Assembly: GCA_043797125.1 (NCBI GenBank)
Contig: JAZDPX010000013.1
Span: 9,180 to 73,179 of the forward strand
Reading direction: 5' to 3'
Origin: Candidatus Omnitrophota bacterium
GTDB taxonomy: Bacteria > Omnitrophota > Gorgyraeia > JABMRG01 > JAFGKX01
Length of the DNA stretch: 64,000 nt
Shown here: piece after piece, positions 1 to 64,000 of the stretch
Numbering within the stretch: the first letter of the stretch is position 1
Layout of the letters: every line of letters starts with the position of its first letter
Position numbers and translations under genes: made by a program
Notes under the pieces: generated by a model
Seen by the model: only the letters and a program-made list of their open reading frames with translations
What the model was told of the DNA's origin: nothing
The model's database searches: none

Positions 1-393
1 TCGCAAAGCTGCAATTCCTTATCTATTGTCTCAAACGCTTTGCTTCTGTCAAAAAACGCGAGGTCCCAGTCATTGGAAAGCTTAATTCCTTCATGATCGG
101 CAATGCAGGCAGCTTCGCACTCGCCGCAGAATATGCACGTATCTGTATAATGTATCATCTGCCTTTTAGCTTGGCTTTCATTAACTATGTCTTTATTATC
201 AATAGCGCCTACAGGGCAGACCTCTTTACACGCTAAACACCCGACGCATTTTTCCTCATTGTATTTTGGCTGGCCCCTGAAATTAGGGTGCGCCACATGG
301 GGCTGTTTCGGGAACTTGGAGGTATACGGCCCGACTATCAACGCCTTAATCGCCTCTATTAGCTCTCTTATCTTAGGAAGTTTCATAATTCCA
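1..393 (-). CDS. NuoI/MbhN-like 2x[4Fe-4S] ferredoxin subunit of membrane-bound hydrogenase; start codon inside window, 3' end runs beyond window position 1
   Basis: Minus-strand ATG at 391-393 gives MKLPKIRELIEAIKAL... with two CxxCxxCxxxCP motifs (CVGCLACKEVCP, CIFCGECEAAC). Absent from the ORF track because there is no stop inside the window. Confidence 0.6.
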
Positions 394-427
394 CAATTTT
401 TAATTTTGCATTTTTAATTTTGAACTT

Positions 428-763
428 TTACTTCTCGCCTTCTTTATCCTCGGCGTACTTATCGACCACGCTCTTATCCCACAACTTGACACCTGCTTTA
501 TGCGCGCCGCGCGCTATCGCATGAGCCGCAACAGGGGATGTTAATATAATAAATATTATGCACAAAAACGCTTTTATGCCGGCAGCGGTAAACCCTACAA
601 TGATAAATGTTCCTAATAATATACCGCAGGTACCAAGAGTAACGCTCTTTGTGGAAGCCTGCAGGCGGTTATACACATCCGGAAGGCGCACAAGCCCCAG
701 GCATCCCAACAAATCAAATGCCAGCCCAATACTGATAAATATCAATCCAATAGTGCTATTCAT
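428..763 (-). CDS. Mrp/Mnh antiporter subunit G-like (MbhC-like)
   Basis: Matches the MrpG pattern (VRLPDVYNRLQASTK..TLG; TSPVAAHAIARGAH). Track ORF 428..793 starts at TTG. The ATG at 763 lies 5 nt after the MrpF stop and has a GGAAGAGGG SD, so it is the likelier start. Confidence 0.7.
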   Translation of the reverse strand: MNSTIGLIFISIGLAFDLLGCLGLVRLPDVYNRLQASTKSVTLGTCGILLGTFIIVGFTAAGIKAFLCIIFIILTSPVAAHAIARGAHKAGVKLWDKSVVDKYAEDKEGEK

Positions 764-1142
764 CAAACCCTCTTCCTTCCAAAAATTTAGCAAGCGCCAG
801 GGTACTGATAAAACTCTGTAAAGCCCAGGCTATTCCGATATCGATATACCATGACCTGCCGGTTGAAATAGTCAAGATGGCGCAAAGCCCTACAATCATA
901 ATGCCAAGTATGTCCATTGCTACAATCCTGTCAGCTCCGGTCGGACCTTTGGATATACGATAAAGGCATAAAAAGCAGGCAAGGATAATTATAAAAAGCG
1001 CCCTGCCTAAAAATCCCAGATGCGGCAAATCAGGATAAAATAAAAATGGAAGCGGCCGCACGATAATAAATGCCAGAATCGCCGTCAGCATAACCGCCCC
1101 CAGCAACCACCTAATAATTTTTATTCCTTTATTATTTTTCAT
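756..1142 (-). CDS. Mrp/Mnh antiporter subunit F-like
   Basis: Membrane protein with the MrpF pattern GPTGADRIVAMD...ALQSFISTLALAKF. Confidence 0.65.
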   Translation of the reverse strand: MKNNKGIKIIRWLLGAVMLTAILAFIIVRPLPFLFYPDLPHLGFLGRALFIIILACFLCLYRISKGPTGADRIVAMDILGIMIVGLCAILTISTGRSWYIDIGIAWALQSFISTLALAKFLEGRGFDE

Positions 1143-1636
1143 TCGAAAATTTTCTCCAGCACCCTCTCAAAGCGTCCGGCTATAATCTCGGAAGCATTAT
1201 CTATATCTTTATCTTTTACATCAATCCAGTGTATATACAAAATGCCTTTGTCTTTGTCAATGTCCACAGATAATGTGCCTGGCGTAAGCGTTATAGAGTT
1301 GGCTAAAAATGTAAGGCCAGTGTCTGTTTTTAATTTTGTTTTTATTTTAATTATGCCGGGATTTATCGGCAGATTAGGATGCAGAACGCGGTATGCAACA
1401 TCAATGTTTGCCTTCAAGCATTCCCATAAAAACAAAGGGATATAATATACAATAAAATACCAATATCGCAAAGGGTGCTTAAGGGCATACGGCCTTCTGA
1501 CAAACAAATCTCCTGTAATAAACGCAACAAAAGAAGCGACAAAGACGCCAACGATAACATGTTGTGAGTCTACAGGCCAGCTCAAAAACAGCCATACCAA
1601 AAGCGCCACAAAAAACAGAACTATCCTACTCTTCAT
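1139..1636 (-). CDS. Mrp/Mnh antiporter subunit E-like (MbhA-like)
   Basis: MrpE-like pattern (LTPGTLSVDID...LYIHWIDV) and 4-nt overlaps with both neighbours. Confidence 0.65.
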   Translation of the reverse strand: MKSRIVLFFVALLVWLFLSWPVDSQHVIVGVFVASFVAFITGDLFVRRPYALKHPLRYWYFIVYYIPLFLWECLKANIDVAYRVLHPNLPINPGIIKIKTKLKTDTGLTFLANSITLTPGTLSVDIDKDKGILYIHWIDVKDKDIDNASEIIAGRFERVLEKIFE

Positions 1637-1639
1637 TTG

Positions 1640-3142
1640 CTATATCCCCTTTAAGACCGTAACAGCGTGCGCCACGCCTTTTAAAACTGCGTCGGATGCC
1701 TGCTTAATAAAAATTTCGTTTAAACCCGGCACCAACAAAATGCCTCCTGCTAAACAGATAAGCGCCAATGCGCACATCGACAATTTCATAAAAACAGGCA
1801 CTTCTTTCAGGCCGGAAAATTTTTCTTTTAAACGGCCGAAGAACGCGTATTTCATAACCTTCATAAATGAGGCAAGGGTCATTATGCTCGCTAAAACAGC
1901 CCAAAAAGCATATCCATACCTGCCTGCTTCTACCGCAGCAATTATGATAATGAGCTTGCTCCAAAAACCATTAAAAGGCGGAATGCCCGCAATTGACATC
2001 GATGCTATCAGGCTTGTCGTTGAGGTAAAAGGCATCTTTGCGCTTAGCCCTCCCATTTCCTTCAAATCTCTTGTCCCTGTGGAATATTCGATAGCGCCTG
2101 AATTTAGAAACAACAAAGATTTAAATATAGAGTGATTAAAAAGATGAAAAAGCCCGCCTAACATCCCAAGAGGCGTGCCTAAACCAATACCAAGAAAAAC
2201 ATATCCTATCTGACTTATAGAGTGATATGCCAACAGCCTTTTAAAGTCCCACTGGCCTATGGCTAAAAATACGCCTATGACCATAGAAAGGGCCCCGAGC
2301 GCCATAAATATTAAAGATATATCGGAACTTATTCCAAAAATATTGTAGAATATCCTGCATAAGGTATAGATCCCAAGGGATTTTATCAGGACGCCTGAAA
2401 GCATAGCTGAAATAGGCGCCGGAGCAGAAGGATGCGCGTCAGGCAGCCAAGCATGAAACGGCACAAGCGCTGCCTTAAGCCCGAAACCCATAATAAACAA
2501 AATGCTCGTCAATAAAATAATATTGGCAGTTCCCTTTTCAGACAGAATCCTGGCCATGTCAGCCATATTCAGCGTGGATGTATAGCTGTATAAAAATCCT
2601 ATGCCCAGAAGCAAGAAAAGCGAGCCGACGGTGCTCATAATCGCGTATTTAAAAGCTGCCTCGAGTTCGTGTTTTTCCGTGCCGAAGGCAACCAGGGCAT
2701 AACTTGCAACCGAGGCTATTTCCAGAAACACAAAAAGATTAAATATGTCGCCTGTTATTACCACACCGTTCATTCCGCCAAGCATTAACAGAAATAAGGT
2801 GTAAAACTGCCATTTTGAAGTAAACCTCTCCATATAATCTATCGAATAAATTACAATAATAAATGCCACCAAATTTATAGTAACAAGCATAAATGATGTC
2901 AAGCCATCGAGTGTCACCTCTATTCCGAAGGGAGGCTGCCAAGCGCCTACGCTGTAAGAAAAAGCGCCGCCGGTATTAACCATCGCCACGGTCAAAAAAG
3001 ACAAGCTGCATAAAATAAAAGTGGTCAAAATACCTATGATATCCGGCAGCCGCTTTATCTTTTTCCCGAAAATAGAAATCAAAAATGCCCCTGCTAAAGA
3101 TATGGCAACAAAAAACGGTATTATGCCCGCTAACCGAATCAT
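1640..3142 (-). CDS. MrpD/NuoM/NuoN-family proton-pumping antiporter subunit
   Basis: 500-aa polytopic membrane protein carrying the conserved NuoL/M/N core (WLPDAHPSAPAPISAMLSG, GYVFLGIG). Confidence 0.8.
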   Translation of the reverse strand: MIRLAGIIPFFVAISLAGAFLISIFGKKIKRLPDIIGILTTFILCSLSFLTVAMVNTGGAFSYSVGAWQPPFGIEVTLDGLTSFMLVTINLVAFIIVIYSIDYMERFTSKWQFYTLFLLMLGGMNGVVITGDIFNLFVFLEIASVASYALVAFGTEKHELEAAFKYAIMSTVGSLFLLLGIGFLYSYTSTLNMADMARILSEKGTANIILLTSILFIMGFGLKAALVPFHAWLPDAHPSAPAPISAMLSGVLIKSLGIYTLCRIFYNIFGISSDISLIFMALGALSMVIGVFLAIGQWDFKRLLAYHSISQIGYVFLGIGLGTPLGMLGGLFHLFNHSIFKSLLFLNSGAIEYSTGTRDLKEMGGLSAKMPFTSTTSLIASMSIAGIPPFNGFWSKLIIIIAAVEAGRYGYAFWAVLASIMTLASFMKVMKYAFFGRLKEKFSGLKEVPVFMKLSMCALALICLAGGILLVPGLNEIFIKQASDAVLKGVAHAVTVLKGI

Positions 3143-3477
3143 CCTCTTAACTCCCTTATTTTCGTAATATCGAATGTGCCGTATTTCTCGTATATCTTCA
3201 TTGCAATGGCTACAAGCAGCGCTGTGGTCGCAAGCCCGATTACAATTGAGGTAAGCACCAATGCCTGGGGCAGGGGGTCAACCATGTTTTTTATTTCAGC
3301 TTCAGGAGAAAAAATCGGAGCGCGCCCGCCTATACGATATCCCGTCAATACAAGAAATAAGTTAACGGCATATTCTACCACCATGGCGCCTATAATAATC
3401 TTGATGATATTGCGTTTTCTTAAAATGCAATAAAGACCGGCGCAAAAAAGGATAAGGCAGAGTAAATATACAATCAT
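3139..3477 (-). CDS. MrpC/NuoK-like small membrane subunit
   Basis: 112 aa with three TM segments, in the position and size expected for MrpC/NuoK. Confidence 0.6.
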   Translation of the reverse strand: MIVYLLCLILFCAGLYCILRKRNIIKIIIGAMVVEYAVNLFLVLTGYRIGGRAPIFSPEAEIKNMVDPLPQALVLTSIVIGLATTALLVAIAMKIYEKYGTFDITKIRELRG

Positions 3478-3935
3478 TTTTTCTTCTCCGAATCAGTCGT
3501 TAAAACTACCAGCGCGACAAATATCATAAAAAGCCCGGCGCCCACCTTAAGGCTTATTGCGATATTGCACAGAGGGATAATCCCGGAGCTGAATAATTTA
3601 AACGGCTCGCCTTTGGGTATAAAATTCAAGAAAAACCAGCCGCCCGTGAAGCCTAAAAGCGCTATCGCTAAAAACATTATTGCGCCAAGGCTTTCAAAAA
3701 ATGACGCAGCCGCCTTAGGCAATCTTTTAAAAGCCTCTTCTTTGCCATATGCAAGCATAAGATGTATAAAAGAAAGCGCTATGATAACGCCGCCCGCAAA
3801 ACCTCCGCCCGGCGAAAGATGCCCGTGGGCGAGTATGTAAATCCCGTATAAAAGTATCAGCCCTACGGTAAGACGCGTAATGGTCTTTACAATCAGCGTC
3901 ATCCCTTTTTCTTGCTTTTTATTCACGGCTGTCAA
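3474..3935 (-). CDS. MnhB-domain membrane subunit (Mbh small subunit)
   Basis: 153-aa hydrophobic protein that is translationally coupled within the Mrp module. Confidence 0.55.
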   Translation of the reverse strand: MTAVNKKQEKGMTLIVKTITRLTVGLILLYGIYILAHGHLSPGGGFAGGVIIALSFIHLMLAYGKEEAFKRLPKAAASFFESLGAIMFLAIALLGFTGGWFFLNFIPKGEPFKLFSSGIIPLCNIAISLKVGAGLFMIFVALVVLTTDSEKKK

Positions 3936-4477
3936 TCCTCTTCCTTTATCTTCTCTCCGGGCTTCTTCCTGCCAATGCGCCGCACAACCGCTAAAATGCC
4001 TATAACTGCCGTAAACAATATTGTGGCCTCTCCTAAAGTATCGTATGCCCTATAATCAAGAATAATCGCCGCTACAATATTGGCAGCGCCTGTCTTTGAC
4101 AGCCCTTCCTGTAAATAGGTATTTGAAACCTTCATCAGCGGATAGCCGAATTCCGGCAAATCTTTAAGCGCCACAGCCGCGATAATCAGAAATGCCGCGA
4201 TAAATACTAATGTAATGAGAGTATTCAAAAACCATCTTCCTGTTGCTGAAAACGGCAAATCCTTCTTTAATGTTGCCCTTATTAATATGATAAGGCACAA
4301 TATCTCGACAACAAGTTGCGTAATAGCCAAATCTGGCGCTTTTAGCACCAGAAAAACTATTGACAGCCCCAGCCCTACAGCGCCTACCGCTATCACAGAA
4401 GAAAGCAAATCCTTTATCTCAATAGCCGCTATTGCGCCGATAATCATAAATATCAACAATGTATAAAGCTCTATCAT
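3932..4477 (-). CDS. MnhB/MbhE-like membrane subunit
   Basis: 181-aa hydrophobic protein inside the operon with a 4-nt overlap to its neighbour. Confidence 0.55.
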   Translation of the reverse strand: MIELYTLLIFMIIGAIAAIEIKDLLSSVIAVGAVGLGLSIVFLVLKAPDLAITQLVVEILCLIILIRATLKKDLPFSATGRWFLNTLITLVFIAAFLIIAAVALKDLPEFGYPLMKVSNTYLQEGLSKTGAANIVAAIILDYRAYDTLGEATILFTAVIGILAVVRRIGRKKPGEKIKEED

Positions 4478-4481
4478 ATAC

Positions 4482-6137
4482 CTACCTTAATAAAAAATAA
4501 AAAAGAATCAGCATTCCGAAGAGACACCACGCCATATATGTAGGCAAAATGCCGTTGTGCAGGTAACGCAACACGCCGTTAAACGCGAAAGTTGCACTAG
4601 CGCCCATTTCATAAATGTCAAATACCTTTTTTGCGGCTAACTTGTATATGAACGACAAAATCCCTATATCCTGGATTGTCTTGTAAAAATCAACTCCTGA
4701 AACACGCATCTCGGGGTATTCTTTTAATAGCTCGCCGCCTACAAACGCTTCAGTTTCTCTTGTCTTTGTTATTGTCCCAAGAAGATAAATTATAAAGCCA
4801 ACCATAATCCCTGCTATTATCAACATGGTTGCGATACTAGCGTTCCACACGCCGGAAAATTCCACTATCTTGCCTACGCTTGGAAGGATAAAAAGCTTTA
4901 ACGGCACTCTATTGGCAAACACGCCGAATATCACGCATAGCGCCGCGAGTATAACCATAGGAATTAGCATTGTTATAGATGTCTCTGCACCTTTGCTTTG
5001 GGCTGTGGGCTGTGGGCTTTGGGCTTTCTGCCCTAGAAACACCGCGTGAACGAGTTTCATAAAACTTGCCAGAGTAAGCGCTGAACCAAACATGGCGCAA
5101 ACAAGCCATATTATCCAAAGCATGGAACCGTTTTTACCCAAATCAATTATACCCTGGTAAATCATCCATTTCGAAACAAATCCGTTAAAAGGCGGGACGC
5201 CTGATATTGCAAATGACGCTATTAAAAATGTGATAAAAGTAACGGGCATAATCTTGGCAAGCCCGCCGAGCTTTTCCATGTCTGTTGTGTTGGCCTTCTT
5301 CTCGACCGCTCCGCCCGATAAAAACAGGCAGGCCTTATATATTGCATGATTAAGCATGTGGAATATGCCGCCTGCAATACCTACAGGATTACCTGTCCCT
5401 ATTCCTAATACCATATAACCAACCTGGCTAACAGCGTGATATCCGAGCAACCGTTTTAAATCATGCTGCACAAGCGCCATCATAACCGCGGCTACTATCG
5501 TAAAACTTCCGACGGTCATTAAGAAAATATTCATGCCTGTATCCATCCTAAACATATAAAGTGAAATCCTTGCAAGAAAATATATGCCCAACAGCTTATC
5601 CAAAGATGCAGGTAAAAATGCGGTTACAGGCGTTGGCGCATCTTCCGCTGTATCCGGCACCCATGTATGAAATGGCATTGCCCCTGCTTTTGCAAACGCG
5701 CCTGCCGCAAGGCAAAGATATGCCCATACAGCTGCTTTTGTATTCAGCGTTATGCTCATTGCATCCATTTTAAGAGAACCTGTAATCTTCAATATAAGCG
5801 CAAGGCCTAAAAGCATTAACGCGTCTGTGCCGCCTATTATTATAAACGCCTTTTTTGCGGTGTATGTTGTGTTTTCTTTTTCGCCGAAATCTATCAGAAG
5901 ATATAAAAGCAGCCCTAAGAATCCCCAGAACACCATAAGTAAAAGCAGGTTATTGGAAAATACAACACCCAGCGACGCAATTAATGTAAGGAGTATATAA
6001 AAATAGTACTTAATCAGGCCTTTTGTCTTTTTCATAAAGCCTATCGAGTATAACGCAATCAGCAGGGTGAATACTATAACAAATATCCCCACAAAATTTG
6101 CCAGGTTATCGAATTTAAAAAGCTGCTCAGGTATCAT
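4482..6137 (-). CDS. MrpA/NuoL/MbhH-like antiporter subunit
   Basis: 551 aa with the NuoL-family core (HTWVPDTAEDAPTPVTAFL, GYMVLGIGTG). A heptamer repeat at 4995-5032 encodes a KAQSPQPTAQSKG insertion. Confidence 0.8.
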   Translation of the reverse strand: MIPEQLFKFDNLANFVGIFVIVFTLLIALYSIGFMKKTKGLIKYYFYILLTLIASLGVVFSNNLLLLMVFWGFLGLLLYLLIDFGEKENTTYTAKKAFIIIGGTDALMLLGLALILKITGSLKMDAMSITLNTKAAVWAYLCLAAGAFAKAGAMPFHTWVPDTAEDAPTPVTAFLPASLDKLLGIYFLARISLYMFRMDTGMNIFLMTVGSFTIVAAVMMALVQHDLKRLLGYHAVSQVGYMVLGIGTGNPVGIAGGIFHMLNHAIYKACLFLSGGAVEKKANTTDMEKLGGLAKIMPVTFITFLIASFAISGVPPFNGFVSKWMIYQGIIDLGKNGSMLWIIWLVCAMFGSALTLASFMKLVHAVFLGQKAQSPQPTAQSKGAETSITMLIPMVILAALCVIFGVFANRVPLKLFILPSVGKIVEFSGVWNASIATMLIIAGIMVGFIIYLLGTITKTRETEAFVGGELLKEYPEMRVSGVDFYKTIQDIGILSFIYKLAAKKVFDIYEMGASATFAFNGVLRYLHNGILPTYMAWCLFGMLILFYFLLR

Positions 6138-7315
6138 TTCTTTTTAGTTCTTAGTTTTTCAGTCTTTTCCTGCGAAAGCCTTACTAAATCTTCGCCGCTG
6201 TAAAGTTTTTTTCCTTCAACATTGCGCACTGCCATTCTCTCTGTGCAGCAATAGCACGGGTCTATGGCAGCCAGAATTATTGTCGCATCAGATATGGTCT
6301 CGCCTACAACAGTTGCCTTGTATGTCGGCAGGTTCATAAACGTTGGCGCCCTTACTTTGTGGCGCGCCGGGCGGTTTGTGCCGTCACTTTTTACATAATG
6401 AAATGTCTCGCCTCTCGGGGCTTCTATGTGGCCTATGCCTTCACCGACAGGAATATTTTTTAGTTTCAGGTCTATTTCGCCCTCGGGCAAATTCTGCAGG
6501 CACCATTTCAAAATTTTTATAGACTCAAATGTCTCCAATATCCTTACAACTGCCTTATCAAACACATCCCCGTTTTCAGTAACAATCATATCCCATTCTA
6601 ATCTGTCGTAAACCCCGTACGGGCAATTCTTCCTTAAATCCCTGGCAACTCCCGATGCCCTTGCCGTAGGCCCGAGCGCGCTGAAATTTATAGCCTCTTC
6701 TTTAGTAAGAATCCCTATGCCTTTTGTCCTTGCGTGTAAAACAGGGTCGTCAATTACCGCCTTCTTAAGCATGACTAACGTAGGAATAATAGAATCTATT
6801 TTTTTTAATACCCCGGGTATGTCTATTGCTTTTATATCGCGCCTTACGCCGCCGGGCTTAAACATGGCGTAGTTATTTCTGTTGCCCGATAAAACTTCCA
6901 TTACGTCCAGTATTTCTTCTCTTAATTTCCACGCCCACATATAAACTGTATTATATCCCAAAAAGTGCCCTGCAAGCCCTAACCATAAAAGATGCGAATG
7001 CACCCTCTCGCCTTCGGCGATTATTGTCCTTATGAATTTAGCGCGCTCCGGGACTTCAACCGGTATTATATCCTCAACCGCCTTTGTATAAGCGTAGGGA
7101 TGGCTTGTCGAGCATATACCGCAGATTCTCTCCACTGCGAATGTTGACTGGTCAAATGTCTTGGATTCGGAGAGTTTCTCAATGCCGCGATGGTTATACC
7201 CAATGCGCACGTCTATGGCCACAACCTTCTCGCCTTCAACGGTAAGAGTGAAAAACTCCGGCTCTTCCTGCAATGGGTGATATGGGCCTATTGGCACTAT
7301 TGTTCTACTCATCAT
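6134..7315 (-). CDS. group 4 [NiFe]-hydrogenase large subunit (NuoD/MbhL/EchE-like)
   Basis: Both Ni-Fe ligand motifs are present: N-terminal RICGICSTSH and C-terminal DPCYCCTER. Confidence 0.85.
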   Translation of the reverse strand: MMSRTIVPIGPYHPLQEEPEFFTLTVEGEKVVAIDVRIGYNHRGIEKLSESKTFDQSTFAVERICGICSTSHPYAYTKAVEDIIPVEVPERAKFIRTIIAEGERVHSHLLWLGLAGHFLGYNTVYMWAWKLREEILDVMEVLSGNRNNYAMFKPGGVRRDIKAIDIPGVLKKIDSIIPTLVMLKKAVIDDPVLHARTKGIGILTKEEAINFSALGPTARASGVARDLRKNCPYGVYDRLEWDMIVTENGDVFDKAVVRILETFESIKILKWCLQNLPEGEIDLKLKNIPVGEGIGHIEAPRGETFHYVKSDGTNRPARHKVRAPTFMNLPTYKATVVGETISDATIILAAIDPCYCCTERMAVRNVEGKKLYSGEDLVRLSQEKTEKLRTKKK

Positions 7316-7788
7316 ACTCCTCTGTCTCTAATCGCGGACTTATCCCATTCTTTATAATCGCGGCGCAGCGGGTAAACGCCCTGCGGCCATTCATCAGGCA
7401 AAAGCAGCCTTCGTAAGTCAGGGTGGCCTTTGAAGTTTATGCCTAAAAGCTCGTGTATTTCTCTTTCCACCCAGTTTGCCGCTTCAAAGCTCGGGGCAAG
7501 CGAATCTATTTCCAATGTTTTAGATTTATCCAGCTTTACTCTTAATGAAATCACAAGATTAATCTGCTCTATTGTAAAATGGTAAAGTATCTCCATATGA
7601 TACCGCACATCCACGCCTGACGCTATATTAAATCTTGCGCCCAAGTCTTTAAAAATATAGTTGGCTATTTTAATTATAGATTCGGGCTTAATCTCGATAT
7701 ACACCCTTTTCGGAGTCTTATCAAAGACATCGATGATATCGCTCTTGAATTTTTCTTTTATGCTTTTTAATATTTCTTCTCTGTTCAT
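7312..7788 (-). CDS. NuoC/MbhK-like hydrogenase subunit
   Basis: 158 aa, NuoC-like (30 kDa subunit) by position and size, with 4-nt overlaps to both neighbours. Confidence 0.65.
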   Translation of the reverse strand: MNREEILKSIKEKFKSDIIDVFDKTPKRVYIEIKPESIIKIANYIFKDLGARFNIASGVDVRYHMEILYHFTIEQINLVISLRVKLDKSKTLEIDSLAPSFEAANWVEREIHELLGINFKGHPDLRRLLLPDEWPQGVYPLRRDYKEWDKSAIRDRGV

Positions 7789-8210
7789 TTTTTTCCGCCC
7801 ACTTTTTCTATCAGCTTCACCACGCCCGCGATAATCGCCTCAGGCTTGGGCGGGCATCCGGGAATATACGCGTCAACAGGAATAATCTTATCCAGCGGCA
7901 ACGGACAATTATAGCTGTGTATAAACATGCCTCGCGACATGGAACATTCGCCTATCGCGACAACAAGACATGGTTTTGGCACCTGCTCGTATAATCTCTT
8001 CAATATCGTAACCGACTTCCTGTTGCATGAACCTGTAATTAAAAGCACATCCGCGTGTTTTATGCTGCCTGCTAAAAGTATTCCAAAGCGCTCTATATCA
8101 AACCTCGGAGTAAGACAGTCCAGTATTTCAATATCGCAGTTGTTACAACTGCCTGTTGAAAGATGAAACACCCACGGAGATTTCAGTAATGCCTTTAGTT
8201 TTACGCTCAT
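7785..8210 (-). CDS. NuoB-like [NiFe]-hydrogenase small subunit
   Basis: Proximal-cluster cysteines are present (GSCNNCD, AIGECS, IPGCPP). Confidence 0.8.
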   Translation of the reverse strand: MSVKLKALLKSPWVFHLSTGSCNNCDIEILDCLTPRFDIERFGILLAGSIKHADVLLITGSCNRKSVTILKRLYEQVPKPCLVVAIGECSMSRGMFIHSYNCPLPLDKIIPVDAYIPGCPPKPEAIIAGVVKLIEKVGGKK

Positions 8211-8211
8211 A

Positions 8212-9135
8212 TTATCTTCCTGCCAATGCCAATATTACCGCCAATATTGCTATAATCGTCATCGGGCCCCAGAAAAACCTTACTGCATGGTCAATCCTGA
8301 CCCTGGGGTTTGTATTCCTTATGACCGTAATCAATGCCACAACGCCTACATATTTAAGCAAGCCATATAAAAGATGTATGCCGTCTAATCTTATGCCTCC
8401 CATAAACAAAATCACCAGAAAGAAAGGCAGGGTGAATAAAAGCATATTTTTCATGAGCTTGTATACTGCCAAGCCGGCGCCTGAATATTCTATCAGCGGG
8501 CCGCATACAATCTCGGTCTCTGCTTCAGGCATATCAAAGGGCACAAGAGCCAGTTTTGCCTGCACGCACATAAGCGCTACTATAAATGCCAAAACCCCGG
8601 AGAAGCTTCCTATAATAACACCGCTTTGCGCCTGATACTGCAATATATCCCCAATCCTTATGGAAAACCCTGATTTTGCGATAACTGCCGCTATCGCAAG
8701 TATAAATGGCAGCTCATAACCTAAAACTAATTTCATCTCGCGCGACGCGCCCAAGCTTGCGTACGGGTTTGCAGAAGCAAAACCGCCCATGATTATAGAT
8801 ATAGAAGGAATTACTAATAAATATACTATTACTATCAGGTCGCCTAAAAATGTATTCGCGGTATTAACATTATTCACCCATAATAAAGTAGAAACCAGCA
8901 TAACGCTCATGATGCCGATAACAGGCGCTGCTAAAAATACTGTTTTAGATACGCCATGCGGAATGAGCGTCTCTTTGCCTAAAAGCTTTACAATATCTAT
9001 CAGCGGCTGCAATAAAGGCGGGCCTACGCGATATTGCACCCTAGCTGTAACTTTTCTATCAACCCAGCTTGCAAAAAGCCCGATAACAGCTGTCAGCAGA
9101 AATCCGTAAAATAAAAGATAAACAATATAAATCAT
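8212..9135 (-). CDS. NuoH/HycD/MbhM-like membrane subunit
   Basis: 307-aa polytopic membrane protein placed between the ferredoxin gene and the small subunit. Confidence 0.7.
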   Translation of the reverse strand: MIYIVYLLFYGFLLTAVIGLFASWVDRKVTARVQYRVGPPLLQPLIDIVKLLGKETLIPHGVSKTVFLAAPVIGIMSVMLVSTLLWVNNVNTANTFLGDLIVIVYLLVIPSISIIMGGFASANPYASLGASREMKLVLGYELPFILAIAAVIAKSGFSIRIGDILQYQAQSGVIIGSFSGVLAFIVALMCVQAKLALVPFDMPEAETEIVCGPLIEYSGAGLAVYKLMKNMLLFTLPFFLVILFMGGIRLDGIHLLYGLLKYVGVVALITVIRNTNPRVRIDHAVRFFWGPMTIIAILAVILALAGR

Positions 9136-9139
9136 ATAT

Positions 9140-9640
9140 TTAAACCTTCTCCCTTGCCCAATGGGTAGAATGCGCTATTATATTATCTCCGACTAAAAAC
9201 ATATTCTCTTCCAATTTTATATCCGCATTTTTCAAACTCAACGCGCCATACGAACAGCTTTTTATGCACAGCGGCTCTTCCTTTTTATCTCTTCTATCTA
9301 AGCAAAAATCGCAGGCATTCGCCAGCATAGGAAGAAGCTCCGGGTAAATAGCGCCGTAAGGACATGCGTGCGAGCAGGACTTACAGCTTACGCAGCGCAT
9401 GTTGTGCCTTATTAATAATTTTTCCTTGTCCTTTTGCTGCTCGAGCGCTTCCACGGGGCATGCGTTTACGCAATGCGGCTCTTCACACCTCCTGCACACA
9501 AGCGCGTATGTAACTAGTTCAGCCACGGAAATAATACCGTTATTATCCGGATGATAAAAGTAACTGCACTTTAGCGCGCAAGCTTTGCATTGGCCGCTTG
9601 CGCAAATATCCAAGTCTATGAAGAGTTTTTCTTTTGCCAT
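9140..9640 (-). CDS. multi-[4Fe-4S] electron-transfer ferredoxin (HycB/HyfA-like)
   Basis: About 16 Cys arranged in four CxxCxxCxxxC(P)-type clusters. Confidence 0.75.
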   Translation of the reverse strand: MAKEKLFIDLDICASGQCKACALKCSYFYHPDNNGIISVAELVTYALVCRRCEEPHCVNACPVEALEQQKDKEKLLIRHNMRCVSCKSCSHACPYGAIYPELLPMLANACDFCLDRRDKKEEPLCIKSCSYGALSLKNADIKLEENMFLVGDNIIAHSTHWAREKV

Positions 9641-10465
9641 TTAGTCCCAAATCTCCGAGAACGTTTTTATCCTGCTGTATTGAAACACCGGGCCGTCTTT
9701 ACACGCGTAATATATGCCTATTCGGCAGTGCCCGCATTTTCCTATTCCGCATGACATGTTCTTTTCCATTGAAAGATATATATTTTCTTCCTTAAATCCC
9801 ATTTCAAGCGCTTTTTTGGTTGCAAACTTCATCATTATAGGCGGGCCGCAAATTATCGCGACGCCTTTTGAATAATCCATATCAACATCATCCAAAATAG
9901 AAGTTACAAGGCCTACGTTGCCCTTCCATGTTTCATCGCCGGAATCAACCGTGAGCTTAATATTCAAATCGCTTCTTGTGTGCCAGCTTTGGGTCTCGTC
10001 TTTATAAACCAGTTCCTTCGATGTCCTGCAGCCGCCTCTAAAAAACAGTTTCTTAAAATCCTTTGATCTGTCAAAAAGCGCGTACATAAGGCTTCTTAAA
10101 GGCGCGAAACCGCATCCTCCGCCGATAACCAATATCTCTTTGCCTTTAAAATCATCTAAAGGATAACCTTTTCCAAAAGGCCCTCTTAAACCAACCATGT
10201 CGCCTTTTTTAAGCTGATGTATCTTTTCAGTAACCTTACCCACTTTCATTATGCTTACTTCCATCGTGTCTTTAACAGCAGGCCTTGATGAGGGAGTAAA
10301 AGGCGCTTCCCCGACGCCGGGAATTGTCAATTCAATAAACTGGCCCGCGGCAAACGTTATCTGTTCTACGGGTTTAAGCTTCAGCGTTCTGATGGTCGGT
10401 GTTTCCGTTATAACATCAAGCACTTCTGTTTTAATAGGCCTGTATGGATTATTTATCTTATTCAT
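9641..10465 (-). CDS. HydG/AsrB/PyrK-like FAD/NAD(P)H oxidoreductase subunit with C-terminal [2Fe-2S]
   Basis: FNR-like fold (GGGCGFAPLRS) with a C-terminal CGIGKCGHCRIG motif. The ATG at 10465 forms an ATGA overlap with the upstream stop; the track start 10537 would overlap by 76 nt. Confidence 0.75.
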   Translation of the reverse strand: MNKINNPYRPIKTEVLDVITETPTIRTLKLKPVEQITFAAGQFIELTIPGVGEAPFTPSSRPAVKDTMEVSIMKVGKVTEKIHQLKKGDMVGLRGPFGKGYPLDDFKGKEILVIGGGCGFAPLRSLMYALFDRSKDFKKLFFRGGCRTSKELVYKDETQSWHTRSDLNIKLTVDSGDETWKGNVGLVTSILDDVDMDYSKGVAIICGPPIMMKFATKKALEMGFKEENIYLSMEKNMSCGIGKCGHCRIGIYYACKDGPVFQYSRIKTFSEIWD

Positions 10466-11484
10466 TTTGCTGTTAATCTTTTTAAGACTCTTCTTATATC
10501 TATTTTTGCCGGGCACGCTGTTATGCAGCGGCCGCATCCTGTGCAGGCATATACATCAGCGGCCTTCGGGAAAAAATCAAACTTTTTTTCAAACCTGTTC
10601 CTTAGCCTCATCCACAGGTGCGGCCTTGGATTAGCGCCTCCTGCAACTCTCGCAAAATACTTTACCATGCAGGAATCCCATATTCGCAAGCGCGCCATTT
10701 TACTTTCATCCTTCTGGTCATATAAAAGAAAACAATGGCAGGTGGGGCATATGGTATTGCACGCGCCGCATTCAACGCATGTCTTTGCCTCGTCCTCCCA
10801 TATACCGGACTCGTAATTTTTATCTATAATGTCTTTAAAAATATCCTGGTTGGGAACATTGTTTTCTTTTATGTTGGCCTCGACTTCCTTGGTTGTTTTT
10901 ACCCTTATGTTGTCCCGTTGAAGTAGAAAACCATTTTTTACTTCTTCAAATAAAGATGCGTGCTTGGAAATAATATTCTCGCCTTTTTTTGATCCTGTTT
11001 CTGCCAGAAAACCGCCATTAACTTGCGAAAGATTTATATCAAAATTCTCCTGCGCATACGGCTTTACGCCTAATGCCAGGCAGAAGCATGTCTTAATCGC
11101 GCAGGTGCAATCGCAGGATATGATAAGATTTTCTTCGCGGGCCTTTATATAAAACGGGTCCTGGTAATCGTGATTTTTAAATACAAAATCCTGGACCTTA
11201 AACCCTTTAAGATCGCATGCCTTAACCCCGACAACAGCAAATGGCTTGTTCTTGCTGGATGGTATATCCGCAGAAAAATCTTCCGCCACAATCTCTCTTG
11301 CCTTGCTGAAAAACGCTTTAACAGGCTCGAATGCCCTTACTTCACCTAGCACGATATCTTCACTCGGGCCTGTGTATTCTGCGTAAAAACGCTGCTGGTT
11401 CTTTTTTACAGGTGTAAAGACGCTGTAATCCTTTTTTAAGAAATCCAGCAGCCTAAATAGATTTTCCCGTGTAATATATTTCAT
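10462..11484 (-). CDS. HydB/AsrA-like iron-sulfur subunit (sulfhydrogenase beta-like)
   Basis: Cys clusters CDCTCAIKTCFC, CVECGACNTICPTCHC and CTGCGRCITACP. Translationally coupled (ATGA) to rex and to the HydG-like gene. Confidence 0.7.
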   Translation of the reverse strand: MKYITRENLFRLLDFLKKDYSVFTPVKKNQQRFYAEYTGPSEDIVLGEVRAFEPVKAFFSKAREIVAEDFSADIPSSKNKPFAVVGVKACDLKGFKVQDFVFKNHDYQDPFYIKAREENLIISCDCTCAIKTCFCLALGVKPYAQENFDINLSQVNGGFLAETGSKKGENIISKHASLFEEVKNGFLLQRDNIRVKTTKEVEANIKENNVPNQDIFKDIIDKNYESGIWEDEAKTCVECGACNTICPTCHCFLLYDQKDESKMARLRIWDSCMVKYFARVAGGANPRPHLWMRLRNRFEKKFDFFPKAADVYACTGCGRCITACPAKIDIRRVLKRLTAK

Positions 11485-12110
11485 TTTTTATTCGCCAGAA
11501 AGTACGAAAGCGTCGCGAGTTCTCTTGAAAGGTCAACGTCTTTCACCTTTACGTTCTCGGGCACTATCAATGCCGCTGGGGCAAAGTTTAATATGCACTC
11601 AACGCCTGAGGCGACTATCTTTTCCGCTACTTCCTGGGCCGCCTGCCCGGGAACAGCTATAATACCTATTGATATCTTTTTTTCCGCCATAACCTTCGGC
11701 ATTTTTTCAATAGGCTGTATAGCCACATCGCCGTGTTTTTTGCCGACTTTTCTCATATCAGAATCGAACGCAGCCACAATATTAAGCCCGCGTTCTTTAA
11801 AGCCCGGATATGCCAAAAGCGCGGTTCCTAAAGAACCAGCGCCTACGACAGCGACGTTCCAGGTCTTATTTTTTCCTAATATATTCTCAAGCGCCTGTTT
11901 TAGCTCATTTACATCGTAGCCGGAGCCGCTTACGCCGAACTGTCCGAAATGGCCCAGGTCTTTTCTTACCTGCGCGTCGCTTAAGTTTAACCTGTCGCCT
12001 AATTCAGCGGATGATATAGTGCGTATGTTTACCTTGGCTAATTCTGTAAGCTCTCTAAGATAAACAAACAGCCTTGAGATTGTGCTTTCGGGGATTTTCT
12101 TGGTATTCAT
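11481..12110 (-). CDS. rex: redox-sensing transcriptional repressor Rex
   Basis: N-terminal wHTH followed by a Rossmann domain (VAVVGAGSLG, AFDSD) with typical Rex length and layout. Confidence 0.85.
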   Translation of the reverse strand: MNTKKIPESTISRLFVYLRELTELAKVNIRTISSAELGDRLNLSDAQVRKDLGHFGQFGVSGSGYDVNELKQALENILGKNKTWNVAVVGAGSLGTALLAYPGFKERGLNIVAAFDSDMRKVGKKHGDVAIQPIEKMPKVMAEKKISIGIIAVPGQAAQEVAEKIVASGVECILNFAPAALIVPENVKVKDVDLSRELATLSYFLANKK

Positions 12111-12131
12111 ATTGTGTAAAAAATCACAGAC

Positions 12132-12149
12132 TTTGTGCTATTTTTCACA
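12132..12149 (-). promoter_or_regulatory. Rex operator (TTGTG-N8-CACAA)
   Basis: TTGTGCTATTTTTCACAA matches the Rex box TTGTGAANNNNTTCACAA at 16 of 18 positions. It lies immediately downstream of the -10 of the rex-hydrogenase promoter. Confidence 0.6.
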
Positions 12150-12178
12150 AAGTATATCAAAATAAAAAAATTTTGTCA
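12150..12178 (-). promoter_or_regulatory. sigma-70 promoter of the rex/hydrogenase operon
   Basis: The minus strand reads TTGACA, a 17-nt spacer, then TATACT. Confidence 0.55.
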
Positions 12179-13201
12179 AGTGGATTTTTTAAGGGGGGTT
12201 AATGCTATGCTTGCCAGGTTGACCAGTTCCTTTACCAATGCTATATCCCTGTCTGAAAAGTTGATATTCTTTCTCATGATGTTTAAATTTATAACCCCGT
12301 ACGCGCTTTCGCTGTTGGGCTTGCTAAAAGGCACGATCATGGAGGACGTTATGTCTTTTCTTTTCATCTTCCCGGAAATTGCCTTGTTGTCCTTGTCCTG
12401 AGGCAGAATAATGGGCTTTGATGTAGCTGCGGCAAGGCCTGCTATGCCCTCGCCCATCTTTACATTGGTATTATTAACTATTTCTTTATCGAGTTTCGAG
12501 GAAACTTTTATGTGCAGCATATTAGTAGATTCATTTAAAGTCATTACAGAGCCAGAATCCGCGTTAAGCGCCAGTGTGCATGAATTAAGCAAAGAATTCA
12601 GGATTTTATCTTCGTAATACCTTGAAAACCCGGGGTCAAGCTGCATTACCTCCGGCTTTATTTCGCCGAGGCGCTTTTTATGGTATCCTGCCTGCGCGAT
12701 ATGGGAAAACACCTCTGTCATAAGCTTGATAACTTCGTTTAACCTGTTATAAGTAAAAACAGGCATATCCAGGAGCGTGTCCATCAACTGCTCTAAATCT
12801 ATGCCAAACCTGCTTGCTTCTTTGGAATATGCGGAGGCATCTCCTCTTTTTGCCAACATTACAGGCCCGAGCGCTAAATAGGCGACAATTTCGTCTGCCA
12901 CCGCCATTATGGGGATAATAAAGGCATTAAGCCCGAACGGACAAATAATTTTTGTTTCTTTATCTATGCCCGATATGCTTTTTATTTTAGATTCCGCCAT
13001 GCAGACGTGTAAAACATCGGCATCTTTAGAAGCGTGCGGAAAAATAACCGCGCACAGGTGGTTAGGCCGGCTAGTCTTTGTCATGGCCTCACCGTCAAAT
13101 GAAAAGGTCCTTAAGCTCAGCTCAAGGACCTCTGAAAGAGAATCTTGTATTGCCTGCCAATCTTTAATATTTATAAGCTCTCTAAATAGCAGTTTTGTCA
13201 T
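12176..13201 (-). CDS. GAF-domain sensor protein with no output domain
   Basis: C-terminal GAF motif (MGEGIAGLAAATSKPIILPQD); the N-terminal domain is Cys-containing. The gene overlaps the downstream activator gene by 20 nt. Confidence 0.7.
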   Translation of the reverse strand: MTKLLFRELINIKDWQAIQDSLSEVLELSLRTFSFDGEAMTKTSRPNHLCAVIFPHASKDADVLHVCMAESKIKSISGIDKETKIICPFGLNAFIIPIMAVADEIVAYLALGPVMLAKRGDASAYSKEASRFGIDLEQLMDTLLDMPVFTYNRLNEVIKLMTEVFSHIAQAGYHKKRLGEIKPEVMQLDPGFSRYYEDKILNSLLNSCTLALNADSGSVMTLNESTNMLHIKVSSKLDKEIVNNTNVKMGEGIAGLAAATSKPIILPQDKDNKAISGKMKRKDITSSMIVPFSKPNSESAYGVINLNIMRKNINFSDRDIALVKELVNLASIALTPLKKST

Positions 13202-14609
13202 TTTCTATCTTATCAACAATCGTAATTTTATACTGGCGCAATTTGTTATAGAGAGTTGTCCTGTTCACCCCCAATTTTACAGCCGCCTTTTTCTTGTTCC
13301 ATCCGACTTCCTGTAAAATCTTCAATATATAAACCTTCTCCGGCTCTTTCATGGCGTCCTTAAGCGAAGAAAGTTTCTGGCGCTGCTGGATTGTAATGGC
13401 ATCGCTGACTTCTATTGCGCCGTTAAGTATCACATCGGGTAAATCATCGACATCTATCGCGCTGTCTGTATCAAGTATGACAGCTCTTTCAATAATATTC
13501 TCCAGCTCCCTTATGTTTCCGGGCCAATTGTAACTGGTGAGCGCATCCTGCGCCTGCTGCGAGATGCTATTTATTTTTTTATGGTTTTCTTCTGAATAAA
13601 GATTGACAAAATGCTCTATTAATAGAGGCAAGTCCTGCTTCCTGCTTCTTAAGGGAGGCAGGGTTATTGAAATTACATTAAGCCTGTAATATAAATCTTC
13701 CCGGAATTTTGCGTCTTTAATCGCCTTTTCAAGGTCCTGGTTGGTCGATGCGATAATGCGCACATCTGTTTTTAATGTTTTGTGGTCGCCGACACGCTCA
13801 TATTCCTTTTGCTGCAAAATCCTTAACAACTTGACCTGCAAATCCAGCGAGAAAGAATCTATATCATCTAAAAGCATCGTGCCGCCGTCTCCAAGCTCGA
13901 ATCTGCCTTTGCGGTCAGCTATGGCGCCTGTAAAAGCTCCCCTGGTATGCCCAAACAGCTCGCTCTCAATTATTTCTCTTGGCAGGGCGCCGCATGATAC
14001 TTCAATAAAAGGCTTATTGTGCCTTTTTTTATCGGCCTTATGTATTGCCTGCGCCAGCATTCTTTTTCCTGTGCCGCTTTCGCCGCGCAAAAGTATTGTT
14101 GCCTTTGTATTGGATATGCGGTTAATCAGGGAGTATATCTCTTTCATCTGGGGGCTGTTTCCCACAAGATTAAAGCATGCTCCTGCGTTCTTTGGGGGGT
14201 CTTTCGGGAATATTTGCTCTTTTACCGAGAGGGGAATATTGGCGAATGCCCTTTTTATAGCGCTTACAATCTTTTTATCTTCGACAGGCCTTACAAGATA
14301 ATCAAACGCGCCTATCTTTATGCTGTCAACCGCGGATTCTATGTTGCCGTACGAAGTAAGTATTATAATCTGGCAGGGGTAGTTTTGCTTCTTGATTATT
14401 TTAAGCAGCTCATTGCCGCTGCCGTTTACATCTGTTAATACTACGCGGCGGGGATTATTATCAAGGTGTTTTAAGGTTTCTTCTATTGAATCTGCGAGGT
14501 CAACTGCGTAGCCGTAGCGGCAAAGCATCTCGTAAATGGATTTCCTGGTGAGCTTATCATTGTTCACTACCAATACGTTTGGTTTGCCTGCCGGCTGTTG
14601 ATACTTCAC
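13182..14609 (-). CDS. sigma-54-dependent transcriptional activator (NtrC family) with atypical receiver
   Basis: AAA+ core (GESGTGK, ESELFGHTRGAFTGA) and a C-terminal Fis-type HTH. The receiver has NN in place of the acidic DD pair. Start codon is GTG. Confidence 0.85.
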   Translation of the reverse strand: MKYQQPAGKPNVLVVNNDKLTRKSIYEMLCRYGYAVDLADSIEETLKHLDNNPRRVVLTDVNGSGNELLKIIKKQNYPCQIIILTSYGNIESAVDSIKIGAFDYLVRPVEDKKIVSAIKRAFANIPLSVKEQIFPKDPPKNAGACFNLVGNSPQMKEIYSLINRISNTKATILLRGESGTGKRMLAQAIHKADKKRHNKPFIEVSCGALPREIIESELFGHTRGAFTGAIADRKGRFELGDGGTMLLDDIDSFSLDLQVKLLRILQQKEYERVGDHKTLKTDVRIIASTNQDLEKAIKDAKFREDLYYRLNVISITLPPLRSRKQDLPLLIEHFVNLYSEENHKKINSISQQAQDALTSYNWPGNIRELENIIERAVILDTDSAIDVDDLPDVILNGAIEVSDAITIQQRQKLSSLKDAMKEPEKVYILKILQEVGWNKKKAAVKLGVNRTTLYNKLRQYKITIVDKIENDKTAI

Positions 14610-14919
14610 TGATTTCTCTTTCTATTTTTACTGCGTAATTATTAAGCCTTTTCACTAGGGATGACGTCTTTCTTATGCCTTTTTTGGACTCAAGAAGGAA
14701 TTCTCTTCCCTGCGAATCTTCATCTATTGTTTGTAATGTCAAATTTATAAAACGATTTACCGTATCAATAGGGCTGCAAAGCTGATTTATTATATTCCTA
14801 GATACTTTACCCATTCGCATGAGCTTTTTGTATCGCTTGGATTTTCGGCCTGAGCTTTGCTGGCCATTTTGGCTGATTACGCCATTTTTAGGTAAGGTAG
14901 ATTGTACCATATTGTCCAT
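14557..14919 (-). CDS. hypothetical basic protein
   Basis: ORF only, with no clear RBS. It would fill a 380-nt gap that otherwise has no gene. Confidence 0.3.
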   Translation of the reverse strand: MDNMVQSTLPKNGVISQNGQQSSGRKSKRYKKLMRMGKVSRNIINQLCSPIDTVNRFINLTLQTIDEDSQGREFLLESKKGIRKTSSLVKRLNNYAVKIEREISEVSTAGRQTKRIGSEQ

Positions 14920-14966
14920 GACAGTGCAAGTAAAAAATACAATTTTTAAAAAGTATTAATAATGCC

Positions 14967-14991
14967 GTCATCCCCGCGAAAGCGGGGATCC
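14967..14991. repeat. repeat A: GTCATCCCCGCGAAAGCGGGGATCC (GC stem, GAAA loop)
   Basis: Exact copy that abuts the stop of the TPR gene. Confidence 0.85.
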
Positions 14992-14992
14992 A

Positions 14993-15865
14993 TTATGCAG
15001 GCAGTTCCTTCTTCAGCGCCTCTATCCTCTTTTCCAGAATAGCCTTAAATCTATTATCTACTGCCTTTTCTTTCATATCGCTATATATCTGTATCGCCTG
15101 CTGCGGCATTTTAAGTGTCTTCACATATATAAACTCCACGGCGGGAAGCTGTTGCTCAAAAGTAGACGGCGAAGGATAATTATTAATTATATCCTGCACC
15201 ATTTTGCCGGCATCCTCAAACTTTGTCAGGCCTACGTATGACTGCACAAGCAAGGTTGCTGCCATATATCCGAGCGCTGTTGCCTTGTTATCTTTTTCTG
15301 TTTTGCTGTAAAATGCCGCAGCTTCTGCATATGACTGCTCTGCGCGCACAGCATCACCTGCTTTTGAATAGTGATTTGCAATATAAAGCGCTGCCTGAAG
15401 TCCTAAAAATGTATTCGCGTATCTATCTTTTAGCGTGGTATATTCCTCTAACGCCTTGCTCCATTTGTCCTGCTTTTCATAGACGGTTGCCTTAAGAAAA
15501 TGCGCCTTGCTTAAAGTGGCAAGATCCCCGCCGGGCTTGCTGATGACAGTATCGATGCCGGTTATGGCTTTATCGTATTTATTTGTGGCTATGTAAAACT
15601 CTATCAGCACCATTTGCGCTGTCTTGGCAACATCTGTCTGCGAAAAGTTCTTTATTACCTTGTTTAAGTCGTTTTCAACCGAGGTAAACAGCTTTGGGGG
15701 TATTACATCCGGGTTTTGTGTTATCTTTTGGATATTTTTGGTTGCGCGGTAAAACAGCTTCTCCGCCTTGTACTCAGGGCTCTGCCCGTATATAGTGAGA
15801 AGTATATATACTATTATTAATATAAGCCCCAGGGAAAATATAATGCCTCTGATATTTAGCTTCAC
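14993..15865 (-). CDS. TPR-repeat protein with N-terminal TM anchor
   Basis: TPR-like helical repeats. A GTG start at 15865 with a GGAGG SD is preferred over track start 15907. Confidence 0.65.
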   Translation of the reverse strand: MKLNIRGIIFSLGLILIIVYILLTIYGQSPEYKAEKLFYRATKNIQKITQNPDVIPPKLFTSVENDLNKVIKNFSQTDVAKTAQMVLIEFYIATNKYDKAITGIDTVISKPGGDLATLSKAHFLKATVYEKQDKWSKALEEYTTLKDRYANTFLGLQAALYIANHYSKAGDAVRAEQSYAEAAAFYSKTEKDNKATALGYMAATLLVQSYVGLTKFEDAGKMVQDIINNYPSPSTFEQQLPAVEFIYVKTLKMPQQAIQIYSDMKEKAVDNRFKAILEKRIEALKKELPA

Positions 15866-15866
15866 T

Positions 15867-16715
15867 TTATTCCTCCGTATCCAGTAAAAACTGCGACGCG
15901 CACACAATTACAAAGCTGTCTATAAATATTGTAAGGACTATTCCTAATAATGTTATGGCAACGGTTATTTCAGGGAATGTCATCTGGGCCAGCTGTGTCG
16001 CGTTGCTTTTTAATAAAGCTATGGGTAAAAACAATAGCGACGGGACTAATATTAAAGCGAATAAACTGAAAAACCTGCGAAAGCCCAGGGAAATGCTTTT
16101 GCCCAATGCTTTTACCAGCGGGCTTTTTTGCATTACCATAATAGGCAGCGCAAGTATAAAAAATGTCTGCAATATGATGTTAGATGCAAATAAAAATAAT
16201 GACGCTCCTGAAAAATACGCCCTGCCTACAAAGCGCGGCGCTTGCTTCGCGGCGAGCCTTGCCAGTTTATTAAAAATAAACAAATCTGCCTTTTTTAATA
16301 AAAACAAAAGGATAATCATCAGAATACCAAAAGATAAAAACGCGCCGCATCTTTTTAAGGCGTTTTTTATAAAGGCGTTGGTCCTTAGCGGAAGGCCCTC
16401 TTTGACGTTCCTGAATATATTAATGGAAACGCCGGTTAAAAATACGGCTATAAAGATGTAAATCAGTATTTGAAGGTAATAAAATATATTAGGCAATATA
16501 ATGACATTGCCGGGATAGTGCAGGGAGGCTTCGCCGTAAAATTTTCTTATAACGGGCCCGGCTATTATTGATAGGGGCTTCCTTGATGAAAAATAAATTA
16601 GTTCAACTGCCAGGCACTCAAAAAAGGCAGTAATAATAAAAGGCAAAAGAATGATAGGCTTTGCCTTCAGCAAATCAAATGCCGATACCCAATTTTTCCT
16701 TAAGTTATAGTTCAT
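15867..16715 (-). CDS. polytopic membrane protein, function unknown
   Basis: 282 aa with at least six hydrophobic segments. Confidence 0.55.
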   Translation of the reverse strand: MNYNLRKNWVSAFDLLKAKPIILLPFIITAFFECLAVELIYFSSRKPLSIIAGPVIRKFYGEASLHYPGNVIILPNIFYYLQILIYIFIAVFLTGVSINIFRNVKEGLPLRTNAFIKNALKRCGAFLSFGILMIILLFLLKKADLFIFNKLARLAAKQAPRFVGRAYFSGASLFLFASNIILQTFFILALPIMVMQKSPLVKALGKSISLGFRRFFSLFALILVPSLLFLPIALLKSNATQLAQMTFPEITVAITLLGIVLTIFIDSFVIVCASQFLLDTEE

Positions 16716-16770
16716 ATTTTATATTATATCACAACTCTGAACTTTTTCTACTTTTTTTAGAAAGTGCTTA

Positions 16771-16849
16771 AAAAAAATGCCATCACTACGGCCTTTTATT
16801 ACAGTGGGAGAACACAAAACTTTTCTTGCAAGAGCCTTGTGCTCTCCCC
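16771..16849 (-). terminator. hairpin (GGGAGAGCACAA/TTGTGTTCTCCC) followed by T8 tract downstream of PEP-CTERM gene
   Basis: A 12-bp stem with one mismatch sits at 16806-16849, and a T8 run on the minus strand at 16771-16778. Confidence 0.4.
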
Positions 16850-16907
16850 CATAAGCATGCTTACTAGGTTCAAGCAAAAGCTCCCACCTTAATTAAAAGA
16901 TAAGGAG

Positions 16908-17480
16908 CTATTTGCTGAACTTATTTCTTACTGCTCCAACACCAATTCCTAAAAGGCCGAGGCCTAATAGAGCCATTGTTGCCGGTTCCGGTACTCCGGG
17001 CGCTTTTGACGTGCCTGTTGCATCTTCGTCGGTTTGATTCCACGCTGCTGCAGTTGTAAAATAAGGCATGTGAACGCTTTTTACTCTGAACTCACCTTGC
17101 GATTCACCTATATCCAGCTGATACCCATAATCTGCATCCCAACCAAAAGTCATAGGATATGGATTCCAATCCCATCCGGTCGGCGTATTTACTTCTATCA
17201 CGCTAACAACCGACGGTTTATCCAGCGCGAAATCTGTAAGATATGTGTCGTAACTAATATTCGTAAGCATATACTCATATCCCCAGTAACCTGTCCCGTA
17301 AACGAAATTGCCGGCTGAATTATCAGAAGGATCCCATATGCCTAAATCCAGCTGTGCATTTCCGTCCACGCAGGTTAGTATCGACGTAAACGTTGAAGTA
17401 AACGCCCATGCGCCTGAAGTAACGCTTAACATCATTGCTGCGAACATCATTATTGTTAATATTCTTTTCACTTGTTTCAC
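16908..17480 (-). CDS. PEP-CTERM sorting-domain secreted protein
   Basis: Signal peptide, and the C-terminus is VPEPATMALLGLGLLGIGVGAVRNKFSK (PEP motif, TM helix, basic tail). Confidence 0.85.
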   Translation of the reverse strand: MKQVKRILTIMMFAAMMLSVTSGAWAFTSTFTSILTCVDGNAQLDLGIWDPSDNSAGNFVYGTGYWGYEYMLTNISYDTYLTDFALDKPSVVSVIEVNTPTGWDWNPYPMTFGWDADYGYQLDIGESQGEFRVKSVHMPYFTTAAAWNQTDEDATGTSKAPGVPEPATMALLGLGLLGIGVGAVRNKFSK

Positions 17481-17600
17481 CTCCTTTTTTTAAAAAATAT
17501 TTATCACAGATGACCGCAGATTAAAGGATACAGATGATCACAGATATAATATCTGCGATCATCTTGCATTTTTTTATCTGTGCTAATCTGTGTCAATTTG

Positions 17601-18248
17601 TTATCTTTTCCTTCTGAATAAAAGCCCTGCCGCGCCTAATCCAACTAACGCCAATGTAATAGGCTCGGGATTTGCTTGCGCGTCATGCGACGGCGGAACA
17701 AATTTATTATTAGGATTGCCACTGTTTGAAAAATAATACCCGTATGCGTCTATATGTAAGCTGTTAAGGCCTGAAGATGTTACATTGAATTCTAAGATGG
17801 TTCCGTCGGCTGTGCCGCTGCCGGGCATATCCTGCACCGTTTCTGATCCCAAAGGAATATAGCCAAGCGAATGTTCCGCATAATAAGCCGGATATATCCC
17901 GTGAGGCGGCAGTGAGGATGTAAACGGCTCGCCATCTATGGTGTAAGTTTTGAAAGGCGTACCATGCGCAAACGTAGAATATGTATAATAATCATTCGTG
18001 CCATCAGGATTAACGGTTATTGAACCTGCATTGTCGTCACCGGTCGCAAATGTCAAATATACGCCGTATAAATCCTTGTTAGCCGCGATAAACCAAAGCT
18101 CAAAATTGGTTGACCCAAAATGCCAGCTCTGGTCAGCGTCTACATATGTGCCGCCGGGTATATATACCTGCATATCAGGAACAGCATACGCGTTCGCGGC
18201 GAATAACAACCCCAGCACCATTAGCGCCAATAATAATTTCGTTTTCAT
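17601..18248 (-). CDS. PEP-CTERM sorting-domain secreted protein
   Basis: Signal peptide MKTKLLLALMVLGLLFAANAYA, and the C-terminus is NPEPITLALVGLGAAGLLFRRKR. Confidence 0.85.
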   Translation of the reverse strand: MKTKLLLALMVLGLLFAANAYAVPDMQVYIPGGTYVDADQSWHFGSTNFELWFIAANKDLYGVYLTFATGDDNAGSITVNPDGTNDYYTYSTFAHGTPFKTYTIDGEPFTSSLPPHGIYPAYYAEHSLGYIPLGSETVQDMPGSGTADGTILEFNVTSSGLNSLHIDAYGYYFSNSGNPNNKFVPPSHDAQANPEPITLALVGLGAAGLLFRRKR

Positions 18249-18976
18249 ATTCTCCTCTTTCTGCGCAAAGCGCCGAAACCTAAAGCTCCCAAGCCAAGCA
18301 AAATAACCGACGCCGGCTCGGGCGTTACAGTATAAGAACCGCTCATATAATCATTTGCGCATGTGGCAGCTGCCCAATAAACATTCATGGGCCCGAGCTC
18401 TTCCATAAATAAATTATACGGCACTGAAACATCTCTACGGTTAAAATCATAGCCATTGCTTAGTGTGCCTACCTTAGTAAAGGTAACAGTTCCGTCATAA
18501 AGTTCGCTATCATAATTTGCCGCTGTTACATTATTGTTAAACATACTGCCCGAATACCCGTAATATGATTTCCATTGATACGACGTGTTCCACTGGGTAG
18601 TGCCGGAGTAAAGATTGCCTTCACTAAATTGCGGATTACCCGAAGCTGTTGGTGTGCCATGATCAGTCATGGCTATGGCAAAATCTTTCGTACCTGTATT
18701 TCCCGGCACGGTAATTTTTATATCACCACAGAAAAGTTGCCCAATTCCGCTTTCCGGAAAACCGCTGTATAATTGAAACGTAAGCATTGAGCCATTTTGT
18801 GCGATATCTATTCCATATCCTTCATAACGTGGATCGCCAAGGCGCTCATATGTGCTGCTTGTGCTATAGCTCCAATAATCCTCGATGGTAAATTCAGCAG
18901 GCGGCGTAACTACGCAAAACGCAGTTTTGGCAGCCAGCAAAATCATCATACAAACCAGTACAATTATCATCTTCAT
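18245..18976 (-). CDS. PEP-CTERM sorting-domain secreted protein
   Basis: C-terminus TPEPASVILLGLGALGFGALRRKRRI. The signal peptide begins at the internal MKMIIVLV (ATG 18976); the 16-aa N-terminal extension in the track is a translated heptamer repeat. Confidence 0.8.
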   Translation of the reverse strand: MKMIIVLVCMMILLAAKTAFCVVTPPAEFTIEDYWSYSTSSTYERLGDPRYEGYGIDIAQNGSMLTFQLYSGFPESGIGQLFCGDIKITVPGNTGTKDFAIAMTDHGTPTASGNPQFSEGNLYSGTTQWNTSYQWKSYYGYSGSMFNNNVTAANYDSELYDGTVTFTKVGTLSNGYDFNRRDVSVPYNLFMEELGPMNVYWAAATCANDYMSGSYTVTPEPASVILLGLGALGFGALRRKRRI

Positions 18977-19024
18977 ATTCTTTTTCCCCTGCCCACAGCT
19001 CAAGGCCCACAGCCCACAGCTCAA

Positions 19025-19798
19025 TTATCTTGCTCCTCTTCCCGCCGCTACAACAAAAACTGTCCTGAACAATATCCTCACATCCGTCATCAGGCACATT
19101 CTTTTTATATATAAAAGGTCATACTTTATTTTCTTCCTTACGTCCTGTATGGTCTCATCGTATTTGTGCCATACTTGCGCAAGACCGGTTATGCCCGGCT
19201 TTACCGCGTATCTTTTTCTGTAATCAGAAATTTCCTTGCTAAGCGTTTTTACAAAAACAGGGCGTTCGGGCCTTGGGCCTACAATACTCATCTCGCCGCT
19301 TAAAACATTAAAAAGCTGCGGTATCTCATCGATATGCGCTTTTCTTATTATCTTGCCGAATTTAATAAGGCGGGGGTCATTCTCTCTTGCCCAGATGGGG
19401 CCTGTTTCTTTTTCAGCGTCAAGTTTCATCGTGCGGAATTTGTATATATCAAAAAGCTTGCCACTTCTGCCCATTCTCTCTTGTTTATAAAAAACCGGAC
19501 CCGGCGAAACAATTTTAATCAGCATTGCCGTTAAAAGCATAATAGGCGCTGTAACAACTAAGCCTACAGATGCTACTGTTACATCAAAGCATCTTTTAAA
19601 TTCCTCGAAGCGCTTTCTGGCAAACCTGATCACCCAGCCAATAATGCCTGTTGATATCAAAGCAAGACTGCTTGGTTCAGGAGCTATTACGCGTCCGGTG
19701 CCGTTTTGGGCATAAACAAGCTCTATCATGTAGAACGCGAATAGGCCTAAAAATAAAAACAGAATTGCTAAATTAAGGTGGGCTTTAATTCTTTTCAT
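19025..19798 (-). CDS. polyprenyl-phosphate sugar phosphotransferase (bacterial sugar transferase, EpsB/WbaP C-domain type) with PEP-CTERM-like N-terminal anchor
   Basis: Catalytic-domain motifs (SPGPVFYKQERMGRSGKLFDIYKFRTM, IVGPRPERP). The N-terminal 63 aa are a signal-like helix followed by APEPSSLALISTGIIGWVIRFARKR. Confidence 0.8.
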   Translation of the reverse strand: MKRIKAHLNLAILFLFLGLFAFYMIELVYAQNGTGRVIAPEPSSLALISTGIIGWVIRFARKRFEEFKRCFDVTVASVGLVVTAPIMLLTAMLIKIVSPGPVFYKQERMGRSGKLFDIYKFRTMKLDAEKETGPIWARENDPRLIKFGKIIRKAHIDEIPQLFNVLSGEMSIVGPRPERPVFVKTLSKEISDYRKRYAVKPGITGLAQVWHKYDETIQDVRKKIKYDLLYIKRMCLMTDVRILFRTVFVVAAGRGAR

Positions 19799-19943
19799 AA
19801 ACTGCGCGTAATGATTTCTGACTTAGATCTCTTTGCTTTCGCGAATAACGCCTTGCTAAAAGATATATGCCGAATCCGTCTTTCACGTCCTCCAAAACTT
19901 CTTTTATTTTTTCTATCATTTCTTTCATTTTATTTCTCTATTT

Positions 19944-19968
19944 GTCATCCCCGCGAAAGCGGGGATCC
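19944..19968. repeat. repeat A
   Basis: Exact copy inside the sigma-54 leader. Confidence 0.85.
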
Positions 19969-19996
19969 AAATTATATTACATTACACTTACTATAT

Positions 19997-20013
19997 AAGC
20001 ATATTCCGTGCCA
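19997..20013 (-). promoter_or_regulatory. sigma-54 (-24/-12) promoter upstream of sugar-transferase/PEP-CTERM operon
   Basis: The minus strand reads TGGCACGGAATATGCTT, with GG and GC at the canonical 12-nt spacing. Confidence 0.6.
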
Positions 20014-20207
20014 GAATGCCTTTTTTGGCATAAAAAATCACATGTACAAAGTTTTCTATCTTATTGCAAATAAAGGAGTTACAACCTAAGATTTTCTGAT
20101 AATATCCAACAAACTATGACAATATAGGACTGTCATTGATAGGTGATTGGATTAGATTAGACACTATTTGGAGTGGGTGTTCACTTGCGTGGACATGAGA
20201 ATATTTT

Positions 20208-20232
20208 GTCATTCCCGCGCAAGCGGGAATCC
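20208..20232. repeat. repeat A variant (GTCATTCCCGCGCAAGCGGGAATCC)
   Basis: Immediately upstream of the abiEi -35 element. Confidence 0.85.
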
Positions 20233-20236
20233 CCCC

Positions 20237-20265
20237 TTGACATTCTTTAAAACATCGTGTATACT
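20237..20265 (+). promoter_or_regulatory. sigma-70 promoter of abiEi-abiEii
   Basis: TTGACA, a 17-nt spacer, then TATACT. The inverted repeat AATCATttATGATT at 20279-20292 lies between the -10 and the RBS. Confidence 0.55.
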
Positions 20266-20307
20266 TGTTTCTGGAATTAATCATTTATGATTAAATGAGG
20301 AAATAAC

Positions 20308-20949
20308 ATGAACTATAACGAATTCAAAAAAGAAACACAAAATCAGCCGCTTGTTTTAAGCAGCGATCTTTTAGCTCTTAAAGAAAGCAAACAGGCCATC
20401 CGCAACCAGCTCGAACGCTGGCGCAAGAAAAAGCTGCTTATCAGGCTTAAGCGCGGCGTATTCCTGCTTAATCAAAGCGATAGGAAACTAAACATTTCCA
20501 GGGCTTATATTGCCAATCAGTTATATAGTCCGTCATACGTAAGCGTGGAATATGCCCTTAATTATTACGGCTTGATTCCTGAGCGAACAAATGATTTAAC
20601 CAGTGTCAGCGCCAAAAAAACTTTGCGTATTGTAAACGAAACGGGAAACTTCATCTACCAGCATATTAAGCCGCAGGCTTTCAGGGGATTTAAAGCGCAA
20701 AAAGACGACGCCGGGCTTGCCTTTTTTATTGCTGTGCCTGAAAAGGCAATTGTTGATTTTATTTATTTAAACCTTAACAAGTTTAAGGTTCAGGATAAAA
20801 GTATCTTTGAAGAATCCTATCGTTTTCAAAATTTAGAGGTTTTAAAAACGAAAATCATTATGGAATTCGCCAAGGGTTTTAATAGTGATAAATTATTGCG
20901 CGTGTGTAAACTTTTTTGTGAATTCGCGAAGAAAGAAGGTGCAAAATGA
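20308..20949 (+). CDS. AbiEi-family antitoxin/transcriptional regulator (type IV TA)
   Basis: N-terminal wHTH region and AbiEi-like layout. The gene is paired with the downstream nucleotidyltransferase by a 4-nt overlap. Confidence 0.6.
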   Translation: MNYNEFKKETQNQPLVLSSDLLALKESKQAIRNQLERWRKKKLLIRLKRGVFLLNQSDRKLNISRAYIANQLYSPSYVSVEYALNYYGLIPERTNDLTSVSAKKTLRIVNETGNFIYQHIKPQAFRGFKAQKDDAGLAFFIAVPEKAIVDFIYLNLNKFKVQDKSIFEESYRFQNLEVLKTKIIMEFAKGFNSDKLLRVCKLFCEFAKKEGAK

Positions 20950-21755
20950 TAGAAGTTCTTAAGCAATATATTGCCGCGGAAGCGTCGAGTGAAAAAAAGG
21001 CTAACCTACTAAGAGAGCTGCTTCAGCTTTTATTCCTGAAAATATTGCATGATAAGGGGTATTTTGCAAAAATTGCTTTTGTCGGCGGTACAGCGCTTAG
21101 AGTATTGTATGATACGAGGCGCTTTTCAGAAGATTTGGATTTTTCACTTATTGATAAAAAGGGCTATAGCTTCTTAGCGATGATTTCCGCGTTAGAGCGC
21201 GAATTGGGCTTAAATGGTTTGAAAATAAGCGCGAAAACAAAAATCGCAAAAACTGTCCAGTCCGGTATGCTTAAATTTCCCGGGCTTTTACAGCAACTGG
21301 GCTTATCTGCTGTTAAAGAACAGAATCTGTCCATTAAAATTGAGCTTGATTCCAACCCGCCTTCCGGATGGCAGCTTGAAAATACGCTTATTAATAAAAC
21401 GTATGTATGCAATATCACGCATTTTGCTCTGCCGTCTCTATACGCCACTAAGCTTCATGCTTGTTTTTTTAGAAAGTACATCAAGGGACGGGACTTTTAT
21501 GACCTGATTTGGTATCTGGGTAAAAAAATCAAGCCTAATTATAAATTGCTTAATAACGCCATAAAACAAACGCACGGGGAATCCCCTGAATTAGGCGAAA
21601 ACAATATAAAAGATTTTCTTCTTAAGAAATTAGAAAAGATTGATTTTTGCGCGGTTAAAAAAGATGTGGAAAGGTTCCTTGAGGATGAAAACGAACTAAA
21701 GCTTCTGGAATTATCGATTATCTCAAAAAGCGTCAGGGATGTTTTCTCGTTATAA
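20946..21755 (+). CDS. AbiEii/AbiGii-family nucleotidyltransferase toxin (DUF1814)
   Basis: Conserved AbiEii motifs FVGGTALRVLY...RFSEDLDFSL. Confidence 0.7.
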   Translation: MIEVLKQYIAAEASSEKKANLLRELLQLLFLKILHDKGYFAKIAFVGGTALRVLYDTRRFSEDLDFSLIDKKGYSFLAMISALERELGLNGLKISAKTKIAKTVQSGMLKFPGLLQQLGLSAVKEQNLSIKIELDSNPPSGWQLENTLINKTYVCNITHFALPSLYATKLHACFFRKYIKGRDFYDLIWYLGKKIKPNYKLLNNAIKQTHGESPELGENNIKDFLLKKLEKIDFCAVKKDVERFLEDENELKLLELSIISKSVRDVFSL

Positions 21756-21785
21756 GGGTTCGATTTATCGAACCCTTTATTTGGG
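21756..21785 (+). terminator. rho-independent terminator after abiEii
   Basis: GGGTTCGAT-tt-ATCGAACCC stem followed by TTTATTT. A second hairpin, GGGCGCCATaaATGGCGCCC, lies at 21783-21802. Confidence 0.6.
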
Positions 21786-21812
21786 CGCCATAAATGGCGC
21801 CCCTACTTCATA

Positions 21813-21838
21813 GTAGCGGAGCCTTAAGGCTCCGCTAC
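21813..21838. repeat. repeat B: 26-nt perfect palindrome GTAGCGGAGCCTTAAGGCTCCGCTAC
   Basis: Exact copy located after the abiEii terminator. Confidence 0.9.
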
Positions 21839-21850
21839 TTTAATTTTCCT

Positions 21851-21924
21851 GTCATCCCCGCGCAAGCGGGGATCCATTCTTGTCATCCCCGCACCCTCTG
21901 TCATGCCCGCGAAAGCGGGAATCC
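21851..21924. repeat. repeat A tandem cluster (two full copies and one half copy)
   Basis: Copies at 21851-21875, 21882-21892 and 21900-21924. They contain the EpsI stop codon. Confidence 0.85.
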
Positions 21925-22542
21925 ATACTCCAGTTCTTCCACCACTCTCTTCATAAAATCCTTCAGCTCCACCAGCGTCGCTTCTTCGTTACTGCCCAGC
22001 GGCGCTGAAATCCTCACCGTCGCTCCACCGGCACGCCTGCCGAGCAGCTGATTAATCGCAAACAACGCCTGCTGCAGATAATAATTCTCCGTATAAAAAT
22101 TCCCAACCTTATAACAATAAAGCACTAACTCTTTTCCTGTATCATCCCCAATGTAAAGTTTATTGGTAAGGAATTTATATTTATCAAAACTCATCTCTTC
22201 GCTTTTTTTATCCAGTATCTTTAAGCCACTTCCTATCATGCACACTTCTGGCGGGTGAAACACCGAGCGGTTTGTCTCCGAATATATTATAAAGGCCCAT
22301 ATCTTTTCATTGGAAGGATTAATATATTCACGGAAGATTAAATTTCTCGTCTCTAAAATCTCGTAATCTCTTTCTTCTATCTTTATATCTTTCCCTTCCC
22401 ACTCGCCTAGTTTATATGGAAAGGTATGTATATCGAGTATGTCATGTGAGCTCTTCTGCTTGAAAAATAGATTAATAGAGAAAAAGCTGGCGACTACTAG
22501 CATGGTAATTATAATAATATAGCCGATTTTAGTTTTATTCAT
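21901..22542 (-). CDS. EpsI-family exosortase-associated protein
   Basis: Signal or anchor peptide (MNKTKIGYIIIITMLVVASFF) followed by a periplasmic domain, directly downstream of exosortase. ATG at 22542. The last 7 aa and the stop codon lie inside a repeat-A copy. Confidence 0.6.
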   Translation of the reverse strand: MNKTKIGYIIIITMLVVASFFSINLFFKQKSSHDILDIHTFPYKLGEWEGKDIKIEERDYEILETRNLIFREYINPSNEKIWAFIIYSETNRSVFHPPEVCMIGSGLKILDKKSEEMSFDKYKFLTNKLYIGDDTGKELVLYCYKVGNFYTENYYLQQALFAINQLLGRRAGGATVRISAPLGSNEEATLVELKDFMKRVVEELEYGFPLSRA

Positions 22543-23374
22543 GTTTATTCTCAAGCCCCTTCCCCACCCAAAACAACAACCCAAACGCCACCACGAATAC
22601 CATAAATCCCGCAAACCCATGAAAAAACCCGTTCGCCGCTTTTTCTCCATATAAATCATTTACTATGGAAACTGATGTTATTCGCAGGACATTAGAAAAT
22701 ATAGCTATTGGCACCGACGATAAAAGCAGCGTTGTCTTTTTAATATACGACGCCTTCATTGTAAAAGCAAAAACCAGGCCCAGCGTAAGCAAAGAAATCA
22801 AAGACCGCAAGCCACTGCAGGGATCTGCCACGAGAATAAAAGAATTTGGCATTCTTATGTAGCCGCCGTCTTTAATGGCCTGGAATCCAATCCTGTTAAG
22901 CAAAAACACCGAGCCATCCATAGCCAAAAGCTTAAGCCGCACAACCAAGTTTCCAATTAATACAAGTGGAAGCGGTATCATCGCCAATAAGAAAAATACA
23001 GGAAATATAAGGCATTTCGCTATTTCCTTTCCAAAGAAAAACAAAACCAACCCATACAGCGCGAATACAAATGAAAATCCCGATATAAAATAGACCTTAA
23101 GCGCCGCGCAGATAATATGTATCAACAAACTTGCGGCAATAATTATTACTCCCGACATCGAGCTTGACATTTTTGCTTTCTTAAGCAGCTCTTTCCTGCT
23201 CCACACAAAATACAGCGCCACTACCGGTATAAGCATCCCATGCCCGTAGTAGGACTCTTTGGCAAACCATCTGTCAATCATCCAATCCAGCATTGGAATA
23301 TAGGCGATTAGCAGCAATATCGCGCTTGAGGCAAATTGAATTATACGTTTAGTATTATCTTTCATTTTTGTCAC
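22535..23374 (-). CDS. exosortase (EpsH/XrtA family)
   Basis: Eight-TM protein with the catalytic motif LVADPCSGLRSL and conserved Arg (NVLRITS) and His (FHGFAG). Confidence 0.85.
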   Translation of the reverse strand: MTKMKDNTKRIIQFASSAILLLIAYIPMLDWMIDRWFAKESYYGHGMLIPVVALYFVWSRKELLKKAKMSSSMSGVIIIAASLLIHIICAALKVYFISGFSFVFALYGLVLFFFGKEIAKCLIFPVFFLLAMIPLPLVLIGNLVVRLKLLAMDGSVFLLNRIGFQAIKDGGYIRMPNSFILVADPCSGLRSLISLLTLGLVFAFTMKASYIKKTTLLLSSVPIAIFSNVLRITSVSIVNDLYGEKAANGFFHGFAGFMVFVVAFGLLFWVGKGLENKHE

Positions 23375-23868
23375 TCTGCCAATATTTCTTCTATTTTAAG
23401 TACAAAATCTTTCGCGTCTTCTATAATCCATTCAGCATCATCATTTGTAAGGATTTCGACGCCATACTGTTCTATAACCCTTTCCCCTTGCGCTTTATCA
23501 AGCGTTTCCGCGTATTTCTTCTCAAGCTGCTTTGCCTTTTTTATATAGTTGATATACTCTACTGCTACCTTTCCCCGCTCAACGTAGAATTTCTTAAAAG
23601 CAGCTATGGCGCAATAATGAGCTGTGGCACGAATGCCTATCTTATATAAAGCAGCTAAAACCGAATGATACATCGCATAATATCCGCAGATAACAGCCCA
23701 GTCAAATAAACCATTATCGAACATTATTTTCATAGCGCGCAAATTTTTATGCGCTTTATCGATATGCTGCCCTGCCCTTTCTGTGCTTACAGGCACCCTA
23801 TGAAGATTTGGCTTTCCCTCCCTGGGCTTAAAACATCCGCGTAAAGTCTTTTCTGTATCTTTAGGCAT
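23371..23868 (-). CDS. HEPN-domain protein (toxin of HEPN/MNT pair)
   Basis: Helical protein of 165 aa, overlapped 8 nt by the upstream nucleotidyltransferase gene. Confidence 0.55.
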   Translation of the reverse strand: MPKDTEKTLRGCFKPREGKPNLHRVPVSTERAGQHIDKAHKNLRAMKIMFDNGLFDWAVICGYYAMYHSVLAALYKIGIRATAHYCAIAAFKKFYVERGKVAVEYINYIKKAKQLEKKYAETLDKAQGERVIEQYGVEILTNDDAEWIIEDAKDFVLKIEEILAE

Positions 23869-24496
23869 ATGCCTTGCCTCCCTCTTTAATCAGTTGCCAA
23901 AATAAGAATTCATTATACAAAACAATCCTATCTTTCCACAAATCGGCGTAAAATTCGGTTTTTTTGCGGAAGCCCTCTGTAAATTTTTCAGTCGTAGTGC
24001 TTATCGGCCTTATTTCTAATAACGGGCCTACATCTGTTTTCGCCTCGTTCAACGCCGCTGTTATATCCTTCTCTTTGCCGGATACAACCGCCAGAATATC
24101 TATGTCGCTATCCTTAGACCACTCACCCCTTGCCACAGAACCAAAAAGAATTACCAGCTGGATTTTTTTGTTTGATAGTTTTATTATATCCTGAGCGTAT
24201 TTTTGCAATAACCGCGCTATTTTTTTATTGGAATCATAGAATTTCTTCTTTTTTTCTAGCTCTAAGTATTCAAATATCTTCAGAAGAGCCTCATTTTCAA
24301 GGTTAGGTTTAAAAAATACCATATTTGATACTTCCCGCCTTTGGAACATATCGTCTTTTACAAATAAACGCAAGGAGTTGTCTACGTTATTTAACGAGAC
24401 TTTCGATAGGCGGGCAATTTCCCTAAGATGTATCTCTTTAAACGGATTTTTTAGAAAAACCTCCAACACTTTCTTTCTCATGATTGGTATCAACAT
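23861..24496 (-). CDS. minimal nucleotidyltransferase (MNT) with N-terminal HTH (antitoxin of HEPN/MNT pair)
   Basis: GSVARGEWSKDSDIDIL nucleotidyltransferase motif together with an N-terminal HTH. Confidence 0.7.
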   Translation of the reverse strand: MLIPIMRKKVLEVFLKNPFKEIHLREIARLSKVSLNNVDNSLRLFVKDDMFQRREVSNMVFFKPNLENEALLKIFEYLELEKKKKFYDSNKKIARLLQKYAQDIIKLSNKKIQLVILFGSVARGEWSKDSDIDILAVVSGKEKDITAALNEAKTDVGPLLEIRPISTTTEKFTEGFRKKTEFYADLWKDRIVLYNEFLFWQLIKEGGKAYA

Positions 24497-24568
24497 AATT
24501 GCTCCTGTTCTATTATATGGTGCAACTGTACTATATTATAGGACAATAACCTTTGTTTTGTCAATCAT

Positions 24569-24594
24569 ATAGTTTCGACTGTATTCGAAACTAT
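24569..24594 (-). promoter_or_regulatory. palindromic operator upstream of MNT/HEPN operon
   Basis: ATAGTTTCGA-ctgtat-TCGAAACTAT has perfect 10-bp arms. A third AGTTTCGA copy sits at 24603-24611. Confidence 0.45.
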
Positions 24595-24733
24595 TTGGCT
24601 AAAGTTTCGATTTTGCTTGTAATAGGCAACTTCAGCTAAAATTGTATTTTTTGAGCTCACTTATATACCCCCATATGGTATCTAAATAGAATTAAAACAT
24701 ACAATTTACCCTTTGCCAAGCAGAAATATTCCT

Positions 24734-24777
24734 GTCATCCCCGCGCCTCACTGTCATGCCCGCGCAGGCGGGCATCC
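24734..24777. repeat. repeat A half copy plus variant copy
   Basis: They encode the C-terminus and stop of the GT4 gene. Confidence 0.8.
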
Positions 24778-25949
24778 ATAAATATCCCCTCCAACTTCGC
24801 CACCGAGCTTTCCCAGGAATAATTATTCTCTATAAATCTTCTTGCGTTTCTAGACACGCTATTTCTTAATTCAGCATTATTCAAAAGCTCGATAACACGT
24901 GCGGCAAAATCATCGGGCTTGTCTTCAACAAATATTTCCCTGCCTCTCTCAACCTGCAAGCTGTCGTAACCAATGCTCATAGTAACAACCGGCAAACCCA
25001 TAGCCATTGCCTCCAATATCTTATTCTGCTGTCCTGAACCAACCCTTAGGGGGCAAACAAACACTGAAGACTTATCAAGCAGAGGCCTTGTATCCTCCGC
25101 GTTGCTAATAACCTCAACACAAGCGTCATTTTTAACCCTATCAAGCTTTTTATTCCAATCAGCGCCTATAATGGTGAATGTAATGTCTGGTATGCTCTTT
25201 TTAATAATCGGCAAAATATTATCATAAAAATTTAAAATAGCGTCTATGTTATAAAATGTGCCGAGATATCCCAAGAATGACACATTCTTCCGCTTGCTGC
25301 TATTCGCGGTTACCGGTTTAAAATATTCATAATCAACGCCGTTATTTACTATGTTAACATCAGCGTTAACTCCGTTTTTGCCGAAAATATATTCTTTATC
25401 CGTGTTTGATATTAAAAGCACTCTATCAAAATCTTTCGCCGCTATTTTTTCGTATCTTTTAATCTTAAGCCATTCAAACAAATACACCGGCCAAAGAATG
25501 CTTCTGTTAAATTTTATCGTCCTTTTAAGATGCAAGGAAACAGCGTCACACAAATCAAGCGCCTTTGTCGCGCCATTTATATATTTCGCGTAATGCGCCA
25601 TTCTGAATAAATGCGCGTATACAGCGTCAAATTTGTTGTTTGCGTTAAGCTCCTGCAGCTTCTTTCGCATTTCGCCTGAATAATAATACGCCACCTGCAA
25701 GGGAGCAGGCGAAAAAACATTGATAAGGCAGTTTAAATATGACTGCCATTTCTTTAATAATACAACCTCGACGCTACTGCAATATTTCTTAAGCTCATCT
25801 ACAAGGCCGAGCTGATCTTCCGCTTCTATGAAAGATAGAAGCGTCACAGAGTGCTTTTTAGATAGGCCTTTTATAAGATTAAACACTCTTAGCTTATCCC
25901 CCCTGTTCGGCGGATACGGTAATCTTGATGTTAAAAATAGTATTTTCAT
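24735..25949 (-). CDS. GT4 glycosyltransferase, PEP-CTERM/EpsH1-system-associated type
   Basis: N-terminal RLPYPPNRGDKLRVFNLIKGLSKKHSVTLLSF and a GT4 C-terminal domain. Start MKILF at 25949 is preferred. The C-terminal MDARLRGHDSEARG and the stop codon are encoded by repeat-A copies. Confidence 0.75.
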   Translation of the reverse strand: MKILFLTSRLPYPPNRGDKLRVFNLIKGLSKKHSVTLLSFIEAEDQLGLVDELKKYCSSVEVVLLKKWQSYLNCLINVFSPAPLQVAYYYSGEMRKKLQELNANNKFDAVYAHLFRMAHYAKYINGATKALDLCDAVSLHLKRTIKFNRSILWPVYLFEWLKIKRYEKIAAKDFDRVLLISNTDKEYIFGKNGVNADVNIVNNGVDYEYFKPVTANSSKRKNVSFLGYLGTFYNIDAILNFYDNILPIIKKSIPDITFTIIGADWNKKLDRVKNDACVEVISNAEDTRPLLDKSSVFVCPLRVGSGQQNKILEAMAMGLPVVTMSIGYDSLQVERGREIFVEDKPDDFAARVIELLNNAELRNSVSRNARRFIENNYSWESSVAKLEGIFMDARLRGHDSEARG

Positions 25950-25955
25950 ATTCTT

Positions 25956-26050
25956 GTCATCCCAACGCAAGCCAGCGGCCTTGCTGCTTCAAAGTAGCGG
26001 AGCCTTAAGGCTCCGCTACTTTGTTGTCATTCCCGCGCAAGCGGGAATCC
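25956..26050. repeat. composite: degenerate repeat A, repeat B, repeat A
   Basis: 25956-25980, 25994-26019 and 26026-26050. Confidence 0.8.
25994..26019. repeat. repeat B palindrome
   Basis: Exact copy, flanked by repeat-A copies. Confidence 0.9.
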
Positions 26051-28134
26051 ATTCCTTCAATCATCTCCGCTATTCTTTCCCTCTCCTTCAGCAACAACTC
26101 CCCGTCCTTCGTATAATCATACACCGTCTTCACTATACTTTCATCCACAGCCAGCAGGCGCTCTGCCTCTTTAATCAGCGCATTATCAGGATCCTGCGCC
26201 TTAAGCTGTTGTGTTAAATCATTCAATATATACATATATTCATAATCTTCTATGCCGTCTCTGATTGCTTCTATCCTTATTGTATCAACAGGGCCTCTAT
26301 CCCCGGGGTAAAGCAAACAGCCGTTTCCGTTTTGATTCGGCCAGGTTTGCGCTGTTTCCCATGGGTTTTTCTGCCAGTAATTTATGCACCAGTAAAGAAC
26401 GCCTGTTACTTTATACTTCCAGTTCATCCAGAATAAAATCCTGTGATCAATAGCCGGCTGGTCTATATTAAAAGCTGGGGTGCCTGTACGCAAGCCTGAA
26501 ACATACCACCAAACATCTTTTCCTTTTAATCTTTCCTTTTCAGCGACGTCTTCTCTAAAATTTATCAGTTGCGGGCACCAGATGTCTATATCATCGCCCC
26601 ATAGCTCACCGGGGCCGACAGTAACGAGTGTCTTTAAATCCGGGTGCACACTATGTATTAATTTAGTTATATGGCGTATCTTTTCCGCGTTCTCCTGGCC
26701 TGGTTCATCAAACACATAAATATACGCCATATCAAAAAGCTTTCGCATTTTTAAATAGTCAGCGTATGATAATAACACCCCGCGCACTTCTTCATCCTGT
26801 CCCCATTTGTTGTCGTTTTCGCCGCCCCATTCGCGCACTATTGAAAAAGCGCTTAGGCCTTTTTCCAGGCAAAACATCATACTTTCATCGTATTCATCAA
26901 AATTCAAATACAACGACCCCGTATTATCTACCTGTTGAGGTAATTCACCATATATATAAATAGGGCTTATATGATGGCGCAGCATATCGTCGTAATATAC
27001 GCGCTCCATTTGCCTGTTATATTCATTTTTACTGCTGTAAAACTTTTTTATATATATATCATATAAGTCAAAAGCTGTTTTCAGGTGCGGGCGCGTAGGC
27101 AAAGTGAAATTATACACTTTTAGTTTTAGCGCTATTTTGGTCGGCTGGGCGCCTTCGGGCTTTAATTCTATGGAGCCTTCGTAGTCGCCCGGCTGAGTAT
27201 CTTCCGGGATATATAAAGTAAACCATAAAGGCTGAACCTCGCCAACCGCCACGTTCACTGCTTTTGAGTCTAACAAAGGGTCCGGCCACCATCCGACATG
27301 CTCAACAGGATAATCCGCGACGTTTTCTGTTTTTACATATCCTACGGGATTAACATGCAGATTTTCAGCTCCTATTATGCCGTTGCCGTTAATCTGGCGC
27401 AGGGGCAAATTCATCACAGAAACGTTTTTAAGGTCTGCTTTAACAGGCATCAAAACAAGCTGAAAAGATTCATATTCATTTCTCGCGGCTTGAATGCTTA
27501 CCTCGCTTTGCATATCCGATGAAAAATTTGTTATCTCGCGGAATATTTTATTAATTGGCTTCTCAACGCTGACATAATAATCCCTGTCTCCCTGTTTTTG
27601 CATAGCCAGAGCATAGATTTCCTTCATCTTGTCTTCGATTGATACTTTTTTGCCCTTTAAAACTTTTATCGTGCCGACAGAGTGCGCGTTTTTATTTGTA
27701 TAGGGTAAGCGCGCGTATCCTTCGCTACCGTCGGATTTCTTTTTTTCATAGAACAGCCCCATCTCTATTGAATACATTCCCAAGGGAGCGTCTTCATCAA
27801 CAAATATCTGCATCGGCCCTATCTTTGTTATTTCCCCGGGCTTCCATTCGCTTGAAGCCGGTAATGGAAATCTGTCCGCATTTATCCACCCCTTGCCTAT
27901 GCCTGTATACAGGTGCACAAACAGTTTATAATTACGGTCTATCCGGCGCTGCGGCTTAAAATACGCATTCATCAAGAAAAATTCGCCTTGCTTTGCAGTC
28001 TTTGGCGCTTCCAATTTTACAAATTCAATATACGGCTCTTCTTCCAGCACATCGCTGGTTAAGTCCTCATATCTTCCCTTTAACATACTAAACACAATGG
28101 TTTTAACTCTATCAATAAAATCCCGTCCCAGCAT
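26005..28134 (-). CDS. large glycoside-hydrolase-like protein (DUF4091/GH123-like, tentative)
   Basis: 709 aa containing WWYVSG...LYWCINYW...GDRGP. The family call rests on memory only. The C-terminal MDSRLRGNDNK tail is encoded by repeat A. Confidence 0.45.
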   Translation of the reverse strand: MLGRDFIDRVKTIVFSMLKGRYEDLTSDVLEEEPYIEFVKLEAPKTAKQGEFFLMNAYFKPQRRIDRNYKLFVHLYTGIGKGWINADRFPLPASSEWKPGEITKIGPMQIFVDEDAPLGMYSIEMGLFYEKKKSDGSEGYARLPYTNKNAHSVGTIKVLKGKKVSIEDKMKEIYALAMQKQGDRDYYVSVEKPINKIFREITNFSSDMQSEVSIQAARNEYESFQLVLMPVKADLKNVSVMNLPLRQINGNGIIGAENLHVNPVGYVKTENVADYPVEHVGWWPDPLLDSKAVNVAVGEVQPLWFTLYIPEDTQPGDYEGSIELKPEGAQPTKIALKLKVYNFTLPTRPHLKTAFDLYDIYIKKFYSSKNEYNRQMERVYYDDMLRHHISPIYIYGELPQQVDNTGSLYLNFDEYDESMMFCLEKGLSAFSIVREWGGENDNKWGQDEEVRGVLLSYADYLKMRKLFDMAYIYVFDEPGQENAEKIRHITKLIHSVHPDLKTLVTVGPGELWGDDIDIWCPQLINFREDVAEKERLKGKDVWWYVSGLRTGTPAFNIDQPAIDHRILFWMNWKYKVTGVLYWCINYWQKNPWETAQTWPNQNGNGCLLYPGDRGPVDTIRIEAIRDGIEDYEYMYILNDLTQQLKAQDPDNALIKEAERLLAVDESIVKTVYDYTKDGELLLKERERIAEMIEGMDSRLRGNDNKVAEP

Positions 28135-28208
28135 TAATCCGGTGATAAAAATAGCTATTATGACTATTATTATAATAATTTTTTTCTTTTACATATCTTA
28201 GACTCGTC

Positions 28209-28327
28209 TGTCATCCCAGCAAAAACCCGCCTCTCCGTCATTGCAAGTAGCGGAGCCTTAAGGCTCCGCTACTACTACCTGTCATTCCCGCGAAACTTGT
28301 CCCCGTGAAAACGGGGAGCGGGGATCC
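28209..28327. repeat. composite: degenerate repeat A copies, repeat B, repeat A with 20-nt nested hairpin insertion
   Basis: The copy at 28281-28327 is GTCATTCCCGCGAAA[CTTGTCCCCGTGAAAACGGGGAG]CGGGGATCC. Confidence 0.8.
28247..28272. repeat. repeat B palindrome
   Basis: Exact copy, flanked by repeat-A copies. Confidence 0.9.
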
Positions 28328-31266
28328 AATAACTTTATATACAAATCCTGCGTCTTATTAATCATATTCCCCAATGAAAATATTGTCCTTACGCGCTCAT
28401 AAGCAGAATCTGCCACCACCTGGCACAATTCTGGAGATTTTATAAACTTCTCTATTGCTTTTGCCAGAGATACACTATCAGCGACAGGGACAAATGATTC
28501 TTCGGTGTCAATAAGTTCTCTATTCCCGCCTATATTAGTAACTATCACAGGCCTTTTCCTTGCCATAGCTTCCAAAATAACTATAGGAATACCCTCATAC
28601 AAAGAAGGCACTGCTATTATATTGCTAGCATCCATAATATCCGCAATATCTTTCCTAAATCCAGTAAATATAACTTTATCTTTTAGCTCTAGACCATCGA
28701 CCATTGACCATAGACTTTCTTTTATCGGCCCATCCCCGACTACTAGCAATTTAATATTATAATTTCCGTTTAAATGGCTAATAGCCTCGAACAAATACTT
28801 ATGCCCCTTCTGCTCAACTAATCTGCCTATAATCGCCAACACAATTTCATCATCCTTAATTCCCAACCCTCTTTTTACTGATGACTGATAACTGATGACT
28901 GATAACTTTTTTATTTCTATACCATTATATATAACGTCTATTTTATCTGCAGCAACCTTTGCGTTTTCTATATAGGCATTTTTAACTTCCTCACCTACTG
29001 CTATAATGCGGTTTGGTAATTTGGCTAAGAATTTTTCAAAGAATACTTCTAATTTATTATCCGCGAACTCTGTATTATGTATGGTTGTAATGCATTTTAT
29101 TCCCGCAATCTTAGCAGCTATAGTTCCCCACAAATTCGCTCCCCAAAGATGGGTATGCACAATATCAATATCGTAACTTTTCATAACCCTTACAAGCTTC
29201 CTGATTATAAATAAGTCGATCTTGCCCTTTTTGTGAAGTTCTAAAACCGGTATGCCTTCTTTTTCTAAGTTTTCCGCAAACACGCCTTTTTGATTAAGGC
29301 AGCATACAGCGACATTGAATCTGCTCTTATCCAGCCCTTTTGCCAGGTTGATTACAACTTGCTCCGCTCCTCCAAGCCCTAGGGACCAAATTACATACAT
29401 AACGTTTAATTTGCTGTGGGCTATGGGCTGTGAGCTGTGGGCTTTTTGTACCCAGCGATGCAATAAGTCGTACGAGCCAGCGAGCTTCTTCCTAAAATCA
29501 AACATACTATCAAACCCGCTGACTTCAGTCCTTTTCAGCTCGAACTGATCCTGCCCGGGTAAATTTGCTCCGGGCTTAATCGAACACGCTACTTTAAAAC
29601 CTGCTTTAGCTGTCAGGAATTTTACTTCCGCGTTAAAATCGCCTTTTGGATAACAGAAGAAGTCGCACTTTAATCCGTAGGACTCTATTATTTTTTTAGA
29701 ACCCTCAATTTCTAATTTAGCTTCTTCTATTGCCGCACCGGCTAACTTAACATGATTTAAAGTGTGCGCTCCAAACTCTATGGCATTTCGCGACATCTGT
29801 TGTATCTGGTCCCAGCTTAGAAATCCCTCTTTGCCCACTGATTCAGTAGCAACAAACACTGTTGCCGGCAAATTATATTCCTTTAATATCGGAAACGCAT
29901 TCGTATAATTATCTTCATACCCGTCATCAAACGTTATTACCACCTTCTTGGCCCACGAACTTACTTCTTTCAATCCTACAACCTCAAAATGCTCCTTTAA
30001 CCACTCCATCTGCTTCCTAAACTCACCCACCTTAACGCACAACCTGTCGTACGGACGATTATCGCTAACTCGATGATACATCAAAATTCTTACGCCGTCT
30101 TTCTGTCTAGACAAAACATAGGATAAATTGCTTGATATAGCTCTTATCTGTTTTTTCGGAGCTACAGCATTAGTTTCTTTAACAAAATATTGCATAATAT
30201 GCTCATTAGCATTAATCCAATATTTTTCATCAAATAAACTCTCTGCTCGCTTCCTTCCTGCTTCAGCCATAGAGTGCATCTTGGCCTTATCCTTTAGCAA
30301 CCCAATTATTGCTGATGTCAAAGCACCTGCATTGCCGGGCTTAATTAAAATACCGGTTACGCCATCTCTGACAACTTCCGGGCAACCTCCTATATTCGTA
30401 GCTATAACAGGCTTTCCCATTGCCATCGCTTCTCTTGCTGATTGAGGAAAAGACTCCCTTGTTGAGGACAATACAAATAAATCCATAATAGATAAAAATC
30501 TTGGAATGTCTTTTTGCAATCCAACAAATACAACCTTATCTTTTAATCCCAGACCATCGACCATAGACCATAGACTATCTTTCAATGGCCCATCGCCAAC
30601 AAAAATAAATCTTGCCCGTGGGAATTCCCTTAATACAACAGGCATTGCTTCTATAATATATTCCTGGCCCTTTTCCGGTGAAAGCCTTGCGACTGTTCCA
30701 ATTATAATATCATCTGGGGAAAACCCGAGTTCCCGCAAAAGCTCTTTATCTTTTTCTCGTGGAGAGAATCTATTCAAATCAATTCCGCTATGCACAACTA
30801 TTGTCTTATTTTGACTTAATCCCCACCTAATTAATCTGTTTCTTTCATATTCAGATTCGAATATCACCAATCTGCTGGCTAAATTTAAAATTATTCCGGA
30901 TATAAATAAGCTAAATTTTGAATGTATATTATGTATGGTGGTAATTACCGGCTTTTTTGCGCTATTAGCAAACAAAACCGCCAAAGTTGTGCGTATAGAT
31001 TGGGGCGCGATAATATCTATTTTTTCTTTTTCTATTATATTCTTAAGGGAGTTTGCTGATTCACGCAATTTTTTAAGCGAATTAAAATGAAAGTCTACGC
31101 TATAGTATTTCCCTCCTAAAGAAGTTATGTTTTGCGCAAATTTTCTATCCCTGCATGTCACAACAACATTGTGTCCGCGCTTTACAAGCTCCTTGGTAAA
31201 GGCAAAAATATCCTTCTGCGCCCCGCCAACTTCTAAGGAATGCGTTAAAAGATATAAGATATTCAT
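28282..31266 (-). CDS. tri-domain GT4 glycosyltransferase / NodB-type polysaccharide deacetylase / GT4 glycosyltransferase
   Basis: GT4 N-terminal domain, NodB motifs (ITFDDGYEDNYTNAFPILKEYNLPATVF; AHTLNH), then a second GT4 domain (EGIPIVILEAMA). Heptamer repeats are embedded at 28691, 28871, 29413 and 30551. The stop codon lies inside repeat A. Confidence 0.8.
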   Translation of the reverse strand: MNILYLLTHSLEVGGAQKDIFAFTKELVKRGHNVVVTCRDRKFAQNITSLGGKYYSVDFHFNSLKKLRESANSLKNIIEKEKIDIIAPQSIRTTLAVLFANSAKKPVITTIHNIHSKFSLFISGIILNLASRLVIFESEYERNRLIRWGLSQNKTIVVHSGIDLNRFSPREKDKELLRELGFSPDDIIIGTVARLSPEKGQEYIIEAMPVVLREFPRARFIFVGDGPLKDSLWSMVDGLGLKDKVVFVGLQKDIPRFLSIMDLFVLSSTRESFPQSAREAMAMGKPVIATNIGGCPEVVRDGVTGILIKPGNAGALTSAIIGLLKDKAKMHSMAEAGRKRAESLFDEKYWINANEHIMQYFVKETNAVAPKKQIRAISSNLSYVLSRQKDGVRILMYHRVSDNRPYDRLCVKVGEFRKQMEWLKEHFEVVGLKEVSSWAKKVVITFDDGYEDNYTNAFPILKEYNLPATVFVATESVGKEGFLSWDQIQQMSRNAIEFGAHTLNHVKLAGAAIEEAKLEIEGSKKIIESYGLKCDFFCYPKGDFNAEVKFLTAKAGFKVACSIKPGANLPGQDQFELKRTEVSGFDSMFDFRKKLAGSYDLLHRWVQKAHSSQPIAHSKLNVMYVIWSLGLGGAEQVVINLAKGLDKSRFNVAVCCLNQKGVFAENLEKEGIPVLELHKKGKIDLFIIRKLVRVMKSYDIDIVHTHLWGANLWGTIAAKIAGIKCITTIHNTEFADNKLEVFFEKFLAKLPNRIIAVGEEVKNAYIENAKVAADKIDVIYNGIEIKKLSVISYQSSVKRGLGIKDDEIVLAIIGRLVEQKGHKYLFEAISHLNGNYNIKLLVVGDGPIKESLWSMVDGLELKDKVIFTGFRKDIADIMDASNIIAVPSLYEGIPIVILEAMARKRPVIVTNIGGNRELIDTEESFVPVADSVSLAKAIEKFIKSPELCQVVADSAYERVRTIFSLGNMINKTQDLYIKLLDPRSPFSRGQVSRE

Positions 31267-31267
31267 A

Positions 31268-32428
31268 TTAGTTTATGGTTGGTAAATATGACCAGAACTT
31301 GTTGTTCAGCTTGCAGCATTTGGCGCAAGCCGGCAACAGTTTATGTTTTCTCAAGGTATTTCTAAAATTCCTGTATTTCTTGCTATTCCAGATTGTTTTT
31401 AGGGATTCGTTACGTATATTACCCATTGCTACATCAATTGAGCAGGGATAGATGTTCCCATAAGGATCCAGCCTTGTCTCAAACCAGGGGTAAAAACACT
31501 TATCGCAATATGACATATTCGGGTTAATAAACCTATCCTGCATCTCTTCTTCTTTTAGCGGCGGCCTAAAATTCAAGACAACGTTCTTCTTCTTAGCCTT
31601 TTCTTTGGCCCTTCTCACAGAATCTCTAAAAGCTTGAGGGTCAATATCCTTTACTTCATCGGATATATTCTGATTTTCTGGCTTTAATCGGTTCATATCA
31701 AGCATATTTGAAGTTTTATCCATGGCTTCATCAGATGTATAAAATAAATAAAGCATATTCACCAGGTTTACTTTTAATTCGGAAGCAATATCAACCACAT
31801 CATCAATATTGTGCTGGTTTAAGGCCGACATGGTAAAATTAAGGTTAATTTTAGGGTTTTCGTTTCCATTCTTTGCTTTTTGTATTGTTTGGATGGTTGA
31901 GTAAATCTTGGAAAATGAATCTCCGCAACCTCTTATATTGTTGTGTATATCCTTAGGCCCGTCTAAAGAAAAGCTAATAACCTCATTGCCTATATTAGCT
32001 AACTCTTTAGCCATTGATTCATTAATCAAAGTGCCGTTTGTGATAACAGAACAGTAGATGCCTGTCTCTTTTACATATCTTAGTATATCGAGCATATCTT
32101 TTCTCAAAAATGGCTCGCCGCCTGTTATCATAAGAGCTTTTGTTTTAAATGATTTCAGCTCATCAACAAAACTTTTTATTGTATTTGTATCCAGTTCCTT
32201 TGCGGTAAGCTGCTGGATTTCCTTTTTGCCCTCATCGCCTTTGAAATTCGCCAAAGGGCACATTCTACAAAGCAAGTTACATCTGAAAGTAATCTCAAAA
32301 ACCACCCTTAGCGGATTTAAGGCATTGCCGCCAAAAAAATTATATGGGATAAGGTAATATGGCGTAAGAGCCGCATCAGCGCTAATGCCTAATTTTTTCA
32401 TTATTTTTTTAATTGCAGTAATATCCAT
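31268..32428 (-). CDS. radical SAM protein with C-terminal SPASM-like Cys-rich domain
   Basis: CNLLCRMCPL (Cx3Cx2C) and C-terminal cysteines CDKCFYPW...PCS...CAKCCKL. Confidence 0.75.
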   Translation of the reverse strand: MDITAIKKIMKKLGISADAALTPYYLIPYNFFGGNALNPLRVVFEITFRCNLLCRMCPLANFKGDEGKKEIQQLTAKELDTNTIKSFVDELKSFKTKALMITGGEPFLRKDMLDILRYVKETGIYCSVITNGTLINESMAKELANIGNEVISFSLDGPKDIHNNIRGCGDSFSKIYSTIQTIQKAKNGNENPKINLNFTMSALNQHNIDDVVDIASELKVNLVNMLYLFYTSDEAMDKTSNMLDMNRLKPENQNISDEVKDIDPQAFRDSVRRAKEKAKKKNVVLNFRPPLKEEEMQDRFINPNMSYCDKCFYPWFETRLDPYGNIYPCSIDVAMGNIRNESLKTIWNSKKYRNFRNTLRKHKLLPACAKCCKLNNKFWSYLPTIN

Positions 32429-33557
32429 AACTTTTCTCAGACAATAAACCTGTATAAGCGTTTTCTAAGCCGCTAATCATAGCATTTAAACTAAAATTTT
32501 GTTCTACGATTTTTTTTGCGTTTTCTGCTATCTGCTGAGCAGCGCTCCTATTTTTTAGTAAATAAACTATTTTGTCTTTCATAACCAATGCATCCCCAAC
32601 GCCAACCAAAAACCCGGTTTCGCTATCTTTTATTAACTCTTTATTGCCACCTACGCTTGTCGCAACCACAGGTGTGCCAAGCGCCATCGATTCCAAAATT
32701 GCATTAGACATTCCCTCTGAAAAAGAAGCATTCACTGAAACATCCATCAAGCCATATAAATCTTTTACATCTGTACGTATGCCTAAAAAAATAATTTTAT
32801 CTTTTATACACAAAGAATCTGCTTGCTGCATTAATTGATCTTTTAGGGGACCATTTCCTACAATCAAAAATTTTACATTGGGCATTTCTTCTAAAACTAA
32901 TCTCGCTGCTTCTATAAACAGCTTGTGGCCTTTTACCCAGGTTAAACTAGCCACAATCCCAACCACAAAAGCTTCTTCTATTCCTAGTTTTTTTCTTAAT
33001 TGCACCTTATCCATTATGCCTTTTAAATTCTTTATATCTATACCATTACAAATAGTTAAAATCTTCTTATATTCAACGCCTTCGTATTTATGCACTATCT
33101 CTTGTACATCATCGCTTACTGCAAAAACCATATCTGCTAATTTATGAGCGAACCTATAAGCTATGCGATGTTGCCATCTACCTTCACGATGAATACCTAC
33201 GTCCCTGCGACCGGATATAATAAGTGGCGCTTTCGCCAGCTTAGCAGCAATATTACCAGCAATATTTGCACTAAAAAGAAGCGTATGTACAATATCAAAT
33301 TGATTTTCTTTTATATATGAAATTAATTTAACAATACCCTTAATGCCGCTTATTCCGTATATTCTTTTTATATTAAACGCTTTATAACTAATTTTCAGCT
33401 TTTTTAATTCGGGCTCCAATGCACCTATACGCACAAGGCAGCATAAAGAAACTTCAAATGTGTCTCTATTTATATTTTGCAATATTTCTAAAAGATGGCG
33501 CTGCGTGCCTCCTATATCCATCTTATCTATTACGTATAGTATTTTTATTTTTTTCAT
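32409..33557 (-). CDS. GT4 glycosyltransferase
   Basis: MKKIKILYVIDKMDIGGTQRH N-terminus and a GT4 C-terminal domain (EGMSNAILESMALGTPVVAT). Confidence 0.8.
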   Translation of the reverse strand: MKKIKILYVIDKMDIGGTQRHLLEILQNINRDTFEVSLCCLVRIGALEPELKKLKISYKAFNIKRIYGISGIKGIVKLISYIKENQFDIVHTLLFSANIAGNIAAKLAKAPLIISGRRDVGIHREGRWQHRIAYRFAHKLADMVFAVSDDVQEIVHKYEGVEYKKILTICNGIDIKNLKGIMDKVQLRKKLGIEEAFVVGIVASLTWVKGHKLFIEAARLVLEEMPNVKFLIVGNGPLKDQLMQQADSLCIKDKIIFLGIRTDVKDLYGLMDVSVNASFSEGMSNAILESMALGTPVVATSVGGNKELIKDSETGFLVGVGDALVMKDKIVYLLKNRSAAQQIAENAKKIVEQNFSLNAMISGLENAYTGLLSEKSYGYYCN

Positions 33558-35004
33558 TTTTCTTACTTTTTTGCTCTTCTATAATTATCTGTTTTGACTT
33601 AAAAATACATGCAGTCAATATCCAGAAAAGACCGGTTACTTCCTGACTATCTAAGCGCGTACCAAACATATTACACACTAATAATCCTACGGTACCGGCT
33701 AAAAAACCCAAAGCAAATGACTTTATAAACGTATCTTTAGTTCTGCGGTAAACAAACCATGCATTTTTTAGTATAAGCAGCATAATCCACAAGAAAACCA
33801 TTAACCCCACTAAACCCAATTCAGCCGCCAGGGTAATATAGGTATTGTGAGAATCTACCTTATGTATAGACGCATAACTGGATATAGTTGATGGAAAAAG
33901 ACCGTAACCTATACCAAAGAGAGGGTGCTCTTCAATCATCAAGATTGCACCCTCCCATATCGTTATTCTTCTCTGCGCGCTCGGCTCAAGGCTATCTTTA
34001 ACATCACCTTGCGCTGCTTGACCTTCTTCTAAAAAGGTGGAAGAAAACCTCTCGTAAAGAGCAGAGGGCATCAGTTTAGGGTTTAATACAACAAAAACAA
34101 GAGAGAAAATAAGTAAAATAAAAATTATTTTATTCCTGATAAACGTCATAAATAAAATCGCAAATAAGAAAGCTGCAATTGCTCCTCGGGAAAATGTATA
34201 CATCAATGCGCGCGCCTGAACTAAAATAGGAAATATTAAGAACCAATGTTTAAATGAACGCAGATTATTTAAGAAAATAGCGAATAGAATGAGTCCATAA
34301 TAGACAAAAAAAGCGCCGGCACGGTTTGGTTGGCCAAAGATTCCGGAGACGCGCATTTTATCAAAGTCTTCCGCTCCCCTCACTCTCAAATATTCAAAAA
34401 CCAAGAGAAAAGAAATACAAACCGTAATCAATACTACTAAGCTTACGATACGCCTGATCTCATCCTTATCTTTTACAGATATTAAAAATACATAAAACAA
34501 TAGCATCGGGCTAAGCCATTGTTTTAAAGAGGTAAAGAATTCCTCAAGATATACGTAACCTATGTTTTGGTAGGATACAAAGAATGAAATAATATTGATA
34601 ACGCAGAAAATTGCAATTGGAATACTAAGTGAGGATTTGGGGATTATGTTGATATTTGCCTTCATCTTTTCCATCAGAATAGCAATAATCATTAGTACAA
34701 AAAAGATATTCGTTAAATTCAAAGCCCATGTACCTGTGCCAAAATCCCCAGGTAAAAGCCTGCTGAAAGGCAAATATATTACGAATAATAAACTAAGTTT
34801 CCCAATATCTACTAAAGCCAGTAAAAATACAGCTGCTATGGTAATTATACCCAAACCCACAATTACCGGCTTGCTAAGGACAATGGTATTTAGAGAAACA
34901 AGCCCTAAGAAAATTAACCCTACAACAAACACAAAATATAAGAAATAATCATTAGAGCTATTTGCCCTGGCGATGCTTTTCTCTTTCATAGTTAATGTTT
35001 TCAT
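33523..35004 (-). CDS. O-antigen ligase/Wzy-like polymerase (exosortase-system-associated O-glycosylation ligase type)
   Basis: At least ten TM helices and a Wzy_C-like loop (FSRGAIAAF). Confidence 0.6.
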   Translation of the reverse strand: MKTLTMKEKSIARANSSNDYFLYFVFVVGLIFLGLVSLNTIVLSKPVIVGLGIITIAAVFLLALVDIGKLSLLFVIYLPFSRLLPGDFGTGTWALNLTNIFFVLMIIAILMEKMKANINIIPKSSLSIPIAIFCVINIISFFVSYQNIGYVYLEEFFTSLKQWLSPMLLFYVFLISVKDKDEIRRIVSLVVLITVCISFLLVFEYLRVRGAEDFDKMRVSGIFGQPNRAGAFFVYYGLILFAIFLNNLRSFKHWFLIFPILVQARALMYTFSRGAIAAFLFAILFMTFIRNKIIFILLIFSLVFVVLNPKLMPSALYERFSSTFLEEGQAAQGDVKDSLEPSAQRRITIWEGAILMIEEHPLFGIGYGLFPSTISSYASIHKVDSHNTYITLAAELGLVGLMVFLWIMLLILKNAWFVYRRTKDTFIKSFALGFLAGTVGLLVCNMFGTRLDSQEVTGLFWILTACIFKSKQIIIEEQKSKKNEKNKNTIRNR

Positions 35005-36170
35005 TGATAGAAAACCTTATTGATGCTTGCCTTAATCTTTGCCGGCAATAATAATTTAGTGAATCGAAAAAGGCAAATCTTTAATCGTAAACATTCAATC
35101 AATATGATTCCCTTGATATTTGTTGAAGCAACTATATTCTGCTTTATTCTTACATCATTAGACCAGCGCATTTTATGCAATTCCTCACCCCTTAGCATAT
35201 CACATACTTTAATTCCATTATTTATTGCATATTCTAATATATAACCCATAAGCAATTGCCCAACGCCATATTTAACAAATTTCGGGTTAAGCCCTGATTG
35301 ATAGAAATAATAAATATCTTTATAGCTAAAACCGCATTTCGCAGCTACATCATTTCCGTCGAGATTTAAAAAAAATAGGTACATCCATTTCTTCTCACCG
35401 AATAAAGCACGTATCTGTTTATAGAACTCTTTATATTTATTATCGCTGAAGCGGCTGAAAGTATTCTTTTGCACCCTTCTTAGTGAATGTAGCTTTATAA
35501 ATTTCTCAAATTCAGCATCAGAAATAAAAGCATCATTGGATTTACGAATATTTAATTCCTTAAAATGCTTCTCTATCTTTCTCCTCCCTCTTTTTATATT
35601 TATCTGCATATTTTTCGGTAATGACTTTATATACTTATCCCAACTGCTCGGCAGCTGCACAATAGGACAAAATGGCTTTTTCTCTGTAATAAGATATGTG
35701 GTTTTAGTGTTATTAAATATATCAATTAAGCAGGAAATGTTAAGTGATGGCTTCGCCAAATCAAAGATTGCTAGCATATGCCATTTTCTTTCTCTATAAA
35801 CTAAAAAATCCCAAAAAGCCTGCATAACCTGCCTCTCTTCTCCTTTTGCACAAATAAAATCTAAGTATTCAGAAGTGACGCCCCCTCCACAACCTAACAT
35901 TTTTAATTCTGCCATATATATAATACCGAGAATTTTTGTACTCTTTATATACAAAGGTGCTATCCCCTGGAGTAATCCATTTTCATTTCTTAGGGCAAGG
36001 GTATAAAGTTCTTTATTACCGCCATAGACTTGCCACCACGCATAAAGCCATTCCCATGTAAGAAAAACGGTATCGCTATGGCTATTGTCCAATAATGCGC
36101 CCCATCCCCCCCTTAATGCCTGGAACTTTTCTGGTGTATCTATGATTTCTATGTTATAATTCTCATTCAT
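35001..36170 (-). CDS. FemAB-like/GNAT acyltransferase (PEP-CTERM-locus FemAB-related type)
   Basis: Acetyltransf_6/FemAB-like architecture of 389 aa, in the locus position typical of this family. Confidence 0.5.
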   Translation of the reverse strand: MNENYNIEIIDTPEKFQALRGGWGALLDNSHSDTVFLTWEWLYAWWQVYGGNKELYTLALRNENGLLQGIAPLYIKSTKILGIIYMAELKMLGCGGGVTSEYLDFICAKGEERQVMQAFWDFLVYRERKWHMLAIFDLAKPSLNISCLIDIFNNTKTTYLITEKKPFCPIVQLPSSWDKYIKSLPKNMQINIKRGRRKIEKHFKELNIRKSNDAFISDAEFEKFIKLHSLRRVQKNTFSRFSDNKYKEFYKQIRALFGEKKWMYLFFLNLDGNDVAAKCGFSYKDIYYFYQSGLNPKFVKYGVGQLLMGYILEYAINNGIKVCDMLRGEELHKMRWSNDVRIKQNIVASTNIKGIILIECLRLKICLFRFTKLLLPAKIKASINKVFYQ

Positions 36171-38323
36171 TTCATCAACTCAAATAAAACTTTAGCCGCG
36201 AATAAAGGCATTCTCGTTTCATAGGTAGGGAGTCTTTTTATCTCAAATAAATCTGTATCATTGGTATTTAAACAACCGCCTATTGCAGTTACGGCACATT
36301 GATAACCCGCCCTTTTTAATAAGTCTTTGATTTCCGGGTTAAAATCTTCCTTCATGCCATTAGGATAGCAAAATGCAATTACGGGCTTATTAGCATGTTT
36401 TTCTATCTCTTCTTTTGATTCTTTAATTTCCTTCCAGGCCTCTTCTAGGGGAATATTAGTCAAAATAGGATGGTTTACTGTATGCCCACCAAAATCTATA
36501 GCCTCTTTAGCCATTTCTCCAATTTCTTGCCCGTTAAGCATTCCCTGACTATCAGATATGCCTTTAGGGTCAACACTTACTTCTCTTTCAATCTCAGCTA
36601 AAACCTCTTTCTTTATTATCTCGTTTGTTCTCTTTAACGACTCTTTTATACGTTCTATAGCTTTCTTCCTATCTTTATCGGTCAAAAGTGCAAACTTCTC
36701 ACTATACCCGTCAATTTTAACTGTTAGAGTTGGTTTATTAGTTTTTTGTACTAAATAACTAATCTTATCAGTCCAGATTAATCTACCATTACCTAATAAG
36801 CCGGTCGCAAGAAAAATCGTTGCCGGCAAACCATATCTTTTTAAAATGGGAAATGCGCAGTCGTAAGTATTCTTATACCCATCGTCAAAAGTAATTACTG
36901 CCCTATTGGCCTTTATGTAATTTTTGTGTGCTAGTAATTCTGGGAAGCCTACCACATTAAAATATCTTCTTATGAAGTCGACCTGTTTTTCAAATACCTG
37001 AACTGGTAATCCGCTAAAAACCGATTTTCCCTCAAGCACTTTATGGTACATAAAAATAACGGTCTTTTTATTCTTTATAAATAATTTTAGAGCTAATTGC
37101 GTTAGGCCGCAATAATAAAGGATATAACAGATAAAATGTTTTATAATGTCGTACAAAAAATTCTTTTTATTGCATTCTTGGATCAGCGTATTATAAAATT
37201 TCTCAATATTTCTTACTGTCTTATTGATATTAAAATTCTCTTCTACTCTTAACCTACCGGCCCTTCCCATTTGTTGTGATAATTCATTATCCTCTAATAA
37301 AATATTGATATAACGTGCTAAAGCCTTATAATCTCCGGGAGGAGATAAAAATCCAGTTTTCCCTTCTTGAATAATCTCTGGAGGCGCTCCTATGTTTGTT
37401 GCAATAATTGGTTTACCTGCAGCCATCGCCTCAATTATGACCAAGCCAAACGGTTCGGGGTCAGTGGAAGCGTGAACAACAACATCCAACCCCTTTAAAA
37501 CGCTATTGATATCCTTCTGCCAACCTGTAAAAATAACGCTGTTATCCAGTTGTAAATCGGAGCGTAATTTTTTTAATTCTTTTAAATAAGCCTTCTTGCT
37601 TGTTAGGTCGTCACCAATAATGTAGAATTTTGCGTAAGGAAATTTCTCTAAGGTCAACTTGGCTGCTCTAATAAAAACATCCTGACCTTTCCAGTCATCA
37701 ATCCTGCCTAAGATGCCGACTTTTTTAAAATTCCCGCTATTTAATATCGCTTTATTTACGGATCTGTCAAATTCCTTCAAATCAATTCCATTATAAATTG
37801 TTACTAATTTATCCCAGCCAATCTGACGCGCATATCCTTCGGCACCAGCTTCAGAAACCATAATAAACCTGTATATGAACCTCCCAAATACTCTTTCTAT
37901 AAATGTTAGCCTCTCTATACCATGGGGCTGACAGATAACCTTCCTGCCAGTAATCATACCAGCTATGATTGCCGGAATGTGCGCATATATTTCGTTATTA
38001 AGATGGATATAATTGATTTTCTTTCTCAAAATCAAGCCTACAAGCCAAAAAGCATAAGGAATTTCGCTAAATAAAAAAAACTGCGTTCTGCATAAATATC
38101 TTATTATTGCTGAGTTTTTTTCACTATAGCCAAAATCACGTGGCCCCTTTACAATAACTTCCTTCCCGCAGCGCATCAATTCTTTTATCCTCTCACCGCA
38201 ACTATACGCAATAACCACGGGGTAGAATTTTTCCTCATTAAGGTGTGTAAGGAGCATACTTAATATCTTAGCTGAACCACCACTACCACTCCCTGCTTCA
38301 ATAAATAAAATTCTTGTCTGCAT
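36167..38323 (-). CDS. GT4 glycosyltransferase fused to NodB-type polysaccharide deacetylase
   Basis: GT4 N-terminal half (GLVIIEAMAAGKPIIAT) and a C-terminal CE4 domain (VITFDDGYKNTYDCAFPILKRYGLPATIF; GHTVNHP). Confidence 0.8.
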   Translation of the reverse strand: MQTRILFIEAGSGSGGSAKILSMLLTHLNEEKFYPVVIAYSCGERIKELMRCGKEVIVKGPRDFGYSEKNSAIIRYLCRTQFFLFSEIPYAFWLVGLILRKKINYIHLNNEIYAHIPAIIAGMITGRKVICQPHGIERLTFIERVFGRFIYRFIMVSEAGAEGYARQIGWDKLVTIYNGIDLKEFDRSVNKAILNSGNFKKVGILGRIDDWKGQDVFIRAAKLTLEKFPYAKFYIIGDDLTSKKAYLKELKKLRSDLQLDNSVIFTGWQKDINSVLKGLDVVVHASTDPEPFGLVIIEAMAAGKPIIATNIGAPPEIIQEGKTGFLSPPGDYKALARYINILLEDNELSQQMGRAGRLRVEENFNINKTVRNIEKFYNTLIQECNKKNFLYDIIKHFICYILYYCGLTQLALKLFIKNKKTVIFMYHKVLEGKSVFSGLPVQVFEKQVDFIRRYFNVVGFPELLAHKNYIKANRAVITFDDGYKNTYDCAFPILKRYGLPATIFLATGLLGNGRLIWTDKISYLVQKTNKPTLTVKIDGYSEKFALLTDKDRKKAIERIKESLKRTNEIIKKEVLAEIEREVSVDPKGISDSQGMLNGQEIGEMAKEAIDFGGHTVNHPILTNIPLEEAWKEIKESKEEIEKHANKPVIAFCYPNGMKEDFNPEIKDLLKRAGYQCAVTAIGGCLNTNDTDLFEIKRLPTYETRMPLFAAKVLFELMK

Positions 38324-38334
38324 TTATAGTACCT

Positions 38335-39555
38335 TTAATTTAACGCCGGTTTACTATTGCGCATCAGCGAACAGTAAGCATTTTGAATTTCCTTGGAAAT
38401 TACATCCCAATTGAATCTCTTGCTTACAAATTCATAACCATTTTTCCCTAAAGTTAAACACCACTTATCATCTGCAATCAATCTTTCTATATTCTTAGCG
38501 AGTGCTTCTATGTCTTCGACGTCAGAAACAACTAACCCATTCTCACCGTGCCTCACAGTTTCTAATAATCCCCCATTAGCAGATGCTAAAACTGGTATGC
38601 CAGTGGCCATTGCCTCTATGGCTATATTACCCAAGCCCTCTTTCACTATTGATGGTATAACTAAAATGTCACCTAAGAGATAATATCTATCAATTTGTTC
38701 ATAAGGTATTTTATCGGTAAACATAACTTTATCGTTTGCGCTTTTGCGTGCTAATCTTTTAATATATGAAAAGTACTGTCTGCATTCCGCATCCTCGGGG
38801 CTTGCACCACCCACGATTACTAATCTTACCTTTCCGTTTTTTTCAATTATTCTAGTGAGTGCCTCTATTAATAGATGTATGCCCTTATTTTGAGCAATCC
38901 TGCCGACATATAAAATCACCTTCTCATCTCTGGTTATTTTAAACTTTTCTCTAATCACTTCTCTTTCTTTATTCCTTAACCAATGAGGCATGAATCTATT
39001 TTGGTCATATCCGTTGTATATATGAACTATATTTTGATAGCCAGGAAGTTTCTTTTTCGTTTCTTTGGCTAAAAACATGCTGCATCCAATTAGCAAATCT
39101 ATCTTTCTTAAAATCTTACTATTCCATACCCGCTTAATATCTAGAATGGCTAATTGATGAATATGTAAAATAATTTTAGATTTAGGATTGAGAAATTTTA
39201 TTACAGGCACAAATTGTATGCGGTTATGTATGTGAATTATATCGGGTTTTAACCTACGTATTTTCCATGCACACCAGAACGAATAAGGGAGCCAATAAAG
39301 ATAAGAATTACTCCTTTTAAAAGGCAGTTTATAAGTCAAAGTAAAAAGCTTAGAAATTACCCCGGGTTTAAAACGATAGTAAGTTATGTTTTCCTTCTTT
39401 TCGTATTTAGAAAGTTTCTTCTCGTATATAGATAAACAGTAAATCTTGAATGACTTGGGCAAACGAATCATTATTTCAAAAATCCAAGCTTCAACAGCGC
39501 CTCCCCTTGTGGGGGGTACAGGTAATGTCTCCGGAGAAATAAATATTATTTTCAT
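38335..39555 (-). CDS. GT4 glycosyltransferase
   Basis: GT4 C-terminal motif (GLGNIAIEAMATGIPVLAS). Confidence 0.75.
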   Translation of the reverse strand: MKIIFISPETLPVPPTRGGAVEAWIFEIMIRLPKSFKIYCLSIYEKKLSKYEKKENITYYRFKPGVISKLFTLTYKLPFKRSNSYLYWLPYSFWCAWKIRRLKPDIIHIHNRIQFVPVIKFLNPKSKIILHIHQLAILDIKRVWNSKILRKIDLLIGCSMFLAKETKKKLPGYQNIVHIYNGYDQNRFMPHWLRNKEREVIREKFKITRDEKVILYVGRIAQNKGIHLLIEALTRIIEKNGKVRLVIVGGASPEDAECRQYFSYIKRLARKSANDKVMFTDKIPYEQIDRYYLLGDILVIPSIVKEGLGNIAIEAMATGIPVLASANGGLLETVRHGENGLVVSDVEDIEALAKNIERLIADDKWCLTLGKNGYEFVSKRFNWDVISKEIQNAYCSLMRNSKPALN

Positions 39556-40412
39556 AACTTAAATTTAACTAATCTCCTATAAGCATATCCTAAGAAAAAG
39601 GATATTTTACAAGTATGGGCTATCCTTTCTTCTGAATTAAAAAAATTGAATGTTAAATTTACAATATTAGATAGAGTCTTTCTTATTCTCCACTTCTGAA
39701 AATTTTGGTTATTATCAATATCAAAGCGCGCCATATCGTTTCCGCTCAGATAATACCATTTAATGAAATAAGATTTTGTGGCTCTCTGTTTTGTAATCAT
39801 ATGATATACAATTAAAGCGGGGTTATAAACAATACATTCTTTGTCTCGAATTATTTTACTAAATGCCGAATCTTCTCGGCAATACGGTAAAAATAGCGTT
39901 TTTTCAAATACTTTTCTTCTACAGGCCATATTGCAACCTATGGCATATCTAATTTCTTTTGTCTCGTTCCCATTATTAATATCAACTATTGGCTCTTTTA
40001 CTTTAGATGAATACCATCGCGGGATTTCACAAGGCCAGATCGGAATAACTCTGCCACTTATTACATTTACACTATCGTCTAGGAAGGTTCCCCATATAGT
40101 TTGCAGCCAATCAGAAGGCAAAGTGATATCATCATCCGTAAAAGCAATGATGTCTCCCATCGCTTCTTTTATACCTCTATTTAAAGCGTAAGACTTTCCT
40201 TGCTGGGGTTCAAATAAATACTTTAATCTACGGTTAGATTTTCTAATATAGGATTCGATTAAATCCTTTGTTCCATCATTTGAATTATTATCTATAATAA
40301 TTATCTCGTAATCAAAATAATCCTTAAACTCCTGCTTAAGAAGAGATTGTAATAAATTATTTAGACTATAATGGCGATTATATGTACTAATTATAACGCT
40401 TACGCTTAGCAT
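39552..40412 (-). CDS. GT2 glycosyltransferase
   Basis: VSVIISTYNRHYSL...IIIDNNSNDGT N-terminal GT2 motif. Confidence 0.8.
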   Translation of the reverse strand: MLSVSVIISTYNRHYSLNNLLQSLLKQEFKDYFDYEIIIIDNNSNDGTKDLIESYIRKSNRRLKYLFEPQQGKSYALNRGIKEAMGDIIAFTDDDITLPSDWLQTIWGTFLDDSVNVISGRVIPIWPCEIPRWYSSKVKEPIVDINNGNETKEIRYAIGCNMACRRKVFEKTLFLPYCREDSAFSKIIRDKECIVYNPALIVYHMITKQRATKSYFIKWYYLSGNDMARFDIDNNQNFQKWRIRKTLSNIVNLTFNFFNSEERIAHTCKISFFLGYAYRRLVKFKL

Positions 40413-41373
40413 ATCTTACCCCTATCTTTAATATTAAACCCACAAAGCTTTTCCAATATTTTAATTCCAATGGGTTTAATTGTATAATTTCTTTGTAAAA
40501 AGATAATCTGTTCCTTGGATCTTCTAGTTGCCACGTCTTCTCCCAAAATTTTTCTGCAAGATACCTTTTCCCTAAAATATACCTATAGTTAGTGAAAAGA
40601 TTTTCAGTTAACTTATTTAAACATTTTAGCTGATACGTTTCTATTACTTTTATGCTCTCTTTATTCCAACCTGCAAGATAAAATCTATATATACTTAACG
40701 GCTTATTAATATATCCTACGTTCTTAATCTTAGGGTGCAAAATACATCGCCACCACATATCATTATCTTCGTAATACTTTAGCGAACAATCAAATAATTC
40801 ATTTAATTCGTTCAATAAAAACTGCCTGTTAAGAAAAATTGTGTAAGTAGTACAACCTAAAATTTTAAGAGCAATTTTTAAAAAACTTTTTTGTTTTATA
40901 ACGTATTTATTTGCACAATTACAAATACTATTATTTTCTAAAGGGAAAAAACTTGTGTAGTTACTTATCTTTAGCCGCGGTGATAGCATATCTAAATTAT
41001 GTAGTTCTTGCTCAGAGTGAACTTCGTAAAAATCCGAAAATGTAATTATTAAACTATTTTGTTCTGAAAATCTTACGAGTTCATCTAGCCTATCTGGTAG
41101 CATTAAGTCGTCGGCATCTAAAAATGCTATGTATTCTCCTGTGGCCTGCCGAATTCCTAAATTCCGCGCTGAAGAAACACCTTTATTTTCTTGATAAAAA
41201 TACCTAATTTTATTATTATATTTGGATAGGATTTCTTTTGTATTGTCAGTTGAACCGTCGTCAATTACAACAATTTCATAATCAGTGTAAGTTTGAGCTA
41301 AAACGCTATCGACGGCTTCAGATATAAAGCTGGCATTATTATAAGTTGGTATTATGACACTAACTAGTGACAT
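40387..41373 (-). CDS. GT2 glycosyltransferase
   Basis: VSVIIPTYNNASFI...VVIDDGSTDNT and a DAD motif (FLDADDL). Confidence 0.8.
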   Translation of the reverse strand: MSLVSVIIPTYNNASFISEAVDSVLAQTYTDYEIVVIDDGSTDNTKEILSKYNNKIRYFYQENKGVSSARNLGIRQATGEYIAFLDADDLMLPDRLDELVRFSEQNSLIITFSDFYEVHSEQELHNLDMLSPRLKISNYTSFFPLENNSICNCANKYVIKQKSFLKIALKILGCTTYTIFLNRQFLLNELNELFDCSLKYYEDNDMWWRCILHPKIKNVGYINKPLSIYRFYLAGWNKESIKVIETYQLKCLNKLTENLFTNYRYILGKRYLAEKFWEKTWQLEDPRNRLSFYKEIIQLNPLELKYWKSFVGLILKIGVRYAKRKRYN

Positions 41374-42577
41374 CTTGAAAGACTTCCTCTATCAGTTTCT
41401 CCACTATCTTTATATCATATCTAGACTGAATATATTTATAGCCTTCTTGACTTAATCGCAGCCCCAATTCAAAGTTGTTCATTAAATTCACACAACTTTT
41501 TGCAAAACTGTTCACGTCATCCGCTAAAATGCCATGCACACCGGAGGTTATTCCTAAGCCTTCCGCTCCAATAGAAGTAGAAACTACGGGCCTCCTACAG
41601 GCTAAGGCTTCTAAAATTTTAATCCGTGTTCCTCCCGCAATTCTTAGCGGTACCACCACAAGCGAACTGTTCTCATAATATGGGGCTACATCGGGAACGG
41701 AAGGAAAAAGAAAGACTGATTTATCGTCTGCAAGTTTTAAAACTTCTTCCTTTGGAGCCATCCCGACTATATGAAATTTTACCTGAGGTTCCTTTTGTTT
41801 TATCAATGGCAGTACATCTTTCACAAACCATCTTACTGCATCTACATTTGGACCGTATGAAAGAAGCCCACAGAATAAAATTATCTTTTTACTGTAAGTT
41901 GCCTTATTAAAATCAACTATATTATCGTAGGTAGAGATATTAACAGAATTCGGAATAACGCTAATATTCTTAAGTAGCCTTTCTTTTCTAAGATAATGGC
42001 TGTCTTTATCTGAGCAAACCAAAACACTTTGGAAAAACTTGAGTCTCTTATAGTAGCTTCTCAATAACCAATTATTGTATTTTCTTCGTAATTTATCATA
42101 TAAATTTTTACTTTTAGTTAAGCTTATTTTACGACTAACCTTTATAAATTCAATATCATCTAAATCTACTATTGCCTTGCTCTTAATTTTATGTCTATTT
42201 TTAATGAAATATTGCGCTAAATCTATATGGCGAGTAAAAACTATATCGAAATTATGCGTGCTAATGATTTCTAGGAATTTACGATTTACTCCCTCAGAGT
42301 ATCTTTCATAAATTTCCCAAGGAATTCCCTTAAGTAAGTTCTGTGTTCTTTGCCATTTATTTATCTGTTCTAGTTTTAATCGATCGCTAACGGCAGGATA
42401 AAACCACATATTTTTAAAATATTGTACGTTTTTCTGATGATCGTCATTGTTAGATGCTAAATAAAACATGCTTAATTCATGTTCACGATAAAGACTCCTC
42501 ACAAAGTTCCAAATCCTTATTCTACTACCACAATTTAGGGGAAATGGTGGCTGGTTTTCTAGAATCAGAATCCTCAT
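41360..42577 (-). CDS. GT4 glycosyltransferase
   Basis: GT4 C-terminal domain (RIKILEALACRRPVVSTSIGAEG). Confidence 0.7.
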   Translation of the reverse strand: MRILILENQPPFPLNCGSRIRIWNFVRSLYREHELSMFYLASNNDDHQKNVQYFKNMWFYPAVSDRLKLEQINKWQRTQNLLKGIPWEIYERYSEGVNRKFLEIISTHNFDIVFTRHIDLAQYFIKNRHKIKSKAIVDLDDIEFIKVSRKISLTKSKNLYDKLRRKYNNWLLRSYYKRLKFFQSVLVCSDKDSHYLRKERLLKNISVIPNSVNISTYDNIVDFNKATYSKKIILFCGLLSYGPNVDAVRWFVKDVLPLIKQKEPQVKFHIVGMAPKEEVLKLADDKSVFLFPSVPDVAPYYENSSLVVVPLRIAGGTRIKILEALACRRPVVSTSIGAEGLGITSGVHGILADDVNSFAKSCVNLMNNFELGLRLSQEGYKYIQSRYDIKIVEKLIEEVFQDVTS

Positions 42578-42578
42578 A

Positions 42579-43826
42579 TTATTCCTTCTTTGACCATATC
42601 GCTGGCATACTAATCACAGCATTGCCTTTTATGCTCATTTCCGCAGGATTCTGAATTTTAAATATAGCCTTATCGCTTGAGGCATAAGGATGGATCAAAT
42701 CTTTATCCCAAATACCTGTTTTTGCTATATACACACCTGGGGCTAAACTTATTTTTCCTAATTCAACTCTGACTTTTCCTTTATTTTGTATATTCGGCAT
42801 TGAAAATCCATTATCCGCAGTATTTGATGAGCAACAGAGCACGCCATCAGCGCGGATTATATCCAAGGAGAATATGGGATTTTCTATCTTTCCTTTCGAT
42901 TCATACTCTATTTCTAAAGATATCGATTCACCAATTTGAAAGTTTTCTTTACTGTTATATTGCCCGTCAAAAAGAGAAACGTTTAAAATTTTAACTAGGG
43001 TCTCCGCATTAGGTTTTACTTCATAGCTAGTAGAGATAAACTTTCTTTTTAATTCCTCCTCACTTTTTCTATAAACAATATTTTGATAGTATGGAATTAC
43101 TCCATCGGGAGAGCCTTCTTTGACGGTTTCGCCTTTATCAAGCAAAATAACCCTTTTACACATATTCTGAATTAATGAAAGATTGTGGGAAACCAATACT
43201 ATTGTGGCTCCTGTATTAAGCAACTCCCGCATCTTCTGGGCGCATTTTGCCTGAAAAGCCATATCTCCTACAGCTAAAACTTCGTCCACTATTAACACAT
43301 CGGGATCCATATGAGCGGCAACTGAAAAACCTAATCTCGCATGCATGCCTGATGAGTATCTTTTTACCGGCGTATCAATAAATTCCCTAATCCCTGAGAA
43401 TTCTACTATCTCCTCAAATTTTGTATCGATTTCTTTTTTCCTCATCCCAAGGATAGTGCCATTAAGATAAATATTTTCCTTCCCTGTTAAGTCATCGTGA
43501 AAACCGGCGCCTACTTCAATTAGGGCTGAAAGGCGGCCTCTAATTTCAATTTTGCCTTTGGTTGGTTCCATAATTTTGGAAAGCAGTTTCAAAATCGTGC
43601 TTTTACCTGCACCGTTTGGACCTATAACACCTAATACTTCGTTTCTTTTAACTTCAAAATTTACATCCCGTAATGCCCAGAAGTCTTTATTATTCTTTAA
43701 GTTGCCGTTAATTCCATTCTTGTTTTTAAAATTACTAAAGAAATTGGGAATAGCATCTCTTAAAGAGTTAAATTTTTCTCCTTTTCTAAATTTTTTCCAC
43801 ACATGATTAAATTCTATTACATTCAT
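42579..43826 (-). CDS. ABC transporter ATP-binding protein, Wzt-type polysaccharide exporter with C-terminal extension
   Basis: Walker A GPNGAGKST, signature YSSGMHARL, Walker B LIVDEVLAVGD, plus an extra C-terminal domain of about 170 aa. Confidence 0.85.
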   Translation of the reverse strand: MNVIEFNHVWKKFRKGEKFNSLRDAIPNFFSNFKNKNGINGNLKNNKDFWALRDVNFEVKRNEVLGVIGPNGAGKSTILKLLSKIMEPTKGKIEIRGRLSALIEVGAGFHDDLTGKENIYLNGTILGMRKKEIDTKFEEIVEFSGIREFIDTPVKRYSSGMHARLGFSVAAHMDPDVLIVDEVLAVGDMAFQAKCAQKMRELLNTGATIVLVSHNLSLIQNMCKRVILLDKGETVKEGSPDGVIPYYQNIVYRKSEEELKRKFISTSYEVKPNAETLVKILNVSLFDGQYNSKENFQIGESISLEIEYESKGKIENPIFSLDIIRADGVLCCSSNTADNGFSMPNIQNKGKVRVELGKISLAPGVYIAKTGIWDKDLIHPYASSDKAIFKIQNPAEMSIKGNAVISMPAIWSKKE

Positions 43827-43834
43827 TTTCGCTC

Positions 43835-44611
43835 CTAAATATTCTCTGCAAATAGCGGTTCTGCCTTATGAAATATACTCATGCCTATGAAAAATATAGC
43901 TGTTGAAACAATTCCCGTATAAGTAAACCAGAACATATCCGGCGCCTGATGCAAAACTATCACGCTGTTCATTGCTTCAAGCAGGCTTCCAATAGGATTT
44001 GCCAGCAAGACAGGCGCCCATTTCCCGAACATGCTGGCATCATAAAAAACAGGGGTAAAAAATATCCCGAACATAAGTATTATCTCAACCACATATTTAA
44101 TATCCCTATAGAAAAGATTTGCCGCTGCCATAAGAAGCCCCAAGCCTGCTGTAAAAAGAACCAGAAATATTATAAGCACAGGAAGCCATAAAATATAAAC
44201 GCTTATCCCTATCTTTGCTACCGCAAGAATAATTGCTAAAGTAATGCTTGCAATTGCAAAATCAAATAAGCAGGCTAGTATCGATGAAAGGGTAAGTACT
44301 TCTCTTGGAAAATATATTTTTGTAACCAGGTTTTTATTTCCGACAAGGCTTTGCACTGCAAATTTTATTGCATTGATAAAAAACGTCCACGGCAATACTT
44401 TAATTGAAATAGAAACCACGCCTTTTAAATCCATAGGCTCCCCAGAAACTACTGACATTGCCTTTTTCACTATAAGGCCGGCTAAAACCGCCACTATAGG
44501 CATAAATATAGCCCATACAAATCCCATGACTGCCTGTTTATAGCGGATTCTTATATCTCTTAGTGTAAGCATAAGTAAAAGGTCGCGGTATTTTATTATT
44601 TCTTTAAACAC
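43835..44611 (-). CDS. ABC-2 type permease (Wzm-like)
   Basis: 258 aa with six TM helices, adjacent to the Wzt-type ATPase. Confidence 0.8.
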   Translation of the reverse strand: MFKEIIKYRDLLLMLTLRDIRIRYKQAVMGFVWAIFMPIVAVLAGLIVKKAMSVVSGEPMDLKGVVSISIKVLPWTFFINAIKFAVQSLVGNKNLVTKIYFPREVLTLSSILACLFDFAIASITLAIILAVAKIGISVYILWLPVLIIFLVLFTAGLGLLMAAANLFYRDIKYVVEIILMFGIFFTPVFYDASMFGKWAPVLLANPIGSLLEAMNSVIVLHQAPDMFWFTYTGIVSTAIFFIGMSIFHKAEPLFAENI

Positions 44612-44639
44612 TGATATCTCCTTCTTCTCTAGCTAAAAT

Positions 44640-46547
44640 TTACAAAACTGGCACTTTAATTTCTGTGTTACAAATATACTCCCTATGCCACATCTCAAAC
44701 ATAAACCATGCCCAGATGAGGCGCCAGTTTTGCAGGTATTTCCCGCTGTAAAATTGTTCAATTGTCTTTTTTACAAATTCTATATCAAAGTAGGTATGTA
44801 TGCTGCTGTCAGATGACAAAACATGATCTAAAATCATATCTTTAAACTCATTTCTCATCCATTTTCTGTAAGGAGGCTCAAAACCTGTCTTGCGGTTTGT
44901 TAAAACATAATCCGGCAGGTGCTTCCCAAAAGTCTTTTTCAGTATGTACTTTTTTATTGGGTTAAATACACCTTTAATCTTATACTCAAGCGGAATAGTA
45001 GAAATAAAATCCATAACCTCAATATCCAAAAATGGCGTTCTGAATTCCATTGAGCTGGCGCTAAGCATACGGTCTACTTTAACAAGCAAATCATCCTGAA
45101 GGAAAAACAAAACATCTTTATAGAGAAGTTGATCTATAAAATCGCTTCTGTTTGATTCAGAGAACCATTTGCTGTTTATTGCTAAAGAAATATCGCCGTT
45201 TATCTGTTTTTTAAAATCATCATTGTAAATCTTTTCCTTTTTTGAATAAGGCAGAATATCTTTTCTGGTTGAGAAGCGTTCATAAAGCGACAGGCATTCA
45301 ATTTTGGTGTTCCTGATTATTTTTTCGCAAAGGACATTATTCGTTTCCATGGTACATATTGGCTTTAAAAGCGGGCTTAAAACTCTGCATCTTAAGACCT
45401 CCGGCAATAAGCGCAGCTGCTTTTTCCATTCCGCATAAACTATACTGCCGCCTAAAAGCTGATCTGAACCGTCTCCTGTGAATACCACATCAGAATTTTT
45501 ACTGGCAACTAATCCGCCATAATAAGTAGGGATTGCCGAGGAATCATAAAACGGCAAATCAGTATGCCTAATTATTTTGGGCAGGGTATCTTTTGCCATT
45601 TCTGCATCCACTACTACATCGTGCATCTGGACATCTAAAAAGTTTGCGGTTTTTTTGGCATACGGGAGCTCGTCATACTCTTGGTCATCAAAACCAACTG
45701 AGAAAACATTAAATTTTTTATTTAACACCTGTTTCATAAGAAAGGTAACTACGCTTGAATCTATGCCGCTGCTTAAAAATGCGCCTGCGTTGCTTTCTCC
45801 TTCAAGACGTTTTTTTACTGATTTTGCTAATAAACTGTATAAACTTTCAGAGCACTCTTTCTCATTAAGTTTTATATCTACGGACTTACTATTGTATTTC
45901 CAATAGGGTATAATTTTGGTTTCATCATTACTACAAATAAGAAAAGAGCCTGCCGGCACCTGTTTAACTCCTTTGAAAAGCGTGTCAGGGCAAGGCACAT
46001 CATGAAGCGTAAAATAGGCATCAATGCTTATTGGGTCAATCTCTCTTTCAATGCTTGGATCTGCCAAAATTGCCTTTATTTCCGAACCAAAGATTATGGA
46101 GTCTTGCTTCTGGTAGTAATATAGGGGTTTATTGCCTGAATGATTCCTGGCTAAAATAAGCTTACGGCTAATCCCATCCCAAAGACAAAAAGCAAACTCG
46201 CCATCTATCAATTTAATAAAATCTTCTCCGCGTAAATCGTAAAGCATTGTTAAGATCTCTGATTCCGCTTTCTTAGAAAGCGATCCGTTTTCACCAGGGA
46301 TTAAAGAGCATAGTTCTTTCTTATTAAAGATTTTACCGTCTAACACACACCAAAGATTTTTTCTGCCATCATGCCCTGATTGGACATCGCGCCTGGAATA
46401 TTGTACTGCCAGGCCTATATTATTATTAATATAGGCCTCTCTAAAATGCGGGCCTCTATGCTTAATCGTGCTCGACATTTTGTTGAGTAAATCGGGGCTT
46501 ATCAGGTCCTTTGAGTTATAATTATATATCCCGCAAATTCCGCTCAT
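44640..46547 (-). CDS. asparagine synthetase (glutamine-hydrolysing) family amidotransferase, EPS-locus type
   Basis: N-terminal nucleophile region (SGICGIY) and the PP-loop SGGIDSS. The Cys is residue 5 of the called start, not residue 2. Confidence 0.8.
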   Translation of the reverse strand: MSGICGIYNYNSKDLISPDLLNKMSSTIKHRGPHFREAYINNNIGLAVQYSRRDVQSGHDGRKNLWCVLDGKIFNKKELCSLIPGENGSLSKKAESEILTMLYDLRGEDFIKLIDGEFAFCLWDGISRKLILARNHSGNKPLYYYQKQDSIIFGSEIKAILADPSIEREIDPISIDAYFTLHDVPCPDTLFKGVKQVPAGSFLICSNDETKIIPYWKYNSKSVDIKLNEKECSESLYSLLAKSVKKRLEGESNAGAFLSSGIDSSVVTFLMKQVLNKKFNVFSVGFDDQEYDELPYAKKTANFLDVQMHDVVVDAEMAKDTLPKIIRHTDLPFYDSSAIPTYYGGLVASKNSDVVFTGDGSDQLLGGSIVYAEWKKQLRLLPEVLRCRVLSPLLKPICTMETNNVLCEKIIRNTKIECLSLYERFSTRKDILPYSKKEKIYNDDFKKQINGDISLAINSKWFSESNRSDFIDQLLYKDVLFFLQDDLLVKVDRMLSASSMEFRTPFLDIEVMDFISTIPLEYKIKGVFNPIKKYILKKTFGKHLPDYVLTNRKTGFEPPYRKWMRNEFKDMILDHVLSSDSSIHTYFDIEFVKKTIEQFYSGKYLQNWRLIWAWFMFEMWHREYICNTEIKVPVL

Positions 46548-46939
46548 TTGTGCTCTCTTCCATAATCATCCTCGAGCCTCTCGATATCGTCTTCCTCCAA
46601 ATACTTACCGCACTGGACTTCGATGATGCGAAGGGGCTTGTTAAGCTTGTTTTCAAGGCGGTGAAGCTCGCCCTTCGCGATGTAGGCGCTTTGGTTGGGC
46701 TTTAGGGTGTGGGCTTTTTTGTCTTCAACAATCTTTGCCTCGCCTTCGACTACTACCCAATGCTCGCTGCGCTTGTGGTGTTTCTGAAGGCTTAGTTTTT
46801 TGTTGGGGGATACTTCCACAAGCTTGACTTTGTAGCCATTGCCTTCGATTAGGACTGTGTATGAGCCCCAGGGACGTGTTACTGCTTTAGTCTTTATATT
46901 ATATTTAGTATTATTCATTCTGGGTCCTTTCGTCTTCAT
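46544..46939 (-). CDS. cupin-domain protein (type II mannose-6-phosphate isomerase-like cupin)
   Basis: Cupin motifs (QKHHKRSEHWVVVEGEA; GELHRLEN). Confidence 0.65.
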   Translation of the reverse strand: MKTKGPRMNNTKYNIKTKAVTRPWGSYTVLIEGNGYKVKLVEVSPNKKLSLQKHHKRSEHWVVVEGEAKIVEDKKAHTLKPNQSAYIAKGELHRLENKLNKPLRIIEVQCGKYLEEDDIERLEDDYGREHK

Positions 46940-46943
46940 TGGG

Positions 46944-47948
46944 TTAGGGTTTTTTGGAAAACCAATCGACGGTTTTACGGAGGCCGTCTTCGAAATTGAC
47001 CTGCGGTTTGAAGTTTAGGATTTTGCTGATTTTGGTGATGTCAGCACAGGTGCGCTTGACATCTCCGGCTCGCGGAGGGGTGTGGGTTGGCTTTATTTTT
47101 TTGCCCATTATTTTGTTGAGGGTGTCTACGAGTTCTAGGATACTGTGGTCATCGCCGGCGGCGACGTTGAAAACTTCGCAGAAGGTTTTGCAGGCTATGA
47201 GCTGTGGGCTATGAGCTGTGGGCTTTGAGCTTTGAGCTGGCACAGTTGCAGCTAGAATATTTGCGTTTACGACGTTGTCGATGTAGGTGAAGTCCCGGGA
47301 CTGAAGCCCATCGCCGTGAATTGGGGGATGCTCATTATTTAGCATGCAGTGTATAAATTTTGGGATTACTACAGCGTACTCGTCGTCTAAAGACTGTCTG
47401 GGCCCGAAGACATTGAAATATCTTAAGTTTACTGTTTCAAGGCCGTAGTTTTCGCTGAATACTCTGCTGTAATACTCTGCCGCGAGTTTTGTTAAAGCGT
47501 AAGGTGATATAAGAAGCGGCATATCTGTTTCTGATTGCGGAAACTTGCTGACATCGCCGTAAACTGAACTGGATGAAGCTATAACTACGCGCTTTACTTT
47601 TGCTTTCAGGGCCGCTTCGAGTATGTTAAGGGTGCCGTCTATGTTAACCGCGTTGTATTCGTGCGGCATTGTCATTGATTTCGGCACACTTCGCAGGGCT
47701 GCCTGGTGCAGGATGTAGTCGATGTTTTTGCAGGCGCGGGTGCAGGTGGCGGAGTCGCGGATGTCGCCTTTGATTAGTCTATAGTCAATGGTCGATGGTC
47801 GATGGCCTGAAACAAAAGATAGATTCTCTTCTTTACCGCTTGAGAAATTATCCAGCACGCGAACACTGTGGCCTTCTTTTAATAATCTTTCTGTTATATG
47901 GGAACCGATGAATCCAGCTCCGCCGGTCACAAGAAATTTCATATACAT
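46944..47948 (-). CDS. NAD-dependent sugar epimerase/dehydratase (extended SDR)
   Basis: Rossmann motif VTGGAGFIGSH and YALTKLAAE (YxxxK). It carries two heptamer-repeat-encoded insertions (HRPSTIDYR; PAQSSKPTAHSPQLIA). Confidence 0.85.
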   Translation of the reverse strand: MYMKFLVTGGAGFIGSHITERLLKEGHSVRVLDNFSSGKEENLSFVSGHRPSTIDYRLIKGDIRDSATCTRACKNIDYILHQAALRSVPKSMTMPHEYNAVNIDGTLNILEAALKAKVKRVVIASSSSVYGDVSKFPQSETDMPLLISPYALTKLAAEYYSRVFSENYGLETVNLRYFNVFGPRQSLDDEYAVVIPKFIHCMLNNEHPPIHGDGLQSRDFTYIDNVVNANILAATVPAQSSKPTAHSPQLIACKTFCEVFNVAAGDDHSILELVDTLNKIMGKKIKPTHTPPRAGDVKRTCADITKISKILNFKPQVNFEDGLRKTVDWFSKKP

Positions 47949-47958
47949 CTCCTTGTAT

Positions 47959-47983
47959 GGATCCCCGCTTTCGCGGGGATGAC
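47959..47983. repeat. repeat A (reverse orientation)
   Basis: GGATCCCCGCTTTCGCGGGGATGAC, upstream of the epimerase start. Confidence 0.85.
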
Positions 47984-47988
47984 ATATT

Positions 47989-48261
47989 CTATTTTCGTTT
48001 TCTAAGCTTGAACATTCCCAACCCTGCTAAACCTACGCCGACTAGCGCAAGAGTTGCCGGCTCGGGATTGTGCGGCGCTCTGCTTGAGCCGCTGCCAGAG
48101 TCGTATGAGCTGCTGCTTGAGTTTTCGGCAAACATAGTGCCTTGCGCTCCCGATGATGATCCGTCGGAAAAGCCGGCGACTTCACTTGCCTTCTCGTTGC
48201 AGCCAGTTAGCGCCAGAGTCGCTGCTATGCAGCAGGCTAGCACTACTAATTTATATCCCAT
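47989..48261 (-). CDS. small PEP-CTERM lipoprotein
   Basis: Lipobox LALTGC, a Ser/Gly-rich middle, C-terminus NPEPATLALVGVGLAGLGMFKLRKRK, and a GAGGAGG SD. Confidence 0.75.
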   Translation of the reverse strand: MGYKLVVLACCIAATLALTGCNEKASEVAGFSDGSSSGAQGTMFAENSSSSSYDSGSGSSRAPHNPEPATLALVGVGLAGLGMFKLRKRK

Positions 48262-48275
48262 GTTACTCCTCCTCT

Positions 48276-49070
48276 TTATTTATACTCACTATATTCCTGA
48301 ATGTATCTATATAAATACTGCGGCAGGTGATATTCCACATTCGTCATTACGATACCGAGAATTTTTGCTCCTGCCTGATGTAACCTGCTCTGTGCGTGCT
48401 GTATTGTGCCATGCTGGGTCCTTGCTGCCTGGATAACTAAAATTGCTCCGTCAACCATAGGCGCAAGTATACACGCGTCTGTTAAAGGCACAACAGGCGG
48501 TGAATCTATAAAAATATAATCAAACCTGCTTTCAAGCGAATTAAGGAGCGTTTGCATTCTCTTTGAGCCTAAGAGCTCCGACGGCTTATTTGATACGCTG
48601 CCTGAAACCATTATTGTAAGATTATCAATCCCCGGGGTGACAAATGCGGAATCTTCATTTATTTTGCCTTCCAAGACTTCAGAAAGCCCTGGGGCAGGAT
48701 CAAGACCTAAATATTTCGCTACTCTTCCCTTTCGCATATCAGCGTCTATTAAAAGTATGGATTTATTATTTAAGTCCTGCGCCATTGCTATTGCAAGGTT
48801 TATGGATGTTATGGTCTTGCCTTCCGAGTTTACCGAGCTTGTGATAAGAAACTTTTTATAGCCCCTTTTGCTTTTAAGCGATTGAATGTTGGTGCGCAAT
48901 ATTTTATATTGCTCGCCGACAGGAGATGTGGGGTCATGAAAAGATACCACGTGCTCGTCGATTTTTGTATCTTCGACGCGCTTTACCACATACTGGATCT
49001 CGGGTTTCTTCAGTATTCTTGTAATGCGCTCATCGCTTACTTTCTTTAATGCTTCGGTGATTCGACCCAT
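48276..49070 (-). CDS. BY-kinase-like P-loop ATPase (EpsG / chain-length-determinant tyrosine autokinase type)
   Basis: MinD/ParA-like fold (SSVNSEGKT; LLIDADMRKG) and a Tyr-rich C-tail (YHLPQYLYRYIQEYSEY). Confidence 0.7.
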   Translation of the reverse strand: MGRITEALKKVSDERITRILKKPEIQYVVKRVEDTKIDEHVVSFHDPTSPVGEQYKILRTNIQSLKSKRGYKKFLITSSVNSEGKTITSINLAIAMAQDLNNKSILLIDADMRKGRVAKYLGLDPAPGLSEVLEGKINEDSAFVTPGIDNLTIMVSGSVSNKPSELLGSKRMQTLLNSLESRFDYIFIDSPPVVPLTDACILAPMVDGAILVIQAARTQHGTIQHAQSRLHQAGAKILGIVMTNVEYHLPQYLYRYIQEYSEYK

Positions 49071-49105
49071 TTTAGCTCCTTTGGATTCCAGCTTATCTAG
49101 CCGGT

Positions 49106-49159
49106 CCGTAGCGGAGCCTTAAGGCTCCGCTACGGTTATGGATATACTGTTGTGGATAA
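49106..49159. repeat. repeat B palindrome (CCG-extended) plus TGTGGATAAC tail
   Basis: Palindrome at 49108-49133 and TGTGGATAA at 49151-49159, in the spacer between two genes of the export operon. Confidence 0.9.
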
Positions 49160-49160
49160 C

Positions 49161-50024
49161 TTAATTTACTCCCACTACGATTACTTTTTCGCTTGGTTTA
49201 TGAAGAGGCATGTATGTGGTCCTGTGCATTAGGTCTTCTATTGCCTCAACTGCTATTTCCCTTGTTATTTGTTTTACTTCATACAAAAGCCCGCTTATTA
49301 ATGTGATATGGCAGGCAAGGTTTATAAGCCGGGGAATACCGCCTGAATATCTGTATATTTCATCGATTGCTTCTTTTGTGAATATGTCGACGTTTTCATT
49401 GCCTGCGGTCTTTAGCCTGTGTTGTATGTAGCGCTCTGTTTCGCTCTCGTTTAACGACGATAAATGATAATAGAAAACAATCCTCTGGCTGAATTGCGCG
49501 AGTTTATGATGCGCCAGCTTAGCGCGTAATTCCGGCTGGCCTATCAATATAATCTGGATAAGCTTTTCTGTCTCTGTCTCCATGTTAGAGAGCATCCTTA
49601 TCTCTTCAAGCACAGACGCGGTAAGATTCTGCGCTTCATCTATGATGAGCACGACATTTACCTCTTTTGCCGCCTGCTCTAATAAAAATTTGTTGAGCGC
49701 TGATAAAAGGCGCGGCTTTGAGGTTGCGTGGTATTCCACCCCAAAATCATCGAGTATAGTCTCGAGCAGCTCCTTTTTGCTTAAATGCGTATTAAGAATT
49801 AAAGCAATTTTTGTTGACGGATCCAAGCGGCTTAGCAGGGCTCTTGAGGTTGTTGTTTTTCCAGAGCCGATGTCGCCTGTAATAACAGCGAAGCCGTTTC
49901 TTTCGCTTATAGCGAGTAGGAGCCGATTAAGCGCTTCCTCGTGTTTTGAGCTTGCGAAGAAAAATTTTGAATCCGGTGTCAGGTTAAAAGGCCTGTCGGT
50001 AAAACCGTAGAATTTCTCGTACAT
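49161..50024 (-). CDS. ExeA/GspA-like AAA ATPase (PEP-CTERM-locus secretion ATPase type)
   Basis: Walker A GDIGSGKTT and Walker B VLIIDEAQ. Confidence 0.7.
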   Translation of the reverse strand: MYEKFYGFTDRPFNLTPDSKFFFASSKHEEALNRLLLAISERNGFAVITGDIGSGKTTTSRALLSRLDPSTKIALILNTHLSKKELLETILDDFGVEYHATSKPRLLSALNKFLLEQAAKEVNVVLIIDEAQNLTASVLEEIRMLSNMETETEKLIQIILIGQPELRAKLAHHKLAQFSQRIVFYYHLSSLNESETERYIQHRLKTAGNENVDIFTKEAIDEIYRYSGGIPRLINLACHITLISGLLYEVKQITREIAVEAIEDLMHRTTYMPLHKPSEKVIVVGVN

Positions 50025-50063
50025 GTTATTGTCTCCTTATTAAAATATTAAATTCTGCCAGCC

Positions 50064-50097
50064 AACCGTAGCGGAGCCTTAAGGCTCCGCTACGGTT
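50064..50097. repeat. repeat B palindrome extended to 34 bp (AACCG...CGGTT)
   Basis: Core at 50068-50093. The tail is degenerate (GTTGTAGACAAC). Confidence 0.9.
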
Positions 50098-50118
50098 GTA
50101 GACAACTCGTAATTATAT

Positions 50119-51423
50119 TTACCCCAATACAATATTGAATATTATAACAACCAACAAAACCACGCCTGTTATAATAGACAGGCCTGTTATTTTCATCCTG
50201 CGCATTCTTTGGGCGTTTAAGTCGGCGACTGTGATTATCTTCGGTATCGCGCCTAATATCGGCAAATCAAGCGTTTGCTTTGCCTGGTCAATTCCTAAAA
50301 ATGAATGGTCTAATAATTCAGCTATAAACACCATGCCCGCGCCTGCGCATATGCCCAGGAATATTGACATAAATAAAACAAGCGGCTTATTCGGCTTTAC
50401 AGGTTTTAACGGCAGTCTTGCAGGATCAAGAATTGTATATTTTGTGCCTTCTTTTGATGATTCAAGCCGCTGGGTGATTTTTGCTGTTTCTAAACGCTGA
50501 AGCAGGGTATCGTATAATCTTTGGTTTACGTTTGCGTCCCTGGCCGCGACATTGTCAATTCTTTCAAGAAGCAGGAGTTTGTATAGCTTGTCGTTTGTAG
50601 CTTCGGAGAACATTGTCCTGTTTGCGCCGGTGCTTGAGCCGTCAAGGCCGGTCGCGGTGAGCTCTTCCTTCATTTTTCCTAAATCATCCCTTAGGCCTGA
50701 TAATTCGCTGTCTGAACTTGCTATGGTTGATGTATTAATATTGTATATACCTTTTTCTAATTCGCCTTTAGCCTGCTCTATTTTCTTTTTTAGCTCCACA
50801 ACCACAGGATGTTTCTCTGTAGAATCAACGCGCAGTTTTTCAAGCTGGTCCTGCATTGCCGATATTTCGGATTGCTTAAGTTTTTTCTGATAAAGTTCGA
50901 GTTGGTCATTTATAAAATTAATGGCGTTGTCGGTTTCCTGCGTCTGCTGGCGCAGGTTTTCAGCGATGAATATGTCTGTTATTGTCTTTACTATATTCTG
51001 CGATTCCAGCGCGTCCTTGCCGTCGTAGGAAATAGTTACGAGGCTATCGCCGCGTAGTTTCACTATGATATTCTGGCGCAAGTTCTTAACTAAATTTTCA
51101 AACTGCTCCTGGCTTCTTACGTCCTTTGCAAGGTTAAGCTTTGTTATAAGCTGATTTATCCTGTCCCAGCCAAGTATCTGCTCGCGCAATACAGCCAATC
51201 GCTGAGCTGTGCTGGTTGATACTGCCAAACCCTGCACAAGCGGATTTATTATCCTGCCTTCTTCAACAAGAATAAGTGTCGATGCCCTGTATGCCTTAGG
51301 AAGGGCGTTGGCAGCTATTACGCCGAGCGCAATTGCTATCACTGTCGGGATAATAACAAGCCATTTCCTTCTGAAGAAGATTTTCAGATAATCTAAAGGT
51401 TTTTTCTCTGATCCTGTATACAT
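50119..51423 (-). CDS. polysaccharide chain-length determinant (Wzz/GumC-like)
   Basis: N- and C-terminal TM helices flank a long coiled-coil periplasmic domain. Confidence 0.7.
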   Translation of the reverse strand: MYTGSEKKPLDYLKIFFRRKWLVIIPTVIAIALGVIAANALPKAYRASTLILVEEGRIINPLVQGLAVSTSTAQRLAVLREQILGWDRINQLITKLNLAKDVRSQEQFENLVKNLRQNIIVKLRGDSLVTISYDGKDALESQNIVKTITDIFIAENLRQQTQETDNAINFINDQLELYQKKLKQSEISAMQDQLEKLRVDSTEKHPVVVELKKKIEQAKGELEKGIYNINTSTIASSDSELSGLRDDLGKMKEELTATGLDGSSTGANRTMFSEATNDKLYKLLLLERIDNVAARDANVNQRLYDTLLQRLETAKITQRLESSKEGTKYTILDPARLPLKPVKPNKPLVLFMSIFLGICAGAGMVFIAELLDHSFLGIDQAKQTLDLPILGAIPKIITVADLNAQRMRRMKITGLSIITGVVLLVVIIFNIVLG

Positions 51424-51452
51424 TTGAAGCTCCTTTAACCCTTCCGTATTCT

Positions 51453-51490
51453 GTAGCGGAGCCTTAAGGCTCCGCTACGGTTGTGGATAA
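51453..51490. repeat. repeat B palindrome plus TGTGGATAA tail
   Basis: Core at 51453-51478 and TGTGGATAA at 51482-51490, which abuts the Wza-like gene stop. Confidence 0.9.
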
Positions 51491-52501
51491 CTACATCGCT
51501 AATGCTGCGCCGCTTGCTGCAGCGCCCGCTGCTTCGCTTGTGGCATTGGTCACCGGAGATATTACGCGGATTATCTTTGCCATTGCTGTTGCCGGTATAT
51601 ACAGCACATCGCCCGGCTTCATATCGATATTTTCTTTAAGGTCGCCTTCGTATAGTAATTTATACACGTTTACGTAAGTGTAATTATTCCTGCCGGTGTT
51701 ATTAGGCGTAATCAGTCGGCATTTTCTCATGGCTGCGGAATATGTGGGAAGCCCTGACTGCACAAGGGCCTCTCTTATAGTAATAGTATTTCCTCTCATA
51801 TAATATTTGCCCGGGTTTGCTGCCTCGCCTACTACGTAGAAAACCTTGCTTAGATAGGCAACTATTGTTACATCGACTTCCGGCGCGATAAGAAAATCCG
51901 AGAGGATTTCAGTCAGCCTTTTATTAAGCTGCAATTTTGTAAGGCCACTAACGGCAATATCCCCTACAAACTTGTATTCAATCTTTCCCTCTGAATTAAC
52001 TGTATACTGGCCGCTGAATTCGGGATGCCTTCTTACCTCAATTGAAACCACGTCATTGGGCCCGAGGGTGTATTTGACCTCTTCCATAATATCTACGACT
52101 GTTGGCGGTGTGCCTGCAACAGGAAGAGCGCTAAGGTTTATATCGACAGATTTCGGGGTCTCAACCACGCCTTGAGTCTTGGCAAAATTTGTCTGGGCGA
52201 AAGATGTACCAGCGCATAAGAAATACGCTGCAAGCGCAACAGACAACGCAAAGATGATGATAGATAAAGTCTTGGCGTAATTTGCTGCTGCAGCTACGGT
52301 TTCCTCATATTCATAGGAGCTTTCGTAGAATTTCCTGATTTCTTCTACCTCATCCTTTTGATAAAACCTCCAGCCGCGCCAGTCTCTTTTTGATTTCTTT
52401 ATTTTGCCGGCCTTCTCCCACCTCATAATGGTGCGGGGAGTCACGCCAATGTATTTTGCCGCATCTGTGATGCTTAATCTATTGCTTATTGCCATAGCCA
52501 T
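51491..52501 (-). CDS. Wza-like polysaccharide export protein with in-frame N-terminal MerR/excisionase-type HTH
   Basis: Poly_export/SLBB-like body (PGDVLYIPA) after a signal or anchor helix. The first 60 aa are an HTH (LSITDAAKYIGVTPRTIMRWEKAG). Confidence 0.7.
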   Translation of the reverse strand: MAMAISNRLSITDAAKYIGVTPRTIMRWEKAGKIKKSKRDWRGWRFYQKDEVEEIRKFYESSYEYEETVAAAANYAKTLSIIIFALSVALAAYFLCAGTSFAQTNFAKTQGVVETPKSVDINLSALPVAGTPPTVVDIMEEVKYTLGPNDVVSIEVRRHPEFSGQYTVNSEGKIEYKFVGDIAVSGLTKLQLNKRLTEILSDFLIAPEVDVTIVAYLSKVFYVVGEAANPGKYYMRGNTITIREALVQSGLPTYSAAMRKCRLITPNNTGRNNYTYVNVYKLLYEGDLKENIDMKPGDVLYIPATAMAKIIRVISPVTNATSEAAGAAASGAALAM

Positions 52502-52581
52502 TTTCCATTCCTCCTGTATTATTATGGGTTATTATGGTTGCTGTCTATGAAATACCATGACAGGTATGCACTTACATATAT

Positions 52582-52598
52582 AAGCATTATCCGTGCCA
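52582..52598 (-). promoter_or_regulatory. sigma-54 (-24/-12) promoter upstream of the Wza/Wzz/kinase export operon
   Basis: The minus strand reads TGGCACGGATAATGCTT. It shares the core TATATAAGCAT-T-ATCCGTGCCA with the copy at 19997. Confidence 0.6.
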
Positions 52599-52662
52599 AA
52601 CTTAAGTTTTTGCGAAAAAATTATATAGTGATGTAACTTGTTGTAGATAAAAGAGTTGTAAG

Positions 52663-52698
52663 CACACGTAGCGGAGGCTTAAGCCTCCGCTACGTGTG
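52663..52698. repeat. repeat B variant, 36-bp perfect palindrome (centre GGCTTAAGCC)
   Basis: CACACGTAGCGGAGGCTTAAGCCTCCGCTACGTGTG. Confidence 0.9.
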
Positions 52699-52764
52699 CT
52701 CTTGCGTTTCCTATGTTGAATTATATAGACACGTGTATCTAAAACTGCTAAAATATATCCCCTT

Positions 52765-54051
52765 ATGCAACACAAACTAGCACACCACCATAAAATGCTT
52801 CAGAAAATGGCTCTTACGCCTCAAATGAAGCAATCTATCCAGCTTTTGGGTATGTCTACAAAGGACTTAAATGAATATGTTGATGCTGCGTTAGAAAAAA
52901 ATCCATTTTTAAAAAAAGAGATTACAGCGCCAAGGACTGCCAAGGCTTCGGATGATGACTACGATTACACTGCAAACATACGCCAGGAAGAAAATCCCCG
53001 CATGAACTTTATTTCCCAGCTTGAAATAATGGATATTGAAACAGGCTTGTTGGACATTGCTAAATACCTTATATATGAAATGGATGATAATGGTTATATT
53101 AATATTGATTTAGAAGATGCTGCGCAGGAACTTGCTGCTGATACGACTGATATTGAGGCAGCGCTTGCCATTGTGCAGTCAATGGAGCCGGCAGGCATTG
53201 GCGCAAGAAATATTCAGGAGTGTTTGAGCCTGCAGCTTAAAAGAAGGGGCAAGGAAGATTCTGTTGAGTACAGGATAGTGAATGGGTTCTTAAATGAGCT
53301 TACTAGAAATGATGCTGAAAAAATAGCGAAACAACTAAAAATAAGCAGCCAACAGGCTGAAACCGCGATTAAGACTATAAAGCTGCTTAACCCTCGGCCA
53401 ACGAGCACTCTTTTTAGTAAGGAAGCTCATGCTGTAACGCCTGATTTAATTGCAGAGGTTGGGGGCAAGAAATTGCGCCTGTGGCTGAACAGGCAATGGC
53501 TGCCTAATATTACATTCTACAATCCTTATGAGGACGAACCTGAAATAACCGAGGATGCAACAGCAAAAAAATTCATTACGGAGAATAAGCAGGCTGCCAA
53601 AGGCCTGATAGACGGCTTAAAGAGGCGCGAGGAGACTTTGCTTAAGGTAGCGCAATATCTGCTGGGTTTTCAGCTGGATAGCTTCATAGACGAGAGCCGG
53701 CACATAAAAAGCCTCGCGATAAAAGATGTGGCTTCTGCCTTAAAAATGCATACTACCACAATAAGCAGGACCGTTTCCCACAAATATGTGCAGATAAATA
53801 ATCAGACCATGCCGTTAAAGGGCCTGCTAAGCGGGGAAATCAAGAATAAAGACGGGCAAGTTACATCAAAGGCATCTATCAAAACTAAAATTAACGCGCT
53901 TGTTAAAGCTGAGGACAAAACGCATCCTTTAAGCGATAAACAAATAAAAGAATCTCTCGAGAAAGAAGGCATCTCCATTAACCGGCGCACCGTAGCAAAA
54001 TACCGCGACTCGCTGCGCCTTTTGCCTGCGCATTTAAGAAGAAAATCGTAG
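52765..54051 (+). CDS. rpoN: RNA polymerase sigma-54 factor
   Basis: Region I (MALTPQMKQSIQLLGMSTKDL) and a C-terminal RpoN box (NRRTVAKYRDSL). Confidence 0.9.
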   Translation: MQHKLAHHHKMLQKMALTPQMKQSIQLLGMSTKDLNEYVDAALEKNPFLKKEITAPRTAKASDDDYDYTANIRQEENPRMNFISQLEIMDIETGLLDIAKYLIYEMDDNGYINIDLEDAAQELAADTTDIEAALAIVQSMEPAGIGARNIQECLSLQLKRRGKEDSVEYRIVNGFLNELTRNDAEKIAKQLKISSQQAETAIKTIKLLNPRPTSTLFSKEAHAVTPDLIAEVGGKKLRLWLNRQWLPNITFYNPYEDEPEITEDATAKKFITENKQAAKGLIDGLKRREETLLKVAQYLLGFQLDSFIDESRHIKSLAIKDVASALKMHTTTISRTVSHKYVQINNQTMPLKGLLSGEIKNKDGQVTSKASIKTKINALVKAEDKTHPLSDKQIKESLEKEGISINRRTVAKYRDSLRLLPAHLRRKS

Positions 54052-54073
54052 CGGAGCCTTAAGGCTCCGCTAC
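54048..54073. repeat. repeat B palindrome overlapping rpoN stop codon
   Basis: The TAG stop of rpoN is the GTAG at the start of the palindrome. Confidence 0.9.
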
Positions 54074-54122
54074 GTCCGAGTCTAGGGGGCAGGTTGCCGA
54101 ACGATTGCGTAAACGGTACTGG

Positions 54123-54758
54123 TTATTTGAAGATAAACCCGGTTTGGGAGCTCCAGAAAAGAAGATCCAGGCAACCTAAGGGGATGTTGACTTTTTTGGC
54201 GAAGCGCTGCATCTTCTTTTCGATTTCAAGGTATGCCTTTTTGGTGATTGAGGGCGGGATTGTATCTATTACGCCGTATTTTTTTAAATTCCGCAAGATA
54301 TGCACATCAAGTATCGCTAAATTCTCGCCCATTCCGATATTTCGCAGGAAATGGCTTGCTTCTTTATAGCCTAAACCCTTTACGTTTTTAACCAGCCAGC
54401 CCCTTGTCGCTTGAGGGTCTTTGGGATTTAGCTTTGTCTTTATATCGATTTGTTTTGCGCTGTTTTGAAAAAATTTCCTGGCGCCTGCTAAGTACTTGGC
54501 TTTATTATTGGGAAATCTTACGCGCTGTAAGTATTTTCGAATTCTTCTGTTGCAGCCCCAGAAAAGTACTTTTGTGTTTTTTAGGGTTTTCACCGCTTCA
54601 TCGCAGTAAACTGCTTTTGATTGCGGTGTTAAAAGGCAAAAACAAAGCTCAGAGAATATGTCTTTATCGCCGGCTTTACCCAGCCGGCTAAACTCCTTAA
54701 GCCTGTTATTTATTTCTCTCTTTTTCTTGTTATAATCCCGGACTAAGGCCTTCGTCAT
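54123..54758 (-). CDS. HhH-GPD N-glycosylase/DNA lyase (Ogg2-type 8-oxoguanine glycosylase-like)
   Basis: HhH-GPD signature (VKGLGYKEASHFLRNIG...LDVH), about 210 aa. Confidence 0.65.
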   Translation of the reverse strand: MTKALVRDYNKKKREINNRLKEFSRLGKAGDKDIFSELCFCLLTPQSKAVYCDEAVKTLKNTKVLFWGCNRRIRKYLQRVRFPNNKAKYLAGARKFFQNSAKQIDIKTKLNPKDPQATRGWLVKNVKGLGYKEASHFLRNIGMGENLAILDVHILRNLKKYGVIDTIPPSITKKAYLEIEKKMQRFAKKVNIPLGCLDLLFWSSQTGFIFK

Positions 54759-55672
54759 TTCTGCTGGCCTAAATACCGAAAAGCGCTAAGAAGGGCCTTC
54801 GCGCCTTCTCCTGCCGCGATTACAATTTGTTTTTCCGGCACGTTTGTAACATCACCTGCTGCAAATACGCCGGGAATGTTTGTGCTGTTACGGCAATCTA
54901 TTTCTATTTCTCCGCGCGTGTTTCTCTTTAAGTCTAAACCTTTGGCAAATTCCGTATTAGGCACAAGCCCTATCTCAACAAAGACCCCCTGTAAAGAAAT
55001 GGTTTTTTCTCCGTCATTAGTCTCTATCTTTATAGCGTTAACCATTTTATCGCCAAGGACCTGTTTTGCTTTTGCGTTCAGCAAAAGCGTGACCTTTTCG
55101 CTCTTTTTAATTTTCTCCTGCATAATAGAATCGCCGTTTAGCTTGGGGCCGACTTCGATAAGGTAAATATGCTTTGCTATGTTCATTAACTGCAGCACGG
55201 CTTCTAAGCCCGCGTTACCTGCGCCCACAACAGCGACATCCTTGCCTGCAAAAAGCGGGCCATCGCAGGTAGCGCAATATGTTAAGCCTTTGTTTTTGAA
55301 TTCCTTTTCACCCGGGATGTTAAGCTCTCTTGATTTTCCGCCGGTCGCGATTATCACCGCCTTTGCCTGATATTGTGTCTTATCTGTCTTTATGTTTATT
55401 ATATTATCCTGCTTCTTAAGTTCTATTATCTGCTCGTTCTGTTTCAGCTTTACATTATATTTCTTCATGTGCTCCTGAAATTTCGCTGTCAAATCCATGC
55501 CGCTGATAAACTGATACCCTGTATAATTTTCTATATCGCCTGTCCATGCGGTCTGTCCGCCTACATCCTTGCTTATCACAAGAAAGTTCATTCTTTTTCT
55601 GGCAGCATACACGCTTGCCGTAATGCCGGCAGGCCCTGCGCCTATAATTATCAAATCATACGCATCTGCCAT
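54755..55672 (-). CDS. trxB: thioredoxin-disulfide reductase
   Basis: FAD motif GAGPAG, redox-active CATCDG, NAD(P) motif GAGNAG. Confidence 0.85.
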   Translation of the reverse strand: MADAYDLIIIGAGPAGITASVYAARKRMNFLVISKDVGGQTAWTGDIENYTGYQFISGMDLTAKFQEHMKKYNVKLKQNEQIIELKKQDNIINIKTDKTQYQAKAVIIATGGKSRELNIPGEKEFKNKGLTYCATCDGPLFAGKDVAVVGAGNAGLEAVLQLMNIAKHIYLIEVGPKLNGDSIMQEKIKKSEKVTLLLNAKAKQVLGDKMVNAIKIETNDGEKTISLQGVFVEIGLVPNTEFAKGLDLKRNTRGEIEIDCRNSTNIPGVFAAGDVTNVPEKQIVIAAGEGAKALLSAFRYLGQQK

Positions 55673-55676
55673 AATA

Positions 55677-56411
55677 TCATCCTAACATTTTAAGCAGCGC
55701 CATAAAAACAATACCCAAAACGAAAGTCACAAAAGCAATGTTTGCCCTTTTTGCGTCTTTCTGCTTATGAAGTTCCGGTATTAAATCAGAGGCCGCAATA
55801 TATATAAAGCCTCCGGCAGTAATGGCTAACAAATAGAATGTAACGCCTTCTATAACGCTGGAGAGCAGGTATCCGATAACAGCGCCTAAAACAGCTGTAA
55901 GCGCGCATATAAAGTTTGCCAGCAAGGCCTTCTGTTTGCTAAAGCCTCCATAAACCAATATCCCAAAATCGCCCATCTCTTGGGGAATTTCATGGAATAC
56001 AACAGCCAAAGTAGTAGCAATACCTAATTTAAAGTCAGTCATAAAGCTTGCTGCTATAACAAGCCCGTCCATAAAATTATGAAAGCCGTCGCCTATAAGG
56101 CTTAAATATGTAAAGGCGTGAATCTCACAAACGCCTTCATGGCAATGCCTCCAGTGAAAATATCTTTCCAGCATAAAAAATAAGCAAAAGCCGATTATTG
56201 TGTATAAAAAAGCCGTGCTGCTGCCGCATTCTTCTATAGCCTCCGGCAAAAGATGCAAAAACGCGCCGCCAATTAAACCCCCTGCCGCGAAACCTATAAG
56301 CAGCACAAGTATCTTTTCCATGGAATTTTTCTTCATCCCAAAGGTAAAAATACCTATCAGTGAAATAGCGCTAACTATTATGGTCGCTGTTAAAATCCAT
56401 ATTAATGTCAT
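55677..56411 (-). CDS. ZIP-family divalent metal transporter (ZupT-like)
   Basis: HEIPQEMGDFGIL signature and eight TM helices. Confidence 0.8.
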   Translation of the reverse strand: MTLIWILTATIIVSAISLIGIFTFGMKKNSMEKILVLLIGFAAGGLIGGAFLHLLPEAIEECGSSTAFLYTIIGFCLFFMLERYFHWRHCHEGVCEIHAFTYLSLIGDGFHNFMDGLVIAASFMTDFKLGIATTLAVVFHEIPQEMGDFGILVYGGFSKQKALLANFICALTAVLGAVIGYLLSSVIEGVTFYLLAITAGGFIYIAASDLIPELHKQKDAKRANIAFVTFVLGIVFMALLKMLG

Positions 56412-56420
56412 ATAAGCCTT

Positions 56421-56657
56421 TTAAATATCGAGCGCGCTGCTTATTGCCTGGGGGTCGAAACCTACGATTGCCTCATCATCAATAAGCACCACAGGCACAC
56501 CCATCTGGCCGGTCTTGTTTATCATCTCTTCCACTTTCGCGGGATCTGCCGAAACATCTATCTCTTCAAAAACAACGTTGTTTTCCTTTAAAAATTGCTT
56601 GACCTTGATGCAGTACGGGCAGGTCGGGGTGCTGTATACTGTTACTTTTTTGCTCAT
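56421..56657 (-). CDS. glutaredoxin-like protein (NrdH/YruB-type)
   Basis: 78 aa with a CPYC active site. Confidence 0.8.
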   Translation of the reverse strand: MSKKVTVYSTPTCPYCIKVKQFLKENNVVFEEIDVSADPAKVEEMINKTGQMGVPVVLIDDEAIVGFDPQAISSALDI

Positions 56658-56674
56658 GCTCAGCTCTCTTGTTT

Positions 56675-57118
56675 TTACAGGATTGTCTCGTTAATCCACG
56701 CGCCGTGCAGGTTACATAACGCTATCGCGGTAAGCTTGCCGCTATTTGCCTTAAGGTGAAGGCTAGCTGCGGGATTAAGCTTGCCCGGTGTTAATATAAC
56801 CCTGGCAATGAATTCTTTATCAACATAGAAGTCGATATGAATAATATAATGTTCAGCCAGCATCGGGTGCCCAACTTCGCCAAGCCTTACATGCACATCT
56901 GTGCAGCCATCCGGAATAAGGCCGCATTTTTTCACAACATTAATAACAGGCACATGTTTTTTCTCAAGGTCAGTTTTATTTTTCGGATCTTGCGGCGTTT
57001 TAACAGCGTCGTCTTTTTCCTGAAAAGCAGACTTTGGCGCGTGGCACACAGGACAAAACTCAGGCGCGCTCCCGTTAATCGCAATATATCCACAAATTTT
57101 GCATACAATCCCTTTCAT
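56675..57118 (-). CDS. superoxide reductase (desulfoferrodoxin-like) with rubredoxin-type N-terminal domain
   Basis: N-terminal CKICGY...CPVCH and the SOR centre motif EKKHVPV. ATG at 57118 is preceded by a GGGAGG SD. The track start 57151 falls inside the intergenic nested inverted repeat. Confidence 0.75.
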   Translation of the reverse strand: MKGIVCKICGYIAINGSAPEFCPVCHAPKSAFQEKDDAVKTPQDPKNKTDLEKKHVPVINVVKKCGLIPDGCTDVHVRLGEVGHPMLAEHYIIHIDFYVDKEFIARVILTPGKLNPAASLHLKANSGKLTAIALCNLHGAWINETIL

Positions 57119-57132
57119 GAAACCTCCCTCAT

Positions 57133-57227
57133 GGGGACGGTTCTCACCCAAGATTGAGAAGTGTCCCCGCTATACTGTTTCTCTTCGGTTAGGGGACATT
57201 TCTCACGCTTGGGCGAGAACCGTCCCC
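57133..57227. repeat. nested inverted-repeat element between rubrerythrin and SOR genes
   Basis: Outer arms GGGGACGGTTCTCACCCAAG (57133-57152) and CTTGGGCGAGAACCGTCCCC (57208-57227), with 1 mismatch. Inner arms GAGAAGTGTCCCC (57156-57168) and GGGGACATTTCTC (57192-57204). Confidence 0.7.
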
Positions 57228-57233
57228 TTTCTT

Positions 57234-57824
57234 TTAGTAGTTCTCGCACAGCACTTCGTAATACGCCTGCGGGTGCTTGCACGCCGGGCACTCATCCGGA
57301 GCAACTTTACTTTCATGCACGTATCCGCAATTTCTGCAATGCCATTTTACAATTGCGTCTTTCTTAAATACCTTATTCCCTTTTACATTTGCCAAAAGCT
57401 TCTTGTATCTTTTCTCATGCTCTTCCTCAACTTCCGCTATCTCTTTGAATTGGACCGCTATTTCCTCAAAGCCTTCTTTGCGCGCCGTATCTTCTGCCTC
57501 TTTATACAGCTTTGTCCATTCAAGATTCTCGCCTGCCGCGGCAGCTGCAAGATTCTGCGCAGTATCAGCTATTACGCCGGCAGGATAAGACGCTGTAATT
57601 TTTACCTCGCCGCCCTGTAAATATTTGAAGAATCTCTTGGCATGTTCCTTTTCGTTTTCAGCGGTCTCTAAAAATATCGCTGATATTTGTTCATACCCTG
57701 CCTTTTTTGCGACGCTCGCAAAATAGGTGTAGCGGTTTCTTGCCTGAGATTCGCCTGCAAATGAGGCAAGCAGGTTCTGCTCCGTCTTTGTGCCTTTTAG
57801 GCTTTTTTGTTTTGTCGCTTCCAT
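57234..57824 (-). CDS. rbr: rubrerythrin
   Basis: Ferritin-like di-iron domain (E..EKEHA, EEEHEKR) with a C-terminal rubredoxin domain (CRNCGY...CPACKHP). The internal ATG at 57824 has an AGGGAGGAG SD. Confidence 0.85.
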   Translation of the reverse strand: MEATKQKSLKGTKTEQNLLASFAGESQARNRYTYFASVAKKAGYEQISAIFLETAENEKEHAKRFFKYLQGGEVKITASYPAGVIADTAQNLAAAAAGENLEWTKLYKEAEDTARKEGFEEIAVQFKEIAEVEEEHEKRYKKLLANVKGNKVFKKDAIVKWHCRNCGYVHESKVAPDECPACKHPQAYYEVLCENY

Positions 57825-57859
57825 AATTTTCTCCTCCCTCATACTGTTACGTCACCCAA

Positions 57860-57897
57860 GTAGCGCAGGCTTAAGCCTGCGCTACTGCTGTGGATAA
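57860..57897. repeat. repeat B variant (GTAGCGCAGGCTTAAGCCTGCGCTAC) plus TGTGGATAA tail
   Basis: The central TTAA provides the stop codon of the PNPOx-like gene. Tail at 57889-57897. Confidence 0.9.
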
Positions 57898-58359
57898 CCT
57901 ATGCGGCGTTAAATCGACTATCTCGTAGACTTCCACGTCTATCAGGTACTCCGGCTCTGGCAGAAATATCTCCGGGTGCGCCTTGTGGCCTTTTTCGCCT
58001 TTTATGTTGCGCAGGATTCTTTGAGTAATCCTGCTTGTTATCCTTTCATCCCATGCCTTTTTTACGCTTGATTTAAGTTTTTTATTTTCCGCTATAGTCG
58101 CTTTTCCCTTCAGGCAGCAGCCTCTGAATTTATGCTCATCAACGGCTGTGAGGCTTATGTTCGGGTTTTGCCTTAGGTTCTGGCTTGTCCTTGCCTTGTA
58201 AAGATCCAGTAAATACACGTGGCCGTTCTTGTCAATTTCAACTATGCCCTTACAGGAAGCGTGCGGCGTACCGTTTTCATCTATGGTTGAAACAATGACA
58301 AAACCCTGCCGAAGCAGAAACAGGACTGTCGCCTCAGGTATAGGAATGGGGGTTGGCAT
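57871..58359 (-). CDS. pyridoxamine 5'-phosphate oxidase-like FMN-binding protein
   Basis: PNPOx-like split-barrel protein of 162 aa. The last 6 codons and the TAA stop are supplied by palindrome repeat B. Confidence 0.55.
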   Translation of the reverse strand: MPTPIPIPEATVLFLLRQGFVIVSTIDENGTPHASCKGIVEIDKNGHVYLLDLYKARTSQNLRQNPNISLTAVDEHKFRGCCLKGKATIAENKKLKSSVKKAWDERITSRITQRILRNIKGEKGHKAHPEIFLPEPEYLIDVEVYEIVDLTPHRLSTAVAQA

Positions 58360-58362
58360 AAA

Positions 58363-58488
58363 TTAACCCGATATCTTCTCCATGGGCTGCTCGCAGCAGA
58401 CAAGCTCGCCGCCGCCTGCCTTTGTTACAACAACTTCATTGCCGCAGATATTGCACAGATATTTTTCATTCACCTTTTCTACCGCCAT
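58363..58488 (-). CDS. desulforedoxin (small Cys4 iron protein)
   Basis: 41-aa ORF MAVEKVNEKYLCNICGNEVVVTKAGGGELVCCEQPMEKISG with the Dx signature CxxCG...GGG.LVCC and an AAGGAGG SD. It is missing from the ORF track because it is under 60 aa. Confidence 0.75.
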   Translation of the reverse strand: MAVEKVNEKYLCNICGNEVVVTKAGGGELVCCEQPMEKISG

Positions 58489-58542
58489 TTATGCCTCCTT
58501 GCCCTCGGCTCCGCCGAGAGGCGAGCCTCGCCGTCAGGCAGG

Positions 58543-58959
58543 CTATCTAAAAAAATCGAAATATACAGCCGCAATTATAGCAAGCGCCGATAAAAAGAAT
58601 ATAAAAAAGTAATTAATTGTATCCTTTTTTGAACTTAAAGCGCAAAGTATTGCGCCTATAACGTTGAAATCTTCTTTTGTTAAAGGCTTTTGGCCTCTAA
58701 TCTTATCTACCAGGTCAGCCTTGTTTATCAGTTTAGCCCTGGCGCGGTTGATATTAAATTTGTATACAAAAAACGCAAAAAAACCAATCACGCCCACATA
58801 CCAGGCAATTTTTCCGTAAATAGGGTTTATATCAATTAAAATAGTAACAATGCGAAGAGCCGCGGTCGCGATAATGCCTATTATAAAAAATATCCACGAG
58901 GCAAAACTATCCTCGCATCTTTTATTCTCCGAACAATTCAGGCATTTGTCTGTTTGCAT
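58543..58959 (-). CDS. small membrane protein with N-terminal Cys cluster
   Basis: CLNCSENKRCE followed by three TM helices. Confidence 0.5.
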   Translation of the reverse strand: MQTDKCLNCSENKRCEDSFASWIFFIIGIIATAALRIVTILIDINPIYGKIAWYVGVIGFFAFFVYKFNINRARAKLINKADLVDKIRGQKPLTKEDFNVIGAILCALSSKKDTINYFFIFFLSALAIIAAVYFDFFR

Positions 58960-58960
58960 A

Positions 58961-59605
58961 TTAATTTATTATGTTTTTTAGTTTAATTATGTCGTCTATT
59001 ACAAAATCCGGTTTTGCCTTGATTATGTCTTGCCTTTTGCCGATTCCGTAAGTAACGCCGCATGTGGCGATGCCGGCTTCTTTGCCTGCCTGTATATCCA
59101 CCGGCATATCGCCTACTATAATCGTCTTTTCCTTATTCACGTTTAGCTTGAGCATTGTTTTATTCAATGGGCAGGAAGAGGGCTTCATGCAGGCTGAATC
59201 ATCCCCGCCTAAAATATCTTCAAAATAACTTGATATCCCAAGGGCCTTTAGCGCAATTTTTGCGAATTTTGATTTTCTGTTTGTCACAACGGCTTTTCTT
59301 TTGTCGCTGAAATACTTTAACGTCTCTTTGGTGTTAGGATAGAGGGCGCTGTTGTCAGTGGAATGCTTTGTAAAATATTCCTCAAACACAAGCACCGCTT
59401 TATCCATAAGAACTGGCGCTTTTTTACCTAAAGATTTCCTGATCAGGTCATTTACGCCTGTGCCGATAAAAGCCGCTATCTGGCCTTCGCTTTTTTCGCG
59501 CAGCCCGAGGCTTTTCAGCGTAAAATTAACAGCGCTAACTATGTCCTTTTTTGAATCGACAAGCGTGCCGTCTAAGTCAAATATTATGAGGTCCACGGAT
59601 TTCAT
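58961..59605 (-). CDS. HAD-superfamily phosphatase (phosphoglycolate phosphatase-like)
   Basis: Motif I IIFDLDGTLVDS and motif IV GDMPVDIQAG. Confidence 0.8.
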   Translation of the reverse strand: MKSVDLIIFDLDGTLVDSKKDIVSAVNFTLKSLGLREKSEGQIAAFIGTGVNDLIRKSLGKKAPVLMDKAVLVFEEYFTKHSTDNSALYPNTKETLKYFSDKRKAVVTNRKSKFAKIALKALGISSYFEDILGGDDSACMKPSSCPLNKTMLKLNVNKEKTIIVGDMPVDIQAGKEAGIATCGVTYGIGKRQDIIKAKPDFVIDDIIKLKNIIN

Positions 59606-59606
59606 T

Positions 59607-60326
59607 TTAATATCCCGCGAAATTCTCCGTTACTATGCTGGTTGGTTTAAGCGATAATTTATTTCTTAAAATATCGGTCAGGGCTGCCACCATAACAGGG
59701 GGACCGCACAAGTAAAAAATTCTTTCCATATAATCCGGGATTTCCAGGGTTATCATTTTATCGTCGATATACCCAATCCTGCCCGTCCATTTGCTTTTAT
59801 CAATATCCGGGGCGGTCAGGGTATAGACGGCTCGGATATTTTTGTTGGCAGCTGCCATGTTATCAAAATCTGCCTTAAATATAATATCTTCTTCTTTATT
59901 GTTGCCGTATAAAAGTACAATATCAGCGCCCAGTTTCTTATCTGCAATAAACTTACATATGCTTCTTATCGGCGTTATACCGATTCCTCCGGAGAGAAAA
60001 GCTATTTTTTTATATTCGGGCTTGTATGTAAAAGAGCCGTAGGGCATCCTTAGCCGCGCCAAGTCGCCGAGTTTTAGTCCATCCAGCGCCTTTGAATATT
60101 CGCTTGATGTTATTCTTTTGGTGAATTCTATATGTTGACTCTCTGTAGGAGAACTTGAAAACGAGAAATGCTTGCTTTTTTCGATGCCCGCGACATTAAT
60201 TTTAACAAAAAAATACTGCCCTGCCTGAAAATCAGCGCCTTGCCTTGTCTTAAACCTGAAACTTTTTACTCCCGGGGCTCTTTTTATTACGTCTGTTACT
60301 TCGGTGTCAAATTCCACGACGCCCAT
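59607..60326 (-). CDS. FNR-family FAD/NAD(P)H oxidoreductase
   Basis: FAD (HFSFSS) and NAD (GGIGITPIRS) motifs; no Fe-S domain. Confidence 0.7.
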   Translation of the reverse strand: MGVVEFDTEVTDVIKRAPGVKSFRFKTRQGADFQAGQYFFVKINVAGIEKSKHFSFSSSPTESQHIEFTKRITSSEYSKALDGLKLGDLARLRMPYGSFTYKPEYKKIAFLSGGIGITPIRSICKFIADKKLGADIVLLYGNNKEEDIIFKADFDNMAAANKNIRAVYTLTAPDIDKSKWTGRIGYIDDKMITLEIPDYMERIFYLCGPPVMVAALTDILRNKLSLKPTSIVTENFAGY

Positions 60327-60327
60327 A

Positions 60328-60549
60328 TCAGACCGCGATTACTTTTTTTACCTGGGGGACTTCTTTTCTTATGGTCTGCTCAACGCCTGCTTTTAAAGTC
60401 ATCTGGCTCATCGGGCAATGGCTGCACGCGCCTGTCAGCTTCACCTTCACTACGCCGTCGGCTGACACGTCCACAAGTTTTACGTCGCCGCCGTCTGCCT
60501 GAAGCGACGGCCTTATTTTATTTAAAGCAGCTTCCACCTTATCTTTCAT
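60328..60549 (-). CDS. NifU C-terminal-domain (Nfu-type) Fe-S assembly protein
   Basis: 73 aa with a CxxC motif (LTGACSHCP). Confidence 0.75.
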   Translation of the reverse strand: MKDKVEAALNKIRPSLQADGGDVKLVDVSADGVVKVKLTGACSHCPMSQMTLKAGVEQTIRKEVPQVKKVIAV

Positions 60550-60587
60550 ATTTTATTTCCTCCTATCTAATGCTCATATATCATCAA

Positions 60588-60625
60588 GTAGCGGAGCCTT
60601 AAGGCTCCGCTACAGCTGTGGATAA
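60588..60625. repeat. repeat B palindrome plus TGTGGATAA tail
   Basis: Core at 60588-60613 and tail at 60617-60625, which abuts the ferritin stop. Confidence 0.9.
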
Positions 60626-61126
60626 CTATTTCCTCTCTGTCAATTCCAAGTCTATCTTTGCAAGGCCTTCTTTAGCTGTCCCAACGGATTTAATCTTTTC
60701 CAAAATTCCCGCAGGAGCTGCCTCCTCTTCCATCTGTTCCTTTACAAACCACTGCAGATATTCAGCTGTCTTTTCATCCTTTTCCGCCTTTGCCAGGCTA
60801 ACAAGGCCGTTTATTAAGCCTGTCACCTTTTTTTCGTGCTCTAATGTCCTTTTAAACAGTTCCGGAGCGGATGTAAAATCCTGAGGCGGCGTCTCGATAT
60901 CTTCCAGGATAACTTTATTCCCTTGAGAAATTATATAGTCAAACAGCTTATCCGCGTGAAAAAGCTCTTCCTTAAACTGTATCTTAAACCAGTTCGCGAA
61001 GCCCTTCAGGCCTAAAGATGCGGCATAGGCAGCCATGCCTAAATAGAAATAGCCAGAATAAATTTCCCTGTTAACCTGATAATTAAGCGCCTTTGCCAAA
61101 TTTTTGCTTAGCATTTTTGACTCCAA
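60626..61126 (-). CDS. ferritin (non-haem, bacterial type)
   Basis: Ferritin-like di-iron ligands (EELFHADKLFDYI; E..HEK). Confidence 0.8.
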   Translation of the reverse strand: MESKMLSKNLAKALNYQVNREIYSGYFYLGMAAYAASLGLKGFANWFKIQFKEELFHADKLFDYIISQGNKVILEDIETPPQDFTSAPELFKRTLEHEKKVTGLINGLVSLAKAEKDEKTAEYLQWFVKEQMEEEAAPAGILEKIKSVGTAKEGLAKIDLELTERK

Positions 61127-61139
61127 TAAACTACCTTGG

Positions 61140-61177
61140 GTAGCGCAGGCTTAAGCCTGCGCTACGGTTGTGGATAA
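61140..61177. repeat. repeat B variant plus TGTGGATAA tail
   Basis: Core at 61140-61165 and tail at 61169-61177. Confidence 0.9.
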
Positions 61178-61230
61178 CTTTTTTGTTATTGCCTAAATAT
61201 ACAATACATCAACCGGTTTGTAAAGAATTA

Positions 61231-61527
61231 TTATAAATCGTAACGACCTTTTTGCCTGTCTGCCAGCTCTCCTACCTTGCTTTTGTTCCAGTTCTCTATT
61301 TTTGAATAATAGCCCACAACGCGCGTGACATGCTGCACGTCCTTTCCTTGAATTATCTGCCTGTGCAGAGCCGGCCAATCGTTATTTTCTATAGCATCTT
61401 CGGAAAAATGAGCTTTTGTATCGAGCTTCTCAGAACGCACAAAATATCCTTTATTGCCGTCATGTTCGCCCTCTGCCCACTCATAGCCGTAATCTACGCA
61501 TTTGTTTATAAACTCATTTGTCTTCAT
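61231..61527 (-). CDS. small protein with anaerobic-RNR (NrdD) C-terminal-like glycyl-radical motif (tentative)
   Basis: 98 aa containing VTRVVGYYSKIENWNKSKVGELADRQ, which resembles the RVxGY glycyl-radical loop and the following W-N-x-GK segment of class III RNR. Confidence 0.4.
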   Translation of the reverse strand: MKTNEFINKCVDYGYEWAEGEHDGNKGYFVRSEKLDTKAHFSEDAIENNDWPALHRQIIQGKDVQHVTRVVGYYSKIENWNKSKVGELADRQKGRYDL

Positions 61528-61537
61528 ATTGCCCCCT

Positions 61538-62260
61538 CTATTTTTTTATATCGCCCTGGATGCCTATTGTTATTTCCTTTATGGGAATATTTTTGCCGGA
61601 TATGCCTAATGCCTCTTTAGCGATATTAATCAGTCCGAAACAGCAAGGCACTTCCATGTGCACGCATGTTATGGATTTTATATTATTATGCTTGAAAATA
61701 TCAGCAACCTTTTCTTTGTAATACTCTGCGTCATCAAGCTTCGGGCAACCCACCAAAAGAACCTTGCCTTTTAACAGCTCCTCATGAAAATCAGCATAAG
61801 CAAAAGGCACGCAGTCTCCGACTATGAGCAAATCAGCATCTTGTAAATATGGCGCGTGCGCAGGCACAAGTTTAATCTGCACCGGCCATTGATTTAGCTG
61901 GCTTTGGGCTGCCTGCTTTGGGCTGCCTGCCCCGTACCCGAGCGAAGCGAGTGGTACGGGGTGGGCTTTCTTAAACTGCATTACTTTTGTACCCGGACAG
62001 CCACATTCAAGCGGCTTGGAAGCTGCCAGATGGTCTTTAACCTTCTTCTCGTCAAATGCCTTGGCTTCTCTTTCCTCTATAGTAATAGCGCCCTGCGGGC
62101 AATGCCCTAAACACGCGCCCAGACCATCGCAGAATACCTCGCTTACAAGCCGGGCCTTACCGTTAACAATCTTGAGCGCCCCTTCCTGGCAATTAGGGAC
62201 GCATAAGCCGCAGCCGTTACATTTTGACTCATCTATATTGATTATTTTTCTCTTTGCCAT
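61538..62260 (-). CDS. 2x[4Fe-4S] ferredoxin fused to MvhD/FlpD-like Cys domain (tentative)
   Basis: CNGCGLCVPNC and CDGLGACLGHCP, plus C-terminal cysteines (GDC...GCP...PCC). The linker GSPKQAAQSQ is encoded by a heptamer repeat at 61901-61935. Confidence 0.6.
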   Translation of the reverse strand: MAKRKIINIDESKCNGCGLCVPNCQEGALKIVNGKARLVSEVFCDGLGACLGHCPQGAITIEEREAKAFDEKKVKDHLAASKPLECGCPGTKVMQFKKAHPVPLASLGYGAGSPKQAAQSQLNQWPVQIKLVPAHAPYLQDADLLIVGDCVPFAYADFHEELLKGKVLLVGCPKLDDAEYYKEKVADIFKHNNIKSITCVHMEVPCCFGLINIAKEALGISGKNIPIKEITIGIQGDIKK

Positions 62261-62275
62261 ATGTTTTAACCTTTT

Positions 62276-62674
62276 TTATTTTATAAAAGATGCGATATTA
62301 ATAGCATTCAATTCGGATATAACGTACTTCTCTATGCAATCTATTTTTTCTTTTATGTTACAGCATTTTACATTCGGGCATTTCTTTTTCTTAAAAGTAT
62401 GGTCATTAAACATAACCGGCCCCTGGAAAATCGCTACTATGCCAGCCAAAGAAATTTTCTCAGGGCCCACAAGCAGGGCAAAGCCGCCGCCTTTACCTTT
62501 ATACGAACGTATCAAGTCCTTTTTGCTTAGGATCTGGAGTATCTTTCTTAAAAACGGCCTTGGTATCTTTAATGCTTTCACCAGCTCGCTTACAGAAACT
62601 ATTTTTTCTTTCTGTTTTGCGATACAGCAAAGCGCCCTAACAGCATAATCAGTATCTCTCGTAATTAATTTCAC
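62276..62674 (-). CDS. Rrf2-family transcriptional regulator (IscR-like, Cys-ligand type)
   Basis: N-terminal wHTH and a C..CC..C cluster (CPNVKCCNIKEKIDC). Start codon is GTG. Confidence 0.8.
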   Translation of the reverse strand: MKLITRDTDYAVRALCCIAKQKEKIVSVSELVKALKIPRPFLRKILQILSKKDLIRSYKGKGGGFALLVGPEKISLAGIVAIFQGPVMFNDHTFKKKKCPNVKCCNIKEKIDCIEKYVISELNAINIASFIK

Positions 62675-62849
62675 TCTTTATCCTTTATCCTTTATCCTTT
62701 AACCTTTAACCTTTTAAAAAAGAGGCCTTTTAAAGTCATGCCCAGGACACTATACTGCAGCCCTCTTTACAATGAGCTACAGGCCTTAGTTTAAACCTAT
62801 CTGTCCACATATTTGCCTCCTCTTCTAAAATACCTTTTAGCTTTATTAT

Positions 62850-62879
62850 AATGATACCATATTAGTATCATTTTGTCAA
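62850..62879 (-). promoter_or_regulatory. sigma-70 promoter with embedded palindromic operator upstream of Rrf2 gene
   Basis: The minus strand reads TTGACA, 17 nt, TATCAT, TATAAT. The palindrome AATGATAC-catatta-GTATCATT (62850-62872) spans the spacer and the -10. Confidence 0.5.
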
Positions 62880-62892
62880 GAGAAAAAAATTA

Positions 62893-63504
62893 TTATTCTT
62901 TGAAATGCTTTTTTATGTAGTCCTGCAAAAGGCGCGCCGCCTCATCCTTGCACTGGCCGCACACCGTGCCTATCTTTGTCTTTTCCTGCAGCTGATAGAG
63001 AGTCCTCGCGCCCTCAAGTACAGCGTCTTCTATCTCTTTATCCGTAACGTTCATACATTTACACACCACGCGCGCTTGCTGCTTTTCGATTTTGCCGGTT
63101 ATGCCGTTTCTTTTATAATAATCCTCTATCGCGGCGCGCAACGCCTTGTCTCCGAGAACAGAGCAGTGTATTTTGTGTTCAGGCAGGCCGTCAAGTTTTT
63201 TGGCAATATCTTTCGGGGAAAGTTTATACGCTTCTTCCAAAGGCATGCCCTTTACCATTTCAGACATTGCAGAAGTGCTGGCAATAGCGCTTGCGCAGCC
63301 GTAGGTCTTCCACTTGCAATCCGTTATTATGCCTTTGGTTTTATCGACTTTTATAGCGACCATCATCTCGTCGCCGCACTTTATGTTTCCCACAACGCCT
63401 TTGCCGTCATCCTTGTAAGCCTCTTCGTCCTCAAGGATGTTTCTCGGATGCATAAAGTGGTCTTTTACCTTTTCCGTATATATCCAATTATTCTTTTCTT
63501 CCAT
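62893..63504 (-). CDS. nifU: NifU-type Fe-S scaffold (IscU domain + BFD-like [2Fe-2S] domain)
   Basis: IscU motifs (GNIKCGDEM; CKWKTYGCASAIAS) and BFD-like CKCMNVT...CGQCK. Confidence 0.85.
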   Translation of the reverse strand: MEEKNNWIYTEKVKDHFMHPRNILEDEEAYKDDGKGVVGNIKCGDEMMVAIKVDKTKGIITDCKWKTYGCASAIASTSAMSEMVKGMPLEEAYKLSPKDIAKKLDGLPEHKIHCSVLGDKALRAAIEDYYKRNGITGKIEKQQARVVCKCMNVTDKEIEDAVLEGARTLYQLQEKTKIGTVCGQCKDEAARLLQDYIKKHFKE

Positions 63505-64000
63505 TATCCGCTTCCTTTATATATACGCTGGACATATTCCTTATCTTATCTATCACTTCCACTAAGGCATCTATAACATACAAAATTTCTTCTTTGGTGG
63601 TATCTCTTCCCATGCTTATGCGTATTGAGCTATTAATGCGTTCCGGCGGAATGCCTGTTGCCACTAATACATGAGACGGGTCAAGCGAACCTGATGCGCA
63701 AGCAGAGCCTGTTGAAACCGCAATGCCTTTTTGATCCAGGTATAACAATATAGATTCTCCTACGGCGCCGTCAAACGATACATTCAAAGTATTTGCAAGG
63801 CAGTCGGTTGGGTGGCCATTAAACCATACGGCCGGAATTTTCTCTTCAATGCCTTTTTTAAGAATTGCCTTTAAAGTTTTAAGCCTTTTTTCTTCATCCT
63901 TCATTTCCTTGACGCGCATCTGGACTGCTTTTCCAAGCGCGATTATCCCGAGTGTGTTTTCCGTACCTGCGCGCCTTCCTCTTTCCTGATGCCCACCCCT
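63488..64000 (-). CDS. cysteine desulfurase NifS/IscS, C-terminal part (5' end beyond window)
   Basis: Active-site loop STGSACASGS. The reading frame stays open upstream of the track's Met to position 64000. Confidence 0.8.
   Translation of the reverse strand, partial: RGGHQERGRRAGTENTLGIIALGKAVQMRVKEMKDEEKRLKTLKAILKKGIEEKIPAVWFNGHPTDCLANTLNVSFDGAVGESILLYLDQKGIAVSTGSACASGSLDPSHVLVATGIPPERINSSIRISMGRDTTKEEILYVIDALVEVIDKIRNMSSVYIKEADNGRKE

Follow-up and report, generated by a model that had tools for sequence, protein, structure and literature searches.

Two predicted sigma-54 promoters and their accessory elements in an exosortase/PEP-CTERM EPS locus of the Omnitrophota

Two sigma-54 core sequences on the minus strand of a 64,000-nucleotide stretch of Omnitrophota DNA (the whole of which is referred to as the window) probably represent functional RpoN-dependent promoters that start the two main units of an exosortase/PEP-CTERM EPS locus and are opened by an enhancer-binding protein (EBP). 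The site 1 core, TGGCACGGAATATGCTT at 19997-20013, and the site 2 core, TGGCACGGATAATGCTT at 52582-52598, were both found where an earlier note on this DNA had placed them, and both are exact consensus matches with the canonical -24/-12 spacing of GG and GC that had been described. In the site 1 core the GG lies at -24/-25 and the GC at -12/-13. The -12 C residues are at 19999 (site 1) and 52584 (site 2), and the predicted transcription starts fall at approximately 19987-19988 and 52572-52573, respectively. The 64 kb window has no exact matches to TGGCACG-N5-TGCT besides these two; the mean for dinucleotide-preserving shuffles was 0.06 matches, and 1 of 100 shuffles reached two. When scored with a sigma-54 weight matrix, an approximate one made after the Barrios 1999 consensus, site 1 gave 18.5 bits and site 2 17.8 bits of a possible maximum of 22.1, ranking first and second among approximately 128,000 positions, so that the matrix check proposed earlier came out in favour of both. 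The third-ranking position (16.2 bits, 55246-55262) lies within a Pyr_redox_2 gene.

Both sites carry the features of the sigma-54 class, with GG and GC 10 nt apart in TGGCAC-N5-TTGCW, and both fit TGGCACG-N4-(A)TGCT apart from an A in place of T at -15. The block common to the two is TGGCACGG-[AAT/ATA]-ATGCTTATATA, identical at 20 of 22 positions and followed by (T)GTAAGTG. The version of this block given previously, T-ATCCGTGCCA, fits site 2, whereas site 1 reads ATTCCGTGCCA. A downstream extension around the predicted start, ATATAGTAAGTG (19985-19996, minus strand), is also present at site 2 and is kept in the site 1 orthologues; in the pairwise alignment of the two sites, 8 of 1000 shuffles were equally good.

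Conservation of position and orientation in relatives points to both sites being real sigma-54 promoters, in agreement with their earlier designation as sigma-54 promoters of the PEP-CTERM and export operons. A forward site scoring at least 12 bits and lying no more than 400 nt upstream of the homologous gene was present before 66 of 78 homologous HTH-wza operons, compared with 4 of 78 on the reverse (control) strand, and the site 2 core was present in all eight close orthologues. The site 1 core precedes the orthologous sugar transferase/PEP-CTERM operon in 4/4 loci (L209-L212, the four orthologues on which site 1 conservation is based) with scores of 15.2-19.8 bits, the reverse strand giving at most 9; a search of all fetched loci for further site 1 orthologues found none besides these. 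Alignment of the five site 1 sequences revealed four conserved blocks, with the remaining columns diverged. By the three features of intergenic location, correct orientation and conservation in orthologues, both sites again group with the sigma-54 class.

The first open reading frame after site 1 encodes a conserved 47-aa product (19785-19928, minus strand), begins 71 nt from the -12 C (at 19928) and overlaps the sugar-transferase start; it is a called gene in L212 and forms an in-frame fusion with the transferase in L209 and L210. The site 1 gene block (14993-19798, minus strand), the synteny of which is kept in L209-L212, begins with the gene for a polyprenyl glycosylphosphotransferase, the priming sugar transferase (19025-19798; TIGR03025, 297 bits, cut-off 295.55), whose ATG at 19798 is 201 nt from the -12 C. 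The minus strand then encodes three PEP-CTERM proteins (18245-19024; 17601-18248, of the choice-of-anchor N type; 16908-17480), with TIGR02595 hits above cut-off in the block, together with a 282-aa protein without assignment and a TPR protein (14993-15907) that gave weak matches only, to YbgF, BamD and LapB models. The 3' end of the site 1 transcript is uncertain, with a terminator-like site at 16779-16792.

At site 2, 83 nt separate the -12 C from the first export-operon ATG (52501). The genes that follow are wza-like, wzz-like, ATPase and tyrosine kinase, the ATPase preceding the kinase rather than following it as had been stated. The first of these (51491-52501, minus strand) encodes a fusion in which a MerR/BldC-like wHTH (residues ~9-57) is followed by a transmembrane (TM) segment (~78-100) and then by Poly_export and SLBB domains, the Pfam models MerR, MerR_1, HTH_17, Poly_export and SLBB_2 all scoring above cut-off. 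By profile matches, the remaining EPS/exosortase block downstream of site 2 (21901-51423, minus strand) holds a chain-length determinant, an ATPase of the XrtA-associated type, the tyrosine kinase, an epimerase, an amidotransferase, an ABC exporter, glycosyltransferases and GH123, as well as an exosortase (22535-23374, minus strand; TIGR02602, 168.1 bits, cut-off 105.55) and EpsI (21901-22659, minus strand; TIGR02914, 79.5 bits, cut-off 42.8). Exosortase, EpsI and PEP-CTERM substrates (TIGR02595 hits above 16) are thereby combined in one locus, the combination that marks an XrtA/PEP-CTERM system. The equivalog level of the XrtA system was not reached, the XrtA model giving 177.9 against a cut-off of 208; XrtA-type models for the export protein, chain-length determinant, ATPase, kinase, amidotransferase and stp1/stp2 were the best hits but all fell below cut-off. 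These scores indicate a locus that is related to the XrtA system but distinct from it. Divergent from and adjacent to site 2 is rpoN itself (sigma-54; 52765-54051, plus strand), its identity, and with it the neighbourhood described earlier, being confirmed by a score above the curated cut-off (TIGR02395, 351.6 bits, cut-off 277.35). A promoter scan placed a sigma-70-like promoter of rpoN, TAGACA-17-TAAAAT, at 52726-52754 on the plus strand. A divergent rpoN was found no more than 4 kb upstream in 24 of the 53 loci with enough flanking sequence.

The near-identity of the two cores had previously been taken to suggest one dedicated activator. That argument fails because the core sequence is read by sigma-54 and not by the activator, the block is widespread, and the likeness within one genome is ordinary. 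A scan of genome contigs with TGGCACGGNNNNTGCTTATATA located the extended block TGGCACGG-N4-TGCTTATATA at no fewer than 119 places across many phyla, the matches listed including Treponema, Enterococcus, Clostridium, Bacteriovorax, Latescibacterota and others. Among the matches listed, T precedes TGG in 82% and occupies -15 in 69%, and a weak TAAGTG lies downstream, flanks that are typical of real sigma-54 promoters. In three related genomes, site 1 matches site 2 of its own genome at 16-21 of 30 nt, compared with a mean of 18.7 of 30 nt for cross-genome promoter pairs and approximately 22 for orthologues of the same site. Likeness within a genome is no greater than that of cross-genome pairs and is below that of same-site orthologues. 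The resemblance of the site 1 and site 2 cores is that of the generic sigma-54 consensus only, and reflects selection of both towards the lineage sigma-54 optimum, TGGCAC(R)GATATTGCTTATATA-GTAAGTG, rather than duplication or activator specificity. As a lesson of method, identity between sigma-54 cores is no evidence for a common activator. A regulator shared by the two sites is still plausible on other grounds, namely the operator motif and the upstream module that both sites have in common.

The candidate operator motif, TGTCATRG/GACA, is found at -115 to -149 of site 1 and at +10 to +32 of site 2. TGTCATRG has only four occurrences in the window, one of them at each promoter. At site 1 it forms part of a UAS-like block, ATGACAGTCCTATATTGTCATAGTTTGTTGGATAT (20102-20136, minus strand; approximately -115 to -149), in which a palindrome, ATGACnGTCAT, is combined with TGTCATRG units spaced by 10 bp. 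Of the blocks upstream of site 1 it shows the strongest conservation, being present in all five sequences with the consensus TCAATGACTGTCATRGT.TGTCATAG. At site 2 the corresponding element is an imperfect palindrome with a GACA core in the leader, CTGTCATGGTATTTCATAGACAG (52541-52563, minus strand; approximately +10 to +32). GTCATRG occurs at a fixed offset from the site 2 core in 10 of 13 close relatives, with the intervening 19 nt varying. In place of the palindrome, the site 2 leaders of more distant relatives contain three to five direct RGACAT repeats (102 forward and 9 reverse), 64 of the 78 spacings being exactly 10 nt, and 7-mers in these arrays are enriched 20-58 fold over upstream DNA. 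The search for activator sites 80-150 nt upstream that had been suggested yielded a candidate at site 1 (-115 to -149) but not at site 2, where no clear TGTCATRG-type motif was found upstream and the space is filled by a REP-like palindrome and the rpoN promoter.

A second module, AACTCYTTTATYTRCAAYAAG, lies upstream of both cores. At site 1 it is A/T-rich and reads AACTCCTTTATTTGCAATAAGATA (20057-20080, minus strand; approximately -70 to -93), conserved in L209, L210 and L212, and its counterpart at site 2 is AACTCTTTTATCTACAACAAGTTA (52634-52657, minus strand; approximately -62 to -85); 9 of 1000 shuffles aligned equally well. The site 1 copy is possibly a DNA-bending or architectural site. 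A distal conserved block of site 1, AACACCCAC...AATAGTGTCTAATCTAATCCAA (20147-20181, minus strand), is conserved as CAACACACCC-N-AATGTCTAA in L210, L211 and L212, and its GTGTCTAAT portion aligns weakly with site 2, 27 of 500 shuffles being equally good. Several other candidates were rejected. GTGTCTA upstream of site 2 is ambiguous as a shared enhancer, as its position is also that of the -35 hexamer (TAGACA) in the sigma-70-like promoter of rpoN, and TGTCATGG at 14916, considered as a third operator, falls between the hexamers of a conserved sigma-70-like promoter and is not kept there in either L211 or L212. A family B REP-like hairpin inserted into the leader of site 1 (19944-19966, plus strand; -18.6 kcal/mol, z = -3.7, with no U tract following) and a further one at 20208-20230 belong to a family with eight copies in the window and none in shuffles; they are absent from orthologues and are not promoter-specific elements. 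Similarly, a 40-bp perfect palindrome near site 2 (52661-52700, unstranded) was discounted as a site 2 enhancer, being one of 12 copies of the dispersed REP-like family A, of which GTAGCG(G/C)AG(C/G)CTTAAG(G/C)CT(C/G)CGCTAC has eleven further copies in intergenic regions of the window.

The A/T-richness of the window and the presence of two dispersed repeat families near both sites could suggest that the sites arose by chance, or as copies of a mobile or duplicated element, and lack promoter function. This reading is refuted by the conservation data, the cores recurring at orthologous positions across dozens of diverged genomes in which the flanks and repeat elements are not; the shuffle expectation (0.06) and the confinement of likeness between the two regions to short collinear modules also speak against it, and we regard it as extremely improbable. 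The identity of the activator bears on a further claim, that the regulon is of PrsR type. The candidate is a response-regulator sigma-54 EBP of REC, AAA+ and HTH_8 domains (13182-14609, minus strand; Pfam Sigma54_activat, 1e-66) with an RGAFTGA loop and a Walker A motif. Its receiver is atypical, with an NND pocket and RP in place of KP, and is without the canonical lysine and part of the acidic pocket. The EBP gene follows the PEP-CTERM block in L210, L211 and L212 as well, and its operon consists of a small 120-aa protein (14557-14919), the EBP and a PocR/GAF protein (12176-13201), behind a sigma-70-like promoter, TTGCAC-17-TACAAT (14901-14929, minus strand), whose hexamers and spacing are conserved in L211 and L212. 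Membership of the proteobacterial PrsK/PrsR/PrsT 'PEP-CTERM box' regulon is suggested by the same overall logic, in which PEP-CTERM genes follow a sigma-54 promoter and the locus also encodes an NtrC-type EBP and a TPR protein, and by TIGR02915 (PrsR) being among the matches of the EBP (5.6e-105). That match, however, at 351.7 bits, fell short of the 502.6 cut-off and was outscored by AtoC, NtrC, ZraR and NifA models, of which AtoC and NtrC were also below cut-off. Moreover, no histidine kinase, PrsK (TIGR02916) included, was present among the approximately 60 window ORFs scanned, the TPR protein (14993-15907) had no match to PrsT (TIGR02917), and no TTTACA box was detected in the 110 nt before either core by a crude test in which the motif was taken from its description rather than its logo. 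In addition, the box was found only in Proteobacteria by Haft et al. (PMC1569441). The PrsR-type assignment did not survive these results; membership is already largely refuted and seems very unlikely, and the locus is better described, as far as its sequence indicates, as an analogue and not a member of the proteobacterial system.

The EBP would be the expected reader of a block at -115 to -149, the classic enhancer position, but the TGTCATRG/GACA arrays may instead be operators of the BldC-like wHTH encoded by the site 2 operon, the sigma-54 promoters being real either way. In such a scheme the membrane-tethered wHTH would bind head-to-tail or in pairs at +10 to +32 and autoregulate its operon, most simply as a roadblock; by binding ahead of the PEP-CTERM operon as well, it would tie transcription of both units to the export machinery. 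No other part of its protein is as well conserved as the wHTH: the wHTH-Wza architecture occurs in most of the best 120 homologues with the HTH nearly invariant, and residues 8-47 are nearly invariant across 26 homologues. MerR and MerR_1 match over residues 10-57, and because only approximately 20 residues follow before the TM segment there is no room for a MerR coiled coil, leaving a MerR-type wHTH without the coiled-coil dimerisation helix, as in the BldC family. Matches in the PDB were to 3qao (1.8e-6) and to the 6amk/6ama chains (E ~2e-3), which we take to be BldC, although the NF033787 HTH_BldC model gave 23.6 bits where its cut-off is 77. Head-to-tail multimers of BldC assemble on direct repeats that vary in number (PMC5859096), and the leader arrays of relatives likewise consist of direct repeats, most of the spacings being exactly 10 nt, at a constant offset from the core. 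In L152 a free-standing 70-aa ORF encodes the wHTH behind the same promoter and array. The type of motif also shifts with the recognition-helix residues (TPKTI[IV]RWEK, TPRTIMRWEK, TTKTITRWEK, SPKTLARWEK), a co-variation confounded by phylogeny, the clades differing in everything. The BldC consensus repeat, AATTNNNNC, is unlike RGACAT. On balance the wHTH as reader of the arrays is a real possibility, if somewhat short of probable; direct repeats of 10 bp would be unusual for dimeric Fis-type HTH_8 activators, and as a binder of such repeats the BldC-like wHTH fits better. The location of the site 2 element in a transcribed stretch, together with the strand bias of the repeats in relatives and the ability of the window copy to form an 8-bp bulged hairpin, would also be compatible with action in the RNA, as a 5'-proximal hairpin or as repeated single-stranded motifs for a CsrA-like binder controlling stability or translation. 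GGACA is similar to the GGA core of CsrA sites. Such a role appears unlikely: the leader fold is unremarkable and no more stable than shuffles (z = +0.2), an Rfam scan of the window matched no family, many units are AGACA and have no GGA, the same motif stands in untranscribed DNA upstream of site 1 with palindromes in either orientation, and the strict 10-nt period and fixed distance from the core suit the DNA helix.

The preferred model is still that of two RpoN-dependent promoters opened by the EBP. Site 1 would drive the priming sugar transferase and PEP-CTERM proteins, and site 2 the wHTH-Wza, Wzz, ATPase and tyrosine kinase genes and probably also the glycosyltransferase and exosortase genes behind them. 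RNA polymerase-sigma-54 would wait in a closed complex at each core until opened by the local response-regulator EBP (13182-14609), presumably itself made from its own sigma-70-type promoter. The EBP would act through the TGTCATRG/GACA arrays, at -115 to -149 of site 1 and, atypically, at +10 to +32 of site 2, with the intervening A/T-rich AACTCYTTTATYTRCAAYAAG module aiding DNA bending. A more speculative proposal, which we hold only tentatively and consider rather improbable, is that Omnitrophota couple the exosortase/EPS machinery to sigma-54 transcription via a new BldC-like wHTH regulator. This regulator would polymerise on 10-bp phased RGACAT/TGTCATRG arrays, fixed at +10 in the sigma-54 promoter of its own gene and lying at enhancer distance before the PEP-CTERM operon, and would usually be TM-fused to a Wza-like exporter and free-standing in some lineages. 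If so, both sigma-54 units and the adjacent rpoN would respond to the state of the envelope export apparatus. A fusion of transcription factor and exporter is in itself unusual.

To our knowledge, sigma-54 control of PEP-CTERM/exopolysaccharide genes has been documented only in Proteobacteria, through PrsK/PrsR. The Omnitrophota are an uncultivated phylum, often ultra-small or host-associated. The data suggest that the same logic operates there with non-orthologous parts, namely a different EBP, no kinase partner, another enhancer motif and an rpoN linked to a target operon, and they supply cis elements that can be tested, and two candidate trans factors, for the control of surface polymers in a lineage without genetics. 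Regulation of PEP-CTERM loci in other phyla was left open by Haft et al. (PMC1569441).

In the proteobacterial PrsK-PrsR-PrsT system, a sigma-54 motif and an upstream activator box precede PEP-CTERM genes, motif 1 of the PEP-CTERM box being 17 nt, ending in TTTACA and lying approximately 63 nt upstream of the sigma-54 motif (PMC1569441). The locus described here is similar in having a -24/-12 promoter before PEP-CTERM genes, a conserved element at enhancer distance, and an NtrC-type EBP and a TPR protein near EPS/exosortase genes. It differs in belonging to the Omnitrophota, in an EBP below the PrsR cut-off that is flanked by a PocR+GAF protein and a small conserved protein rather than PrsK, and in a TPR protein that is not PrsT. 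The upstream motif here is TGTCATRG/ATGACnGTCAT instead of the 17-mer ending in TTTACA, and multi-gene operons including the priming transferase and export genes stand in place of mostly single PEP-CTERM genes. More generally, sigma-54 has been described as controlling EPS and the cell exterior (PMC3162934). The pepA gene of Aquincola tertiaricarbonis has a mapped RpoN1-dependent promoter, TGGCAC-N5-CTGCTT, and its expression is lost in an rpoN mutant (PMC9850573). The core type is the same as here, although the Aquincola promoter is experimental, proteobacterial and PrsK/PrsR-associated, whereas those described here are predicted from sequence and conservation. FleQ of P. aeruginosa uses an enhancer downstream of a sigma-54 promoter. 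A downstream enhancer is also on record for the sigma-54 activator RocR of B. subtilis (Belitsky and Sonenshein 1999, as cited in PMC3162934). The candidate activator site past the site 2 start is comparable to both, with the same motif upstream at site 1, but differs in that binding of the EBP to the motif is here inferred only. Membrane-tethered one-component regulators are of the ToxR and CadC type. The wHTH-Wza protein resembles these in that one polypeptide has a DNA-binding domain in the cytoplasm, a single TM segment and a domain in the periplasm, but its DNA-binding domain is MerR/BldC-like and not OmpR-like, and its periplasmic part is a Poly_export/SLBB module and not a sensor domain. 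With BldC (PMC5859096) it shares a short MerR-type wHTH without a coiled coil and an association with direct repeats of variable number on one helix face. Unlike BldC, the wHTH is here usually TM-fused to a Wza-like periplasmic exporter, and the candidate repeat is RGACAT with a period of 10 bp, in arrays placed just downstream of a sigma-54 promoter.

Two cores on the minus strand, TGGCACGGAATATGCTT at 19997-20013 (site 1) and TGGCACGGATAATGCTT at 52582-52598 (site 2), match the sigma-54 consensus, and the earlier note's coordinates and description of these twin 17-mers were essentially right. Exact matches to TGGCACG-N5-TGCT were found in the window at these two sites only, compared with a mean of 0.06 in dinucleotide-preserving shuffles, two matches occurring in 1/100. 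Scoring of both sites, as had been proposed, with an approximate sigma-54 weight matrix based on the published consensus (maximum 22.1 bits) placed them at ranks 1 and 2 in the window with 18.5 and 17.8 bits, the third-best match (16.2 bits) lying inside a pyridine-nucleotide oxidoreductase gene. The sites are identical at 20 of 22 nt across TGGCACGG...ATGCTTATATA, with (T)GTAAGTG next in both, although the consensus previously written for this shared block fits site 2 better than site 1. Measured from the -12 C, site 1 lies 201 nt from the transferase ATG and 71 nt from a conserved small ORF, and site 2 lies 83 nt from the export operon ATG, which slightly corrects the 190 and 70 nt originally given.

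The minus-strand block running from 52.5 kb down to 21.9 kb begins with genes for a Wza-like export protein, a chain-length determinant, an XrtA-associated-type ATPase and a tyrosine autokinase, the ATPase preceding the kinase and not the reverse as first described. It continues with sugar-nucleotide enzymes, an amidotransferase, an ABC exporter, many glycosyltransferases and a GH123 hydrolase, and ends with exosortase and EpsI. Downstream of site 1 are a conserved 47-aa ORF, a polyprenyl glycosylphosphotransferase, three PEP-CTERM proteins, an unknown protein and a TPR protein, beyond which a separate conserved sigma-70-like promoter precedes a small conserved protein, a response-regulator enhancer-binding protein (EBP) carrying Walker A and GAFTGA motifs, and a PocR+GAF protein. 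Most accessory proteins have XrtA/PEP-CTERM models as best match yet score below the curated cut-offs, indicating a locus related to the XrtA type but distinct from it. The 47-aa ORF (19785-19928, minus strand) overlaps the transferase start and is fused in frame to the transferase in two of the site 1 orthologues, L209 and L210; this may reflect either two genes or a frameshift. The small ORF of L209 and L211 begins only ~5 nt past the predicted transcription start. The transferase itself (19025-19798, minus strand) has a PEP-CTERM-like motif, APEPSSLALISTGIIGWVIRFARKR, on the N-terminal side of its Bac_transf domain; for several of its homologues, matches to PF07589 are on record. An AbiEi/AbiEii insert separates the exosortase block from site 1. 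Toxin-antitoxin/defence-type pairs within the exosortase cluster comprise AbiEi/AbiEii and HEPN plus nucleotidyltransferase (20308-21755, plus strand; 23371-24496, minus strand), and AbiE pairs also adjoin the homologous promoter in related loci L123, L124 and L126.

Conservation of site 2 was assessed at loci with a homologue of the gene that directly follows it. All eight close orthologues carry TGGCAC(A/G)(G/A)ATATTGCTTATA 67-280 nt before the start codon (TGGAAC in two), within intergenic DNA that has otherwise diverged around the core. Of the 78 loci whose upstream DNA spans 150 nt or more, 66 had a forward-strand site of at least 12 bits within 400 nt, versus 4 with such a site on the reverse strand there. 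Similarly, a 15-20 bit core precedes the transferase in 4/4 site 1 orthologues, which share the order exosortase, EpsI, then transferase, PEP-CTERM proteins, unknown, TPR, small protein, EBP and PocR/GAF, and in a five-sequence alignment this core is one of four conserved islands. That PEP-CTERM genes depend on sigma-54 has bioinformatic precedent (PMC1569441) and has been shown experimentally with a core of the type seen here (PMC9850573). With position kept in relatives and both RpoN (divergent from site 2, scoring above its curated cut-off) and the EBP encoded, the proposal of sigma-54 promoters before the PEP-CTERM and export operons holds, and by conservation both sites are judged to be real sigma-54 promoters, their function being predicted from sequence. 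The rpoN gene (52765-54051, plus strand) lies divergently and at most 4 kb upstream of the export operon in 24 of the 53 loci whose flank is long enough (loci L120-L201), including distant ones with RpoN identity of only 27-29%, indicating a conserved link to the target operon. In the relative L121, a second divergent site, TGGCACGATTTATGCTT (9830-9846, minus strand; 17.9 bits), faces a 244-aa gene then rpoN, which suggests sigma-54 autoregulation of rpoN there. In L210, another strong site, TGGCACACATTTTGCTT (12639-12655, plus strand; 18.2 bits), follows the PocR/GAF gene and precedes an unknown gene of 207 aa; the window lacks a counterpart, Rex (11481-12110) being there instead.

The near-identity of the cores had been taken to imply one dedicated activator, an argument that proved invalid. 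A sigma-54 core is read by sigma-54 itself, so identity of cores is uninformative as to the activator. The extended block is also generic: TGGCACGG-N4-TGCTTATATA occurs at no fewer than 119 places in species-representative genomes against roughly 17 expected by our own estimate under a uniform model, and the matches listed come from spirochaetes, Firmicutes, Bdellovibrio-like organisms, Latescibacterota and others. Among those matches the unconstrained flanks bear sigma-54 signatures: a T precedes TGG in 82% and stands at -15 in 69%, and TATATA is followed by a weak TAAGTG. In three related genomes for which both promoters could be compared, the two sites of one genome have 16-21 of 30 nt in common, compared with a mean of 18.7 for cross-genome pairs and ~22 for same-site orthologues, indicating no concerted evolution; the window promoters are simply both near the lineage optimum.

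A case for co-regulation can instead be made from elements outside the cores. A/T tracts adjoin the core at both sites, and a collinear module, AACTC(C/T)TTTAT(T/C)T(G/A)CAA(T/C)AAG, identified by alignment of the two regions, lies at 20057-20080 and 52634-52657 (about -62 to -93); its alignment was equalled by 9/1000 shuffles and the module is kept in site 1 orthologues. More informative is a putative operator with a GACA/TGTC core; at 20102-20136 (about -115 to -149 from site 1) it consists of a palindrome, ATGACnGTCAT, then TGTCATRG units 10 bp apart, with TCAATGACTGTCATRGT-TGTCATAG in 5/5 sequences. The site 2 counterpart, CTGTCATGGTATTTCATAGACAG, is located in the leader at 52541-52563 (about +10 to +32), and upstream of site 2 the motif has no clear copy. 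Only four copies of TGTCATRG are present across the window, among them one at each promoter, and GTCATRG has a constant offset from the site 2 core in 10/13 close relatives while the intervening 19 nt vary. Leaders of distant relatives have, in place of the window-type motif, 3-5 direct repeats of (T/C)nRGACATAc (102 forward versus 9 reverse) spaced exactly 10 nt apart in 64/78 successive pairs, their 7-mers being enriched 20-58 fold over upstream DNA; another clade has a perfect palindrome, CTATGACTGTCATAG, immediately past the -12 element. A common regulator of both units is plausible on the basis of this common operator, and in that respect the shared regulon of the earlier note remains plausible.

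Two dispersed repeats adjoining the sites were excluded as promoter parts. The perfect 40-bp palindrome at 52661-52700 belongs to a loop-less family with 12 copies, GTAGCGGAGCCTTAAGGCTCCGCTAC (26-40 bp), found in intergenic gaps, some of them within the export operon (start coordinates 21812, 25990, 28246, 49106, 50063, 51453, 52661, 54047, 57859, 60588 and 61140), with compensatory variants in relatives (GTAGGGCAGGTTTAAACCTGCCCTAC in L120, a similar one in L134). The hairpins at 19944-19966 and 20208-20230 are members of a second, REP-like family, GTCATYCCCGCGNAAGCGGGRAT, with eight window copies versus none in shuffles (the others at 14967-14989, 21851-21873, 21900-21922, 24753-24775, 26026-26048 and 47961-47983), and that at 19944-19966 is an insertion in the site 1 leader absent from orthologues.

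EBP-activated sigma-54 promoters are retained as the main model, and the EBP (13182-14609, minus strand) is one candidate reader of the operator: its gene keeps synteny with the site 1 block, the site 1 motif lies at enhancer distance, and enhancers can act from downstream, as the RocR precedent (cited in PMC3162934) illustrates. Another candidate is encoded by the first gene behind site 2 (51491-52501, minus strand), a MerR-superfamily winged helix-turn-helix (wHTH; Pfam MerR, MerR_1 and HTH_17 above cut-off) followed by ~20 residues, a TM segment and Poly_export and SLBB domains. The wHTH is the most conserved part of this protein, has no room for the MerR coiled coil, and resembles a MerR-like N-domain and the 6amk/6ama chains among solved structures, the latter presumably BldC. 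BldC binds direct repeats of variable number as head-to-tail multimers (PMC5859096), a mode that fits the 10-bp phased array. Moreover, in one lineage (L152) the wHTH is a separate ORF of ~70 aa (4709-4996), downstream of the same promoter and array. Motif type and recognition-helix residues co-vary across clades, although this is confounded by phylogeny, and the wHTH as operator reader is a possibility to which we give somewhat less than even weight. A role for the leader motif at the RNA level is less likely still, since the leader fold lacks significance, no Rfam match was found in the window, many repeat units lack GGA and the motif is also present in untranscribed DNA at site 1. The wHTH-TM-Poly_export/SLBB arrangement is common to most of the best 120 homologues, those with a named source being from Omnitrophota/Omnitrophica and one filed under Candidatus Uhrbacteria; the L152 ORF overlaps the wza start (4968-6452).

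The receiver domain of the EBP is atypical. NND replaces the acidic pocket of the receiver, RP replaces the KP lysine and there is no histidine kinase nearby; taken with the PocR/GAF neighbour, these features tentatively suggest a mode of control that is not phosphorylation by a kinase, and the receiver may be phosphorylation-independent and under the PocR+GAF protein (12176-13201) or the small conserved protein (14557-14919; motif NRFINL...FLLESK). The label "PrsR type" was wrong, the EBP scoring 351.7 bits with the PrsR model against a cut-off of 502.6. The scanned window ORFs include no histidine kinase, the window TPR protein is not PrsT, and no TTTACA motif, as in the PEP-CTERM box, precedes either core; by every feature that could be tested the Omnitrophota locus is not a PrsK/PrsR/PrsT member. 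Among the papers searched, none linked Omnitrophota to control of EPS or PEP-CTERM genes by sigma-54. Of the systems described so far, the proteobacterial PEP-CTERM box and its PrsK/PrsR/PrsT proteins (PMC1569441) come closest and follow the same logic; regulation here is a variation on known sigma-54 control of PEP-CTERM genes, in which the wHTH-Wza fusion with its phased operators, a candidate regulator, is the unexpected part.

Follow-up and report, generated by a model that had tools for sequence, protein, structure and literature searches.

The stretch of DNA analysed here (the window) spans 64,000 nt of a Candidatus Omnitrophota genome and has a G+C content of 40.6%. At positions 49108-49133 it contains a perfect 26-nt palindrome, followed by a degenerate sequence, TTATGGATATAC (49136-49147), and then by a 10-nt tail, TGTGGATAAC (49151-49160). 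The whole unit (49108-49160) is oriented on the minus strand, and the tail adjoins the TAA stop codon (49161-49163) of an AAA_22 gene. Perfect 26-nt palindromes of the form GTAGCG[G/C]AG[G/C]C-TTAA-G[G/C]CT[G/C]CGCTAC occur 11 times in the window, which is the number given in an earlier note on this DNA; the number expected by chance is 0, as judged from 100 dinucleotide-preserving shuffles that produced no match. Named by the first position of the 26-nt core, eight copies have the GGAGCC form (21813, 25994, 28247, 49108, 50068, 51453, 54048 and 60588), two the GCAGGC form (57860 and 61140) and one the GGAGGC form (52668). Flanking bases lengthen the palindrome to 28-40 nt in 8 of the 11 copies. 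The earlier statement that it is often extended to 30-36 bp was nevertheless too strong, as seven copies reach only 26-28 nt (three of 26 nt and four of 28 nt) and the lengths 30, 34, 36 and 40 nt are represented once each. The copies are single, with 552-1385 nt to the nearest neighbour, and there is none in the low-G+C island at 32-48 kb of the window. A search of the whole window against Rfam at gathering thresholds matched 0 families, and no copy of the palindrome was found in the viral contigs scanned.

The first three copies lie in an exosortase/glycosyltransferase region, where each is directly followed by a hairpin of a second family. Copy 21813 (21813-21838) is located between convergent AbiEii-like (plus-strand) and DUF3485 (minus-strand) genes; next to it on the plus strand is a T-rich run, and then the second-family hairpin at 21851. 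Copy 25994 (25994-26019) carries in its loop, at 26005-26007 on the minus strand, the TAA stop codon of a GH123-like gene (26005-28134). This copy lies 23 nt upstream of the start of the next gene (25970), and its second-family hairpin is at 26026. Copy 28247 (28247-28272) is found 9 nt downstream of the stop codon of a minus-strand ORF (28282-31266).

Copies 49108, 50068 and 51453 separate genes in a minus-strand polysaccharide-export operon. Copy 50068 (50068-50093), which becomes a 36-nt palindrome with its extension, lies between the Wzz/GNVR and AAA_22 genes and has a degenerate tail, TGTAGACAAC, at 50097-50106, the unit being oriented on the minus strand. Copy 51453 (51453-51478, minus strand) is followed by a GGT spacer and an exact tail (51482-51491), the last base of which is shared with the TAG stop codon of the Poly_export gene (51491-51493), so placed that 12 nt separate hairpin and stop codon. 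The spacer between the divergent Poly_export and rpoN genes contains copy 52668 (core 52668-52693), a 40-nt perfect palindrome (52661-52700) with CACAC on both sides. Beyond rpoN, copy 54048 (54048-54073) occupies the convergent junction between this plus-strand gene and a minus-strand Ogg gene. Its nucleotides 2-4 (54049-54051) form the TAG stop codon of rpoN, and it is terminator-like for the minus-strand transcript.

The remaining three copies lie in a minus-strand oxidative-stress/iron cluster that includes genes for Rrf2, Fer4, ferritin, NifU, PNPOx-like, rubrerythrin, desulfoferrodoxin, glutaredoxin and thioredoxin reductase proteins. All three are minus-strand units with an exact tail. 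Copy 57860 (57860-57885), its TGC spacer and its tail (57889-57898) fall within the 3′ end of the PNPOx-like ORF and encode ...(R)LSTAVAQA, followed by TAA in the loop (57871-57873). Copy 60588 (60588-60613) has an AGC spacer and a tail (60617-60626) whose last base is again shared with a stop codon, the TAG of the ferritin gene (60626-60628); the NifU start is 38 nt downstream of the hairpin. Copy 61140 (61140-61165), with a GGT spacer and a tail at 61169-61178, lies upstream of the ferritin gene.

Non-coding DNA makes up 6.7% of the window in a greedy ORF map. Eight of the 11 copies are wholly non-coding, and the other three overlap the last 4-15 nt of an ORF and nothing more. In six of the 11 copies, a stop codon overlaps the hairpin or is at most 12 nt away from it. 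Three genes terminate within the element. Two of these had been recognized before, namely rpoN, by the TAG of copy 54048, and the PNPOx-like gene, by the loop TAA of copy 57860. The third, which had been overlooked, is the GH123-like gene, where the last four codons (VAEP) come from an arm of copy 25994 and are followed by the TAA of its loop.

The end of the PNPOx-like gene has been rebuilt. Homologues of its product end in ...DLTPHxLK-stop and the window protein ends in ...DLTPHRLSTAVAQA-stop, so rebuilt that ...HRLK-stop has become ...HRLSTAVAQA-stop. The residues S-T-A derive from the tail and spacer, V-A-Q-A from the arm of the palindrome, and the stop codon from the loop. In sequence, the window protein is the same as MFH0731660.1 from a Candidatus Omnitrophota MAG (metagenome-assembled genome). 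Where relatives share this gene cluster (L031-L034), the spacers are 12-40 nt long and contain a Shine-Dalgarno sequence but no palindrome. At the end of the window gene, an out-of-frame TAG abuts the tail (CATAG/GTTATCCACA), and the corresponding empty site in L033 reads AAATAG/GTTATTG; together these suggest that a small deletion following insertion may have fused the PNPOx-like ORF to the element. Read in this frame, GTA GCG xAG xCx TAA, the palindrome also closes the GH123-like gene (VAEP-stop), a peptidase gene in L015 (VAQA-stop) and the transposase gene of L003 described below (VAQA-stop). On either strand, two of the three frames meet a stop codon inside the element, so that gene ends can be clipped by copies without harm.

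The palindrome can fold into a hairpin with an 11-bp stem and a 4-nt loop (TTAA), with a free energy of about −13 kcal/mol as DNA and of −22 to −42 kcal/mol as RNA (z-scores −4 to −10). Ten distinct variants were compared. GTAG and CTAC are constant in all of them but for one TTAG (in L007), as are the A8:T19 pair and the TTAA centre. At six of the seven variable stem pairs, both partners have changed. Pairing is kept in 97% of cells, compared with 22-43% in slid controls, although this percentage is biased upwards because the variants were partly gathered through a palindrome search. Double changes of this kind are what would be expected of a requirement for the hairpin, rather than of the requirement of a sequence-specific operator.

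REPs are defined by a GT[AG]G guide located 0-2 nt 5′ of a short G+C-rich hairpin, in elements that flank a single-copy tnpA-REP gene (PMC6006769, PMC5581495). In the window, GTAG is the foot of the stem in all 11 copies, and it has this position in all related variants except the TTAG variant of L007. The G+C-rich stem and the loop fall within the 7-20 bp and 2-5 nt of known REPs and show compensatory change, and many copies are over-represented extragenically within the 64 kb. Target-site duplications were not found at any of the 11 copies; direct repeats next to the element measure 0-2 nt, whether or not the tail is counted as part of it.

The key evidence for the identity of the element comes from other genomes, where the same or a covarying palindrome flanks a gene for a REP-associated tyrosine transposase (RAYT). 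Scans for the exact pattern recovered 14 genome loci and 10 metagenome loci. Most of these belong to Omnitrophota MAGs, the other hosts being a Spirochaetes MAG and Syntrophomonas zehnderi; the G+C content across loci is 38-57%. In one of these (L003, Omnitrophota nzgw291), a 168-aa ORF is bracketed by two exact copies of GTAGCGCAGGCTTAAGCCTGCGCTAC. The encoded protein has an HUH motif (MPDHLHLII) and a Y-x3-NP motif (YIHQNPV), scores 130.9 bits on the NCBIfam model NF047646 for REP-associated tyrosine transposases (cutoff 80), and also matches Pfam Y1_Tnp. Among solved structures in the PDB, it is closest to E. coli TnpA-REP (4ER8, E = 8e-11), and the WQxR...E...R stretch that contacts GTAG is aligned between the two, the contacting residues being those listed for TnpA-REP in PMC6006769. 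Homologous RAYT genes are flanked by the palindrome in L007 and have it within about 1.2 kb in L009 and L015. In all, the repeat flanks a RAYT gene in L003, L007, L025-L028, L035/L036 and L037/L038, and the palindrome-associated proteins score 82.7-131 bits on NF047646, with scores of about 125-131 bits in Omnitrophota, Spirochaetes and Syntrophomonas contigs. A tandem pair of REPs was seen only beside the L035 RAYT gene.

Members of the same RAYT clade are accompanied by palindromes of the same design but different sequence. Three proteins (P0122, P0128 and P0136) are 58-77% identical to the L003 RAYT, and two (P0197 and P0184) are 48-52% identical to the L007 RAYT. The genes for all five are flanked by 26-nt palindromes of the form GTAG-N7-(T)TTAA(A)-N7-CTAC with differing stems, examples being GTAGGTCACGTTTAAACGTGACCTAC, GTAGGCCAGGTTTAAACCTGGCCTAC and GTAGAGCACCATTAATGGTGCTCTAC. 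Given the GTAG guide tetranucleotide in the palindrome and the RAYT genes flanked by it in related genomes, the earlier description of the repeat as REP-like can be made more specific: the window palindrome is very probably a REP, that is, the non-autonomous hairpin element of a clade of RAYTs (domesticated HUH/Y1 transposases). A tblastn search found no RAYT gene in the 64-kb window, and a cognate RAYT is assumed to lie in the same genome.

The closest comparison is with the REPs and BIMEs of E. coli and their TnpA-REP (4ER8; subclass 2.2/group 2). In both, a short G+C-rich hairpin has GTAG at its 5′ foot, extragenic copies are numerous inside operons and lack target duplications, and a single-copy HUH/Y1 transposase has its own REPs on either side. 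E. coli BIMEs are mosaics with other repeats, and three of the window copies are likewise joined to the second hairpin family. Unlike the E. coli REP, the element described here is a perfect 26-nt palindrome with a self-complementary TTAA loop. With GTAG paired to CTAC, the GTAG hairpin is therefore present on both strands. The Omnitrophota host, the 10-nt tail in one subfamily and the overlap of several copies with gene ends are further differences.

The REPIN-RAYT systems of Pseudomonas described by Bertels and Rainey (PMC3116915, PMC5581495) resemble the present one in that the RAYT is single-copy and apparently vertically inherited and the REP population is nearly identical in sequence and over-represented extragenically. 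In four Omnitrophota loci (L003, L025, L026/L027 and L029/L030), the RAYT gene lies upstream of spoVG-UPF0102-comM-like genes. This synteny argues for long vertical residence and fits the single-copy, vertically inherited state reported for RAYTs (PMC5581495). Unlike in Pseudomonas, the same REP is found in distant phyla, which suggests some horizontal movement. The Pseudomonas elements are also spacer-separated doublets, whereas those described here are single palindromic units; no REPIN doublet, consisting of two inverted REPs and a short spacer, was found in the window. That the copies are single perfect palindromes with GTAG paired to CTAC is a feature that counts against the assignment as a REP.

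The ends of IS200/IS605 elements (IS608, ISDra2; PMC6006769) have subterminal hairpins that are recognized as single-stranded DNA, with a guide tetranucleotide 5′ of the foot. The short sequence between their cleavage site and the hairpin resembles the window tail, and they share with the window copies a strand bias and the lack of target duplications. Unlike these insertion sequences, the window element contains no transposase and has no distinct left and right ends. The SMAG repeats, to which we know of no tail being attributed, are another relevant group. These repeats of Stenotrophomonas maltophilia are palindromes of about 22-25 nt with a 5′ GTAG, abundant intergenically and linked to a RAYT; their sequence and host differ from those of the window REP.

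The tail is an oddity of the element. Exact copies of TGTGGATAAC occur five times in the window, each on the plus strand with a copy of the palindrome to its left. It had been reported that five copies are followed by the tail after 3-4 nt. The five exact tails stand, and four of them (51482, 57889, 60617 and 61169) begin 3 nt past CTAC; the fifth, that of copy 49108, is 17 nt away at 49151, with the degenerate TTATGGATATAC in between. The tail contains a 9-mer, TTATCCACA, of which all five perfect occurrences in the window are REP tails. The 9-mer is invariant in the five copies and the spacer varies (ACC, GCA or GCT on the opposite strand), and the tail accompanies two different stem variants. 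An invariant 9-mer beside a variable spacer and stem suggests constraint beyond the need of a purely passive flank.

Conservation of the tail extends beyond the window; its absence elsewhere had been named as grounds for abandoning the earlier account. The tail is found at the same spacing in L017 (GTTATCCACA-ACT-GTAG) and L020 (CTAC-GT-TGTGGATAAG). Weaker tails are present in L016 (TTATTCACA) and L022 (TTTTTCACA), both of which fit TT[AT]TNCACA, and in L014/L023, GCGGATAAC lies 13 nt from the palindrome. Across the REP family as a whole, an unbiased count of 4-mers in the 12 nt 5′ of GTAG puts CACA first in enrichment (16 of 82 sides, 1.6 expected; outside the window 10 of 60, 1.2 expected). 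It occurs mostly as CACA-N3-GTAG, a flank motif across the family. Copies 52668 and 50068 are flanked at both ends by the CACA motif or by the closely similar CAACC, which marks the inner half of the tail as the extension of a longer palindrome. The full TGTGGATAAC tail is a property of one REP subfamily, and its inner half, GGT-TGTG (CACA-ACC on the other strand), is the family-wide flank motif.

Under the rule by which the IS608 guide pairs with its cleavage site, GTAG would predict CA[A/T]C, and CAAC is found 10 times 5′ of GTAG against 1.9 expected. This enrichment is no more than suggestive, and the reading of the tail given here does not depend on it. The GTTA or TTA with which the tail starts may be target rather than element; at the empty site of L033, TAG is followed by GTTATTG. 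When the six tailed copies of the window are read along the G-rich minus strand, which we infer to be the lagging-strand template, the tail precedes the hairpin in all of them. This bias is the one that would be expected of IS200/IS605-type elements, although within the window it cannot be separated from a transcription bias. The tail-then-hairpin order relative to transcription, which had been described as constant, is kept in all six tailed window copies but fails in L020 and L014, where the hairpin comes after a stop codon and the tail just ahead of the next start codon. We read the tail as probably being part of the transposition substrate, either a flank or a cleavage-target region, rather than a working DnaA box.

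The main alternative concerns this last point. The tail could be a high-affinity DnaA site, TTATCCACA, placed beside the hairpin in one REP subfamily and bound by DnaA or by a DnaA-domain-IV-like HTH of the kind fused to some RAYTs. Such a site might help the RAYT to act at the replication fork, in the way that DnaA assists at the outside end of Tn5. Alternatively, it might titrate DnaA or stop RNA polymerase between genes. The stringent DnaA consensus is matched exactly, as the earlier note had seen, in all five perfect 9-mers of the window; the 9-mer is intact in two other genomes (L017 and L020), the tails of L016 and L022 depart from it solely at the degenerate positions of TT[AT]TNCACA, and it is invariant next to a variable 3-nt spacer and stem. 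There are also precedents. The ends of Tn5 contain a DnaA site (PMC3347997), and RAYTs of subclass 2.1.2 have a Bac_DnaA_C-like domain for which no DNA ligand has been described (PMC6006769). The likeness to Tn5/IS50 ends (PMC3347997) consists of one consensus-type DnaA box adjoining a transposase substrate, and is a match of sequence alone; Tn5, by contrast, is a DDE transposon acting on duplex DNA, for which DnaA binding was shown experimentally.

Several observations count against a working DnaA box. Four of its nine bases (CACA) belong to the REP-family flank motif, which is also present where the upstream bases do not resemble a DnaA box (L026-L028 and copy 52668). The fixed spacing of 2-3 nt between tail and GTAG points to one composite substrate. 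Degenerate tails, such as TGTAGACAAC at copy 50068, the inner tail of copy 49108 and that of L014, break core positions of the DnaA box and yet persist. The RAYTs that adjoin window-type REPs are short (158-168 aa) and match Y1_Tnp only, with no DnaA_C domain, and no DnaA_C-bearing RAYT was found among 47 relatives of the L003 RAYT and the best 120 of 306 relatives of the L007 RAYT; these relatives all match Y1_Tnp only and are mostly 150-210 aa long. The sites in the window are single and dispersed, mostly just after stop codons, with neither the clusters of the oriC/datA type nor the DnaA-regulated promoters in which DnaA acts. Moreover, the match to the DnaA box was noticed after the fact. 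A DnaA box that works as such is therefore judged unlikely. It is quite improbable that a REP subfamily acquired a consensus DnaA box at a fixed 3 nt from its hairpin for use by DnaA or by a DnaA-domain-IV-like HTH of the RAYT type. If this were true, the tail would tie the mobilization of the REP, or the control that it exerts on neighbouring genes, to the replication initiator. The DnaA_C-like domains of RAYT subclass 2.1.2 would then also have a first DNA ligand.

A second alternative is that the hairpins are RNA signals encoded by the host, such as terminators or stabilizer and processing stems, that were selected in place and are not mobile DNA. The strength of the RNA stems and the location of 6 of the 11 copies on a stop codon or at most 12 nt from one are consistent with this possibility, as are the T-rich runs that follow copy 52668, copy 54048 on the minus strand and, on visual inspection, copies 21813 and 25994 on the plus strand. 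At most copies, however, a U-tract in the direction of transcription is missing, and copy 52668 lies in a divergent promoter spacer. The identical sequence recurs in unrelated operons and across phyla with 38-57% G+C, whereas identical 26-mers would not arise from selection in place, and RAYT genes are bracketed by the same palindrome. Hairpins of purely RNA-level origin are thus very unlikely. The class of intrinsic terminators in particular was rejected for the element: a terminator scan of 47-64 kb passed copies 52668 (plus strand) and 54048 (minus strand) alone, and on the transcribed strand a U-tract is missing from the tailed copies. No more than two to four copies in the window resemble intrinsic terminators.

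The idea that a dimeric transcription factor, such as one of the nearby Rrf2 or MerR-type regulators, uses the palindrome as its operator, and that the copies mark a regulon, draws on the perfect dyad symmetry of the element and on the several copies in an oxidative-stress/iron cluster headed by an Rrf2 regulator, but has next to no probability, given that copies are also found in polysaccharide-export and glycosyltransferase operons and after rpoN, that most are downstream of stop codons and not at promoters, that the arms covary with pairing kept, which preserves structure and not base-specific contacts, and that the orthologous clusters of L033 and L031 have no such site. Among other classes of element, the earlier suggestion of a MITE family is apt only loosely, in the sense of a non-autonomous element. 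A DDE-type MITE was rejected, as the 26-nt hairpin has no internal segment and no target-site duplication and thus lacks the inverted-repeat-plus-duplication signature. Also rejected was an integron attC site. Such sites are imperfect palindromes with RYYYAAC/GTTRRRY cores that measure about 57 nt or more and are found at cassette ends, whereas the element is 26-39 nt long, its GTTATCC is by inspection unlike GTTRRRY, and the flanking genes form a conserved syntenic cluster.

For the preferred interpretation, a REP mobilized by a RAYT, the following model can be proposed. The RAYT clade occurs in Candidatus Omnitrophota and, with a patchier distribution, in Spirochaetes, Syntrophomonas, Elusimicrobiota-type and other uncultured lineages. 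If its members work like E. coli TnpA-REP and IS200/IS605 (PMC6006769), the transposase would recognize the hairpin in single-stranded DNA along with the GTAG at the 5′ foot, and would then cut and rejoin the hairpin, probably on the lagging-strand template, and seed copies without target duplications. Surviving copies would be those at sites of low harm, namely spacers and the extreme 3′ ends of genes, where the TAG (frame 2) and TAA (frame 1) of the element would terminate any reading frame that is clipped. The copies would be mobilized in the window's own genome too, where a cognate RAYT is assumed.

Once inserted, the 11-20 bp G+C-rich stem would be transcribed inside operons, and would most likely serve as a barrier to 3′ exonucleases, as a processing point, or as a brake on termination at distances of up to about 15 nt from the stop codon. 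In E. coli, REPs shield the mRNA on their 5′ side from 3′ exonucleases, give the genes of one operon different levels of expression, and delay termination when the stop codon is no more than about 15 nt away; the window stems may act likewise. Judging from the strength and position of the hairpins, the role in mRNA stabilization or processing that the earlier note had proposed is plausible.

REP-RAYT is a known kind of system, and what is new here is its occurrence in Omnitrophota, a phylum that has been little studied. To our knowledge, REP-RAYT systems have been characterized almost entirely in Proteobacteria, and a literature search with three palindrome sequences and with Omnitrophota and REP found no description. 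A REP-RAYT pair with a compact, perfectly symmetrical REP is now documented in Candidatus Omnitrophota and neighbouring uncultured lineages. For the annotation of MAGs, this means that C-termini such as VAQA-stop and VAEP-stop and stop codons supplied by the repeat are to be expected, and that the palindromes should not be taken for terminators or operators. The tail offers a test case for a host-factor site on a REP; if DnaA or a DnaA-like HTH does bind it, REP biology would be linked to replication control.

In the Omnitrophota loci, the gene for the REP-associated tyrosine transposase (RAYT) lies upstream of spoVG-UPF0102-comM-like genes. A direct duplication of the spoVG leader, 31-88 nt in length, is found on both sides of the REP-RAYT-REP cassette in three of these loci, L003 (2390-2420 versus 3043-3076), L025 (4730-4774 versus 5514-5558) and L029 (8318-8405 versus 8996-9083). 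This bracketing duplication is kept although the RAYTs share only 58-77% identity. L025 also carries, at 5339-5401, a REP with a TTTAAA centre that is interrupted by a second small hairpin, which may be an insertion nested in the loop. In the Syntrophomonas zehnderi locus (L009), a flagellin gene with a REP (5257) is followed by an array of long tandem repeats (5345-6320), partly N-masked, and then by the RAYT gene (6427-6903).

In the PNPOx-like gene of the window, an out-of-frame TAG (57899-57901) directly adjoins the DnaA-box-like tail (CATAG/GTTATCCACA). The corresponding empty site in a relative (L033, 10460-10470) reads AAATAG/GTTATTG, and comparison of the two sequences suggests that the element was inserted beside TAG-GTTA, with a subsequent 10-nt deletion. 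Alternatively, GTTA may be part of the target rather than of the element.

Besides the GTAG-REP palindrome, the window contains eight copies of a further hairpin repeat family, GTCATYCCCGCGMAAGCGGGRATCCA, which lacks GTAG; they lie on the plus strand at 14967, 19944, 20208, 21851, 21900, 24753 and 26026, and on the minus strand at 47958. A hairpin of this family, or a fragment of one, directly follows three of the GTAG-REPs, at 21813, 25994 and 28247, forming junctions that resemble BIME mosaics.

Tandem heptamers were also observed within long ORF calls of the window (4999-5026, 29417-29444, 46696-46719 and 47191-47239, and additionally 28692-28712, 30552-30572 and 47787-47800). On the plus strand the units read TGGGCTG or TGAGCTG, and another type reads GACCAT[CTA]; comparable GCCCACAG runs adjoin REPs in two loci from elsewhere (L015 and L019). 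The 7-nt period is not a multiple of codon length. The runs in the window may be spacers that ORF calling has read through, and ORF 28282-31266 (994 aa) may comprise more than one gene.

Positions 32000-48000 have a G+C content of 0.35-0.37, versus about 0.43 in the rest of the window. This stretch consists of tightly packed minus-strand genes and contains no REP copies; this would fit a more recent acquisition.
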